A DNA stretch of 64,000 nt, from assembly GCA_010093815.1 (NCBI GenBank), contig ML996571.1. One strand, written 5' to 3'. A model generated the notes under the pieces. That model was given only the letters and a program-made list of their open reading frames with translations. It ran no database searches and was not told where the DNA came from. Made by a program: the position numbers and the translations under genes. The stretch comes from Pseudovirgaria hyperparasitica (taxonomy: Eukaryota). Below, one piece after another: positions 1 to 64,000 of this stretch (position 1 is its first letter; each line of letters starts with the position of its first letter).

Positions 1-53
1 TTTTCGGAATTGAAACTCCAGACCATCCTCTTTTTCTGCATATATTAAGCGTA

Positions 54-910
54 ATGCGCCGCATGGGAGAGGCAACAGAAATTGTAAATGAGCCATCTCA
101 AGAAGATCTAGTGACGCGCATCTTCTGTGATGATGACAACCGCTGGAAAAAATCGTCCGTTACAACAAAAAAATACTACTTTTGGCAAACGACCTCAGAC
201 ATATGGATAGATATGACACCACAATTCAGATCCGTAAGAGGGGGTATTACGAATTACCTGTTCAGCCGTAGTACACCGCCGGACTGCACTAATAAGGACA
301 AAAGAGCTGTTGTCACCCTATATAATAGTACGGATGAGATGTACAACAGCATGACCATCTGCGAGCCGTACAGTAGAATGTCTGGTTTGACGTTAGAAAG
401 GCTCGCAGAGGATTACCCTGATGAAATACCACTTAGGGACAATCGCGCCCCGAGTCCAAAGACAGTCTTTAGCATGATAATACTCTACCATTTACTGAAC
501 ACGGCGGAGTTCAAAAGTAAGTCTGACATTTCTAAAGCAGAATCACATCTAATAGTAATAGATTTAATACAGCCTCTGCCAAGTGTCTATCTTGATTGGG
601 AGCCATGTGTGATTATGCCAGAGCGGATGGCGGCAAGAAATGTACAGAACTATGGTAAGTGTTAGAAAATTATCCCTGTATTTTTTTGAACTGATGATTG
701 ACGTGTTACATAGCGTACCTTGCCATGCTTGCATTGTTAGGGGACTATGGGCTAACGCTTCATTATCGTCCAGATGAAGATGAAGATGAGAGTGAGTTCG
801 ATAGTCCAGAAGAGTATGACGACTATCAAGATCGAGGAACGCCCACGTTCGGATATTTAGTTAGAACCCCATATTATGAACCGGGGGCCCCTTGGCCACC
901 AAGGGACTGA
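54..910 (+). CDS. Hypothetical protein, possibly 5'-truncated; weak resemblance to fungal zincin/M35-like secreted proteins
   Basis: ORFs 54-665 and 698-910 join through a GTAAGT..TAG intron (655-713), giving RNVQNYAYLAMLA, reminiscent of the NxxNYA motif after the zinc helix. A probable second intron lies at 517-561. There is no intact HExxH (ILYHLLN), and the sequence is TpA-rich. Confidence 0.5.
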
Positions 911-1461
911 TAGCATCAAGAGAAATCCTTTATACCGGAGCGCCAGGCAGTAACACAGAAAAGAAGCACTCCACAAACTATTTAGATTATTTTCCTTATC
1001 AGTATAATGTATGTTCTTATCGTACACTTATAAGAAATAGTATACCCGACCATTACTACTTAGAATTAGAGTTGTACATGAGTATGATATTCTTCTAGGT
1101 TAATGGTATTGATTCTTGAGGTAGCTGTATGAGACCTGTGCATATTCAGAGCTGCTCTCTTCTTATAGATGATATAGTAGAGTGACTTAGGGTTCCTAAT
1201 TCTTAGTCGATACAATATAATATAACAATGTCCCATAGTCATATTATAACACAGTTGAGGCTAGCAGCCAGCCAATTGTGCAACGATGGATTGCGTGTAA
1301 ATGGAAGGGAATATCATTGTTATGACGGTTCTGGTGCACGGATGCGGAGCGTTGTTGCTCCCTGGGACCTTGTTGCGGACATATATGATAATATATAGCT
1401 TCAGATACAAACAAAAGGTAGGCTGTATGTATCGTGTCGTCGTATATGCCCTTGGTCCGAA

Positions 1462-1775
1462 CTACAAATACTTCTCACAGATCCCTGATATACCCCGTCT
1501 GATAACTTCCATACTAATCCCCTTCCAGCCATAAATCCACTCCCCTCCCTCCTTGAATACCATCTCTCCCTCACCAAAGCCAGTCAGCCCTGCACAATGA
1601 CGTTACAAACATACAGCCGGCCTCTTCCCACACTCACAGATATCACATACAGCGTGGCATACCGTTGCCGCCTCTCCATCGGGTCCAAATATCCACATGA
1701 CCGAATCACGATATCGTATTGGAAGCATAGCGTGCACGCATGGGTGCAAACCTACAGTGCAGCATAAGTGCATGG
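1462..1775 (-). CDS. Possible small spliced hypothetical gene; 5' end uncertain
   Basis: The minus ORF ...WIFGPDGEAAT is followed by a GTATGC donor, a CTGAC branch point, an AG acceptor and a protein-like last exon, MVFKEGGEWIYGWKGISMEVIRRGISGICEKYL*. Confidence 0.25.
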
Positions 1776-2159
1776 TGAGCTGGGGTGGCTGCCTAGAACA
1801 AGAACAGAGATCTCTCGGTTGACTGCTGTTAAGTGGGTTCAGCAGCGAACGTGGGATGGCTTGGAGAGGTGATACAGACGAGTGCCGGAGGGTGGTGGAT
1901 GATGGACGTGCATGCTCGTCCGTGGTAGAGGGCGAGTATGAGGACAAGTGTTCGTGAGGGTTTATATTGATGCTGAACCAAAATTTGCGGTATGTGTATG
2001 TGAGACGCGGGTATATATGTAGAGATACACAGGTAAAATCAACACATCTATCCTCTTGCTGGCGCCAGGTGAGCAGATGCTCTGCCTGACCAGACCAAAC
2101 CATGGAATCCAAAGATGGGGATATGTAGATTCTGAAGCTCGGCACCAGTCTGTGGCTAT

Positions 2160-5121
2160 CTATAACGTCAGATCGATGACTGAGACGCCTCTACCTGCAA
2201 CACCGTGTCTCCTCGCTATTCGCTTGCTCCGCTTTGTGCCTCTCACTAGTGGCGATGCTGTCGCTGACACCGGCTGTCTGATGTACGTAGGTTGAGGCTG
2301 AGATTGTGATGGGGCGCATTCAGCGGCACTCCGACGGGTGTTCACAGCTGATCGGGTTCTTGTGCTTGTACTTCCAGCTTTCGTCTTTGATGCTGGTCCA
2401 GATGGTCTTGATGCTACTGAAGTCGACGTAGAATGTGACGGCGAAGCTGTTAGATCAACCATTCTCACGTTCTGAAGCAACTTGCTTCGCTCCATCCAAC
2501 GGAGTGCCTCAGGGCTCGTTCCGTCTGTCCATGCAAAGTGTCCAGGGAGATCTTCGCGAGGACGGATGAATTGTTTGAGGACCTTGGGTGATGCGCCGAA
2601 CGGATCCTCGAACTTGTCTGGAATGCGTTGTTGGTCCGACGGAGACCGCGCAGGAGTGGTTATTGGGGGAGTCAACGGTGATTCCTGTGGCTTTGTGTTC
2701 TTGTCCTGCTCAATCAAGTCAGGTGACTGCCATCCTTGGTGTCGGTTCAGGATAGATGTCTCCTTGATCGAGTCAAGATAGGGAGAAGTCGTCCTTATGT
2801 CCAGTATGGGACTGGCAGGAGGTGAAGAGTAGAATGTGACAGGGTCTCGTGGGGTCGCGGGCGAGAGCATCGGCACAACTGAATTGGAGAACGAGGGAAT
2901 TACCCGCGACGGTGGTTGTACTGGTGAAGAGCTCGCCAAATCTACGATGCGTAGTGTACGCCCCGATGGCTCGTGTGCTGAGGTCGAAATTCGCTGGAAC
3001 GAACTCGTTGTCGCGCACAAGTCGAGACCTTCGATAGACCGTCTCTGCCTAATAACCTCTTCTGCTGAACTTGGCTTCGAGCGTTTACTTCTGAATTTGC
3101 CCGGAGACGGTAGCTGAGGATCCGGCGAGTATGAACGACGCTCCCCACGTGATATCGACGCCCGCAAAGCTCGCGGACTAGACTCAAGGTGTGTTGGCAG
3201 TGTTTGAGTTCTTTGAAACCCTGAACGTTTTTTGCGCGGCTGGACAGCGAATTCATCACTCGTCTCAAGTTTGCTCTCGATTGAGGGTGCTAAAGTATCG
3301 ATGCATCGAGCGTCTGATCGAGGTGAAAAGTACCGATCGATAGTACTTTGCCGAGACTTTCTCGGTGTTGTGGGTGGACTAGATAAGAGACTAATGACAG
3401 ACAACTGAGGAGCTGTGGATAGTGGCAGGGTTTCCTTAAGATCAGGGTGGTCCATGGTGGCAATAATTGCTTTCCCGGCTTTGCTTGCTGGTGGAGGTCG
3501 GCTCCCAGGCTTTGTCTGCTTTGCAAATTTGTATAGCTCACCACCACGCATGCCCCCTGTGGCTGAAGAACTTTTTTTGGCTCTAGGCTGAGTTTTCCTG
3601 GTATCCTTAGCTGTCTGTCGCATGCGCTGTTGTTCTGTGGCTGTACGCTTTGAACCTTCCCAGTCTTCTATCTTCAACGGCACCCCGATTCGTACGAAGG
3701 TATCAGGAATCCATGCCTTGTTGATCATCGTGGGATCATACTTTGTGGGACCCCTTGTTTTTGGCGCTGCTGTGGGTTCTGGTGCGTCGTCTGCGTTGAG
3801 GAACAATGGTGCTTCTTCCTCGATATCGCTGTCACCCACAACTATGGTATCGTCTGCCTCCTCTGAGTGTAAATCTATCCTGACAATTTCAAGAGGGACG
3901 AAGCCAACACGAATCTCCGAGGTCAAGTCAGTAGTAGTATGCTTTCGTTCATTGTGCAAGGACGTGATTAGTCGTGATTCTTCTTTTTCAATTTCGTCCA
4001 TGTTTTCTGAGATGTTATCGCATCTTGCAGCGCGGATGCGCAATTCCCGCACAAGCATCGCCGGTGCTAAGCTGCGAATGAAATGCTTTGCGCCTTCAAG
4101 TTTCACCCAAGCAAAGGCATCACCAGTAAACTCGCGCAATGACGGGAAGTCAACATCATGATCCCATCGAAGAGTCAATTTAAGCCTCTCTAGAGCCTGC
4201 GCACTAGATATGACAGGGTTTGTGTAATATCCCATGATATCTGCACGAGGGAATTCATCTGGCACAGTCAGCGTTTTGTGCTTCCTCTTGAATATTTTGC
4301 TATTGTTCATATGGAGCTCGTCGTTGAGTCGTTTGCGCCATGCATTTAATCCGACTTTGTCTGATGGTTTGAGTCGGCACAAATCCTGTCCAAATCCAGC
4401 TCGGGCAGCTTCACATGCTGTTTTGGGGCCGCAGCCAGGAATACCCTCTGGAATGTAGTCTCCTCCGCTCATTAAAGCTACAAGTATCATGCCTTCTCTG
4501 TCAAGGCCCGAAGGACCACTCTTGATCTTCTTTGCATCGTACAAGTTGATATGGGTCGGCACCTTGCTCGACTTCTGTTCCGGTGACCAGCTTCGTAGGG
4601 TAATACCGCTTCCAAACATGAGCGCGTCGACGTCTTCCGTGAGCACAGAGTCTACGATGCCTTCTCTTTGTAGCAATGCGCATTCTGCTTCTGCTTCACC
4701 TGGCGCCATGTGTATCGGAAAGCCGAACATCTTCAGAAGCTGCTTCGCCAGAAACTCGGGGATGGAGGCGACGTTAGGCCCAGTACGCTTATTGCGCTTG
4801 AATGGAGGTTTATTTGGACCATCGAATACGAATATAGGATGGATTCCATGAGACGTCAAGCGCAGTAGGCGGTAGTAGAACGTTCGAAGGGCTGGGTTGG
4901 TGCCGCCTTTGCTGGCCTGGATCTGGAACAGCCATATCGACACATCTATAGCGATGCGTAGTGGGCGTCCCTCTTTCTCATAAGTCTGTACAGCATACTT
5001 GAGGAACGATATGCGCTCTCCCTTGCCTATTTCTTGATAGATGCTTGGCCCATGTTAGCAAGACTGGGGAATGGGATGCAAACAAGCTGAACAAGGGCTT
5101 AACTTACCCATGAATACCCAT
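2160..5121 (-). CDS. GEN1: XPG/Rad2-family Holliday junction resolvase GEN1/YEN1
   Basis: Exon 1 (5121-5108, ATGGGTATTCATGG) and intron 5107-5044 give the N-terminus MGIHGIYQEIG...RIAIDVSIW. XPG motifs are present: FVFDG, APGEAEAECA, TEDVD and the GGDY.P.G.PGCG H2TH motif. The C-terminal tail is long and disordered. Confidence 0.92.
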
Positions 5122-5461
5122 TGCTTCGCGGAAGTCCTCCCAACAAGCCAATACCACTCACATAGTAAAGAGAGACCAGCAGCAATGGATGATGTCGTTT
5201 TCAAGGGCTGCTCCGCACCACCAATACCTTACTCGTGGTCATCTTGTCGCAGACCCGTAGGCCCGCAATTACCTTGGTAGGGTCGTCAGTGCTGCAGCCC
5301 CACTTGAAGCGTAAATAAAACTAAACCTGTTAGGGCAGTAGCAACAACAAAGCTTCCCACCTTGCGCCCGCCATCATTCTGACCTTCACCTACGCGTCGT
5401 GTACGGACTTGCGCTTTTCAACATACACCACAAAACTCTGGTGGAACGGCGACCTTTCAAT
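5122..5461. promoter_or_regulatory. Short divergent promoter with an MCB-like ACGCGT (5392-5397) and a forkhead-like GTAAATAA (5311-5318)
   Basis: About 340 bp separate the head-to-head starts of GEN1 and the AT-hook gene. The motifs are read directly; their function is inferred. Confidence 0.4.
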
Positions 5462-8400
5462 ATGGCGCCTCAGACCCTGCTGCAAGAACGCGATATCTAT
5501 CCTGACTCTTCGCCAGATCCACTGGCATCTTCGCTTGGTAGACGACCTACACCTCGCAAACCACTGCAGCGCACCTCATCAAATCATGCAAAAGCAAGAT
5601 TGAGTAGCCCAGTGAAAACAGTCCACTCTACAGACCACTCAGCGACCTTTGAAGTATCACCTTCGAAATCTACAAGCCCGTGGAAGATCAAGGTCACCGT
5701 CGAACAAAATGGCGACGGCATTGTCGACCAGGAGAACATCGATCTGGAGTCGCCCACGCGCCGGGTCAAGCAACGAACTACAACAAAGACTACCACAGTA
5801 CCTTTGAAAGGCGCAGACGAGACATCGCCAGTTAAAAGAAGAGGGCGACCGCGCAAGTCAGACACCGGAGCTGCATCTAAACCTAGAAGAGATGTGACAC
5901 CTGCGGGAAAGAGCTCGAAAGGCAGGAAATCTGCTGAGACTGCTGAGTCAAGTATACTGGATGTGAGCGGCTTGGACAGTGAACCCGCGCCTACAAAACG
6001 ACCACGAGGACGACCACGAAAGAACATTGCGACGCCTAATCAGCCTCAAGGCCGGAACATGAAGGAAGGACAATCTTCTCACGAAAACCAGTTGCAAAAC
6101 CTAGACGGTAACGCTACTAAGATTGCTCCTGTAGACCCCTCTTCAAGCCCATCAAGCTTGCCCGGTAGGTGTGACACACCAGCAGAGGATGTCTCGCCGG
6201 TCAAACCCTCCGAACCCAAGGGTGTACCCGGTAAGGGTCGGGATGGCAATGAGAGTAGTCGAAAAACTACTCACCAAGTGGAAACATCCACATATACACA
6301 CTTGCAGCGAGCTTCATCCACTGGCGTGAAAAAAATCGATTTTGCCAATGTCACCCCTTTACATCTCAAATATAGTCGCCAGATTGGAGACAACACCACA
6401 CCCGAAATCAACCCAATTCACTTTCGCGTACCTACACCGAGAAAGCCCATCGGATATGATGAAAGTGCCGAAAGCCCCATGCCACAGTCATCACCTATGC
6501 ACAGCTTTCCCGTAAATCCCGACGCGTCCATAATTGCACCCAAGATCACGCGATTCGACAAGCGAAACTATCCTGCTTTAAGTACGGCTCCAGAAGTCGT
6601 GAGAAGAGACAATCAGGAGCATGGAATTGACGATGGTATCGATAGCACGACCATCATGGAGAGCGAAGGTTTCAGTATGATATCTGTTGATTCGCTTCCT
6701 AGTCGGCAATTGTCAAGTAGCCCATCAGCAGCAACCTCAAACTTGCCTAGTATCGCATCCGTGTCAAGCAACCCCAAATTGAAGGCTGCTCCAAGTCCTC
6801 GGGTATTAAGCTACTTGAAGGTGAAACACTCGCACATGCCCTCCTCACCTCCTGGAGCACCTCTGTCATACCGAACACCGTCGCTTGAAGCCGTATCACC
6901 CTCTGGACCACCTCCGATTGAACCTGCACTGCTATTTCCCCGCACAGCGTCAACTCCTAGGCTTTCAGGCGTAGTCAAAACCGCAATCGCTCTACAAGGC
7001 GTCGTCGATGTCAATGAAAACAAGGTCACCGGAGATAAGTCGCCGCTGGCTACCAAGGCGCGACTGGACAGCTTGTTCAGTGGGTTCGGGGAAGGTACTA
7101 GGAGAGAACTTCAGGCTGGACTCAGACTTGGGGAAGAACTTGCAAGGCGCTCACAAGAACGAAACATGAGTCGTAGTGTATCCCCGGAGATGGGAGCATG
7201 TGGTAGTGGCGACGACGTGTTTAAGATACATCGAAATGCGGCTGGAGAGCCAAATTCCCAACGCCTACCGACACCAGAGGAACAGTGCCAGTCGCATAGT
7301 AGAGCAGTAAAACCTCCATTTTCACTTCCTGTCCCGCGACGACAAGTTCAAGATGTTACAATCAGATATCCTAGCCTAAATGGAAACCAGCTGTCTCTCC
7401 AGATTGCTACGCCGGAGATCGGGAGCGAGATGGACTGGCAGCCTACCACACCACTTTCTTCTGCAGGAACAGACACTGAGTCTCCGTATCAAAACAAGGA
7501 CGACAACCGAGAAGCTAATGATACCCAAGTATCTCAACACGTGGACGACAGGGCACAGGATATAAGTGATATCTGGGAGGAGGAAGCTAGCCGATCCTCT
7601 GACATAGAGATCCTTGACAAAACTCAGCCGTCGCTGGTACCTCAAGTCGCAGATCTTTTCGTCGATGATGAGAGTCTGGCTAAGCCGAAGCGTAGCAAGC
7701 TACCAAAGACCTGGAGAAGGAAGAGTAATAGCGATTTCAACTATAGTGATGAAGCCGAGCCGTCCACGCAAACCATTCCCACGGATACCAGACTGCCTGC
7801 AGAAGTCAATGCGGTTTCTGTTACTGTATCTGAGGAATCTACAGCAACTTTACCTGATAGAATGGATAATGTCTCTTATCCTGACATCGAAGATGACGAC
7901 ACGGGCTTGTTCTGGCAACACGACTACACTGTGCACAACATACCAAGGCGTAACAGAAGAAAAAGAGGAGACTCGGAGAAATTGGATCTAACGGAGCTTC
8001 TTGGACTCAATAAGAATACCTTGAACAGTAGTCCTATCCGAGAGCCCCAGCGGCTAACACCATTCAGGAGTCCGGCGCCGATTTTAAAGATCACAAGGGA
8101 CTCTTCACCTGCTCGACCCAGAGATAGTGCCAGCAGCCCTTCGAAACATGTCTCGTTTGCCGATGCCACATTCGATGACAGCATTGACGACTCTGACCCT
8201 ATTGTTGACCAGTACGTGTCGGAAGCGTCTGATGCGCAGCAGTTGCAGGATGAACTGGAAGCCCGATCGAACAGTCAGCCCTTTTACCGAGACATGCAGT
8301 CCTCCCAGCCGCTTGAAGATGCTGTGTCGCAATGTAGCTCACCGGCCTTCCGAACGAGGATGAGCTGTTCTGTCTTGACCGTCGATCCAAATTGTGTCGT

Positions 8401-9070
8401 CAATCCATTGTTTGAGAAATCTTCGGTCGCGGCGCCCGTCGTACCAAGTCCAGTCGAACGCCAGTATACTAGTGCATCAAGTGAGGTTGTCGCGGAGGAT
8501 ATCGAAATCAAAACCACTGGTCCAGGCCTGTTCTCCCGCTTCACTGGTGGGATCTGGTCTGCAATTACAAGAACGCCGCCACCGCCACAGCATCCTGTTC
8601 TTCGCCCATATCCACCAATCCCCTCAGAATATCCTTGGACCCGTACCCACTTCATCAGTCTTGACAATCTGTATCAGGCGCAGAAGCGGGACCCTTCGGT
8701 GTTCAGCCCAAAATCACACCCAACGAACGCTGCTCTACTCTCTACGTTCTCGAATCGTTCAAAGTACGTTGGTGCAATCATCAGCAATTGGGGCTATAGT
8801 CTAGAGTTCACAGAAGACCATCTGGTTATGGCCAAGGTGCTAATGCAAACGATGACGGTCAAGGATGTGGCAGAATATGAGCAAGTCACCGGCAAGAAGG
8901 CTAAGATCGGCAATTGTAATGTTGGCGGTCCTGAGAGTGGCCGCATTTCGGAAGAAGACGTTATGATCAAGATCTTTGCGATCATTGCGGGTGAGATGAT
9001 TCGAGATGATGAGGATCAGGGCAAGAAGATCGATCGGACGGGCACACTCACAATTGAATGGAATGTTTAA
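5462..9070 (+). CDS. Large intrinsically disordered AT-hook protein with a small folded C-terminal domain
   Basis: Intronless ORF of ~1200 aa, first ATG at 5462 (MAPQTLLQ). It has two AT-hooks (KRRGRPRK, RPRGRPRK), many S/T-P sites and an aromatic-rich C-terminus (PWTRTHFISLDNLY). Confidence 0.85.
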   Translation: MAPQTLLQERDIYPDSSPDPLASSLGRRPTPRKPLQRTSSNHAKARLSSPVKTVHSTDHSATFEVSPSKSTSPWKIKVTVEQNGDGIVDQENIDLESPTRRVKQRTTTKTTTVPLKGADETSPVKRRGRPRKSDTGAASKPRRDVTPAGKSSKGRKSAETAESSILDVSGLDSEPAPTKRPRGRPRKNIATPNQPQGRNMKEGQSSHENQLQNLDGNATKIAPVDPSSSPSSLPGRCDTPAEDVSPVKPSEPKGVPGKGRDGNESSRKTTHQVETSTYTHLQRASSTGVKKIDFANVTPLHLKYSRQIGDNTTPEINPIHFRVPTPRKPIGYDESAESPMPQSSPMHSFPVNPDASIIAPKITRFDKRNYPALSTAPEVVRRDNQEHGIDDGIDSTTIMESEGFSMISVDSLPSRQLSSSPSAATSNLPSIASVSSNPKLKAAPSPRVLSYLKVKHSHMPSSPPGAPLSYRTPSLEAVSPSGPPPIEPALLFPRTASTPRLSGVVKTAIALQGVVDVNENKVTGDKSPLATKARLDSLFSGFGEGTRRELQAGLRLGEELARRSQERNMSRSVSPEMGACGSGDDVFKIHRNAAGEPNSQRLPTPEEQCQSHSRAVKPPFSLPVPRRQVQDVTIRYPSLNGNQLSLQIATPEIGSEMDWQPTTPLSSAGTDTESPYQNKDDNREANDTQVSQHVDDRAQDISDIWEEEASRSSDIEILDKTQPSLVPQVADLFVDDESLAKPKRSKLPKTWRRKSNSDFNYSDEAEPSTQTIPTDTRLPAEVNAVSVTVSEESTATLPDRMDNVSYPDIEDDDTGLFWQHDYTVHNIPRRNRRKRGDSEKLDLTELLGLNKNTLNSSPIREPQRLTPFRSPAPILKITRDSSPARPRDSASSPSKHVSFADATFDDSIDDSDPIVDQYVSEASDAQQLQDELEARSNSQPFYRDMQSSQPLEDAVSQCSSPAFRTRMSCSVLTVDPNCVVNPLFEKSSVAAPVVPSPVERQYTSASSEVVAEDIEIKTTGPGLFSRFTGGIWSAITRTPPPPQHPVLRPYPPIPSEYPWTRTHFISLDNLYQAQKRDPSVFSPKSHPTNAALLSTFSNRSKYVGAIISNWGYSLEFTEDHLVMAKVLMQTMTVKDVAEYEQVTGKKAKIGNCNVGGPESGRISEEDVMIKIFAIIAGEMIRDDEDQGKKIDRTGTLTIEWNV

Positions 9071-10098
9071 GCTGCACTGGCTGTAGTTTGGGCCCTAATC
9101 TTGTTGATACTTGCGTATTTGTACATGTCAGCCATTGGGTTCATTTCAAGTCTTGGCGTTAGAGACATGAGGCGGGTACGACGATATGACGGGTACATGA
9201 TGCATGGAGTTGGTGTCCTGTTTATTCATTCTGAAACCGACCATAAGCGAATGATCATAATATGCATGTAGATCTGTGTGTCTACGTGTGTTTACGGATA
9301 GAGTGGAATCCATGCTCCTGTGTAGCCAGCCTTGCTGCGTGACCCGTGTCAGAATCTTAGCAGCTTAGAGACCTCCTATCTTGTGGTCCTGCAATATTAG
9401 AGCATCAGATACCCCCCTGCAGGATATCTAACCTCATATCATGCGTCGTGGCGCCATACATCATATCGAAGGTCATATTGAAGCTCGGTCGTATGTCATG
9501 GTATGAAGAGCTTTAATGCTCGTACATCGGAACTTATGCTTTTGCCCTTAGTCCACAGGCGGCTTAGAGCTGCAGGACGTGGATTCATCTACACCGATCA
9601 GGGAAACACGGTGACATATCTAACGCTCGAACGCTCAAAGAACTACTCTATTCATAGCATTGAGCTGTTGAGTGCGGCTTAGTATTGATGGGCAACAGGA
9701 AGGTCAAATCACAGTTTCTTTTGCGGGAAAGCGTGGATTGATGCAGTGTAATGCACGAATACGAGGTCGCCATCATCATTTCAGTAACTCAGATTGATTT
9801 GCCCGTCACAAGGTGAAACACCCGATAGATAAGATCTCAGCTGAACCCCCATATGGCGCATCCAGATGCGCTCTCAGACTCCGCTGCATTGTTCCAACTC
9901 GCCTCGAGATACCAGTTCACCACTGTGATGGCGGATTTAAGCTCCATGATCGGGCAGTTCTCGCCAACATGTTCTAACCAGTAGCAAGTTACAGCCAATA
10001 TTTCAGCCTCACAGGGTTTTCAGCTTACGCTCTACTTAAAGGCTTCCATAGCGCTATGTACGGCTCCTGCCAACAGCCAACACAACTGACTTGCGAGA

Positions 10099-11553
10099 AT
10101 GTCAACTCCCAGCCAAATCCCCGATGGCGTCAGTCCTGGGGCGCGCAAGATTGATACTCGCCCGGCTTATATCGATCCTGTCCCACAGCATGTAGTAAAC
10201 CGAGACTTCCAAAACGCCATAAATTATACAAGTCAAGCCGGACCATCTCGGAACACTCCATCTAGGCCACCAATAACATGTGGTTCATCGAGAGCTGGTG
10301 TCGAATCGGGTAGTTGGCCAATAGAGAATCAGCCATCAGTGCCTGTCGTTATTTTTCCACCTACGTACCCAACGAGTAGGAGAACACTAATACTTCGAGA
10401 TACCTCTTCTACTTCTTCTCCTGTAGATCCAATTCCAAGCTCCTACAGTCCTCGGAATCAGGACCGGTCGGTGGCGACAATTCAGCCAGTAGGCAACCCC
10501 GGACGTTACGGCGATACTCTGCCACGGCGCCAAATCCAAAGGGTCACATCGATGCCTTTGATCACCACCTCGATGTCAGTAGGGAGCGCGGCTGGTTCTA
10601 GAAGGAGCTCCACTCGTCCGACTGGACAACCTATATATGACACGCCTCGAAAGCCCTGCGTTACTCGACCGCGACAAAAAGCGAAGCAGCGGATGATTGA
10701 GCCAGTTCCAGATCACAGTGACGGTGAAAGTAAGGCGGAAAGGTGCCAGTCAAGACGTCTTTCCTTCCAGACCGAAAGTGAGGGAGACGACAAGGAGGAG
10801 GTCGTGGATGTCGATGACGATAATTTTAGCGACGACGGCGCCGCCTCCACACCTCTTACAAGTCTAACTACCCGAAAAGCAGAGGCACGAAACCTATCAT
10901 ACTCAACAGACCATGAGGCGCCCGTTCCTCGCCAACGAGGACGACCACTTACCCGAGCATCATCCTGCCTAACACTGCGGTCAGGACCTAGTCCCCTCGA
11001 CGCAGTGCTATCTCAACTACCCACCACATCCATAGACATGTGGTACTGGATCCTGGACCTCTGCAACCAAATAATCTACGAATTCGACAGCCACGACGTC
11101 ACACAAAGCGACTACGCCATACCCAAAAGAACAAAAAAACGCGCCTTCAAAGCGTACGAGCGCGCCATCCTGAAGCGCGACACCGCACGCGCACAAGCAG
11201 AAGACTTAAAGAACGATGTTCAGACAGATATCAGGCGCAAGGTGAAGCCCGACGAGGAGGTCATTAGGGTGTATTGTTATGCGCTGCATAGTTGTCTTCG
11301 CGCTGCGGAGTCGGCGCATGATGATCTCACAGGGCTGGACGCCAAGGAGGCGAAGGCACAGGAGAGACGCGATAAGGAATGGCAGCGGGAAAATGAGCAG
11401 ATAGTGTCTCGGTTCGAAAATGACGCTAGGTACGAGAAGAATAAGAAGGACAGACTGGATAGGCACTTGACGTCATGGGGCTTCGTGCTGGACAAGTATC
11501 CGACTTTTCAGATATTTTGGAGGGTGATTCGGAAGGGTATATTCGGGAAATAG
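10099..11553 (+). CDS. Hypothetical protein with a disordered N-half and a helical/coiled-coil C-half
   Basis: 484-aa ATG-initiated ORF with coding-like composition; no family recognised. Confidence 0.7.
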   Translation: MSTPSQIPDGVSPGARKIDTRPAYIDPVPQHVVNRDFQNAINYTSQAGPSRNTPSRPPITCGSSRAGVESGSWPIENQPSVPVVIFPPTYPTSRRTLILRDTSSTSSPVDPIPSSYSPRNQDRSVATIQPVGNPGRYGDTLPRRQIQRVTSMPLITTSMSVGSAAGSRRSSTRPTGQPIYDTPRKPCVTRPRQKAKQRMIEPVPDHSDGESKAERCQSRRLSFQTESEGDDKEEVVDVDDDNFSDDGAASTPLTSLTTRKAEARNLSYSTDHEAPVPRQRGRPLTRASSCLTLRSGPSPLDAVLSQLPTTSIDMWYWILDLCNQIIYEFDSHDVTQSDYAIPKRTKKRAFKAYERAILKRDTARAQAEDLKNDVQTDIRRKVKPDEEVIRVYCYALHSCLRAAESAHDDLTGLDAKEAKAQERRDKEWQRENEQIVSRFENDARYEKNKKDRLDRHLTSWGFVLDKYPTFQIFWRVIRKGIFGK

Positions 11554-12813
11554 GTCGCAGAGATTGAAGATCTGTTAAGGTATGAGACAGTTCAATGTGT
11601 ATGCTGTGTTATTGTCCGGAAGTGTTCTCATATGCTAGTACGAACGAAGTCCGCTTCGGATTTGAAATGCATATGAACTAAGCGATGCTGTCAAGGCTCA
11701 TGCTTATTATATGCCATTATACAATTGCGGGAATCCGGATCTCTGTTATTCAGTACCGAGATTATACGGATCTGGCCCCCAAATCATAACGTTATCCATA
11801 ACACTTGCTATACCACCAAGCACGACAGGGAGATGACCACGTTTTCGTGTATCAACCTCCTGCTGACTGAGAGCGTCAGACTGGCAAGGCGCGCCAACTC
11901 TAATTTGACCCTTGTAGTGCTATTTATGCCATGCATGTTCGTATAATCCATAGCTTCAAGTGGCGTTCTCTCTTCCGTGCTAGACCCAACACATAGCAGT
12001 AGTAGCTCGCTCTCGCAATCGCTTTCTCCATCTCCTCCGCTACGGAAAACCAAGGGTGCAACAAAAAGTGCCTAAATCCGATCTTCGAGGAGGTTGCTGT
12101 CTTGCGGTGATAGGTTGATCGGTATATGTAAGCAGGAATCCTTCAACGGCATTAGCAATGAATAGGTATGACTGTTCCCACACGGCTGGCCCGGATGGCA
12201 AGGAACGTCCAACTTTCAGCCGCTTTTTGCTGTCCAGACGTTTCGCTTCCTGAGTGCTGGGAATGGTGCGTTTTCTTGGCGCTTTTTAGGGTGGCTGGCC
12301 TTATATGCCATACTTCGATTATGCAGTTTATGAAAACGGTTGTCTTGAGCAAGTCGTGTCCATGAGTCATAAAGCCGATGCATTCGGATTTCGTTATGAG
12401 CGACGAATCCTTGCACGTATGATGAGCGGTCTGAGATGAATGACGTCCTGCGAGCTGTGTTGTTAGTGGCTTGTTGCTTGCTTTGGGAGTGGTTGATGAA
12501 ACGGTCCGGAGAGCCTTATCTCCATCTTACATTGAATTGACTACGGCTGACTTCAGAATAATTAGTCTAACATTCGGCCATCGGAGCAAATTATGAGTCC
12601 GCCATGCTTACGAGAGCGTTTTTCTAAGCTGGAGGCGCCAGTAGCGAGAGGATGATAATCCAAATAGGTATAAGGGGAACTGTTTCCACGAATTTGTGAA
12701 ACTTGGAGATAGATTTTCCTCTTGATTCTTGCAATACCATATTGAGGGTCCTTGCGAAACTTAAGCAATCTCGATAGCCATTCACTTTTGGGCTCTCTGG
12801 TTATTGACGCATC

Positions 12814-14624
12814 ATGGCGACTGAAGCCAACAGTCTTACAGAAGGCGCATCGTCCGGAAAAGGTGACAATCCTCCGGATGAGCATACAGCCATCACCACC
12901 CCTCCAAATGAGCAGACCAAACCAAACAGAGGCGGCCCTGTGAGGTGGTCACTCGTCGTCACCTCCCTGCTCATCTCTATCTTTCTTTTCGCCCTGGACA
13001 ACACTGTAGTCGCGGACGTACAGCCCAGCATCATCGAAAGCCTCCATAATGTCGACAAACTCCCCTGGGTATCGGTTGCGTTCCCGTTAGGTGCGATAGC
13101 AATGACTCTGCCTGTGTATGTGACTTCGCGCTCCCTACCTGATCAAGACTGACAAACATCTGCAACAGAGCTCGCCTTGCCAGCCTCTACGATAACAAGT
13201 TGATCTTCATCAACGGCGTTCTACTCTTCGAGATCGGTTCTGCCGTCTGCGGCGCAGCTCCGAACATGACTGCCCTGATCATTGGCCGCGTCCTATGTGG
13301 CATGGGCGGTGTGGCCATCTACAGCGGTGCCATGAACCTGCTCTCCGTCCTCACATCCGAAGCCGAACGACCCATGTATCTGAATCTCACCGGTCTGACC
13401 TGGGGCGCGGGCACAGTCCTAGGTCCCATTGTGGGCGGTGCATTTGCCGAATCGTCTGCGACATGGCGCTGGGCCTTTTACATCAATCTCTGCGTCGGTG
13501 GGGCTTTTGCGCCTGTGTTCATCTTCATGATCCCGTCATTCACACCGAGGCCTGGCGAGGGCGTATTCGCCAAAATGAGGGAGATTGACTGGTTGGGCGC
13601 GACGCTCAACGCGGGTGCACTTGTGTCGTTTGTCATGGCCGTGTCTTTCGGCGGCGGCGTTTACGCGTGGTCCAGCGCCCAGATCATTGCGCTGTGGTGT
13701 GTGAGCGGTGTGCTCTGGATTCTGTTCGTCCTGCAGCAAGCCTTCGCCATCACCACCACGAAGGTAAACCGCATCTTCCCCGTCAAGCTGATCAAAGACT
13801 ATGAGAACGTCATCTTCTTCATGGAGATCGCCGCTGCGACGACTGTGGTGTACATCCCGCTCTACTACATCCCGATCTTCTTCCAGTTCGTTCATAACGA
13901 CTCACCTCTCGAAGCAGGCGTGCGTCTACTGCCTCTCGTTGCATTCCAGGTCTTCGGCGTCATTCTATGTGGCTCGCTGTCCAACGCTGTTGGCTACTAC
14001 TTCCCCTGGTACATCGTCGGCGGCGCCCTAGGCGTCATCGGTGGCGGGCTTTTCTACAGCATCGGCATCGACACCTCTGCCGCAGCCGTCTACGGCTACT
14101 CGGTGATCTTAGGACTGGCGGCCATGTACGTGCAGTGTTCGTTCTCTGTCGTGCAGCTCAAGAGCACGCCGCGCGAGATACCGGATGCGGTCGCGCTGAT
14201 CTCGCTGGGCCAGATCGCCGGTGTGACAGCAGCGCTTACGATCTCGTCGAGTGTGTTCCTAAATCAGGCGAGTGGGCGCATTGCCGAGGCGTTTCCACAG
14301 TTTGCGCGCTCGCAGGTCGTCGGGGCGATCACCGGGGCGCGCGGCGAGTTTATCCAGATGTTGACTGAGGCACAACGAAGGCGTGTGTTGGAGATTATTG
14401 TGGATGTTATCAGTCGATTGTATGGGATGGTGATTGCCGCGGGCGGATTTTCGATTGTGTTGGCGGTCTTTATGAGGCGCGAGAAGCTGTTCTTTGCGGC
14501 GCCGAAGCCGGCGGATGAGGAGAGTGGGCCGAAAGAGAAGGAGAATGTACACGCAGAGGTCAAATCGATTGTGCATGATGCGGAGCTCGCGAGGGACGAC
14601 GAGAGCAAGAAGAGTCAGAATTGA
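12814..14624 (+). CDS. MFS drug:H+ antiporter (DHA2, 14-TM toxin efflux pump type)
   Basis: Exons 12814-13115 and 13169-14624 flank a GTATGT..CAG intron. Motifs LDNTVVA, IIGRVLCGMGG, GPIVGGAF and WRWAFYINL, with many TM helices. Confidence 0.93.
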
Positions 14625-15294
14625 TGACGACGGGGCCTCTTGAGAGGTACCCCTTTTTACATACCGGTGGCTGTTTTGCTTAACGTAGACCATACCAAGA
14701 ATTCGTAATATGGTGCTCTAATACCTGATAGCATTCTTATCCAAGCTTTGACACATACCCACTTCCTTCTTTTTCCTGTCGTTTGTTAGTCTACTACTTC
14801 CACAGGTGCTAAGTTGTGCATGCGACATCTACACGAGAAGTAGATCGTGATAGACATCAGTGAAGTGCGAAAGGACTTGCAGAAGAGAGCTTCTGGCGAC
14901 GCATTACTCATATACAAAAGTAGTGTCATTGTTTTGGTTTCCATTACGTGGTCTGTCGGTAAGGGGTTGAGTAGAAGAAAAAGCCCATGTCTGTGGTATC
15001 GCCGTTGTGTTCTAGCCGGAGAACTCTTCAGAAACAATTGATGCAGCTCATATGAACATTCGAATTACCAAGACAAGATGTTTCCCACATGTACGCCAAA
15101 GCTGTCGCGTTTAACTCCTGTGATAAGCTGGACCGTGACGCCATGACAATAACAGATTCCGAAAACGCCTATACGGCTCCACAGACACAGACAATTGTTA
15201 CGCTATGCTGGGCCATGCTTTCTAGGTTCGCTGAGTGTGTTGCATTTGATGCAAAGCCCCCGACACATATATACTAGGAACGCCGGAACAACGA

Positions 15295-15990
15295 CTAATC
15301 ATCCCAGCTCTTCTCAACCGTCTCCCGTACCTTCTTTATGTATTCACGGCGGTTGTCCTTGAACAAGTTTGAGGCTTCGACGTTGGCAGGGGAGGATGTG
15401 TTTGGATCGTTGAGTAAACTGTTGGCAGTGTCAGTGCCGTCTTAAAAGACTGTGTTCGTCTATACGAACCTCTGGATGCTAGTCAAGATCGCAGCAACAT
15501 CATATGTGGGACTCCATCTGTTCTGTAGAATGTCTAGACAAAGCTCGCCCGTTCCGTATACGTTGGGATGGAACATTTGACTTATAAACTTCACGCCTGG
15601 TGGCTTATTCGGATATGCCTCTTCGAAGTGCATTACCAGCCGGAACGTGCCGTCTTCAAAAGGAGTGTCTGCTGGACCTATAATTACAGCATTCCTGCTT
15701 CATTATCAGAATTGATCATTCCATGTGTTTGGATCAGCCCGTGGAGGATGTAGGCTCAAGATGGCGTACCATGTCATGACATTGTCTGCTATAGGGGAGG
15801 CGGAGACTCCGGCGGGAGGATCAGTCTGCATACGCTGGAACAAGGCATCAGTCATGTGAACGTGAGAGGGATAGATTTGAATGCACGCCTGGCCATCCTA
15901 GAGCTGGCACGACATGGATGGCTTCATCCCATGAAGTTGCATGCTTACCTTGAAGTCTCGCATGAGACGGCGGCGGGCAGAAGTGGACAT
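15295..15990 (-). CDS. RAD6: Ubiquitin-conjugating enzyme E2 Rad6/Ubc2 (151 aa)
   Basis: Not in the ORF track. Exons 15990-15949, 15834-15770, 15694-15470 and 15418-15295 (456 nt) translate [23 protein letters not shown]...[22 protein letters not shown]...[40 protein letters not shown]. Confidence 0.97.
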
Positions 15991-16629
15991 AACTCGGTAT
16001 GAGAGAGAAGCTGAGCAAAATATGTGTTTTATCGCTTAATCGCAGGGGAAGAAGGGAGAATGAAGGGCTCAAGCTGGAGAATGCAGGGAGGAGATCTGGA
16101 AGTCGTCCGGGTACTCAGCTTTATGTAATCGAGCAGTGTATCGATGAATGCTGTGAGAACCCTTTTCAGTACGCCGTGCAGTGACGACAACGCGGGGGTC
16201 TGCAGCGATAAGGCAATCAGGCCTCACAGCTAAGCCTAATACGGCATGGATACGGCTGTGTCATCTCACTAGGGCTGCGGCATCGATCTCGCGACTCGCG
16301 CCTCCAAGCACCCATGCAAGCAAAACACAATCGTCTACCAAACGTTAAACTTTCCCCCTTTCGTTCCCACACGCGACGAGTTTGTATATACACCACCTCA
16401 GTCGACTGCTCTCGTCTACCTGCAGGTTCTATAGAACACTACGTACTATTTCGATTCATCGCACCACCTTTCCGATACACCCCGCCCTGTCTCGATACGC
16501 AGCAAAACAGCCCCCTGCGACTCCTGCGATCGCACATCACCCTTCCCCGTATTGTCCGGTCCCTTCAACCTATAACATTGATTTGTAACTTCGAGGCCGC
16601 CGGGCCTAGAGAGGCCAGCAACCGCAAAT

Positions 16630-19600
16630 ATGGCGTACGTTTGGGCACTAGCGGTGTGGGAGGCCATGTTGACTGATCAAGAGACAGGACCAATAACACC
16701 GTCAAAGTGGTTGCACGGTTTAGGCCGCAAAACAAAGTTGAAATCGCAAGTGGAGGAGAGCCTATCGTAAGGTTCGAGAGTGATGACACATGTGCTATCA
16801 AGGTATGCACTTCTCATGCAGGTACCCGGTGATCCCTCGCCGAAGTATGTTGCGTCTCGCATGTAGATGTTAATCCAGAAATCCACATAGTCGCAAGAGG
16901 CCTCAGGGTCGTTCACCTTTGATCGAGTGTTCGGAATGGACTCTCGGCAGACCGACGTCTTCGATTTCTCTATCAAGCATACCGTCGACGATATCCTACA
17001 AGGTTATAATGGCACAGTCTTTGCATACGGTCAAACCGGTGCTGGTAAATCCTATACCATGATGGGTGGTGATATCGACGACGATGAGTCGAAAGGTATT
17101 ATCCCACGAATAGTAGAGCAGATCTTCGCCAGCATCATGGGAAGCTCAGCCAATATCGAATACACCGTCCGTGTGAGCTATATGGAGATCTACATGGAAA
17201 GAATTCGGGATCTGCTAAGGCCGACAAGTGACAATCTGCCGGTACACGAAGAAAAGAATCGAGGTGTATATGTCAAGGGTCTGGTGGAACTATATGTCTC
17301 CAGTGTGGGCGAAGTTTACGAGGTGATGCGAAGAGGTGGTCAAGCCCGAGCCGTCGCAGCCACAAACATGAATCAGGAATCTTCGCGATCGCATTCCATT
17401 TTCGTAATCACCGTCACCCAGAAAAATGTTGATACCGGATCTGCCAAAACTGGTCAGCTCTTCTTGGTCGACTTGGCTGGAAGTGAAAAGGTTGGAAAGA
17501 CAGGTGCTAGTGGGCAGACTCTAGAGGAAGCAAAGAAGATCAACAAGAGTTTAAGTGCTTTAGGAATGGTCATCAACTCCTTGACCGACGGGAAATCTAC
17601 GCACATTCCATACCGAGATTCTAAATTGACTAGAATTCTGCAGGAATCGCTCGGTGGTAACTCTCGGACGACACTCATTATTAATTGCTCGCCGAGTAGC
17701 TACAACGATGTTGAGACAGTCAGCACTCTGAGATTTGGCGAACGGGCAAAGGCTATCAAGAATAAGGCCAAGGTTAACGCCGAGTTAAGTCCTGCAGAGC
17801 TGAAGGCACTTTTGAAGAAGGCTCAAAGTGAGGTCATGTCCTATGAAACATATACCGCCTCTCTCACCGATGAAATTCAACTCTGGCGCGGTGGATCAAG
17901 TGTTCCCCAGGATCAATGGGTGCCGGCATTCGAGAAAGGCTCAACTGCTCCAAAGAGAGACACCAGGCCTCGATCGGACACGCCGTCTAAGCAAATAGCG
18001 GACGTGCGGCGGATGGAAACGCCCTCAAGGCCAGATTCCCGAATGGAGATTGACCGAGCTGGCACACCCAGCGCCATGCTAGAGAAGGACGAGAAGGACG
18101 AATTCTTACGGCGCGAAAACGAGTTCCAAGATCAGCTCGCCGAGAAGGAAAGTGCACTTGCCAACTCAGAGGCGACCTTAAGGAGTCTTAGGGAAGAACT
18201 GCAATTCCTAAGGGAGCGCGAGGGCAAGAGCGGAAAGGAGAATGAGCGTCTCGTGGGTGAAGTGAATGAGTTGAAGATGCAGGTGGAAAAGATCCATTTC
18301 GAGACCAAGGAACAGAACATCACTATGGACGGTCTCAAGGAGTCCAATGCAGAACTCACATCAGAGCTGGACGAAGTGAAGCAGCAGCTCCTCGACGCAA
18401 AGATCGCAGCCAAAGAAGCTGGCGTCCAGCTCGATGAGAAAGAGAAAAAGAAGGCCGAACGTATGGCTCAGATGATGGCTGGTTTCGATCTGGGCGGTGA
18501 TGTCTTCAGCGACAACGAGCGTAATCTTCGGAAGATCATCGAGCAAGTTGATTCTTTATACGAGGTCAGTGCATCAGGCGAGGCTGTATCACCGGACCAC
18601 TTCCAAGACCTCCGACAGAAGTTGCGTGAAACCCAGGGTATCGTGAGGCAAGCCGAGCTGTCTGTCACCCAACGAGGTGAACAAGATGACGCTCATGTAC
18701 AGAGGCATGAGACACTGGAGCAACGACTATCCACCATCCAGCGGGAGTACGAAGAGTTACTGGAGGGTAAGCTAGGTGACGGCGACGTCGAAGCGATTAG
18801 ATCGAAGCTTGCAGACGCCTATACTGCCAGACAGGAAGGCGACAACGAACACACCAAAGGTCTCAAGCAGGATATACAACATAAGCTGCAAGAGAACCAG
18901 CAACTGCGATCAGAGAACGAGAGTCTTCAACAGCGATTGAAGAGTAGCGGTGTGATGAATGGTGTCGCGGCCGGCGGGTCCAATGGAAAGACCGTTCAGC
19001 AACAGATTGCCGACTTTGATATCATGAAGAAGAGTCTGATGCGTGATCTCCAGAATCGTTGCGAGAGGGTGAGTTTACTGCTGCGCGCAGTTAGTGATAG
19101 TTCCAACTAATGATTTTACAGGTCGTCGAACTCGAGATTTCTTTAGACGAGACCCGGGAGCAGTACAACAACGTTCTTCGCTCTTCCAACAATAGACAAC
19201 AACAAAAGAAGATGGCTTTCCTCGAGCGCAACCTGGAGCAACTCACCGTGGTTCAGCGACAGCTTGTCGAGCAGAACAGCGGCTTGAAGAAAGAAGTTGC
19301 CATCGCAGAGCGTAAACTCATTGCTCGAAACGAGCGAATTCAAAGTCTCGAGGCTCTCCTTCAGGACAGCCAGGAGAAACTGACTGCTGCCAATCACCGG
19401 TACGTATCAATGCCCCAGACACTCAAGATGATACATATCACTAACAGCTCTGAAAGATTCGAAGTTCAACTCCAGGGAGTCAAAGAGCGTCTCGAAGCTG
19501 TAAAAGCGAACTCAACCCGCGGTCTCGGCGGCCTCGGCTCCCCAACGTCCAATGCGTCGTTTGCGTTTGGTGGCGGCTCACGCATAGCTAAGCCGCTGAG

Positions 19601-19730
19601 AGGAGGTGGTGGTGCCGGCGCTGGGCAATCGACAGAATATGCTGCGCAACCAGCACTTGCCGGTGTACAAGCTCAAGAAGCAGGAAACTCCGGGAAGCGC
19701 AGCAGCTGGTTCTTCAACAAGACTTCGTGA
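16630..19730 (+). CDS. kinA: Conventional kinesin heavy chain (kinesin-1, KinA/Nkin type)
   Basis: Exons at approximately 16630-16634, 16688-16802, 16891-19068, 19122-19399 and 19457-19730. Motifs VKVVARFRP, GQTGAGKS (P-loop), SSRSH, LVDLAGSE, HIPYRDSKLTRIL, a coiled-coil stalk and the IAKP autoinhibitory tail motif. Confidence 0.97.
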
Positions 19731-20445
19731 GTGTGCCGTGGAGCTGATGATACCCTAGGCTGCGATGGAAGCTCGGAAGAAGTGTGAATAGAGCATACTG
19801 GAGGATGGCGTCGAGATGAGCAAACGAAATGTCTACATTGATGGCTTGCGGATACGATGGCGTGGAATGCTGCATGTTGCATTCCCTGTATGAAGACTGA
19901 CTGCGATGCTTTTTCCTTGCATATGATTCCCTCCCTATGCGCATGTTGCGTATTGAGGCTTTCTGACCTTCAGAAGATTTGGTGGCACCGCGCTTGGTTG
20001 GTACCGGGACTTGTTTTCTACATAGCATACATTGGACGCGACTTGATGGACGAAAATAGATCATCTTTAGACAAGACTGATCATGTGGTCGCTGCACAAT
20101 CATCTCACACTGTGCCTGATACCCGTATGAATTGCTGTTCAGGAGATAACCCAGCATGGGGATGAACAAGCAAGAGTTCTTTATTGAAGTGCTCAGTGAC
20201 GGTGGCCAAACAGTGAAGATGTCTCGGAAAGGCCAATTTGAGTCCATAGCGTACGCATTGCAGTACCTAGTATTTGCCTACGACAAGGCTCTGACCAAGC
20301 TTCCACAAGGCTGAGCTGTTGCGCCCCTCGTTGGGCTCTGCTTTACTTTGGTCTGTATGACCTTCTGGAACTCGCAACACTGGCTTGATTCCTTCAGAAC
20401 AGACACCGCCTGCTGGGAACGTTTCAGCTGAAATTGCTGTTAACG

Positions 20446-21990
20446 ATGGACGAATTTGAGTACCAAGCACTGGATGCCAATCAAAGGCAAGATCTCAGAC
20501 TCTTACGGATGCTCGAATCCTCTGGAACCACCATACGCTGCGAACTCTTCCACACTACATACGCGCTCCAGCCATATGAAGCCCTCTCTTACACATGGGG
20601 CAATGCAGAATTGGTGGACGAGATCGAAGTGAACGGAAAGAGCCTTTGGATTACAGATAATCTACACACCGCCCTGGGATATCTCCGCTTACCACGCCAG
20701 GACCGCGTCCTATGGATCGATGCTATCTGCATTAATCAAACAGACCTACAAGAGCGACGTGAGCAAGTGGAAAGAATGGGCGAGATCTTTAGGGGGGCAA
20801 CACGGGTCATATTTTGGCTTGGTAAGGCTACGCGTGAGATCAATATGTTCTTGGATGCTTTTAATGAATTGGAACGCATGTGCAAGGAAAGATGCCTTGA
20901 TATGAGTCTTTGGTCGTCGAGCGACCAGCAATGGTCTGACCTGAAGTTGGACTTTACATCGCAGCAGTCTGCGAAAGGCAAGTCAATGTCATCGCTGCTA
21001 AAGGGCTTCCAAACAATCCTTCAAAGGCCGTGGTTTCGACGTATCTGGATCGTTCAAGAGGTGGCAAGGGCATGGTCAGCCTTAATCTGCTGTAGTTCGA
21101 GATCTTTGTCCACTGAAATCTTCTTTCTGACCCCGATGATATTGGACACTCGAATAGACAGACATTGTCACGCTGTGCTTGAGATCATGCCCGGGCCAGG
21201 AAGGTACCATTCGTGGTTTCGTGAGCACCTTGACCTATATACACTCCTTGCTATGTTCTGCAGAAGCGAGGCAACAGATGAACGGGACATGATATATGCC
21301 TTACTTGGTCTAGCAGCTGACTCGTCAGCTATCTCGATGCTGGCTGCAGACTATGCGGATCCCATAACAAGTGTTCTCCAGAAGACCGTCCACTATCTCA
21401 CAAGCAAGACTCGCCTGCCAATGATTCTGAACTATCTAACGTTTTTCCAATCCGTCACGGTTGTCTACTTGACTTCTGGTGAGAACGCCCATGAAGTCCT
21501 TGATAAAGAGCTGGATCAAGGAATTCAAAAACGCCATTCCGAAGAGCGCTCTTATGATTTCACCATTGAAGAAAAGACAGCCGAGTCGCCGACGTGCTTC
21601 AAGCAGGTCATGGAGTTGTGCAAAGACCTTGACAAGAATAAGTTACCCGTCCATAGCTACGCACGAGTCGTACCATGGACAAGTGACAACAAGAGTGTCA
21701 AGATTCTCGTGGTTGATGACTTTGACGTAGCACTGGAGCATGTTGTAACTCAAGGATATGGCCAGCTTGTCGAAGCCATGTTGCGCCGACTGAAGCCACA
21801 CATCTGGAACAGTAGAAGAGCTCTAACCATAGCTTTTAACGAGCGGCATGAGGAGATTGCACAGACCTTACTGCATTATGGTGCGAAAGCCTCGGCTAGC
21901 GATATCCGGTCGGCTGTCGAGGAAGATAATTTGCAGAGGGTGAAGTACATACTTGATGCGCAGCCCGAACTTGATGATACATTACAGTAA
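20446..21990 (+). CDS. HET-domain (heterokaryon incompatibility-like) protein with C-terminal ankyrin-like repeats
   Basis: HET motifs YEALSYTWG, LWIDAICINQ, EQVERMGEIF, WFRRIWIVQE and ATDERDMIYALLGL. The C-terminus (ALTIAF..HEEIAQTLLHYGA) is ankyrin-like. Confidence 0.88.
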   Translation: MDEFEYQALDANQRQDLRLLRMLESSGTTIRCELFHTTYALQPYEALSYTWGNAELVDEIEVNGKSLWITDNLHTALGYLRLPRQDRVLWIDAICINQTDLQERREQVERMGEIFRGATRVIFWLGKATREINMFLDAFNELERMCKERCLDMSLWSSSDQQWSDLKLDFTSQQSAKGKSMSSLLKGFQTILQRPWFRRIWIVQEVARAWSALICCSSRSLSTEIFFLTPMILDTRIDRHCHAVLEIMPGPGRYHSWFREHLDLYTLLAMFCRSEATDERDMIYALLGLAADSSAISMLAADYADPITSVLQKTVHYLTSKTRLPMILNYLTFFQSVTVVYLTSGENAHEVLDKELDQGIQKRHSEERSYDFTIEEKTAESPTCFKQVMELCKDLDKNKLPVHSYARVVPWTSDNKSVKILVVDDFDVALEHVVTQGYGQLVEAMLRRLKPHIWNSRRALTIAFNERHEEIAQTLLHYGAKASASDIRSAVEEDNLQRVKYILDAQPELDDTLQ

Positions 21991-23002
21991 AGACACGGGA
22001 ATGAGTATGCTGAAAGCTGTGATCTCTAGTGAGATGCTTTTCTATAAGGGCTTTCGAGGACAGATGTGCTGTAGAACGTACTCCTGGGTATATAAGGGGG
22101 CAGGGAGTCAACAGAGGCGCTTGAAAGGCAGGGCAGTCTATATCATCGCAGTAGACTAGGGAGTGATACTTGAGCAGGATCTGAAGCTTGACAGTTTACC
22201 GGTAGGTTAGAGGCTCGTTATATCGCATGACAAGAAACTTAGTCTTGTATGTCGACTAATACATCTGGAGAGCCTTTACGATTGGCTAGCTTGTACGTAG
22301 TAGGCTCTGTACCGAAAAAGTACATTGTAAACATCGATGCGAGATTCACTGACTTTGAGAGTTCACATTTAGGCATACCTCATTGGGACGAGCTCATGAT
22401 CGAGCACTTCGGCAAATCTCCTGAGCCCACAATTAACAACTAAAGGTAGGCTCCTCTCACAAAATCTAGACTCATACGCCTCTTTCATACACTCTGACCC
22501 CCGCAATAGCTGCGAGGCTGTGTTCCGTCATGCCTTTTACCCGGCCGCCACGTGCAGGCCCGAGAGGTAAGCTGACTGCTTAATGTTGACTGCATCGTAA
22601 ATCTGGAACGCGTCCTCCTGGTTGATTAGTACGATGCACTTTGGCCCAGGGCTTAGGTCATTGAGGCGCAGTGAAGTATTAGGGATTCGAAGTGAATTGC
22701 GTGCGTTGTTAGTTTGCGAGATAATCTTCAGGAGGGCGGACAAAGTGAGGTCGGTGCTTGGACGTGAAGACACTGTTTGTTTGTGATAGACACTGATTTA
22801 TAGGCTCTCGGAATTATGAAGAACGAGTTGGAAGTCGTAGATATTGGGTTAATGTTGTCAGAATAGAGAAAAGAAAAGGATAGATTCCGCTAGTCACCTG
22901 ACTGAGCACGTGGCATCTTCGATGACAATCAATTCGCAGTCGCGTCTACTCTCACATTGAACAAACACAAACTTGAGCGAATTCATTACCGAACACCGGG
23001 CC

Positions 23003-23827
23003 ATGGCGGTTCTGCTAGATCTCCCGAACGAACTTCTCATCGAGATCGGCAATCACATCACGTGTCCGCGAGATGCCCTCTACTTTCTATTCACATGTAG
23101 AAGACTAGCCTACATCCTGATCGATGCGCCCGTAAAGTCTAACATCTGGTACAACAACAGCGACGCACTGGCCTGGGCTGTAAGCAATGACCGACCCGAC
23201 CTCGTCTCTCGGATGATCAAGCTTGGCGCAAACCCCATGGCTACGGATCGACAGCGAGTCTTGATAGGCCTCTCACCGGAAAGTGCGCTTATAGCTGCTG
23301 TCACACGAAGGAGGATTGGTATGGTAGAGCTTCTTACCGGAGACGAAGCTCAAAGTACGGCTGAGAAAATCGACATCAAACAGTTCGAGAGGGGCTTGAT
23401 GGCGGCCCATGATATGGTGCGGGTAATGGCTTTGAAAGAGTCCGACCAGTTGTCGCTACTACATATTCTGGTAGGCAGGCTGATCAAGCTCCTCGGACCT
23501 GATTACTTGACGACAGACACAGGCATCAGATTGTTAGAATCTGCATGCGGGGAACGTCGTGTCGACATGGTACGTCTTCTGCTGGCTAGTGCACGGGCGG
23601 GCTTGAAAGAGCTACCACCGAAGACCATATTGAAGGTCTTTACCCAGTGTGATGAGGCGGTAACAGTCGAAATCTATGACATGTTGTTGTCCGCTGGTGT
23701 CCAACTCCCGCACTTATTCAGGGTACGGAGGGGACTGGGTGCGCGGCCAAAGATGAAATCGCTACTCAAGAGATTCGGATACTCGATGATCGACGATACG
23801 GATTCTTTTTTACTACACAAGGCTTGA
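23003..23827 (+). CDS. F-box-like plus ankyrin-repeat protein
   Basis: N-terminal LLDLPNELLIEI is F-box-like. Ankyrin-like units: ALAWAVSNDRPDLVSRMIKLGANP, ALIAAV and RRVDMVRLLLA. Confidence 0.75.
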   Translation: MAVLLDLPNELLIEIGNHITCPRDALYFLFTCRRLAYILIDAPVKSNIWYNNSDALAWAVSNDRPDLVSRMIKLGANPMATDRQRVLIGLSPESALIAAVTRRRIGMVELLTGDEAQSTAEKIDIKQFERGLMAAHDMVRVMALKESDQLSLLHILVGRLIKLLGPDYLTTDTGIRLLESACGERRVDMVRLLLASARAGLKELPPKTILKVFTQCDEAVTVEIYDMLLSAGVQLPHLFRVRRGLGARPKMKSLLKRFGYSMIDDTDSFLLHKA

Positions 23828-26203
23828 GACAGTATCCACCATAACATACAGCGACCGAGCATTCGGGATCACACCTCGGAACTTCGAATGTTCTTGATCG
23901 CCTCCTCGGAAACGTGTATCGTAGACTCTACAGTCTTGTAAACCGTGAGAACTCGAAGCAACCAGCGTGATGCGATCTGCCGGATAATCGAGTGCTGTTA
24001 CGCAGTGACTCGGATTGAGGAGAGCCGGGCACGATCTTCGCCATACATGATACATCCCTTCCATCACGTTAAGATCCATATGGGGACTTGAATCAGCCAA
24101 CAGCGCTAGAATATGAGCCGCAATACAGCGGTGATTGCAGCGAACGCGCACACTTTGACCCGATCACGGAAGCACAAATCCGTCCAGACGCTGCTCTATC
24201 TAACACACAACAACAAGGCACCCCAAACCCGAACTTATAAAGCCTCGCCCCTCGCCCCTCGCCCAGCTACAACCAACAAACCGCCCCCCAAGACACAACA
24301 CATCCGCATCTAGACACGCAGATCACATCACATCGACAGAATCGGACGTCGTAGTCAGTCGTGGCAAAACCGACGCGATCGGCGTTCTAAAAGGAACAAA
24401 CGGCGTCCCTGTGCCCCACGTGTGCGGCCGAGCCCTTGGGGCGGGCGAGAAACTGGGGGCCTGAACTACTATTAGGGCCTGCTCCGAAGAAGTGCAGAGA
24501 TTTCGATTTACAGATATTGTAAATATCACAAACGCAGAAACTGTCCTGTTGGGTAATTATCGCGATATGATGAAACACAGCGAATATACCTCCCTCCTTA
24601 CCTCCCTTCCTTGCAGATGTAGTCTTCTACATACAAATCACACACGCTAGTGTCTCTCTAACAGTTCATCATACCCATCGCGTCCCCTTCATCCTCCCCC
24701 CTCGCGTCAACAAACGCCCTTACATCTGCTGGTCACTTTCCTTTACGTTATAACTACCCATCAGCACGTTGCTCAGTTTCCCCTCGCGCCAGTGCCTATG
24801 TAAGCACGTGTGAACCTCCGCGGATTGTGGCTTGCCAGCTAGACAGCCCTCCATCCGTCGAATGTTGGTGGCGTCGCCCTACGCGCCGCGCCGCAGGTGC
24901 GCAACTACAGTTCAATACCTGCGCGCCGTTGCGAGACAGAGATCATAGGACTCGATGTTGGATCTGTGCATCTAGATTTGTGAATCCTACGCTTTTTGTA
25001 TCGTCATCGCGGGAGGGATTTGATACTGTATCATTGCCGTCGCGCGAGGGCTTGTCTAATGGCAATTCATATCTTGGCATCAATATCGTTATTGCATGAT
25101 TCTACAATGATCAACTTCTGGATCAATCATAGGTACAAGAAAATCGCCAAACATACATATGCTTACTACATACATCCCCGCGCCCTGCATCCTCCTTTTC
25201 TCCTTCACACATCTTGTCTTGCATCTACTTATGTAACCTCATGCACGCGTACGGCGCAGTAATATTGCCTGGCCTTGCCCACTAGGACACACCCGCCCGG
25301 CCACATACACACCCGCCATCCATGACGCCCCGTTCGCTAGGGTTGGCGGAGATCGAGTCGTTCCTGTTTGGGCGGGATGAACGGGAGAGGGGAGTGGGAG
25401 GGAAGGTGGAAGAGACGGAGAGTGAAGGTTTATTTGATCTGTTCTATTATTAGGTATACGTCGGATGTTCTGGGCCTTTCGTGGGTTTGGTGCTTGGTGC
25501 TTGGTGCTTCGTACTTTGTGCTTGGACTGGAGTTTTGAACTGAACGTGATGTATGGATGGAAGGGATGGAGAGTGGAGAGGTGGTAAGTAGGTAGGTAGG
25601 TAGGTAGATATAGATATGAATGTGTATGAGTATCAATGGACGATATATATGGCGATGGTGATGGTTTGGTTGACAGTAGAGTGTCCACTGTACGATCAGC
25701 GGAACTATAAGGACAATTGAGTCAGCTTGGACATTCTGTAATCTCAATTGTACGTAGTAGAGATCCGAACCTTTGAACACTAGATGTTTAAACGACATCG
25801 CAGTACGTCACGTCACGCAGACCACAATCAAGCAACCAGCACACACATTCAACATAGCAAATCATTGTATTAGCCTCAATCCATCTATACCACCTCCTTC
25901 GTTTCTCCTTTTCCCCTATTTTTTTCCTTTCCAAACCCATGTTAATCCTTCTTAATCCCATAAACACCATCCCAATGCCCGGCCCCTAATATGTGGATAT
26001 GTATATGAATGGATGCATGCTGGAAAAACACAAGTACAAAAAGGGGACAAAACAAAAAAGCCTCATACGTAGTAAGGGCAGGGGATATTAGTATACGCCA
26101 CTTGTACACCATTATACGCCTTCGAAGCAGCGCCACTGATGCTAGATGCAAGACCTTGATGAGCCAAAAGAAAAAGGAATAGAGACAAATAACGCCCGCG
26201 CTC

Positions 26204-29200
26204 CTATATCCGGTCCCGTCCGATATGGCTCGGATTCGCAAAGTCGCGCTCCGACATATTCGAGCTAACACGACCATACACACCACCACCACCGCCACCG
26301 CCACGCCCAAACGTACCCAGACTACTGCTCGAGCGGTTCCACGCATTACTCGTCACGCGCTCCATCTGCGCGATTCCAAGACCGCGACTAGGCGTCATGG
26401 GCGTGGGCGGGGAGCGCGAGGACGAAGTAAGCGGAACGGGCTGGTACGCAGACGCAGACGCAGACGCGGGCCCAGTAGAGCGGATAGTCCAGGACGCCGG
26501 GGTCGGGGGCGTGCGATACGGTCTGGACACGGACTGGGGCGGGCTGCGCGAGGGCTGCAGCGAGGTGTAGCCGTGGTACAGCGCGGATGGGTTGCCGTAG
26601 CCATAGCCGTTGTATGCCGCTGTGCGGGCGTCGTCGTCGTGCGCGAGGGCGTGCTCCATGTCGATGTCGTTCCACGTCGGCGCGGGCGCAGGTGTGGGTG
26701 TGGGCGAGCGGGTGACGGAGCGGGGGAAGACCGGGTGGCCGGCGATGAGCATGAGCGGGCGGGCTTCGTTGATGGAGGCCGGGTCGTCGTCGTCGGGGAG
26801 GTCGGAGTCGGATTCTGCGGATTCGCGGAGCGGTGGCAGGCGGGCGGCGTGGAGGCCGTAGGGGGTGGTGGCTGTCTGTGAGTCGAGCTCGTTGATGCTG
26901 TTCTCGTCCATCTCGGCCATGCCGCGCTCGTCGAGCATCATGGCTGGGCCGCTGGCGTGTGAGAGGCCGCCTAGGGCGCCGGACATTTCGTGGTCGGGAG
27001 ACGGGGTGTAGGCGAGTGAGGGATGGCTGCCGGCGGAGAAGGAGGTGGAGCCGTATGTCTTGCTCACCATGGGGTCGTAGAGCCAGGCTTCTTGTGGGTA
27101 GACGCCTGTGGAGGCTCGGCGGGCAAGATCGCGTCTGGCGTATGCGCGACGCACGAGGAAGCCTGCCGCGAAGATGGCGAGGAGAGCTGCGGTTCCGGCA
27201 CCTGCGGCGATTCCGGCGATGGCGGGCGGCGGTAGGTCTACTGGACCTGGGCTTCCTTCGCTTCCGTCTTGAGGCCCATCGTTCGAGTCGCCGGTGCCAC
27301 CACCGCCAATGGGGTTGATTCCCGGACTTCCTCCACTTCCGGTCGTTGCTGGAGGATTCATGGCCCCGCCGTTGCTCGGATCAATCCAGTTTGAATCTGG
27401 CGTGCTAGTCGTGGTGATTACCAGCGTGGGTGAGGGTATCACTTGAGAAGCGCCATCCACTGTCGTGCTTTCTGGTACTGGAGCGAAAGTAAAATCTGGT
27501 GGAGTCCTGGTGGATATACCGGAGGGGTAACCATTGGCACCCACGTCGTCCGATGCGCTAGTGGGTGCAGTATCAGTAGGTAAAGCACCTGTCGACTTTG
27601 CGATTGTTCTGCTGGCACCACTGTCATTTGAGGTCTCGTTTGACGGAGCTGTGGGTGATTTCGTGCTGATCGCGGCGCTGTTCCCACTCCCTGTTGGAGT
27701 GAGAATACTTGCTGAATCTCCTGTCGTAGGTGACGTGCCTGTGACAAGCTGCGTTGTTCCCGCGCTACTTGGCGTAATGACGGAAGTGCCATTGTTATCG
27801 TCCTGGAGAACACGACTGGAGCTTATTGCTGTAGGGACCACGGTTGTGACAGGCAGATTTGTGATGCTGCTATCCCCAGTTGACTGACCCGGGTTCATGG
27901 GAAGCGGTGTCGGAGATGCAGTTAGGGTCGGAAGGGGCAGCGGGCCATTGGTGACTTCAGAGATAAAGCTACCTATAGCACTCTCGACGAAGCTTGGTAG
28001 GTCGGGAACACCGGTGGGTAGGACAAAGATGGGCGTAGTGGGGAGTACCTCGGAGAAGAAGCTATTCACAGCGCTTGGGATATGTGGAAGACCGGACGGT
28101 AGAGGGAAGATAGGTGTCGTAGGAAGCAGATTCGATAGGGCGCTCTCAATGAAACTCGGGATAATTGGGATGTCGGACGGTAGTACAATAATGGGTGTCG
28201 TGGGAAATAAATCAGGTATCGCACTTTCAATGACACTGGGGATATTTGGGATGCCAGTTGGTAGGTTCAAAATGGGTGTCGTAGGAATGATATCCGGTAT
28301 GACGCTTTCGACGAAACTCGGAATATTCGGGATGCCGGACGGTAGTACAATGATGGGTGTCGTGGGAAACAGATCAGGTATCGCACTTTCAATGATACTG
28401 GGAACATTTGGGATGCCAGTTGGTAAATTCAAAATGGGTGTCGTAGGGATGATATCCGGTATGGCACTTTCGATGAAACTCGGGATGTTTGGGATGCCAG
28501 TCGGTAGAACAATGACAGGTGTCGAAGGGATCAGATTCGATATAATGCTTCCAATAGGATTGTCGCTGGGAGTAATGATCGGTGGTATTACTGGGGTGAC
28601 CTTGGATAAAAAACTGTTAACCAGAGATCCGACCGGTCCGGGGATGAGATCACTGGGGAGAGCGACGCTGGGAATGATATTTGGTGGTGTCGGTATTATT
28701 GGATCGATGAATTCGGACTTGATACTGCTATGAACAGACTGCGCAGGGCCCGGAATGATGTCGGACGGTATCGCAATCGATGGTGTTGGTGTTGGTGTGG
28801 GCGTAGGTGTAATATTAGGTGCTGGAACGCTAGGCGTTGGAATGATATTAGATGGCACTATGTTCGACGGAATGATGTCCGGGACGACGATAGAGGGTTT
28901 TGGAGTCACAATAGGCTCATCCGGCGACGGGACAACACTACTTGCAGGCTCTGGTGGTGAACTTGAGGGAGTTTCGTGCGGTGGACTTGAGGGTGCTTCC
29001 TGTGGTGGACTTGAGGGTGCTTGCTGTGGTGATGTTATGACAGGAGGTTCCTCGAGGCGACTCGTAGGTAGTGCGGGCGAGTCTGATGTAACGTCTGCTG
29101 GTATCTGCCCAGTTGCTCCGTCTGTTGCGCCATCCAGAACCGACCGGGGCGCAAGCAGTCGGTCGTCGAGGGCAGCCCATCTTGCAAGAACATTTCCAGA

Positions 29201-29379
29201 CTGAGCACGAAGGTCTGTTTCATGATAAGCAAAGGTCTGAAGTGCCGAAGAGCACCTCTGGGAAGGAGTTGGTGGATGGGATGGGTAAGGCTGAACATAC
29301 CTCGAAGTGGAGTGGCAGCTGTCTGTTGGTGCAAGCACAAGGTAGTGCAGAGCAGTAGTAAGGCCGTCTTGTCCCACAT
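26204..29379 (-). CDS. Type I membrane mucin-like protein (signal peptide, Pro/Ser/Thr-rich ectodomain with 27-aa repeats, one TM helix, long cytoplasmic tail)
   Basis: Exon 1 (29379-29301, MWDKTALLLLCTTLCLHQQTAATPLR) and intron 29300-29215 (GTATGT..CAG) splice in frame into the long ORF. The TM helix is AIAGIAAGAGTAALLAIFAAGFLV, followed by RR. Confidence 0.82.
27960..28540 (-). repeat. Coding tandem repeat with an 81-nt (27-aa) unit, about 7 copies, and a 162-nt dimer sub-periodicity
   Basis: Equivalent positions recur at 28221, 28302, 28383 and 28464. Consensus is TTPI(I/L)xLP(T/S)GIPNIPSF(I/V)ESAIPD(I/L)(I/F)P. Confidence 0.9.
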
Positions 29380-31294
29380 TGCATATTCAAACGATTGACG
29401 ACCGCGAACGGGTTAAAGAGAAGAGAACATTTGGAGGATGGGGATGGAGAGAAGAAAGAGTACAGGCAGCAGAGAGCGAGAGACAAACAAACGGAGGACT
29501 GCAAGGCCAGGTAGATGCAGAAGATGGACAGAAGGCGGAAGGCGTCTCGGCGAGAAGACAAGACGACTGGGAATGGAGCCAAACCTTGCCAGAAACGTGG
29601 GCGGCGATCTTGGACAGGATATATTGCTAGCTAGAGAGAGAAGAGTTGTCGAGACGGCACAGTAATAGTTGGAGGATGGGACGTGCATCAAGGATCAAGT
29701 TTTGGCGTGCATGGCATGGCATGATAGCCCATCAGCATCTTTGTCGTAGTAGTTAGTGTGTAAATGTGTGTGTCTGTCCCCTTGTCCCCCCATGTTCTAT
29801 CTTGGGAGCGAGGCGAAGCATCCTGGCCTCTACTAATTAGCCTCTCTGCTGCTTGTCTCTTCTCGCGTCGCTTACTACCAACAATCGTGGCTTCTGTTGT
29901 TGCTGGTCATACCGATACTATCTACTCACTTTTGAGCAGCTACTATCATCATAGTATGTGTGTAAGTCCAAGCTCACTCCACAAGTCGCGGAACGAGTGC
30001 TGGTCTGTGGGAGTCAATGCATCTGAACCAACATCTACGCAGCCAGGGAGGCTGGACCACACACAGTGATGAATACTGCGCGCTGTGGACGTAATGTGAC
30101 TGTGCGGCCGTGAGAGAGTATTAGCATGAGCGTGTGTATATTGCCGAGGACAACGTCCATGCCTTCGCATTTGGCAGCCTTGCGTGGAGACAGCATCGCA
30201 ATGCGTGTGATGATGCCTGCTGTGAATGTGATGACTGTGATGAGCGTCAAGCGTTATACCTGATGAGTGTGTTCTTGGTCTGCTTAGGGCTTCACGCAGC
30301 ATTCCCTTCGCTCTCCTGACCAATCAACGTCGTCGAAAACAAAGGAAATAGAGCTACCCGTCCGCCTAGTCTTCATCCGGACACTATCCCCAGCCTAGAC
30401 AGGCTTTTCGGGAGCGGGATGCCCATCTTCGGACTAGCGCTGAATATCACGTTGGGAATGGAATTCTTAGCGGAATCATAAGTGAAAAGACGCCGCCTTA
30501 TGGACTTCGGCAGCTGGTCTTCCTCCACTACAACGACTATCACTACTAGTATTACTACTATTAATGTTATTAATATCATTGCTTCTACTTCTTCCAGTAC
30601 TATCGTTGCCGCTACGTACTACTGCTGACTCCAACACCAACAGCACAATATGTCCTTAATGATGCCCAGCAAAAATGCATCTATTTACCAGATAAACTAC
30701 TCTATACATACGTGCCCAGGTATTCTTCAGGCGCTATCGTAGTCTGTCATGCATCGATGGATCTGCTGCTCTGGCCCTATCCTGGCCCCCATATTCTCAG
30801 CCTGATGCTGCCAATTCATGCCGTGTTCGGTAGAATGCCCGGGAGCTCGTCCGTGCTTGAACACCCCCCTGATACTTGATCCATGACCTGGAGTCCTGGA
30901 CCATATGCTGTGCTCTGCTGTCGAATCAACGGCCAACCGTGCACGTTTGCTGAATCAAACAGAGAGATTTGTATATATACGTGTCGCCTTGTCTGACGGA
31001 GAATTTACCCGTCCCAGCCACAGATCGTGGCGCGTCCTCACATGGCTTGAGGCTTGATGCTTGATGCTTGAGCCACATTCATCTTCTAAGCTCCAACTCC
31101 AACATACTGTATCATTATTCTCTATCTATTGCGTTATATTCTGAAATATCTAAATCCATTTGGCCTCCACTCTCTGCTTCCTTCGTGCCCTTACTTTCTT
31201 CTCGGCATTCTGGAGTCTTTTCTTATCTCGGCACTTCTTCGTGCTCCTTCGGCTACATAATACAGCTCCCCCTGGGCTGGCCCCATGCTGCGGC

Positions 31295-32457
31295 TCATTG
31301 CTTCTCCATACCCATTTCATACGATGTTCCCTGCTGGACCACCATCTTCGCCGTGTCGTCACGAATAAGTTCCTGAAGCCACAATGGCAACCCACGCAGA
31401 CCCGGTGCGGCTCTGGTCCAGAACAGGTTGGGCAGGAAGATTCTGCCGCGCTTGCACTCTAGAATCTGTTTCGACATGGCATCTCCAACGGTGCCGACCT
31501 TCATGATTGGTGTCTTGGATGCCTTCTTGATGTCCTCCTCAAGCTGCTCCGTCAGTCGGGTGCTGGTCCAGAGCGGGTAGACAATCGAGGTGAGAATCTC
31601 AGGGCAGTGGTACCGATGTTTCAGCTCCTGGTTCAGCGATTCATAAAACGCCGTCAGCGCTGCCTTGATACTGCAATAGTCTGATATGCCCGCAATGCCG
31701 GTGAATGCGCTCATGCTAGACACGCTCATGATGTGGCCCTTCTTCTTCTTGATCATGTCGGGCAGGAACTCTTGGATCGTGTACCATTGCGCGATCAGGT
31801 TGATGTCGAAGATGGCATGCAGAGCGCCAGGCGTAAGGTTGAGAATGTCACCCGCATTGCCGATTCCCGCATTGTTGACGAGGATAGACGGCGAACCCAG
31901 GGTGGAACGGACCTCTGTGGCAGCCTTGGCCACGGCCTCGCGGTTGCGGAGATCGCAGTTGAAATATTTGATGTTCGGAGCTGCCTTGGCTGTTGCGAGT
32001 CAGCCGCTGAGATTGCGATCCATAATGCGACATGTCGAGTGACATGACTGTGCCGCCAAAACTTACAAGCTTTGAGTTCCGCACTCAGATCCATGACATC
32101 GAGCACAGCGACCTTGACTCCCCTGAGCGCCAGGCGTTCAGCAGTCGCGGCGCCAATGCCGTTGGAGCCTCCAGTAATCACAGCCACTTCTTGCCCCCAG
32201 ACCCAGTCCTTGGTACTATCGCTGCTCCATTTCCAATTGCGCAGCGCCCATCCATTGAGGACATTGTTTATAAGCGATACAACGCCCAGCGGAACGAGGA
32301 ACTTCAGCACAGTGACAAGGATATCGACGGGTACCTTGATCGAGCCGAGCTTCTCAACCAATGGTCCTCGCACTTCCGGCGGCCCAAACGCCAGAACAGC
32401 GAGAAGAGGGCCGGTCACGAAGGGAGAGAGCACCACTTTTGGAATCAGAGAAGCCAT
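31295..32457 (-). CDS. Short-chain dehydrogenase/reductase (17beta-HSD11/retinol dehydrogenase-like, N-terminal membrane anchor)
   Basis: Motifs TGGSNGIG, NNAG and YCSIK. An intron from 32066 (GTAAGT) to an acceptor at ~31981-31990 joins the two ORFs in frame. Confidence 0.92.
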
Positions 32458-32860
32458 GATGATGAAAGATGATGCAACTGGCGACAAATACCTGCGGCGA
32501 GGAGGAGAATCTTGAGAGAAATTGCTGAAATGTCACTTCGTCCGTAGTCAATATGTACGTACGGACTTCACATGAAAGCCGAGGCAGGGGTCCATTTTCT
32601 GTGTAGATCTAGTTTCACACTCGCGCAAATACGGATTCTCCGCAATACTGAATTGACTATCTCGGCATCTCGAACAGATGTTGAGAAGAACTATATCAAC
32701 GAGCAAAATCTTATACAGGGGTCAATATAGCACTACTTCATCTATCCTTGTCCCGCGCCCGTGTAACCGGGCACAGATTGGAGGATGACTAAGCCTAGCC
32801 TCGCAACTCTTCCCTAACTGGAACCACGAGCCAAAATAATCATCCTCCTCATATTCCCAC

Positions 32861-34555
32861 ATGCCACCACCTCGGATACACCAGATCAGAGGAACACTCA
32901 CTCCGTTCCTCTATCCGCTTCTATGGGAAGAGGCGTGCGTGGGCGTCGGTCGTCGGCTGCCGAGACAGAGGACGCGTTGCTACGTGCAGCAATGCAGGAA
33001 ATATTCTACACCCACCACAACAACTCCAACGTCGCCCTCTGATCCAGCTCAATTGCCCGAGGGCAGACTCAATCCGTCACGCGACGACTACTCCATCACT
33101 CCCTTTGCAGACCGCTGCGTTCTCACTCTCGCTGCTGGGTCTGGTGGTCATGGCTGCGTAAGCTTCTTGCGCGAGAAATATATCGAGGATGGGCCCCCCA
33201 ATGGTGGAGATGGCGGGACAGGAGGAAACGTCTATATCCAGGCCGTCAGAGGCGAAACATCGTTGCATAAACTGGCACGCAGACGCACGATATTCGCAGG
33301 AAGAGGCAAGAATGGCCAAGGCAAAACCAAGGGCGGCGAAAGAGGCGAGGATGTGCTCCTCACCGTGCCAGTCGGCACCGTCGTTCGCGAAATCACTAGA
33401 CATGATCCTGTAGGAAACGAAGAGAGACGGATATTCATGGAGCAGGGAGGTCTTCAGCCGGGAGAGAATGACACAGGCTTTGAGGGTGGAAATTGGCAAG
33501 ACAAGAAATGGCTGCTCTACCCTGGTATCCCAGCCTCGAAAATTGCGTTGATGCCTATGCCAAAGGTACCACCGCCGCGAAGATCACCATTAGCTGCAAT
33601 GGAGCCCAGCGGCCCCATTCGCCTCGACCTAGACAAACCTATGGATCGGCCTATGCTGCTCGCTGCGGGTGCTGTAGGAGGTCTAGGCAACCAGCACTTT
33701 GTATCAGAAGAGTTGCGCAAACCTATGATGGCTACGCGAGGAGCAGATGGGACGAAAATATCCGTGCAGCTTGAGCTCAAGCTGCTGGCGGACGTCGCAT
33801 TGGTCGGCCTGCCGAACGCTGGGAAAAGTACTCTGCTCAGGGCGATCAGCAACAGCAATGCTCGGGTTGGCAGCTGGGCCTTCACCACGCTGCAGCCAAA
33901 CATTGGCACGGTAGTTCTAGACGACCACAAAGGCCGCCCCAAGTTGACTTTGCGCGAGACCAGCGGCGAGACTCGACCCAACTTTCTGATCGCTGACATC
34001 CCAGGACTGATAGAGGACGCACATCTCGACAGAGGACTCGGGCTGGGCTTCCTCCGCCATGTCGAGCGCGCTGCATGCCTTGCATTCGTCATCGATCTCT
34101 CTGCAGGTGACGCCATCGTCGCGCTGAACAGTCTGTGGAAGGAAGTCAGCGAGTACGAGCTGCTCCGCGAGAAACAGCTGTATGCCGAATCGCAACGAAC
34201 GGTCAACTACAAACCCTTCAACAACGATCTTGAGCATCTGTCCAACGCCGATTTTGTCACAGCGCCAGACCAGGACGCACACCCACTCCCATCCCTCGCA
34301 TTGCCTCCTCTGTCTGCCAAGCCCTGGTTCGTCGTCGCAACAAAAGGTGATCTCCCAGAAACACAGCACAACTTTGGCGCACTCCAGTCCTACATGCAAG
34401 CCATCGCGGCAGGCAGACTGCCGCATCCCTCAGGCAAGGCAAACGCCTGGAAGAGAGTGCTTCACGCTGTTCCTGTCAGTGCCATTCGCGCAGAGGGTAC
34501 CCAACGCATTGCCGAGGTCGTCGTCGAGCTGCTGCAGCCAGCGGCGGTAGCGTGA
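32861..34555 (+). CDS. MTG2: Mitochondrial Obg-family GTPase (mitoribosome assembly)
   Basis: Gly-rich Obg fold (GGHGCVSFLREK, GGDGGTGG), G1 GLPNAGKS, G2 FTTLQP, G3 DIPG, G4 TKGD, and an Arg-rich N-terminal presequence. Confidence 0.93.
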   Translation: MPPPRIHQIRGTLTPFLYPLLWEEACVGVGRRLPRQRTRCYVQQCRKYSTPTTTTPTSPSDPAQLPEGRLNPSRDDYSITPFADRCVLTLAAGSGGHGCVSFLREKYIEDGPPNGGDGGTGGNVYIQAVRGETSLHKLARRRTIFAGRGKNGQGKTKGGERGEDVLLTVPVGTVVREITRHDPVGNEERRIFMEQGGLQPGENDTGFEGGNWQDKKWLLYPGIPASKIALMPMPKVPPPRRSPLAAMEPSGPIRLDLDKPMDRPMLLAAGAVGGLGNQHFVSEELRKPMMATRGADGTKISVQLELKLLADVALVGLPNAGKSTLLRAISNSNARVGSWAFTTLQPNIGTVVLDDHKGRPKLTLRETSGETRPNFLIADIPGLIEDAHLDRGLGLGFLRHVERAACLAFVIDLSAGDAIVALNSLWKEVSEYELLREKQLYAESQRTVNYKPFNNDLEHLSNADFVTAPDQDAHPLPSLALPPLSAKPWFVVATKGDLPETQHNFGALQSYMQAIAAGRLPHPSGKANAWKRVLHAVPVSAIRAEGTQRIAEVVVELLQPAAVA

Positions 34556-36280
34556 TGTACAATCGAGGCGCAGCACCGCAGCAGCACCGCAGCGCCTGCA
34601 AGTCGGACGCCATCTGCCAGCCATCTGCCAGCCATCGTCACCCGCTTGCTCCTTCCCGTATGAGCAAGCTACCTACGGAGCGCGCAGAAACAACTTCTAC
34701 TCTGCTTCTTCGATCGTGATTGCTGACGTGAGGAGGACATGCGACCTGTTTCTGAGGACTTGTGAGACATGGATCAGGCCGCAGCTTCGAATGCAGATTA
34801 CAACACCTGAGAAACGCAAACAAGGCTTGTTGCGCGGGAGATGTACAGCTAGATCTCCGATGTGCCGTTCGAATGCTTCGAATGCTTCGAGTACATAATA
34901 CATCCCAGCAGCAGCGTCTGTACATAGGACATTGTACATAATTCCTGCCCGTCTCTCCACGCTGCGCTGACGCTGCGCTGCAATGCAAAACCTCGCTTCT
35001 GTACATAGGATAGTATAACAATTCTACACAGCGTGGTGGCTCCAAACACCCCACCGACCGCCGCTGCGGCTCTGAAACATAGACAGAGAGTATCGTTTCA
35101 TTTATACTTCGCATTGATAAATCACGCGTCTACGTTGACGCATTATAACGCCTTTTTCCGTGTATGTTTATTCTCAGTTCCATTTCTTCGCCGTCGTCGC
35201 GGTTCTGTATTCATGTGTGTATATTTCTCTATATGTTGATGTATCCATGTGTCTCTGTTTACAGTCGCCGACTTAAATTGACTAAACTTTGTGGTCGCCA
35301 TCTCGAATGGACGCTTCTCTCCGCAGCGTTTTCTTTGCTAGGATATCTAGGATACATGCGGCCAAACGCTATGTATACGTACATAGATAGCCCCATACAA
35401 AATACATACAATCACCCGTCCGATTCAGTCCCAGCAACGCAGTCTTTCCCCTCCCCAAAATCAACCAATACTAGATCCGCAGTCCTCAGCCTTGTCATGC
35501 CTTGCCTTGCCTTTGCCTACCCCAGTCCTCAGCCAGCCTCGCCCAATAAATAGACATGGATACCTCCCACTCTCAAGACGGGTAGATACACAATAATCAA
35601 CCAATTAACCCGTACTCATTAGCCGCTATTGAGCGTGTGCTTGCATAGGAGCAATGGCCACAATGACATAACAAACCTAATAAACATGCTGTCATGCCTT
35701 GATCAGGTCTTGAGGCTTGGACTTGAGGTCTGGAGGTTTGATAGGGTGGATTCTGGACTGTACTAGAACCCCGCACTTTTACCTATCCATGGCTGGATCC
35801 ATGCAAAAGCTGCAGGTGGTGGATGTCACAGTTGCATTTGCGGGTGCGGGTTGCAGGCTGTATGGTCAGTCACGTTATTGGCATTGTTACGTTACATTCT
35901 TGAGGGGTGGTTTATGCGTGGTGATGCGTGGATAGCGTTTGGGATGTTTTGATGGTGCTGTGATGTTTTTGATGCTATTTCTGGAGATTGGGTTTTTGGG
36001 GTGGTTTGATTTGGGATGTGGTGGGTTGCTGGGTGGGTTATGTGGTTTTTTCTTCTTTTGGTAGTAAGGTTGTTAGAGGAGGTAGACTTGTGCTGTATAT
36101 GGATATGAAGTGTGTAAGAGTGGTCTATTGATTTTGTAATACGGGTGGAGTATGTGATTGCTGTGGTTTGATTCCTGGATTTGAGTTTGTATCTGTGTTT
36201 TCATGTGTTGAGTTTGATATTGTATGTTCGTCTGTTTGTGTTTTTGTGTTTGCGTGTTTGATTATTCGGCTCATGAATTG

Positions 36281-36785
36281 ATCCGTCTGTAACTTTTTCA
36301 GCGCGACTCTTGGCACGCGTCGCGCGCGCAACACACCACTTTTTCTCTTATTCTTAAAACTTACCTTTTCCCTAATATCTCTAGAACTAGAACTCTAGGA
36401 AGTTTTCTAATTATATATAAATATACCTCTATATAGTCTCTTACTCTCTATATAAGAAAATTAATTAAAAAAGAATAGACTAATTAGTTATTCTAAGAAA
36501 AGCTCTATAAAGTAGAGAGCTACTAAAGTACTAAGGTACGTAGTAGAGAAAATAAGAGAATAGAGATTTTCTCTATTATCTATCTCTTTAAGACTCTTTA
36601 GTCTTTAAAAGAACTTAATAAGTACTCTTTAGATATAACTAAAAGTATATATAATCTTTTAATACCTTCTAGAGTCTTAATACTAGGGTTATTAAAGGAA
36701 ATCGTGGTTTTTAAGAATGAGAGAAAAAGTGGTGTGTTGCGCGCGACACGTGCCAAGAGTCGCGCTGAAAAAGTTACAGACGGAT
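36281..36785. mobile_element. Non-autonomous DNA transposon (MITE-like) with ~80-bp terminal inverted repeats and a RIP-like AT-rich interior
   Basis: 36281-36360 (ATCCGTCTGTAACTTTTTCAGCGCGACTCTTGGCAC...) is the near-perfect reverse complement of 36707-36785. The interior is TpA-rich and CpA/TpG-poor. No clear target-site duplication. Confidence 0.85.
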
Positions 36786-38197
36786 TACATTCTGTCACCT
36801 TTATTCGTGCCTGTCCACTTTTAGAGCGAAAGTAGTTAATCATCCACTTCGATGATAGCTGATATCATGGCTTGCCTTTGTATCGTGCTCTGGTGTGCTG
36901 TACTATACCATACAGTACTATGCTATCTTCTACCCGGTATGCATTTCATCATCATATGTATACTAGTCAGGTTGTACCATCCATTCGTCACAAAAGTCCA
37001 CCACATTATCATGCATTTCTCCATCTACTTACTTCCCACTCCCTAGAGTATCTAATCTCTAGCCTTTAATCTTAAGCCTCATGTCAGGCAAATGTCAGGC
37101 AAGTGTCAAGGTTGACCTTAGTCTCCGTACCAAGCGCTAGATCTGTTAAACTAAGTGTCAGAGCTCGTCACGACTGCATGGCGAACATTGCACGACTGAT
37201 CGGTTGACTGACTATGCAGGTAAGATAAGTAATCAGACATCCATGCAGGCAAGTGAGGAACGTACAACGTACGTATGTAGTCAGGCAAACAGGCAAACAG
37301 ACAGACAGGTACCATCATCTCCAACGCATACATACGCATACAAATCCAATGCTATTCTATGTATATGCTTTATAACTATTGTTTTATCGCGCGTCAGTCC
37401 CTCTAATCTCCTTTGTCTTGTCCTGTCTCGTCCTGTCATGTGCTGTTCCCCGTCTTGCAATCTGGTGCGGGATACGACACGACGCGAGGCGAGATACCTG
37501 TCTGTATATGCAATATCCATCCAATATTATCTAAGCGCCCGGCCGCAGCTGCTATGCTGTGCTCCGTTTTTCACGCACGCGCATTGTTTATGGGCATGGG
37601 TGTGGGCATGAACATGGGCGTTGGTTGATTGGGGAGATGGACATGGACATGGACATGCGTAGTAACTAGCTACGTACACTGTGTTAATTGCCAAGCTAGC
37701 TGTGTAGGTAAACGGGTGGGTAGTCAGTAAGAAGTTGTCAGCCAGCCTTGTGATGTGGGTACGGAGCGCCCGCCTGCGCGTCTGTCAAGAGATATAGCAA
37801 CATTGAACATCTGGAGAGAGACGCACTGCATCACCCACCATGGATGTACGCACACCGTGTCGCAGAGCATATCGTACGTCGTGTAACAACAGATTATACA
37901 GGGTCGATTTTGGGACTAAATGTACATACAGAAGAGTGGGAATGGAGATTCTAGTATCATACAAATAATACCAGCGACATGTATCATCCACAGCCATATC
38001 GCGGAAGGAACGCCGTTGAAATGCCGTGATATCTCCAGTATTCCCGAGCGGCCAAAATACAAGGGATAGTCGGGACGTCTCAAAAGTCTATGGTACAAAA
38101 GGGGCAATGAGATGCCGGAGACGGTGTCGAGAAGGTGTGGGCGAGGTCGGAAGTCGAAGAGCGGTGGACGCATACAAGAGGAGGGAAGTCATTGAGC

Positions 38198-40351
38198 TCA
38201 GTGTCTTGAGCTCTGACTTCCTCTTGCTTCCCAAGGTCTGTTGGCTCGACCTGAGTCTCTGCCTCTTCTTTCTCCAAAGTCTCCTCCCCGGCCACCAAAG
38301 TCTCTGCCTCTTCTTTCTCCAAAGTCTCCTCCCCGGCCACCAAAGTCTCCTCCCCGGCCACCAAAGTCTCCTCCCCGGCCACCAAAGTCTCCTCCACGGC
38401 CGCCAAAGTCTCTTCCTCTGCCGCCTCCACCTCCGCCTCTGCCACCAAATCTGCTGCCAAACGATTGACCTCCACCCATGCCACCTCTTGACATCATCTC
38501 CCCAGCGTCCTGACTCTGGAAGACATCTGCTTCATCCTGATTCTCATCAGGGCCTGTATTGATGCCGCGACAGCGGGAAAGTCCAAGTTTTGCTGCCATG
38601 CTGCGACCAATCGAGGGAGGAGATGTGAGACCCCAGCCAAAGATGGCGAGGTCGTTCAGCGTGTCGACGAGTGTTTGTTTGGGCAGACTGCCTCCAGCCA
38701 CGCCGAACATGGATGAGTAAGAAGCCTTCTTGAAGTCGTATGGGACTCTCCTGTAGGCCTCCCTGAGACCTGCGAAAACTTCAGCCGCAGCTGCAGGCAC
38801 CTGGCCTTCTTGGGTCATGTTGACACTAGCTGTTTGGAGCGAAGTATCGGCCTTGATGGGGATGCCCCTCAACAAACCCCGGACGTGGCGCGAATTCTGT
38901 TGGTCAACCAGGAGCCATGCTTCTCCTTCCTTACCTGCACGAGCTGTGCGCCCAATACGATGGATGTAATCCTCCCTCGCACGAGGAGAGCCAAATTGGA
39001 TGACGTGAGTGACGTTGGGGAAGTCCATGCCTCTTGCAGTAACATCGGATGAAACCAGGATTGCAGATTCCGCATTACGGAAAATCTCTGCTCTCCTGGT
39101 CCTAGCTGACTGGGTCAGTTTGGCGTGGATTTGGAGAACTCTTGTCTTGCTTAAAGGAGACATTCTGTTCAATTTTTGATACGCAGCGAGGGCTTCAAAT
39201 GTAAGGGAGACATCGGCTGTAGTGTTGATGAATATAATGGCCTTAAAAGGTCGACCTCCCTTCGGCTCGGCTATTCCGTTGTTGCAGAGCTCAACCAGAG
39301 CAGGAGTCATATTCTCCAATCCTCTCGCCTCAACTAGTTTTTGCGGTACTCTCTCGTGGGTGGGAGCCTCGTTTTCATCGACACACTTGACAAACTGAAA
39401 CCCTGGGCGTAGAGTCCGTCTGACCATCTGCACGACTTCATTCGGTAGCGTAGCAGAGAACATGAGTTGTTGTCTGGGACGTTCACGAACGTCGGGCAGA
39501 CTCTGCTTGATCTGCTCAATCTCTTTGGTGAAACCGGCTTCCAGCAGGCGATCTGCCTCATCCATGACAAAGCAATCCAAGTTAGGGGCAGAAATGCCGG
39601 ATTGGGGGTCCGCGAGAATATCATTCAAGCGTCCAGGAGTACCGACCAAGATGTGACATCCTTCTCGTCGAACTTGACTGAGATGTAGGCCCTTTTGTGT
39701 TCCTCCGACGGCGACCTGAACGACAAGGTCGGTGCGGGCAGTGACTCGTTTGGCCTCATTGGCAATCTGTTCAGCCAATTCTCTTGTAGGCGAGATGATG
39801 ATTGCACGGATGTCCGAAGGTCTCGCGCGAGCTTTATACCGCCCAGAGATTGATCCGAGTGAGGGCTCTTGTAGGAGAATTCGATGAATCAAAGGAGTCA
39901 AGAATGCAAGTGTTTTACCAGTACCGGTCTTTGCTTGCGCGACGCTGGAAATGTTAGTTCAAGTCTTGGCTTGATGATACTGGTTAACTTACACATCCAC
40001 ACCACTAATAGCCGCATTGATCGACTTGCTCTGCACCTCCGTCATCGTTTCTAACTTCATGTCGGACGTGATCGCCTTAACAAGGTTGGGGTGTACGAGT
40101 CCGCCAGTTCCAAGATCTTCAAATCGAGTGATGTACTGTTGGGGCTCCTTTTCTGTTTCTTGCGCTTCTGCTTGCTGCTGCAACCTCGTGAAGCTGTGGA
40201 ACGACGCAATCCGGGATGGCGTCTGAATTGAAGTAGCTCGCAGACATGCTGCATTCTGACTAAATGATGGCACGACGCGTACAGCCCTTTGAGGACATAG
40301 TGAGAGGGTTCTAGCAATAGATGCAGGGCATCTGCGGAAGGTGCCCAACAT
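38198..40351 (-). CDS. MSS116: Mitochondrial DEAD-box RNA helicase (Mss116/CYT-19 type) with an RGG tail
   Basis: Presequence MLGTFRRCP. Intron 39992-39945 restores AQAKTGTGKT. Motifs PTRELA, TPGRL, DEAD, SAT, ARGMD and HRIGRTARAG, with a basic Gly/Arg-rich C-tail. Confidence 0.92.
38250..38420 (-). repeat. Coding minisatellite with 21/24-nt units encoding GGRGGDF / GERRGRDF
   Basis: CCAAAGTCTCCTCCCCGGCCA is repeated in tandem on the + strand. Confidence 0.9.
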
Positions 40352-41482
40352 TCTTGTCGATGGTGATGTAATGCGACGAAGCAAAGAATTACAACCTTTA
40401 GTATGTAGTAGAACACAGAAGAAAGAACAAGCCGATTATGAAAGAAGAGATAGGAGTGAGGGTAAGGCGAAGTTGTGTGAGGTGTGTGAATCGTGCAATG
40501 GAGCGCGACGAACTTTTTTCTCGAGGGCTAGGATAAGACTTCGATCTAACTGCATTGGTGGTGTATATTGCCGCCTCAGGCATCACATACTGTCAATCCG
40601 CCTTAGGCGCGATTTTATGTCGCCATCATGGGATATCTCAACTACGCCGAGATATACTTATATACACACGCATTGGCTCAGAGACATACATACATCCATA
40701 GATGAAGTCTTGAATGATTGCTTTAATCCATAGACTGAGCTTTTCAGACAGGCTTGTCTTCCCGACAGAGGTTTCAACTTATCGAATCGACAGAAACATA
40801 TCACCCAGGAGATCTTCAATATTACCGCTTTCGCCCATCATCTCACGAATATGAAGCGCGATTCTCTCAATGCGCTGGCCCTGGCTTGATGACCAGTACT
40901 GTAATGCCCGCCAGCAAGCTGTCTCAATCCTTCCTCTCGATGGGAGTTAAATCTCAATGAGGAGGGGTTAATGAACAAGGATAGATCTGTGATCTAGTCG
41001 GTCAATACTGGTGCTTTGGAACGAGTCAGTCCTTGAGTTGTAATGAGCTGGAGAGAATATATTAGTCGAACGAAGCTAGCTGTTCTCAGCACAGTACCGA
41101 CGTACTATTACTCACACCAATAATGTATTACGAACTCTCAGATAGGTCTCATCTGACAATTGAGACTTCCACGGGATATGTGGCAAAGGAACTTGCTTAG
41201 ACACATAGGTAATGTACACCTATTGGTGGCATAGACTTTTGATACGGAGACTCGACCAACTAGAGCTAAAAAGGAATACCAAGAGCAACTACAGCGCAGG
41301 ACTGGCGAGACAACGAAAACAACAACATTCTGAAAACGTTAGTTTGCCAGACGCTAGATTAGATGTGGATCCTAGCCTTGGTATGTACGTCATATCATGA
41401 TGCATCGACTATTTGATAGCACATCCTATCACCAGATGCTAGGACTCAGCACAGAATCGGACCTCTCTGCGCTCGAGCTACC

Positions 41483-42391
41483 ATGTGTTCAGACCCATCT
41501 CTAGCCATACTCACTCCTTCTCCCGACATCTACGGTTATTACGCCGGTCGTACAGGGAAGAGATACCACTCTCCATCTCCAAACTGGCTCGACGACGGCG
41601 CATACACTCTAGGCGTCGCCTCCTATGCCATCGTATCCGCACCTCACGCTCTGGTCTTCGACGCACACATATCCCCCATCCACGCCTCTGCAGTCCTTTC
41701 GCACCTGCGCTCTCTCGGCGTGACGCAGGTGACATGAGTATACAGCCACGCACACAGAGACCACATCGCCGGCGCATCAACATTTCGCAACTCCGCCAAC
41801 CCACGAACCGTGGAGATAATCGCGAGCGAAGAAACGAAGAGACGCATCAAGGACGGACTGGAGAGCTTTCTATCAGGCGACCCGTCCTTCGAAGGCGTGT
41901 TGCCGACGCGCACATTCAATGGTATCCTGCCCCTTTCCGTCGGCGCGCTGGATGTGGAGCTCTGCTCGTTCAATATCCATACCTCTGACTCGATCGTTGT
42001 GTGGATCCCGAGTGTGAAGCTGCTTCTTGCCGGCGATACGCTTGAGGATACGTGCACTTTTATGGCTGAACCGGAAAATGGCGCCGTGCACTTGCGGGAG
42101 TTGGAGCGTATGGAGAGGGATTTCCCTAGTGCACGTATACTCCCAGCGCATGGGAGTGCGGAAAGAATCAATGAGAAGGGGTATGACATGCAATTTGTGG
42201 CCGCGACGAGGAGATATATTGCGGCTATGACGAAGGTAGGAGAGAGGGAGCCGAAGGCGTGGAACGAAAGCTTGCGTGAGGTACAGTGCGTTCAGAAGGA
42301 CTTGCAGAGAGAGGCAGTAGAGTACTGGGGCGAGTATGAGATGGTACATAAGGAGAATGTGCAGGCGCTGAGGAGTCTTACCGGCTCTTGA
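41483..42391 (+). pseudogene. Metallo-beta-lactamase-fold hydrolase gene interrupted by one in-frame TGA (41735-41737)
   Basis: One continuous frame reads ...LRSLGVTQVT*VYSHAHRDHIAG...NIHTSD...LAGDTLED...PAHG. All MBL metal-ligand motifs are present, and there is no plausible intron around the stop. Confidence 0.75.
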
Positions 42392-42508
42392 ATTTATGCT
42401 ATATTGGACTTAACTTTGTGGCAGGAATTCTATTTTGACAAGCGTAAATGGCTAACAGGCGATGAACCCATCGATACGACGTATGCAGGCACTTGTTCCA
42501 AACTATGA

Positions 42509-43633
42509 TTATAGCGGAGCGCACAAGAAGCATGCCCGCGGAAAGATAGCGGCACATGGTGTAAATGAATCATCTGTAGGGACTGAGATGCCATAGCACT
42601 TGCCCTTGTCCGGATTTGCTGCGCAATAGGTGCAGATCTGCTCCACCAGTATCTCTTCGAAACCAATCTCTATGGGGCCCGAATCCCTCTTTCCCCATAG
42701 CTTGAATTGTGTGTAAGCAAAGTGCTGTACGCTGAGCAGAGACCGAATGATCGCCTTCTCGTTAAGAACATGGTCGTTTTCTCCTATGGACACTCCTGCG
42801 TCAGTCTGGAGAAGGGCACCCAGGAAACAGCCAGTGAAGTGGCTTTGTGCCTCTCGCAGCCTTCTCAACAAGGCCTTGCGATCAAACGTATAGGGTGAAA
42901 GATCCTCTGGAAGAAAATAATTGGCTGGAACTACCTGTGTCAAGTGGATCGGCATTTGATCTATAGCGAGAGCCACTATAGTGCGTTCGCGTGAGAGTTC
43001 TAGTGTCATGTTGGTCTGGAGGCCGAACGCATTGAACAGGAATGGCCTGTGTATGTCTTCTAATGTTACAAGTGCAGTAGGCACGCGCAAGAGGCGGATG
43101 CGCCGGGCGTAGGCAAAAGCATGGTTGACCTTGAAGACCGCGAGGACGTATGGTAAAATCCAACTCGCGGACTTGTATCGACACCAGCTGAAGTCGATAA
43201 CATAGGTAAACCGATTGTGGACAACATCGTCAAATTCCTCCAAGATCTCGGGGTTTTCATCATGATAGAGCCACAGCCAGCGGCGGTAAGTTGCGAAACG
43301 CTTGACCATGTTTCGACAGTGACCCCATTCCGCTTTCCACACTTCATTTCGAAAAGTGCCAACGGGGGTCGGTGGAAGTAGGGCCCATTCTGTGGGCTCA
43401 TGTTCGACGAGGCATTGGAAAATTCGGACACGGAGCTCAGGCGGGAGCCTAACGAACAGAGTTTGAGGTGGTCTCTTGGGTTGAACGGCATCGGCCTTCA
43501 TCTTCATTATTCGCTCCTTGACATCTTTCGCAATAACAGCAATGCGATTCTGACCTCTGTACAAGCTGAAAAAGGGTCTGGCGAAAGTCCTGTTCCAGGC
43601 ACAGTTGATACGATCTACGAAGCGCTCATCCAT
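42509..43633 (-). CDS. F-box-like protein, paralog A of a local uncharacterised family; Cys-rich C-terminus
   Basis: LFVRLPPELRVRIF motif; aligns by eye end-to-end with 44146-45237. The start at MDERF (43633) was chosen by analogy, and the ORF is open to 43795. Confidence 0.78.
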   Translation of the reverse strand: MDERFVDRINCAWNRTFARPFFSLYRGQNRIAVIAKDVKERIMKMKADAVQPKRPPQTLFVRLPPELRVRIFQCLVEHEPTEWALLPPTPVGTFRNEVWKAEWGHCRNMVKRFATYRRWLWLYHDENPEILEEFDDVVHNRFTYVIDFSWCRYKSASWILPYVLAVFKVNHAFAYARRIRLLRVPTALVTLEDIHRPFLFNAFGLQTNMTLELSRERTIVALAIDQMPIHLTQVVPANYFLPEDLSPYTFDRKALLRRLREAQSHFTGCFLGALLQTDAGVSIGENDHVLNEKAIIRSLLSVQHFAYTQFKLWGKRDSGPIEIGFEEILVEQICTYCAANPDKGKCYGISVPTDDSFTPCAAIFPRACFLCAPL

Positions 43634-44145
43634 AACGATATAGACGACTGTGGAGACATCGAGATACGATGGGTGCTTCATTGAATCAACAGTACTACAT
43701 TTTAAAAGCACCAAGACTTCTGTGATCGTGAAACGCTCGGAATGACATTGGTATTTGGTCGGTGTTCCATGGCAATGCTCCGACATTGTTTTCACATTGA
43801 CTCACTTCACTTCACTAGCGATGTCCCGCCGACGTTCTCTCATTGGTCCACACCAACGAAAGAGGAAATTCGTGGTTATCGTTGGAGTTCTGTAACGTTG
43901 GAGGTTACTTTAAGGTTTGTGCAAGCTCGTACCATGTGTCTAGCTCCTGCGCAGAAGTCTTCACAGAGCAGAAGTCTTCACTGGTTAAACACATTATGTG
44001 TTATGAACACTATTCCGACTTGCGTTTCTTGACCATTTGTGTCACTTTGCGAAATTTCGTCTGTATAAGAACCAACAATGAACTTGATGTATTCTAAATC
44101 GTGGCTTCTTTGCTTGGCTCTCACCCCTTTTGGTCCGACAAAAAC

Positions 44146-45237
44146 ATGGATGATCAGACGTTTCTATACCGTACCAGGCTTCATGTCTCAGCGCACCTCC
44201 GCAAGGCCAAGTTCAGAGTTTTGAGACTTCATCGACGGTTGCTCGTAGCCCAGCTCAAGATCCAACGAGCGATCATTGACAAACGAGCCACCAGAGCCAC
44301 CGCGTCTCAGACCTTGTACACAAAGCTCCCCCCTGAATTGCGCATCCAAGTCCTCGAACTTGTCCTCGCCGATGAGCCCACGGTCCTACACATGCTCCCA
44401 CCAGGCCTTGGATCCAGCTTGGAACTGGCTGAATTCCAAGTCCACGACAATCAGCGCGCGGCGATGCTGAAGCATTACTGGAGCTACTTCGCCTGGCTTT
44501 TGACGTACCGCGAAACGCGCCCTGAGCTGTGGGACGAGTTGCAGGACGTTGTGCAGCGCCGCACGACTCTCGTCTTCGATTTTTCCTTCTTGAACGTTGA
44601 CACCGCGTTTGCAGACCTAGCGGATTATGCGTTCAATAAGATGATCCAGGACGTCACGCGCGACAATAGCATGTCCGTTCGGCATATACGCGTCACAAAT
44701 GTGCCGACCGCGCTTCTCATACTCCCGAATATACGCGCTTTCGGCCTGCGCACTAACATGGACCTCTACACCACTGCTGACCGCAAAATTAGATGCGTTA
44801 CGAAGGACGCGTTGCCGTCGTTCATGGAAGAAGCTAGTTGGGTTCACCTAGTGAGCCCTCTGAGGTCCATCATGGATCCGCTTGCCACTTTGCAGCAGAT
44901 AAACAAGGCACAGACACACATTCTGGAGTGCTGGCAGGGCGATCTATCAGATCCGACGAAGTATCAAGGCGAGAGTGAGAATCTCGTCACCAACAGGACA
45001 ATCATACAGTCACTATCTAATCTGCAGCGCTTTGCCAAGGCACAGTATACTTATTGGAATGCTGCACGAACGTGCTCAGAGGAAGGGCTTGATAAAGCCA
45101 CATTAGATCAGCTGTGCACGTACTGCGATGGGGTATGCAACGCAGGAATTCGGGGTGAGTGTACGCCAATAGACTCTCAAGTTGCTGGACGTGTTTGCCG
45201 GGATCAGGGGGAAGAATCATGTCCCTTTGAAGTATAG
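44146..45237 (+). CDS. F-box-like protein, paralog B; Cys-rich C-terminus
   Basis: LYTKLPPELRIQVL motif. It shares VPTAL, AFGLxTNM, AQxH and QxCTYC with paralog A. Confidence 0.8.
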   Translation: MDDQTFLYRTRLHVSAHLRKAKFRVLRLHRRLLVAQLKIQRAIIDKRATRATASQTLYTKLPPELRIQVLELVLADEPTVLHMLPPGLGSSLELAEFQVHDNQRAAMLKHYWSYFAWLLTYRETRPELWDELQDVVQRRTTLVFDFSFLNVDTAFADLADYAFNKMIQDVTRDNSMSVRHIRVTNVPTALLILPNIRAFGLRTNMDLYTTADRKIRCVTKDALPSFMEEASWVHLVSPLRSIMDPLATLQQINKAQTHILECWQGDLSDPTKYQGESENLVTNRTIIQSLSNLQRFAKAQYTYWNAARTCSEEGLDKATLDQLCTYCDGVCNAGIRGECTPIDSQVAGRVCRDQGEESCPFEV

Positions 45238-45289
45238 AGCGCTTGAGACATCTGGAATTTGAATAGCATTATTCTTTGAGCATTGTTAC

Positions 45290-47128
45290 CTACCACATCA
45301 TTATTGCAACAGGCACTTGAGCACTTATGAATGCAAGGATGACCTTCCACTGCAGCGCGAATCCGTCTGCGAACAAATGCAAGACATTGTCTCTCTCTGA
45401 TACAGACAAGGTCCGCACGGCCTCTGTTGATCGCAAGATCGCTCCAACCTCTTCGGCATCTACAATATGTCCCAAGCTGGGGTGCAGGCGAGCATTCAGC
45501 ACGGCTGTTATCACTCCAAGTCCAACAGCTCCTCCCAAATAGCGGAACTGAGTGTTGGCTCCAAGGGCCGAAGCTTAATCACGGTCAGCTAACATCGCTA
45601 TACCTGGATCGAAGACTTACAGATGTTCTTGCGCTCTACGATCTGTGGAATACAGGAGGTTGCGATCGCATTGCTAAGCCCTGAACCAAGCCCGAAAAGG
45701 ACTTGAAACCCGTATTGAGAGGCCTGGACTTCGGTAGAGAACGGGAGAAGCGCGAACCCAATGGCGCCAGCGAGCTGGAATGCAGCGCCTACAAGTAGCG
45801 CAAACGTTGGCTTGATCTTGAGTTTCTCGACTGTCGCGGCACCAGCCACTGCGCCAACCGGGACCATAACGATGAATGCAAGAAGACGTATACCAGAGGC
45901 AAGCGCGCTCAAAGAATGAATCGTTTGCAGGCGTTGAGGGATCTGAATGACGGCTGAGGTGAATGGAGCACCAACAAGAAAGGAAACCATGAAAAGCGCA
46001 ATGCACCTCCGCTCTACGAACTCCCAGGATAGGACAGGCACGAGAGCGCTATTAATCTGTGACCCAAGCGTCTCCCACGCGGTGAAGAGGAGGAGACAAA
46101 GGCCGGACACGAGAAGAAGCGCAATGATGAGTCCAGAGCTCCATTCGTAGTCGATTCCGCCCTCCTCGAGTGCAGTCACGAGAGGAACTGATACTCCCAA
46201 GAATAGCAAGGCTCCGACAATGTCTAGGCGTCGTAGCGAGGCGTACGAAATTCGATTACGCTCCTGTGGGCGATTGTGATAAGGGAAGAAGTTAGGGATC
46301 GCAATGCACAGGATGACGAAGGCGACTGCAGCAATTGGTACACTGGAACAATCAGTTTGTGTTCTTCACGGAATAGGATGGCAACGTACTTTATCCAGAA
46401 AACCCATCTCCAACTCGCGTGGTCTACAATCGCTCCTCCAATCAATGGTCCAATGGCAAACGAAACAGCCGTCACAGCCGCAACGAGTGAAACATATTTG
46501 GGGAAGTCCTCAGGCCGGATGGCTTCGGCGATCACAGTCATCGCCATATTATACATGCCAGCACCTCCGATACCCTGAAAGGCTCGAAGAACAATCCTGT
46601 TTACAAGTCAGTAGACGCCACTGATGGGCGCCACAACACTTACAGTTGCGTAGCAGTCTGGGCCGTAGCGCATCCAATCGAGAACGCGATAAACAAAGCA
46701 AAGGCCGCAAGCGTGAACGTTTTCCTACCGAGGACATGACTAAACTGTGCCCAGATGATTAGGAAGCCTGTACATCGTCAGAACTAATATACAACCAGCA
46801 GCCCAAACAGATCCTCACCAGTATAGGTCAACAGATATGAATTGACTATCCATGTGCTGTCACCATAGGACCCAAGATCATTTGTGATCCCCACTAACGC
46901 AGTCCCGGCGATAGACACTTCCATTGTCGCAAGGAAGATGCCCAGGTAGAGACTACAGATCGTCAGTATGTACTTGTAAAGATCCGCTTCGTAACCCGCG
47001 ACCTACCCGACGATAAGACATGACAGACGCCATCCTCGCAGAACAGAAGTATCCTGCTTCTCCTGAATCTGGGTATCCGAATCACTCGCATGCGAAGCGA
47101 CCCTCTCTGGCTCAGGTATACTTGACAT
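45290..47128 (-). CDS. MFS drug:H+ antiporter (DHA2), multi-exon
   Basis: ATG at 47128 (MSSIPEPER), several GT-AG introns, motifs GPLIGGAI, WRWVFWIN, SALASGIRLL and GGAVGLG. The exact 3' end is uncertain. Confidence 0.88.
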
Positions 47129-47598
47129 GATTGCAATGACAACACGACAACAAAAACGACAAGAAATCAGATATCCGGATGCAGAGCAGATCACAATGGA
47201 AGGATCAAGAGTTCACACGGGAAGCCGTATGGATGAATAGGACCCGCACGCTTGGACACGATTGCGTCCAAAGCCATAACGCCCACAAGCTTATCCCAAA
47301 CTCAAGCACCACACGCATGTCTCCGTCTTCATCGCAGATCTCGCCTTGGCTGTTGTAACAACCCGCCGATCGACGCCAGTCCCGCCTGGGGGCCAACGCT
47401 ACGTTTGCGATGAGTATATCCCAGCACGGCGCCCCCTCCCCCTGAGCTCACTCAGCCCTCTCCGGCACATCCGCTAATCAATCCGAACATCCATCCCTCT
47501 TCCGGCAACACGACATGACATCACATGCAGCCCTGTCACCAACGTCATATGTCTCTCGAAACACAACTCCGCATACTGATTCATTCATTACAGTCACT

Positions 47599-49308
47599 CT
47601 ACAAACTACCCCTGGAATATGACTCTACACGATCCATGCGCGGCCGCGCGCTATCCCGCCGCCAGCGCGCTTGCAACTCCGGCCCATTGAAGAAACTCAG
47701 AATATGATCGCGCTGCGCAAACTCGGCGCACGATGCGTCGGTACTGTCGTCGTTATGTGCGCGCCGCACGTCGAGGTGCCATAGGAGCGTTGCTATAATG
47801 GCGCCGACTTGCATGTATGCCATGCTTTGGCCTAGACATGCGCGGGGGCCTAGGGAGAAGGGCATCCAAGCGCGCGCAGCGCGAGTGTCGGGGGCGAGCC
47901 AGCGGTCTGGTTGGTACGCGAAGGGGTCGGGGAAAGCGTCGGCGGAGTGGTGGAGGCTGTATATACCTGTGCCGATGTCGGTGCCGGCGGGAATGTGGAT
48001 ATTGTTGGGGAGGGAGAGGCCCTGTGATTCGACTTCGCGGAAGAGGGCGCCGCCGACGGGGGGTGCAAGGCGGAGGGCTTCGGTGATGCAGGCGTGGAGA
48101 TATGTACAGCGGGCCATTGCGGTGCCGGAGCGGATGGATGACGGGTTGGGGAATGCGGAGCGGATTTCGGTGACGAGGCGGGTGTAGATTGAGGGATTGG
48201 AGGTTGTGTAGTGGAGGGTTGCGGCGAGCGCGGAGGCTGGTGTGCCGGAGCCGGTGACCATGAGGAATTTGCACTCGGACCAGAGCTGTGGGAGGAGTTG
48301 TTCTGGGGGTGTGCTTGGAGCGAGCGAGGATAGCATGGAGTGCATGAGGTTTGGCGTACGGTGGTCTGGCTTCTCGGTTGCGGCGCGGGTGTAGTCTTGT
48401 GCCATGGTGAGGAATTTCAGACCGTACCAAATGCCGCGAGGGCAGAAGAGCTTCTCGAGATGTAGGTTAATCAGGTCGAGGGATTGCACGAAGGCGCTGT
48501 TGAAGCGGTGCAGAGGCGCGATGGCGTCGACCATGAACCGATATGCCGACGAACCCAGGAGGTTGAAATTCTTGCCCAGACATGTCTCGCTCATGATATC
48601 AAAGACCATATATCGACCTACACGAACCGTCAGCACGCAGCCTAGCACATAGTAGAACGAATACGCAAACGCACACAAACTCGATATATCCACCGTATCA
48701 CTCCACTCCTCTCGTCCCTTTGGCGCAATCTGCTCCACAAACTCTCTTGCCTTGTGGAGAGCAAAGTCCTCTGTCCACGCCATCTGCTCTCCGGACAACG
48801 CCTTCCGCACCATTGCACGCTTCTCCGCACTCACTCCTTTATCATGCACATTATGCACATTGCGCGGCCCTGCGATGAGGCCCATGTACGCGCGCGCCTT
48901 CTTCACTTTGTCGGTGCGGTATATCACTATTCGCGTATATCAGTCCGTTTGATCATGCGCTTGATTATGTGCAGTGAGCTTACCATGCGCCGCGTCCACC
49001 GTGTTGAAGAGCAATTTGTTCGACCCATACCGCACCACGTCGCCGTGTTTTTGGTGTAGTCGGTATATATCCTTGTGCATGTCGCCTTTATACGCGTGCC
49101 ATGCTGCGTACCAGTCGCTTGCAGCGGCACATTTCGGGCCTGGGTAATGCGCTAGGGGGTGGAAGTACAGACGGTATATGGTGCGCGCGAGGAACTTTGG
49201 ATCTGATTAGTTGAGTGGGGACGTGAGAGTTTCAGAGATGAATACGTATGCTATGGCTATGAACAGAAACACCAGAATGGAGATCCGGTATGGTGAGATT
49301 TCAGACAT
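47599..49308 (-). CDS. Cytochrome P450 monooxygenase (CYP53-clan-like), multi-exon
   Basis: N-terminal TM helix, YRLYFHPLAHYPGP, K-helix EALR, PDRW and the heme motif FSLGPRACLG. The I-helix reads TGSGT. Confidence 0.93.
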
Positions 49309-50561
49309 GGTCTTTTTGCATCGTGGTGCTTCAAGTGTGGTGTTAAAGATGCTGATGTTTGTGTTTGATGGTTGATTACCTAGGGAAAAGTGTAACCTTC
49401 AAGACAGGAGGACGAGCTACAGAGCCGCACTGCAGGGTCACCAGAGGAGCCGACGCCGCCCGGGAGGATGCACATGCATGGAGGACACAATGATAGAATG
49501 ACAGGACAACAAGGCAAAAGACAAGCGCCCCGTTCTCGCTATCACTACCATTCACGCTGCATCAGAGGGCCAGGCAATGAGACAAGTGCGTCATCCACTC
49601 AACCGTCCGGCTCAGAACTGCCGTTTCTATTTTCGGGATATTGCTGCATGCGGCAATGATGATCAAACATAACAATCGTGTGTCCTATCTCTCTGCCCGG
49701 CTGAATGCCTCGGGGGAGGGGGGTTTGCACGGAGCACAGCAGATCCGCAGCGCCAAAAGTTCCAAAGTGCCGGAAAAGCGGAGCAGCTAGCGTGCGCCTC
49801 ACCCGGCAGCGGTGAATGACAACAGACGTCAACTTGCAGTGCTACATATTATGCTATCTGCGCAGTGCTCTACCATTGATATTATCATCCATGCGATAAC
49901 TCACCATAGCTACGTCTCATGCGTACCAATTCTCACGGCGAAGCCATAGATATACACGTACCATCACAGCATCCTCATACCGAGGCGCATCTAAGCACGG
50001 CCATGTCTTAAACTTCCGCATACGGGCGGCGCCATCGCTCGATCCGATGCGTCATGTCTAGCGTATCCATACCAAGCTATGCAAGTATGAGAGATCGTGG
50101 CCCCCATTCACGGTTGTGTGGGTCGTCTTTTGACCTGTCTTGGACTTAGTGCGCTGCGTGTATATCTTGTCACGCGCTCGCTGGGGTAAGACGGGCTGCT
50201 GGGCAATGCGATTCCGATGGCAGTTTTGCGTGTGGCGTTCTTGGGTGTGGGGTGCTTTCTGACGTGGTGCGTGGGAATAGGGAATAGGAATTAGTGAGGT
50301 TGTACTCGGTGTCGAGGTATGCGACGGGGTTCCGTCTACAAGCCCAGGAGGGTGGGCATGTTGAATGTGAATGATATGGACGCTCTACGAAGGTTGGGAA
50401 GGAATAATGGAGGGGATGGTAAATCAGTAGATTTGGTATATACATTTATTGTGTTCGCTAATGCTATAGTCATGATGCAACGACAACATATCGTTCAAGA
50501 CACCCGCTCCACTCCATTCATCCAGTCAGACCCGCGTAATGATCATAGGCCCTTCACCAAA

Positions 50562-51758
50562 TCACACTCTACTATGCTGCGCAGTGACCCTCACATCATG
50601 CCTGACATGAATCTGCCCCGGCATCCTTGGCAAATCTCTGTCCATCTCAAAACTCCTAGTCCCATCACTACTTCCCTTAGACAGCAGACTCGGCTCCGAC
50701 GAGTCCCGCTCCGTCGCATGCGTCGTCTGATCGAACACCATCGAGTTTCGACTCCGCGATGACAAGACGTTGCTCGTCGTCCTGCGCAGCCACTCGTACG
50801 CCGACGTCATCTGCTTGCTGTACACCAGCTTGGCCAGGATCGGGCGGTACGTCAATAGACATGCCGAGATGAGGTAGATGCTGGCCTCGACAATGACCCA
50901 GAGGATCAGGGGCGAGGCATACCATGTTGGGTCGGATGAGTACTCGTTTAGGAAGAACTGCGCAAAGCGGATAACGGATGTGATGAGACCCCTGTATATG
51001 TTTAGCGATTGTGAATCCACAAGGCGGGCGAGGAGCTTACACTGAGGCGATGAGGAAGGTCGCGTAGAGACCGAGACGCACGTGGTTTGAGACTTGTAGC
51101 TTGCGCACCACGGGGATAGGGAGGAGGAGCATCGCAACATCGGTAACAATGTTTATGAACGGGCCCCAGATGAGGAGGGCTTGAAAGTTGAGGCAATGAC
51201 GGCCAGGCTTTGTTAGTTCCCAGGAATACTCCTGGCCGTTGCACTGGAATCCGACGAGGAAACAGTTGATGACGGTTGCTATGCCTAGTGCAGCGATGAG
51301 AATCCAACAAGCGATACGGCTGAACTTGTCGATGAAGATGCGTAGGTAGAGTACTAAGACTGAGATCTTAGGTAGCACAGAAGCGATGGTGAAGGTAATG
51401 GGTACTGCATAGAATGCATTGCGGCCAAAGTTGGGAATCTGTTCGGGTTCGTTCGTCATCACCCAAGCGATGCGACGGCCAGCGCCCCATCGTGGTGCAA
51501 CTGTGGATTAATATCAGAATGGACCATCTTATTATTGTGATACTTTGACATACGGAGTCCATCAATGCAAAGGCCCGTCACTGTTAGCCATGCTAGCACC
51601 ATGAGAAAGTCATCCCAGTACCACGGCGTCTTCTGCTGTTGTCGCGATATAAATCGAAGAATCACGGCAGTTTGATTCAACGCAAGAAAGACAGCAGCAG
51701 TGACAATCAGTTGATTGGAAGAGTCATCGTAGAAACCAGGAGGTATCTCGGTAGGCAT
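50562..51758 (-). CDS. PTH11-like (fungal rhodopsin-domain) 7-TM integral membrane protein without a CFEM domain
   Basis: Introns 51553-51501 and 51040-50992. Motifs WDDFLM, KISVLVLYLRIF, NIVTDVAMLLLPIP and W.IVEASIYLISACL. Confidence 0.9.
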
Positions 51759-52095
51759 TTTGAGTATGAGTGATTTGAATGACAAGTATGAACAAAATCA
51801 AAACAGAGAGATAGAGGTCAGACCCATGTCTTATGAATCCCGGGAACCTCATCGGTGATATAATTGGTGTCGGTCAATAATGCTCGTTGATCATAGTAAG
51901 CTAGCCTGCAGCGAGACAAGCTCGGATACACTGATCTACTAGAACTACCGATTGGGGCCAAATGCGGCCACATACACATACGTAATGTGGGTAAGACTAG
52001 GTCGTATAATTGCTTACGTTATTTGAATGCTCGGACGACGAGAATTACGAAGGAGTTCTCATACTTGTATTCTAGCCTAATTTCCATAGTGTTCA

Positions 52096-53850
52096 TCATA
52101 CAGTATAAACTTTTTCAATCTCGTCTTTGAACTGCTCCATGGCCATCTTGCGCTGAACATAACCTTTTGGAGACTTGGGAAGATGTTTCCCTTGCGGTAC
52201 AAAAACAACGTGATGTCTCTCGATCTTTATTTGCGGCGGAAACAGGTTGTTACAATCATTGATTGTCTCCCAGACCTGGTCAATGCTTGTTGCTAGGTCT
52301 TCACACGCTGCGGCTTCCAGTTCGACCAACAATGCTGTATAAGGTCTTTGAGTCCCTACCATTGAGACTGCTGCCACGAGAGAATGTGCTGATACTCTAT
52401 CTTCAAATTCGAGGGGATTGACGGTATCACCTGTACTCAGGATGAGTATATCGTCTATCCGCCCTTGGTACATCCAGAAACCTTCACGCTCAGGATCAGG
52501 CATGAATGTGTCTCGGGTCGAGAACTCTTGGAGCTCTGGAAACAGCTTAAACACAGCCTGCTCATCCTCCGGGTCTCTGTTCCGGACTACTACGGCCTCA
52601 AAGACCTCTTCGTTCGGCACTTTGCGGAAATCGAGTCCCTCTCCTGGATGGAACATTATACCTGTTGTTATCAGAAAAGGGTCAATGAGAATGATTCGAG
52701 GTATTGACTTACTATTCCAAGCACCTGCGTCCCATGGTCCGGCCGGCGATATCTTGTGTAGAACCCCTATGTCACTAGTTCCGTACATTCCCATAAGCCG
52801 GAAACGACGGGCTAGAATATTTCCAGACGTCTTGGAGATCGGTCCGCCTCCAAAGCCAATCGTCGTGACTTTTGCGGCGACCTCTTCTAGCAAAGAAGGG
52901 TTTGTTGCAATGTTGTCCAGGATGAAAGGGGGTGCGATAATCATAGAAGGATCGTTGCGTCGTACGAGCTCCATTACGGTGTCGATATTGAGAGGGGAAG
53001 TAGGCAAGGGGAACAGAACAGTGATCTGATTGGCCAGCGCTCCAAAGAAGTTTGGGAACAGACTGCTACTCAGATTCGGAGGCGCAACTACGCACAGTTC
53101 AATGCCATGCGTGAAGCGTTCACGACTCGAATGGCCATCTGGAACTGAGCTTTGATTCCGTTGGATCCACGCAGCAGCCCAGTCATGTGTGAGAGTGATA
53201 GGCTTAGGTGGTCCAGTAGTCCCAGACGTATGTATGACCACCAAGGGCTCTCCACGGGCTGATTGGAAGGTCTTTTCGTAAGGATAGTGCTCCACCACAG
53301 TCTCGAGCAGACTCATGAGGGATGGGATCTCATGGATGTCGAGCTGCATAAACTCTGACAGAGACGAAGCCAGAGGGAAATCAGCAGAAGCTACGAGGAA
53401 CTTTCTGCACTCCAGTCGTTTCAATAGCTGACTCAGTCCTGCAGCAGGATATGCAGCGGAAGGGAAGACCATCTTAATGGTGTCAACTGCGTTTTTTTGG
53501 ACTTGACAATTTGCTCTGCGTACCTTATAGCCTGCTTTGACTGCAGCGAGAATTGTAATGATGTATCGGATATCCCATGGACCAACGTATGCGAGAGTCT
53601 CAAAGTTGAGAGACTTCCCAAATCGTTTCTCCAACCACATCGCTAAACCATTCACAGCATTGGCCAGTTTCGAGTAGGTGACCTTCTGGAAGCCATCTTG
53701 GAATGTCTGGTCGTTTCGTGGTATCTTAGCCCACACGGTATCAGGTCTGTAGTTTGCGAGACCATCAACTACGTTAACAAGGAGTTGTTTGTTTTGTGCT
53801 CTCGGACTTGGTGGGCGTGCCGAGCCTTCTGTGAACTGAAGTGATGGCAT
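52096..53850 (-). CDS. Stand-alone adenylate-forming enzyme (A-domain of the fungal NRPS-like/carboxylic-acid-reductase type, lacking T and R domains)
   Basis: Motifs HTSGTTGPPK, YGTSD, TRD, GRIDD and PKSPKG. Two in-frame 51-nt introns (53523-53473, 52712-52662). The stop follows directly after the A-domain. Confidence 0.88.
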   Translation of the reverse strand: MPSLQFTEGSARPPSPRAQNKQLLVNVVDGLANYRPDTVWAKIPRNDQTFQDGFQKVTYSKLANAVNGLAMWLEKRFGKSLNFETLAYVGPWDIRYIITILAAVKAGYKVRRANCQVQKNAVDTIKMVFPSAAYPAAGLSQLLKRLECRKFLVASADFPLASSLSEFMQLDIHEIPSLMSLLETVVEHYPYEKTFQSARGEPLVVIHTSGTTGPPKPITLTHDWAAAWIQRNQSSVPDGHSSRERFTHGIELCVVAPPNLSSSLFPNFFGALANQITVLFPLPTSPLNIDTVMELVRRNDPSMIIAPPFILDNIATNPSLLEEVAAKVTTIGFGGGPISKTSGNILARRFRLMGMYGTSDIGVLHKISPAGPWDAGAWNSKSIPRIILIDPFLITTGIMFHPGEGLDFRKVPNEEVFEAVVVRNRDPEDEQAVFKLFPELQEFSTRDTFMPDPEREGFWMYQGRIDDILILSTGDTVNPLEFEDRVSAHSLVAAVSMVGTQRPYTALLVELEAAACEDLATSIDQVWETINDCNNLFPPQIKIERHHVVFVPQGKHLPKSPKGYVQRKMAMEQFKDEIEKVYTV

Positions 53851-54414
53851 GGATTCGATACTTGGATTTCTATGTAGTCTTCTTCGGGTCTCTCAATGTC
53901 CTTATGCGTATAGCAGGCTTGCTTACGAGTGTGTAAGATTGCGATTGAAATGAATCTTACTCATCTGGGGTCGTCGATCTGTTCAACGTGGCAGTCACAT
54001 TGCATCACTGGTCGGCTAGACATTCGGCTGAACACGTTGATCAGAGGCTCTATTTCAGGCAACGGACCGAAGCCTGTTGTAGTAGGTGGAGCGTCGGTGT
54101 GTAGGATCAACAAGCTTATGCAGTGCGAAGATGAGGTTTGCAAGTTGCCCGGAGCTGCCCTGCGTACAACGAGTACCGACGTCCGGGCTTGCGATTGGTC
54201 GAGCTGGAGGGCGCATATGTCAGATAGTCTATAATATCACCGCATTGGGTGGGGGCCGTAAATATCCATCGAAGATGGCGCTGTGATCTGTCATGCGCAG
54301 ATCGATGTCAGTCTAAAAATGCCAAACGATGAAGATTTAGTATATTGCTGCTGATCAGCTCACATGCATGCATGTATACACTCTCAGCCTGTTTACATTG
54401 GCGATTCATGCTTA

Positions 54415-55583
54415 TCACATCTTGCCTTTGATACCTTGCTGTCGCCTCAGATCGATAATAGCACAGAGATGTTGCGCTAAGGCTACCAGTTCCATACCTT
54501 CGTCCAGAATCTCAACCTTCATCGACATGCGAGAGTTCATAATTCGCTTCGCAGTAGCACGCACATAGAGCCACTTTACTCCTTTCTGAGGCAAACGTTT
54601 CCTGATCTCCAAATTCATGGACTGGGAGCTGATCATTGCGGGAGCAATGTAAGAGCCCGAAGACTCGTCCAGGGTTTCTGCGATACCTGCATTACGGTTC
54701 TTCCTCTGCTGTAACCCAATCTTCACACTAGATGCTTGCGACCCAGTGGATCCTGGGAAGTAGTTGTCTAGGATAGGGAGAGAAACATCGGCTACGAATC
54801 CAAGCATATCGTTTGTAAACCAGTTGTCTGGGTCTGTTGGAGTGATCCACTGCTCGCGGTAGCTTGGATCCTCAAGGTCGACGGGAACGAAGAACTTCAG
54901 ATATGAATGGACTTTGCGAAAACCTTTGGGGTTGTAAGGTGTAAGGATAGAGATCCATCGATCGTCTGCATCATCTGAGAGTTTCGAGAGGTTTACCTCT
55001 GTTGGTCTGGGGTTGATATTCCAGGGTACATCAAACGAGAATCCGTTCGCTGGTTGAGCGATATTGGTCAAGCTTTATTAAAACAGTGAGCTCAGGAAAC
55101 TGGGCGAGGATGGGATGCTTACTTCAAGAGCCCTACCATAGCATCTTTGCCACCCTGTTGTATCGTAGCTCTCACCGTAGATGCGGATTTCCCAATATGC
55201 ACTGGGGTGATGAAGATGCATGCTTCAGTGGGCGTGAGATACCGCAGGAATTGCCATTGAATGTTGATCACATCTGGCTGGTCAAGATCTGGATAGTTCT
55301 TTGATATGTAGTCATTGACAGCTTTGTGGGCTACCGCAACAGCAGCTCCTCCGAAGATTCCTAACAGTATCGTTCAATAGATATATGGAAGAGCAGTGGA
55401 TGCTACATACGAGGACCAAAAGTGTATGCGCTTGGAATCTTGATCAAGTATTCACCCTCTAACTTTGATGATGGTTGCAACGCTGAAAACCTGGGAGGCA
55501 TCACTGATCCAGCCATTAGGCGTATATGCTCACTTGAGTGATCAGGGCTGTTTGATTGATGAACAATTACCCTGTGTCAACAT
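54415..55583 (-). CDS. Double-hotdog thioesterase-like protein (acyl-CoA thioesterase family), multi-exon
   Basis: Upstream exons read by eye (MLTQ|VMPPRF...YTFGP|..IFGGAAV...DQPDVINIQWQFLR...GKSASTV) join ORF 54415-55071, which carries LGFVAD, MNLEIRK, WLYVRA and DEGMELVALAQH. Confidence 0.7.
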
Positions 55584-56307
55584 GAAATGGTGCATGAACA
55601 AACAAAGGAATCGTAACGGCGTAAGAGCCGCGGCACAGCCAGTGGCTGGCCCCCACCGCTCATCCGAGTCAGGGGTGGGTCTGCTGGCAGATAGGGTGCG
55701 TATTTTGTGGCATGGTTGACGCCTCTACGTCATAGCTATTTAGTCAGACTCCTTTGATTCAGCTTCATTCATTTCTGGTGTCAGACGTCAGGTCTCATCT
55801 CATCTCCTCTGCTGGCCAGCAAGCAAAACACTGCCTCCTCTTGAACCGTATGATGGCTGTGGTAACAACAAGGCAATCCTGTACTGAGTGCCCAGTCCCA
55901 AGAGGCCCGTTCGCCTTGTCGGAGTATCAATGTCCGCTAATGGGACTATTACTTCTTTAATGCTGTCGATCTGATCCAGTAGACTTGATGATCCGCTAGA
56001 TACAGGATTGGGACAGCCCCGAGGCCTCCCTCCCCCCTGTTGTCCATCGGCGAGACAGCCTTGCGGAGACCAGGCAATGGGCCAAGCGATTGGTAACGCT
56101 GCTCCGGCGAGTGACGCTGATACTGTACTCTATGAAGACAAACCTTCTGCCCATGACAGGCATTAGCGCTATGACATTAGTCGCAGCTTTCATAAAAGAC
56201 CTTCGCCGCCGAACTGGCTCTTCTAAAGCCACAAATGGTAGAAGAATCCTACAAAGGCACCGTTCTGCAGGGACCATTCGTTCTGCCGCGCATTTGCTCC
56301 TCTCATC

Positions 56308-57602
56308 ATGACTGCTGATTATGATTCACATCCTTCTGACCTGGCGGGTCCGGGTGTGAGTACTGACAGCTCCCGTAGATATGGGTAATGCACTGACAAC
56401 AATTCTAGCCTCAGTCGGGAGTGACGATTGACAGTCTCAAGAAAGCAATTCCAAAGCATTGCTTCAAATCATCATATCGACAAGGATTCACTATTCTGTT
56501 TCAAGACCTCTCCACCGCTGCCCTCCTCGCCCTCCTAGCAATCAAATTCATCCCCCTAATCCCATCAACCGCCCTTCGTATCGCTGCCTGGGCTATATAC
56601 GGCCTAACCCAAGGCTTCGTCTTCACTGGCATCTGGGTCATAGCCCACGAGTGCGGCCATTATGCATTCACCCCGTCCAAGCCGCTCAACGACACTCTTG
56701 GCTTCATCCTACACTCCTTCCTGCTAACCCCCTACTTCTCCTGGAAATCCACGCACCGCAGACACCACATATACGCCAACAACATGGCCCTCGACCACAA
56801 CTATGTCCCGCCGCGCGCAGACGAGTACTCTGCCTCCTTCTCCTCCCGCATCGAAGACCTCACCGAAGACGCCCCCCTCGTCACCGCCCTACGCATCCTG
56901 CTCCAACAACTTCTCGGCTTCCCCGCCTATCTGGCCCTCAACATCACCGCCGCCCCATCCTCTCTTCCTGCGAAACCCTCCTCGAGGCCCCTCGAAAACG
57001 GCCACTTTGCCCCCTGGGGCGCGCTCTTCCGCGCCGAGGAGGCGCACCTGATCCTCGCCTCAGACGCCGGACTCATGGCCATGTGCGGCATCCTACACTA
57101 CGCGCGACAGCACGTCGGGATCGCGACTGTATTCGCAGTATACGTCGTGCCGTACCTTTGGACAAACCACTGGATCGTAGCCATCACGTACCTACACCAC
57201 ACCCACACAGATGTACCCAAGTACGAAGCAGACGCATGGAGTTTCGTGCGCGGCGCAACATCGACAGTAGACCGCGATCTCGGCATTGTGGGCCGTGTGT
57301 TCATGCATGGCATCGTGGATTACCACGTGGTGCATCACCTGTTTCCGCGCATCCCTTGCTATCATGCGCGCGAGGCGACGGAGGCGATAGTGCCTGTGCT
57401 TGGCGATGCATATCATAGCGCGAAGACGGAGAACTTTATGGCGTCGTTGTGGCGCACTTTTGTCGGGTGTCAGTATGTCGTGCCGCGAGGGGAGACGGCG
57501 GGGGTGCGGGATGGGAAGCTGTGGTATAAGGGTGGGAGGTGTCCGCCTGTGCAGACTGGTATGGGAACGAAGAGGTGGTTGATCTGGCCTGATGTGCTGT
57601 AG
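56308..57602 (+). CDS. FAD2-like (delta-12/omega-6 family) membrane fatty-acid desaturase or variant
   Basis: Exon 1 56308-56355, intron 56356-56408 (GTGAGT..TAG). AIPKHCF motif and three His boxes: HECGH, HRRHH and HVVHH. Confidence 0.93.
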
Positions 57603-59110
57603 GAATTACATACGAGGAATGAAATTGGATATAGAGACCGAGTTTATTTCATGATATATACCCAGATTCGTTATCATTCATTTGAGAACCATTAGTCGTA
57701 CCTCTCAAGAGACAACCAGCTACTTTGACCTTGACCTTTAGGCCACCCTGGTATGCGACAGCTCCTACAGTCAGCAGTGTGGCTCCATAAGGTAGTTTAC
57801 AACTTCCTGTTACACTGACAGCAGATGCGGCTAGAGACGATCAATACGATACATACGAGGCGAAATTTCGAGAAAGGAGCTGCATCACTACGTTCCCCAC
57901 TAGTCGTGGACTATTTCCGCGAGTTCACTCATCCATAAGAATGACTATTTTGAGCTATTTTCACAAAAATCATGAATGCCCTGATGCATTCCGCCGCCTC
58001 GGACTCGATATAAAGTGCCTACCTCAGTCGCCCAGAATGGGTTTTATATTGGACCCATCATGCAACTTTTTTCTAACGGACGTGGATGTATCAGACCATC
58101 TTCAAATGCCACATGCATGAGTGTTGATAACATCGAGTACGATGCGCGGCGACGTGAACAACGTACAAGATGTGCCGTCACAACGCCGTAACGACTGTCG
58201 TGAAAGAGACTTGAGGGATGGATGCCTCTCGGCGTCCTTCTAACACCCAAAGACTCCTATTGAGCCGATGTGAAAGGCGTTAGTAGGTAGTCTATATGGT
58301 ATAGACTTCTATGTCAAAGAGCACGCGACGAATTTTTCATACTGACCGGACAAGTTCTGCTGACCAGAAGAAAGATGTGCACTATGTACTGAGGCATGAT
58401 GGAGAGATACAACGCGCACACTCAAGACAGCCATCAGCGCCCCCCGTCCGACATTCATTCTGTGATGTAAAGTGTTGGAATATGATCGAATACAGTGCAT
58501 TAAACAAAGAGCGCGCCACCAACTGAGTCAATCATGTTCCACGGACGACCAATTCGTAAGAGCTGAATGATTGCTGCATCACGGGTTGGCTTATCCACCA
58601 CTCGCTGCCATATTTGAAGGGATCTTTGAGAAAAGCCTATGCTGCTATGCAGGAAGCATTCTACAATACTGCCGACAAGAGCGAACGGACAGAACTTGCG
58701 TTCGGCGAAATTCTACGAGAACTTGAGACTGGAAGGGATATTATACTGGAGACCATCCCCCTATACCGCGCAACCATCAACACCGCTGTATTCTTTTCGG
58801 AACGCCTCATGGAGTCTCATGGCCTCTTCGCTAGCCAAGCTCTAACAAGGCGGAAATTGACTCTTCAGGCGTTCGCTCTTGACAGGTCAAACGAATAAAT
58901 TGTCGCATCATTTATACATATATATATTCATTCTTCTGACGTTGTTGACGAAATGGTGTCCCTTGACAGTGCAAGACCAACCTTGTGCACCGCATCGCAC
59001 AACGTACATCATGCCTGTCATATACCATACCGAAGCTTCAACCATCATACTGTATTACATACGTTCTGCTGAACGATTCTGTGTGCAAGCAAAACCCGAT
59101 ATCACTGCAT

Positions 59111-60136
59111 ATGAAGACGAAGAAAGAAAGTGATTCGTGCCTGCCAAAGACAGGAGAGACTCCGAAGCCACGTAATCCGCGGCTACAGCTGGATGGACTT
59201 CCCACAGAACTCCTCGTCCAGATCTTCCAATATGTTGCGTTCGACGAGTATATGGGCCATCGCGGTCTGTTCGAATTGAGGTGGAAAGAGACTTTACAAG
59301 ACAGAAGTGACGTATGGAAGCAATACATGCGGCGTACCACATCACAAGACCCCAAGTCGCATCCATCCTGGATATATCTACGCGATGTGATGAAAGCACA
59401 CTATTCCACCCGGCTATCAGCCATCGCTGCCAGTCTTCTAGCAGATTCAATGTGCCTGCTAGATCTCAGATACACAATGGACGCTGAGATCAAGACTAGG
59501 AAGCTAAACACCCAGATGAAACAACTGAAAGAGCTGTGTGAGCTCCTGCATATAAACGGGTTGTATCACATGCGGCATCTCGTGCTCCGGCGCGTACGCT
59601 TTGCGATATGCACCCTCAGCCTCGACACAACCACAGCCGTCGACTTCACAGCGACATTTATATTGGACATATCAGACGACGGAAGGCATGCCAAAGTCAC
59701 TGTTGTCCCCGAATTCCACCACCTAGTACAGACATATAAGCACACGAACCATACCATGCGCGCAGAAACAGGGGCGGACCAGGCATCAGAGACGAAGCAA
59801 CTAACGAGCTCGCAATTATCGAAGCTGGAATGGGCGCTGCAGGATGCGCAAGAGCATTTCAGGCGCTGGTGGGAGAGCGACATACAGACACTCTTGCGAA
59901 ACCGGAGCAAAAGGCATTTCGACATGCTTGATAAATCGCTGCGGAACCTTTGGGCGGTTTCGGTGGCGCAGCGACGTGAGTCGTTTGATTTTGATGATGT
60001 GCAGCTCAGGCACGAGTTGAGGGAGAATGGGTTTATGATGCATCAAGGTCTTCCAGAATGTGCGGCTACTGGGCTCCATGGATACAGTAGAGGTCTTGAT
60101 TTCCAGGAGAACAGAATGCTTGTAACCTCTCACTGA
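59111..60136 (+). CDS. F-box-like protein, distant paralog C of the 42.5-45.2 kb pair
   Basis: LDGLPTELLVQIF motif. RHLVLRRVRFAICTL, DAQEHF and KSLRNL..AQ match blocks in paralogs A and B. The start is uncertain. Confidence 0.7.
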   Translation: MKTKKESDSCLPKTGETPKPRNPRLQLDGLPTELLVQIFQYVAFDEYMGHRGLFELRWKETLQDRSDVWKQYMRRTTSQDPKSHPSWIYLRDVMKAHYSTRLSAIAASLLADSMCLLDLRYTMDAEIKTRKLNTQMKQLKELCELLHINGLYHMRHLVLRRVRFAICTLSLDTTTAVDFTATFILDISDDGRHAKVTVVPEFHHLVQTYKHTNHTMRAETGADQASETKQLTSSQLSKLEWALQDAQEHFRRWWESDIQTLLRNRSKRHFDMLDKSLRNLWAVSVAQRRESFDFDDVQLRHELRENGFMMHQGLPECAATGLHGYSRGLDFQENRMLVTSH

Positions 60137-61067
60137 GTCCGGATACGGCTTTGGTCTTTCTCGCCAATACACGCCAGGGATACTTCCCCTATCCAGGGAT
60201 CAGTGCCAGTCATACGACCCCGAACGTTCAGCAGTGGGTCGGATTTACTTTGAAAATCCACCGCACCACTAGACAGGAACGTAGCCGCGCTGAGAAACAC
60301 CCAGTCATTATCCATACGGCTCCAGCTGTTGTAATCCAGTGTCACCAGTCAATTCAGGTCTGATCATGACGGACTGGACGAAGATCAAGCGTAGTGATGG
60401 TAGCCAGATCAAGATCAGTTCCGTCTGTGTGTATACAGTGATCTCGAAGATGGTACTGCACCTACCAATGGCATGAAGTAGTTCCATTAGGTGCGTCAAA
60501 GACTTGGGGTACGGAAAGCAAGAAAAAGCGAAGGGACTCCCATTGGCGGAGCAGATTGAGAGTGTATCCTGGTACTCCATGGCTCTCCATTGACAGTCTG
60601 GGAGGATATGGGAGATGTTAGCTTGAAGTCCTTCTGAAACATATTTCTGTCAGCTTATGGAGTCCGAGGACCGATCTGGGAGTGTTGTATTATTACATTT
60701 CGCTTCGTGTATCAACATCTATTTGCATACCTTATCTATCTTGCTTTGGTCAAGATCTGATGCTAGGAAAGTGGTCATTGCTATACCCGCCACTTTAAGA
60801 AGGCGAGAAACTCGCATTGAATATGGTGGCCAGTCCCAGCCCAGACTCCATAATAACCAGCGGTTATAAACCGCCGCACGGCGTCCCATCGCCGCATCCG
60901 GGCCCGTTCACAGCGGCCCGGACCCACTATAAAAGACGCTTGTGCCCACGTTCAGGCGCCCAGGGATCTATCTACATTAATACATACACATCACCACCCC
61001 CCGGCCTGCAACCTCTTAAACCACAATCCCCAGCAAACACAACAACACTTGCCCTCGCACGCCGAGC

Positions 61068-61874
61068 ATGGCCACCACCACCCCACTCACCCTCCCACGC
61101 ACCCTCTTCACCCCAACCCTCTACACCAACATCCTAAAGCTATGGTTCCGCGACATCCCACCCACAACACGCGTCGTGCCCCCCGAGACAACGTCCCGCT
61201 GGTTCGGCAAAGGCGCGCCCGAACCCAACGGCAAAACCTTCGACGAAGCATGCACAGACGAATTCGAGCCCGTACTCGAGGCCATCGGGCCCCAGCAATA
61301 CACACTGCCCGCAGCAGCCGTAGCAGCAGATTACAGGGCCGAAGTGGCGAGCAGCGCCGGCATAGCGGCGCCGTTCCTCGCGGATATTCAGAGCGCGGAT
61401 GAGGCGCAGACGAGTGCGAACGCGCTGGGACTGATGCTGTTGCTGGACCAGATGCCGCGGAACATCTTTCGCGATAACCAGGCGGTTGTGTATGGGCATT
61501 ATGACCGGATAGCGCGGGCGGTGCTGCGCGGGGTGCTGGAGGGGAGACCGCGGGTGGATTTGCATGGGAGTTTGCGGCTTGTGCCGTGTCGGCGGATGTG
61601 GTTCTATATGCCGCTGATGCATTCCGAGTATCGCGAGGATCACGATTTGTACTGGAAGATTATGAGCGAGGCGCAGGCGGAGTTGAGGGCTGATGGGGAT
61701 GAGGAGAGTGCCGGGTTCGTGCAGTATAGCTTGGATTTTGAGAAGAAGCATGTGGGGTTGATTGAGAGGTTTGGGCGGTATCCGCATCGGAATGTGCATC
61801 TGGGGAGGGAGATGACGCAGGAGGAGAAGGAGTATCTTGAGGCTGGCGGGGAGAACTTTGGGACAGGGGCGTGA
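61068..61874 (+). CDS. DUF924-family protein
   Basis: Motifs LWF, LLDQMPRNIFR, FYMPLMHSE and IERFGRYPHRN..LGR. Intronless, with TATAAAA upstream at ~60928. Confidence 0.9.
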   Translation: MATTTPLTLPRTLFTPTLYTNILKLWFRDIPPTTRVVPPETTSRWFGKGAPEPNGKTFDEACTDEFEPVLEAIGPQQYTLPAAAVAADYRAEVASSAGIAAPFLADIQSADEAQTSANALGLMLLLDQMPRNIFRDNQAVVYGHYDRIARAVLRGVLEGRPRVDLHGSLRLVPCRRMWFYMPLMHSEYREDHDLYWKIMSEAQAELRADGDEESAGFVQYSLDFEKKHVGLIERFGRYPHRNVHLGREMTQEEKEYLEAGGENFGTGA

Positions 61875-61955
61875 GTAGCAGACATGAAAGCGAACACAAT
61901 ACCCAATGTTGTCTAGAGATCTATACTAGAGATGCTAATCCAAAATGCCGCTAGG

Positions 61956-62894
61956 TCATGAATTACAATCCTGTCGCACCTCTCTAACTTCCTGCAGCGC
62001 CTTGATCAAACCCAGGTAATGCGCGATGCCCGCGAAGATGACCATGAAATGGAAGATCTGATGGCTCGCGCCCACAAAGTCGAATGTATAGGGGTACAAC
62101 CGCTCCGGCACCCTGGCAGCATAAGCCGCAGCTCCGAAGATATTGAAAGAGGCCATGGCCAACATCCACTTTAACGCCATGCGGCGCTCCTGGATCTCAA
62201 TCCCATGCAGCATGATTCCATGAGTGACAAAGAACATGGCAGCAAGGCCTAACCCTGTGTACATGCCAGCGCGATAGCTTCGGAAATGCGGCGTGCAGAA
62301 GCGTGGGTGCATCGTGGTGATAATACAGCCAGCAGCGAGCGCTGTCGTCAGCGCCCAGTGGAAGTATCGCAGAGTGGGATCGCAGATGAAACCATAGTAG
62401 ATGGATGGTAGGCTCGCCGTCCACATCAGCAGCACGATCCCCAAGTAGTCCAGTTGATTGCCAAATGATGCGATCGAGGGACTATGGTTCCAGACTATAT
62501 GGCAGCTGGCAGAGCAAGCGAAACATATCGAGACTCCGTGGAAGTAGCCAGTGAACAGCACAAAGTCGATCAGGGACGCATGAGGCGTCTCGAGGTAGAC
62601 GCTGTAGTAGAAGTGGAATGGCAATGCGGCGAATAACACACTGCCAGCGATGTGCGAGATTATGTTAATTGTTTCATTGTGCCAGCGGAAAGAACTTTGG
62701 AAACAATCCAACGTCGAGTCTGCAGTCGGTCTGTAGCCTGAGAGGAGATACTCGTTTTCCTGTTGCCAGCTTGGGATTTCGTGGAAGTGTAAAAGTCGTT
62801 GTTTCGTTTTGAGGGTCGAAAGAGTATCAGGATCGCTCGGCACGCTTTGATATGTGATCTGGGTCTCGGTTTTCATGCTTACTCTCCTTGACAT
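61956..62894 (-). CDS. PAQR/hemolysin-III family receptor (IZH-like)
   Basis: Motifs EIPSWQQENEYLLSGYRP, HNETINIISH, SASCH, LDYLGI, PER.YP and SHQIFH, with 7 TM helices. Confidence 0.93.
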   Translation of the reverse strand: MSRRVSMKTETQITYQSVPSDPDTLSTLKTKQRLLHFHEIPSWQQENEYLLSGYRPTADSTLDCFQSSFRWHNETINIISHIAGSVLFAALPFHFYYSVYLETPHASLIDFVLFTGYFHGVSICFACSASCHIVWNHSPSIASFGNQLDYLGIVLLMWTASLPSIYYGFICDPTLRYFHWALTTALAAGCIITTMHPRFCTPHFRSYRAGMYTGLGLAAMFFVTHGIMLHGIEIQERRMALKWMLAMASFNIFGAAAYAARVPERLYPYTFDFVGASHQIFHFMVIFAGIAHYLGLIKALQEVREVRQDCNS

Positions 62895-63616
62895 GCTTCA
62901 GCGGAGGTCTCCCAGCAGGCATTATCAAAGGCCTGTCGGGCGGTTGTTATACGCAGATTTTAGACGCCGAAAGTTGTCAACAAGGCTGCAACGGGAAGTG
63001 GGGGACAAAGACCCGCAGCAGCGCTTGTTTAAGCCGTATGATTGGCTAAATCCATTGATGTATTAGCGTAGCCACTCTTTTGACGACATCCGGTCTATCT
63101 ACATCCTCCTCTGCATTCCATCAGCATATTCTTTCATCAACTTGGAGAGCTTGATGTGTCCGACTCATGAAATCTATAAATACTCGGACCAAATGCTAGC
63201 ATCCGCGTTATCTCGGTGCGATTGTGCCGTGTGCGCGGTTACGTCTCTTCTCATTATCAAATGATAGAACAGCAATGTTGCCTCGCCAGCATATGCTCGA
63301 TGTGTTGATGCAGAGAGCAACTCAAGTCCAAAGCGCTTCGAGCGCTCTCTAAGCGCAAGAAATTCACTGGCCAATACTCACTTGGTTACAGACCTGTACT
63401 GTACTATCCGTACGCGCTTGACGCCTCCAGTGAGACCTGAAACATCCCCTTCCAGCCGTGCCGTTCTAAAAGCCTTCATGGCTGATCGATCATGCAAGTA
63501 GTCTCAAGTACTGTATCCATGGGCGCTTCGACATCCATGTTAAGACCAGGATGTCTGACATTCCCCATCGCACACCCCATGCTTGCTCTATCTATTCCCT
63601 ACCGTGACTCTCACTC

Positions 63617-64000
63617 ATGGACTTCAGCGATATAGCGAATGTCACCGTCGGCAACCATACACTCGTTGGATGGGTTGACGGTCCGGACCGGCGTGGGACG
63701 CTGTCAATCTTGATATCATGTCTCACGACACTATTGCTATGCACATGGTCTGCCATGCATCTCAATGTCCCCAAAAGGCATGTGAATGAAGTCTCATACA
63801 TCAAGACCCAAGTGTTCTGGAGTCTGGTGGGGATATTCGGGCCGGAACTTGCAATCTGGTGTGCGTGGAGGCAGTACATGTCGGCAAAGGCATTGCGGGA
63901 TCAGATCAAAGCAGCTCTGCTTAATGTATGTCAGTCACTGTTCAGGACTAAGTATACATTTAGCTAACATTCCCTCAAGTCGGGCAAGCACAGCAGTTAC
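63617..64000 (+). CDS. 5' part of an uncharacterised fungal integral membrane protein (runs off the window)
   Basis: GWVDGPDRRGTLSILISCLTTLLLCTWSAMHLNVP...FGPEL is a common fungal family start. A GTATGT intron donor is at ~63925. Confidence 0.8.

What the first reader, a model, noticed from the sequence alone, without database searches (positions are those of the whole stretch)
45290..57602. Candidate 'coreless' fatty-acid-derived secondary-metabolite cluster
Seen: six contiguous accessory genes, namely a DHA2 efflux MFS, a P450, a PTH11-like membrane protein, a stand-alone adenylation enzyme, a hotdog thioesterase and an FAD2-like desaturase (the last two divergently transcribed). There is no PKS, NRPS, terpene synthase or transcription factor. 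Established: these families activate, desaturate, oxygenate, release and export acyl chains. Inference: they form a pathway to a modified fatty acid or oxylipin-like product that backbone-based cluster finders would largely miss. I do not recognise a described cluster with this exact composition.
Basis: partly seen in the sequence, partly recalled or inferred. Interest (0 to 1): 0.75.

Follow-up and report, generated by a model that had tools for sequence, protein, structure and literature searches.

The report
Conserved fungal fatty-acid tailoring gene cluster
Six neighbouring fungal genes with no standard assembly-line enzyme appear to form a small pathway that modifies and exports a fatty-acid-derived molecule, and a similar co-regulated set sits in the crop pathogen Sclerotinia, where its product is unknown.

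Summary
All six genes are intact, and all 15 introns are skipped in contigs of one sample. No PKS, NRPS or transcription factor lies nearby.

The grouping is unlikely to be chance. The desaturase belongs to a nine-member FAD2-like subclade (98/92) spanning four fungal classes. Of four orthologues of the stand-alone adenylating enzyme, three have the desaturase or the thioesterase as next accession. Sclerotinia sclerotiorum has a six-gene run: A enzyme, membrane protein, subclade desaturase, unannotated gene, P450, MFS. Published tables show it co-regulated. It was catalogued as anonymous cluster 07_2, so miners do not wholly miss it.

New clue: the thioesterase is TesB-like and its family carries peroxisomal signals, which points to beta-oxidation trimming.

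Best reading (0.55): a C18 acyl chain is desaturated and oxygenated, activated without a carrier protein, probably shortened in peroxisomes, released and exported.

Limits: substrate and product are unshown. Only the desaturase was compared with Sclerotinia by sequence. This copy has lost a conserved adenylation His. New variant of a known kind; interest 0.6.

The parts
45290..47128 (-). MFS efflux transporter (TRI12/DHA2-like), 6 exons, 530 aa
   Evidence: Pfam; 5 introns skipped; open frame
47599..49308 (-). Cytochrome P450, 4 exons, 514 aa; N-terminal anchor, ExxR, PxRW and heme Cys motifs present; I-helix has Gly where the acid of the acid-alcohol pair usually stands
50562..51758 (-). PTH11-like 7-TM protein (PF20684), no CFEM domain, 3 exons, 364 aa
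52096..53850 (-). Stand-alone adenylating enzyme of the fungal NRPS-like (A-T-R) type without T or R domain, 3 exons, 550 aa (the deposited 567-aa model retains intron 52662-52712)
54415..55516 (-). TesB-type double-hotdog acyl-CoA thioesterase, 3 exons, 328-333 aa, PTS1-like C-terminus (non-canonical tripeptide)
56308..57602 (+). Divergent FAD2-like di-iron desaturase, 2 exons, 413 aa, three His boxes; member of a cluster-linked subclade
47387..47394 (+). Shared upstream 8-mer TGGGGGCC (before MFS)
   Evidence: picked post hoc
50099..50106 (-). Shared 8-mer (791 bp before the P450 start)
54250..54257 (+). Shared 8-mer (before the A enzyme)
55648..55655 (-). Shared 8-mer (divergent TE/desaturase promoter); the PTH11-like gene has a version one G shorter at 51953

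Best explanation
A conserved, co-regulated six-gene cluster that makes and exports a small modified fatty acid, using primary fatty-acid supply instead of a PKS/NRPS backbone. SHOWN: six intact, spliced genes; linkage of parts in four other fungi; co-regulation of the Sclerotinia run (published tables). INFERRED from family knowledge, order uncertain: (1) the ER di-iron enzyme adds a double bond, or a related oxidation, to a C18 acyl chain; (2) the ER P450 oxygenates it; (3) the carrier-less A enzyme activates the acid with ATP and most likely passes it to CoA; (4) the acyl-CoA enters peroxisomal beta-oxidation and the TesB-type thioesterase releases it at a set chain length; (5) the MFS exports the acid or its lactone. 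The 7-TM protein has no assigned step. My odds: real functional cluster about 0.9; biosynthetic and fatty-acid-derived about 0.55-0.6; with peroxisomal trimming about 0.4.
For: Linkage: adjacent accessions for desaturase + A enzyme in Bathelium (KAI9654965/66) and Circinaria (KAL9120028/29); A enzyme + TE in Hymenoscyphus albidus (CAG8971674/75). That is 3 of the 4 non-self A orthologues found. The desaturase subclade has 9 of 40 rows at UFBoot 98 / SH-aLRT 92 and holds all four desaturases known to be linked; its members span Dothideo-, Lecanoro-, Eurotio- and Leotiomycetes (class of Sclerotinia recalled). S. sclerotiorum sscle_07g056570-056620 = SS1G_03440-03435: A-only enzyme 548 aa, integral membrane protein 350 aa, desaturase (P0017, 54% to ours), unannotated gene, P450, efflux MFS. 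All six are 6- to about 1,800-fold higher in broth than in two hosts, while 8 genes to the left and 3 to the right are absent from that table. The five cluster genes queried stand consecutively in FunGeneClusterS co-expression lists, 10 times each, against 0 for 056560. Five of six are up at 12 hpi on rapeseed. The genome has two other, housekeeping-like FAD2 loci, so this copy is extra. TE: AlphaFold pLDDT 93.7, best PDB match E. coli TesB (E 1.3e-18); Asp in 66 of 69 and Thr/Ser in 68 of 69 aligned rows; PTS1-like ends in 84 of 156 relatives (37 strict) against 1 of 120 desaturases. One 8-mer is shared by 4 of 5 upstream regions, p about 0.03 against real non-ORF DNA.
Against: No substrate, product or activity is shown. 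Only the desaturase could be compared with Sclerotinia by sequence; the other matches are family labels from supplements, and sscle_07g056600 is unidentified (blank Pfam, 'mgPKS'). The Sclerotinia A enzyme was not retrieved (that search also missed this genome's own paralogues). P450, MFS and PTH11-like linkage was not tested in the lichen fungi. Bogoriella's A enzyme showed no neighbour in my lists. The H. albidus desaturase found is of another subclade, on another contig. Related fungal NRPS-like A domains mostly take aromatic acids (recalled), and the best PDB sequence match is a 4-chlorobenzoate CoA ligase (E 1.6e-13). This copy has Leu for the A4 His that three orthologues keep (the Bathelium model lacks the stretch), Asp for the A5 Glu, and the longest desaturase branch of the subclade (0.91). 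The chickpea data are weak alone (7,341 genes down), and both broth-control studies used the same medium. Our TE ends in a non-canonical tripeptide and the A enzyme has no PTS. The motif was chosen post hoc and also occurs 3 times elsewhere in the window.
Confidence: 0.55

Rival explanations
1. Catabolic or detoxifying module: the genes modify, activate, degrade and pump out an external acid (host lipid or aromatic acid) rather than make a product.
For: CoA ligase + peroxisomal TE + P450 + efflux pump also fits catabolism. The Sclerotinia P450 is labelled benzoate 4-monooxygenase-like. The best PDB sequence match of the A profile is an aryl-CoA ligase. A TE paralogue on contig C10 sits beside a 4CL-like ligase ending in a PTS1.
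Against: The Sclerotinia run is far higher in host-free broth than in two plants. A dedicated membrane desaturase is hard to place in breakdown. The carriers have unrelated hosts: lichen fungi, a rust parasite and plant pathogens.
Confidence: 0.15
2. Tailoring satellite of an unlinked PKS or FAS: the substrate is a polyketide acid made elsewhere in the genome.
For: No backbone gene is in the cluster; split clusters occur in Sclerotinia (botcinic acid); the unidentified Sclerotinia gene carries the label 'mgPKS'.
Against: The Sclerotinia co-regulated run ends at six genes and cluster 07_2 lists no type I PKS. FAD2-type enzymes act on membrane-lipid acyl chains (established knowledge). No PKS lies in the window or in 20 kb to its right.
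Confidence: 0.13
3. The A enzyme is a carrier-free ligase that joins the modified fatty acid to an amine or alcohol (amide or ester product), with the thioesterase only supplying or editing the acid.
For: No T or R domain and no PTS on the A enzyme; the A4 motif has Asn for the usual aromatic residue in this copy and the three orthologues that keep the stretch, a sign of an altered second half-reaction or pocket.
Against: No amine-supplying gene is in the cluster; a TesB-type partner implies acyl-CoA.
Confidence: 0.1
4. A real ancestral cluster that is decaying or repurposed in this genome, or only a conserved A/TE/desaturase trio with chance neighbours.
For: A4 His lost and a long desaturase branch here; the named Botrytis TE relatives are fragments of 91-199 aa; GC3 varies from 0.50 to 0.70 across the six genes; P450, MFS and PTH11-like orthology is untested.
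Against: All six frames are intact and spliced; Sclerotinia has at least five of the same six gene types together and co-regulated; the shared motif spans both halves.
Confidence: 0.07

Closest known systems
Sclerotinia sclerotiorum predicted cluster 07_2 (Graham-Taylor et al. 2020, PMC6941272)
   Same: Six-gene core with A-only NRPS-like enzyme, integral membrane protein, same-subclade desaturase, P450 and efflux MFS; co-expressed; P450 next to MFS in both.
   Different: Published only as an anonymous 28-gene prediction with no product and no mention of these genes in the main text. Gene order differs (A, membrane, desaturase, unknown, P450, MFS). Its fourth gene is not confirmed as the thioesterase.
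Bacterial fatty-acid-derived alkyne/polyyne clusters (caryoynencin; jamaicamide JamABC)
   Same: Adenylating enzyme + desaturase without de novo chain assembly (JamA/JamB/desaturase and a C18:1 FAAL for caryoynencin, passages of PMC11837247); thioesterase and P450 in the caryoynencin cluster (recalled).
   Different: Those load an ACP and use several desaturases (recalled). Here there is no carrier protein, one FAD2-type enzyme, an A domain of fungal NRPS-like type and a TesB-type hydrolase.
Divergent FAD2 enzymes: Claviceps CpFAH12 hydroxylase, plant acetylenases (falcarindiol cluster recalled)
   Same: An extra FAD2 paralogue that departs from the housekeeping Thr three residues after His box 2 (Ala in 40 of 40 clade rows with the motif).
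   Different: CpFAH12 needs Ile there and its Ala variant is mostly a desaturase (1.7% ricinoleate, 29% linoleate). The plant acetylenase marks (Gly before box 1, (D/N)VX(H/N) before box 3) are absent from this copy.
Fungal NRPS-like A-T-R carboxylic acid reductases
   Same: A domain of the same type (AMP-binding_C_3; structural look-alike TM 0.89 to an A-T-R cluster).
   Different: No T or R domain. The orthologues that are complete end at the same place (545-552 aa), and two paralogues in this genome do too, so the stand-alone form is a recurrent type, not a truncation.
Pathways finished by peroxisomal beta-oxidation and a gate-keeping acyl-CoA hydrolase (mycophenolic acid MpaH; plant jasmonate) - recalled, no call
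   Same: Proposed logic: activate, shorten, release at a set length.
   Different: MpaH is an alpha/beta hydrolase acting on a PKS-derived substrate. Jasmonate needs lipoxygenase and allene oxide synthase/cyclase, which the cluster lacks.

Membership tests
Biosynthetic gene cluster | Contiguous, intact, expressed genes | tested here: met
Biosynthetic gene cluster | Linkage conserved in distant genomes | tested here: met
   Pairs in 3 of 4 A orthologues; six-gene run in Sclerotinia, by sequence for the desaturase only
Biosynthetic gene cluster | Co-regulation | tested here: inconclusive
   Shown for the Sclerotinia run in published tables; not testable for this genome (contigs of one sample); shared motif p about 0.03
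Biosynthetic gene cluster | A cluster-dependent product | not testable with these tools
   needs knockout or heterologous expression
FAD2-type membrane desaturase | PF00487 and three His boxes | tested here: met
Housekeeping oleate delta-12 desaturase | Groups with housekeeping FAD2; Thr at +3 after box 2 | tested here: not met
   separate clade, Ala at +3
FAD2-derived 12-hydroxylase (CpFAH12) | Ile (or Leu/Val/Asn/Cys) at +3 after box 2 | tested here: not met
   Ala; the Ala variant of CpFAH12 is mainly a desaturase
FAD2-derived acetylenase (plant) | Gly before box 1 and (D/N)VX(H/N) before box 3 | tested here: not met
   Ala before box 1 here (Gly in 4 of 7 subclade rows with the motif); box-3 motif absent; plant rules may not hold in fungi
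NRPS-like enzyme (A-T-R or A-T-TE) | T domain and terminal R/TE domain | tested here: not met
   no PP-binding or NAD_binding_4; stop follows AMP-binding_C_3; definition in PMC11026467
ANL adenylate-forming enzymes | P-loop (A3), A5, A7 Asp, A8 hinge, A10 Lys | tested here: met
   A5 Glu is Asp here; motif names recalled
ANL adenylate-forming enzymes | A4 His | tested here: not met
   Leu in this copy, His in three orthologues
TesB-type acyl-CoA thioesterase | Double-hotdog fold | tested here: met
TesB-type acyl-CoA thioesterase | Asp / Thr(Ser) / Gln catalytic set | tested here: met
   D205, S259, Q310 of the 328-aa model; equivalence to TesB residues recalled, not superposed
Peroxisomal matrix protein | C-terminal PTS1 | tested here: inconclusive
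   non-canonical tripeptide after basic residues here; canonical or near-canonical in the closest relatives; 84 of 156 in the family
Cytochrome P450 monooxygenase | Heme Cys motif, ExxR, PxRW, membrane anchor | tested here: met
Cytochrome P450 monooxygenase | I-helix acid-alcohol pair | tested here: not met
   Thr kept, acid replaced by Gly; conservation in orthologues not tested
PTH11-like receptor | PF20684 and seven helices | tested here: met
   no CFEM domain
PTH11-like receptor | Ligand binding and G-protein coupling | not testable with these tools
   none
DHA2 MFS exporter | 14 transmembrane helices | tested here: inconclusive
   9-13 by hydropathy scan; TRI12 and MFS_1 hits
Bacterial polyyne cluster | FAAL plus ACP plus several desaturases | tested here: not met
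   no ACP, one desaturase; definition partly recalled

The most novel reading that the evidence does not exclude
A self-contained fungal lipid-signal module: the cluster makes a chain-shortened oxylipin-like autoregulator, exports it, and senses it through its own PTH11-like 7-TM protein, which would stand in for a pathway transcription factor. It would be shared, patchily, by lichen fungi, a rust hyperparasite and Sclerotinia, where it is high in older broth culture and low in planta. It would give a first ligand for a cluster-encoded PTH11-like protein.
Probability: 0.12. Interest if true: 0.85.

Novelty: new variant of a known kind. Interest (0 to 1): 0.6.

Why it matters
It defines a compact six-gene pathway type in ascomycetes in which a divergent FAD2, a carrier-less NRPS-like A domain and a probably peroxisomal TesB replace a PKS/NRPS core. 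A counterpart lies in S. sclerotiorum, a genetically tractable crop pathogen with known on/off conditions (broth against plant), so the product can be found by knockout metabolomics. It would also assign functions to three orphan groups: the divergent fungal FAD2 clade, stand-alone NRPS-like A enzymes, and cluster-encoded PTH11-like proteins.

Tried and rejected
Metagenome scan with the A alignment: 2 loci at 28% over 136 aa, unrelated. Run search: no RNA holder listed by record; the splicing evidence comes from laying the contigs. Contig depth was not used to rank genes, and the uncovered bins at 44002-44668 and 58009-58675 are no evidence. AlphaFold of the A enzyme on 5 sequences: pLDDT 47.7, discarded, no fold search. 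Word-index TE search found 1 relative besides itself, superseded. P450: PDB sequence and Atlas searches gave only generic P450s. Paralogous desaturase on contig C1: no cluster in 40 kb, by eye. Truncated-NRPS reading rejected. Hydroxylase/acetylenase prediction from residues: not supported. Jasmonate reading rejected: no lipoxygenase or cyclase in the cluster. FarA/B-type CCTCGG sites (motif recalled) are not enriched: 3 in cluster intergenics, 18 in 46 kb background. Attempts to identify sscle_07g056600 failed: supplement searches of PMC7847169 (0 hits, 2 files unreadable), PMC6417074, PMC6941272 file 5 (no useful hit), paper searches. Five look-ups in earlier findings returned nothing.
Full report
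1. WHAT IS THERE. The window is G000:C7:494186-558185 of a 35.4-Mb fungal assembly. Proteins identical to three of its genes are named by their source as Pseudovirgaria hyperparasitica, a Dothideomycete that parasitises rust sori (abstract of PMC3317363). Pfam confirms the six families. Contigs of two runs (one sample, one study, library not on record) skip 15 GT-AG introns across all six genes, and these junctions give open frames of 530 (MFS), 514 (P450), 364 (PTH11-like), 550 (A enzyme), 328-333 (thioesterase) and 413 aa (desaturase). The deposited 567-aa A model wrongly keeps one intron. Flanking genes are also covered, and contig depth cannot rank genes, so this shows expression, not co-expression. 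No backbone synthase or regulator was seen in the window or 20 kb to its right.

2. IS THE GROUPING CHANCE? Probably not. (a) The A search gave 10 hits among 7,999 scored candidates; 4 are non-self orthologues at 47-49% (49-52% against the spliced model). For 3 of these 4 the next accession is a relative of a cluster gene: the desaturase in Bathelium (KAI9654965/66) and Circinaria (KAL9120028/29), the thioesterase in Hymenoscyphus albidus (CAG8971674/75). Bogoriella (11-kb contig) showed none in my lists. (b) In a tree of 40 of the 120 listed desaturase hits, the window's enzyme lies in a 9-row subclade (98/92) with the Bathelium, Circinaria and Sclerotinia proteins plus Viridothelium, Diploschistes, Pyrenula, Botryotinia convoluta and one unnamed record (a quick tree of 68 rows gave the same group at SH-aLRT 94). 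Linkage is shown for 3 of the 8 non-self members and untested for 5. The genome's other clade paralogue (C1, 53%) has no cluster, and the H. albidus desaturase found is in another subclade on another contig. (c) Of 150 thioesterase hits I looked up 18; 7 had names, and 5 of them were H. albidus or Botrytis/Botryotinia, the latter fragments of 91-199 aa.

3. THE SCLEROTINIA COUNTERPART. The subclade member sscle_07g056590 lies in the run 056570-056620. Supplements give: A-only NRPS-like enzyme (SS1G_03440, 548 aa), integral membrane protein (03439, 350 aa, PANTHER PTHR33048, which I recall as the PTH11-like family), oleate delta-12 desaturase-like (03438), an unannotated gene (056600), P450 (03436) and efflux MFS (03435). 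In PMC6934579 (supplement 2; 29 of 41 matching rows seen) all six are differentially expressed, with CPM in broth/canola/lupin of 623/3.7/5.7, 49/0.03/0.1, 17/0.2/2.0, 293/21/29, 33/0.13/0.18 and 387/3.4/11. Genes 056490-056560 and 056630-056650 are not listed (I used the CPM columns because the direction column is inconsistent). In PMC6941272 (supplement 3) the five cluster genes queried stand consecutively in co-expression lists 10 times each, 056560 never; nine parameter sets were run. In PMC5372324 five of six are up 2.7-5.3-fold at 12 hpi on rapeseed relative to inoculum. In PMC8106195 all six are down at 12 hpi on chickpea, which is weak alone as 7,341 genes fall. That 056600 is the thioesterase follows only by elimination and from the Botrytis relatives; I could not confirm it. 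Orthology by sequence is shown for the desaturase only (54%). The run was catalogued as 28-gene cluster 07_2 with no product.

4. THE PARTS. Desaturase: three His boxes; an extra copy beside two housekeeping-like loci. The position three after box 2 is Ala in 40 of 40 clade rows with the motif, and Thr in 41 of 78 other rows, of which 33 also have Ala. In the Claviceps hydroxylase this position decides hydroxylation, and the Ala variant is mainly a desaturase (PMC6771796 sections 18-19). Plant acetylenase marks (passages of PMC3554562) are absent. So: a divergent desaturase of unknown regiochemistry, with no sign of hydroxylase or acetylenase. A enzyme: NRPS-like A-domain type without T or R; stand-alone forms of this size are common in Ascomycota and occur again in this genome. 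P-loop, A7, A8 and A10 residues are kept; the A4 His is Leu and the A5 Glu is Asp in this copy only. Thioesterase: confident model, closest solved fold E. coli TesB, conserved Asp/Ser/Gln. Its family is marked for peroxisomes: 84 of 156 sequences (fragments included) end in x[KRH][LM], 37 strictly, against 1 of 120 desaturases; the closest relatives end in SKL or QKL, ours in GKM after basic residues. P450: standard motifs, but Gly replaces the I-helix acid. 7-TM protein: PF20684, no CFEM. Regulation: an 8-mer occurs in 4 of 5 upstream regions and in a shorter form in the fifth; background is 4 in 46 kb of non-ORF DNA, and 2.9% of random five-region sets share any 8-mer that widely. It was chosen post hoc and I name no factor.

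5. HOW IT MOST LIKELY WORKS. ER desaturation and P450 oxygenation of a C18 chain, ATP-dependent activation without a carrier protein, peroxisomal trimming ended by the TesB-type hydrolase, and export by the MFS (0.55 for a biosynthetic, fatty-acid-derived pathway; about 0.4 with trimming). Every chemical step is inference from family knowledge. Rivals: catabolism or detoxification (0.15), satellite of an unlinked PKS/FAS (0.13), amide/ester ligase (0.10), decayed or partial cluster (0.07).

6. WHAT IS KNOWN. It works like bacterial fatty-acid-derived alkyne clusters (passages of PMC11837247) but lacks their carrier protein, and like pathways gated by a peroxisomal hydrolase (recalled). It is not an NRPS-like A-T-R cluster by definition (PMC11026467 passage). 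I found no paper describing a product for this composition. Searches: 0 papers with all six terms; 125; one listed; 0; 86; one listed; 1; 57; 20 listed, all tomato gene ids; 7; 22; 21 listed. I judged these by listing and abstract start, plus passages of PMC10455296, PMC12230676 and PMC7719232 with nothing on it. The library lacks most subscription chemistry journals, and supplements of PMC7719232 and of preprints were not seen, so a described product cannot be excluded.

7. VERDICT. Real, conserved, co-regulated in a relative, product unknown. New variant of a known kind. Interest 0.6: not a surprising class of enzyme, but a well-bounded orphan pathway with a direct experimental handle.

Noticed in passing
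window 42509-43801 (-) and 44098-45237 (+); also 58967-60136 (+), 22961-23827 (+): The cluster is flanked by orphan ORFs with weak F-box-like starts; the first two are divergent paralogues (29% over 303 aa, E 3e-38). This suggests a plastic region.
   Followed up: partly
window 45278-49337: One 4,018-nt contig spans the spliced P450 and MFS genes and their 470-bp gap: overlapping UTRs or read-through; a contig does not show a single transcript.
   Followed up: no
window 52662-52712: An in-frame 51-nt intron is spliced in the contigs but retained in the deposited protein model P0123.
   Followed up: yes
window 61956-62897 and L011:1790-2925 (just beyond the right end): A PAQR/HlyIII membrane protein and a fatty-acid-hydroxylase-superfamily gene (PF04116) lie 4-9 kb right of the desaturase; lipid-related, membership of the cluster untested.
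   Followed up: partly
window 41420-42391 (+): Metallo-beta-lactamase-fold gene (Lactamase_B), apparently with a frame break or intron near 41737.
   Followed up: no
L018:2611-5929 (G000:C10): A paralogous hotdog thioesterase ending SKL sits divergently beside a 4CL-like acyl-CoA ligase ending AKL: a second ligase/thioesterase pair, both with PTS1.
   Followed up: partly
L015, L016, L017 (G000:C3, C7, C16): Three more NRPS-like A genes; at least two end right after the A domain.
   Followed up: partly
window 11774, 24454, 30784: The other three copies of the shared 8-mer also fall outside the long ORFs listed, so it may be a general promoter element.
   Followed up: no
window 20389-21990 (+): HET-domain protein with a weak ankyrin tail.
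   Followed up: no
window 26204-29386 (-): 1,060-aa Pro/Thr/Ser-rich ORF with internal repeats and one hydrophobic segment, mucin-like.
   Followed up: no
P0138, P0153, P0173, P0193: The closest named thioesterase relatives in four Botrytis/Botryotinia species are fragments (91-199 aa), and the B. cinerea desaturase hit is of another subclade: the cluster may be decaying in Botrytis.
   Followed up: no
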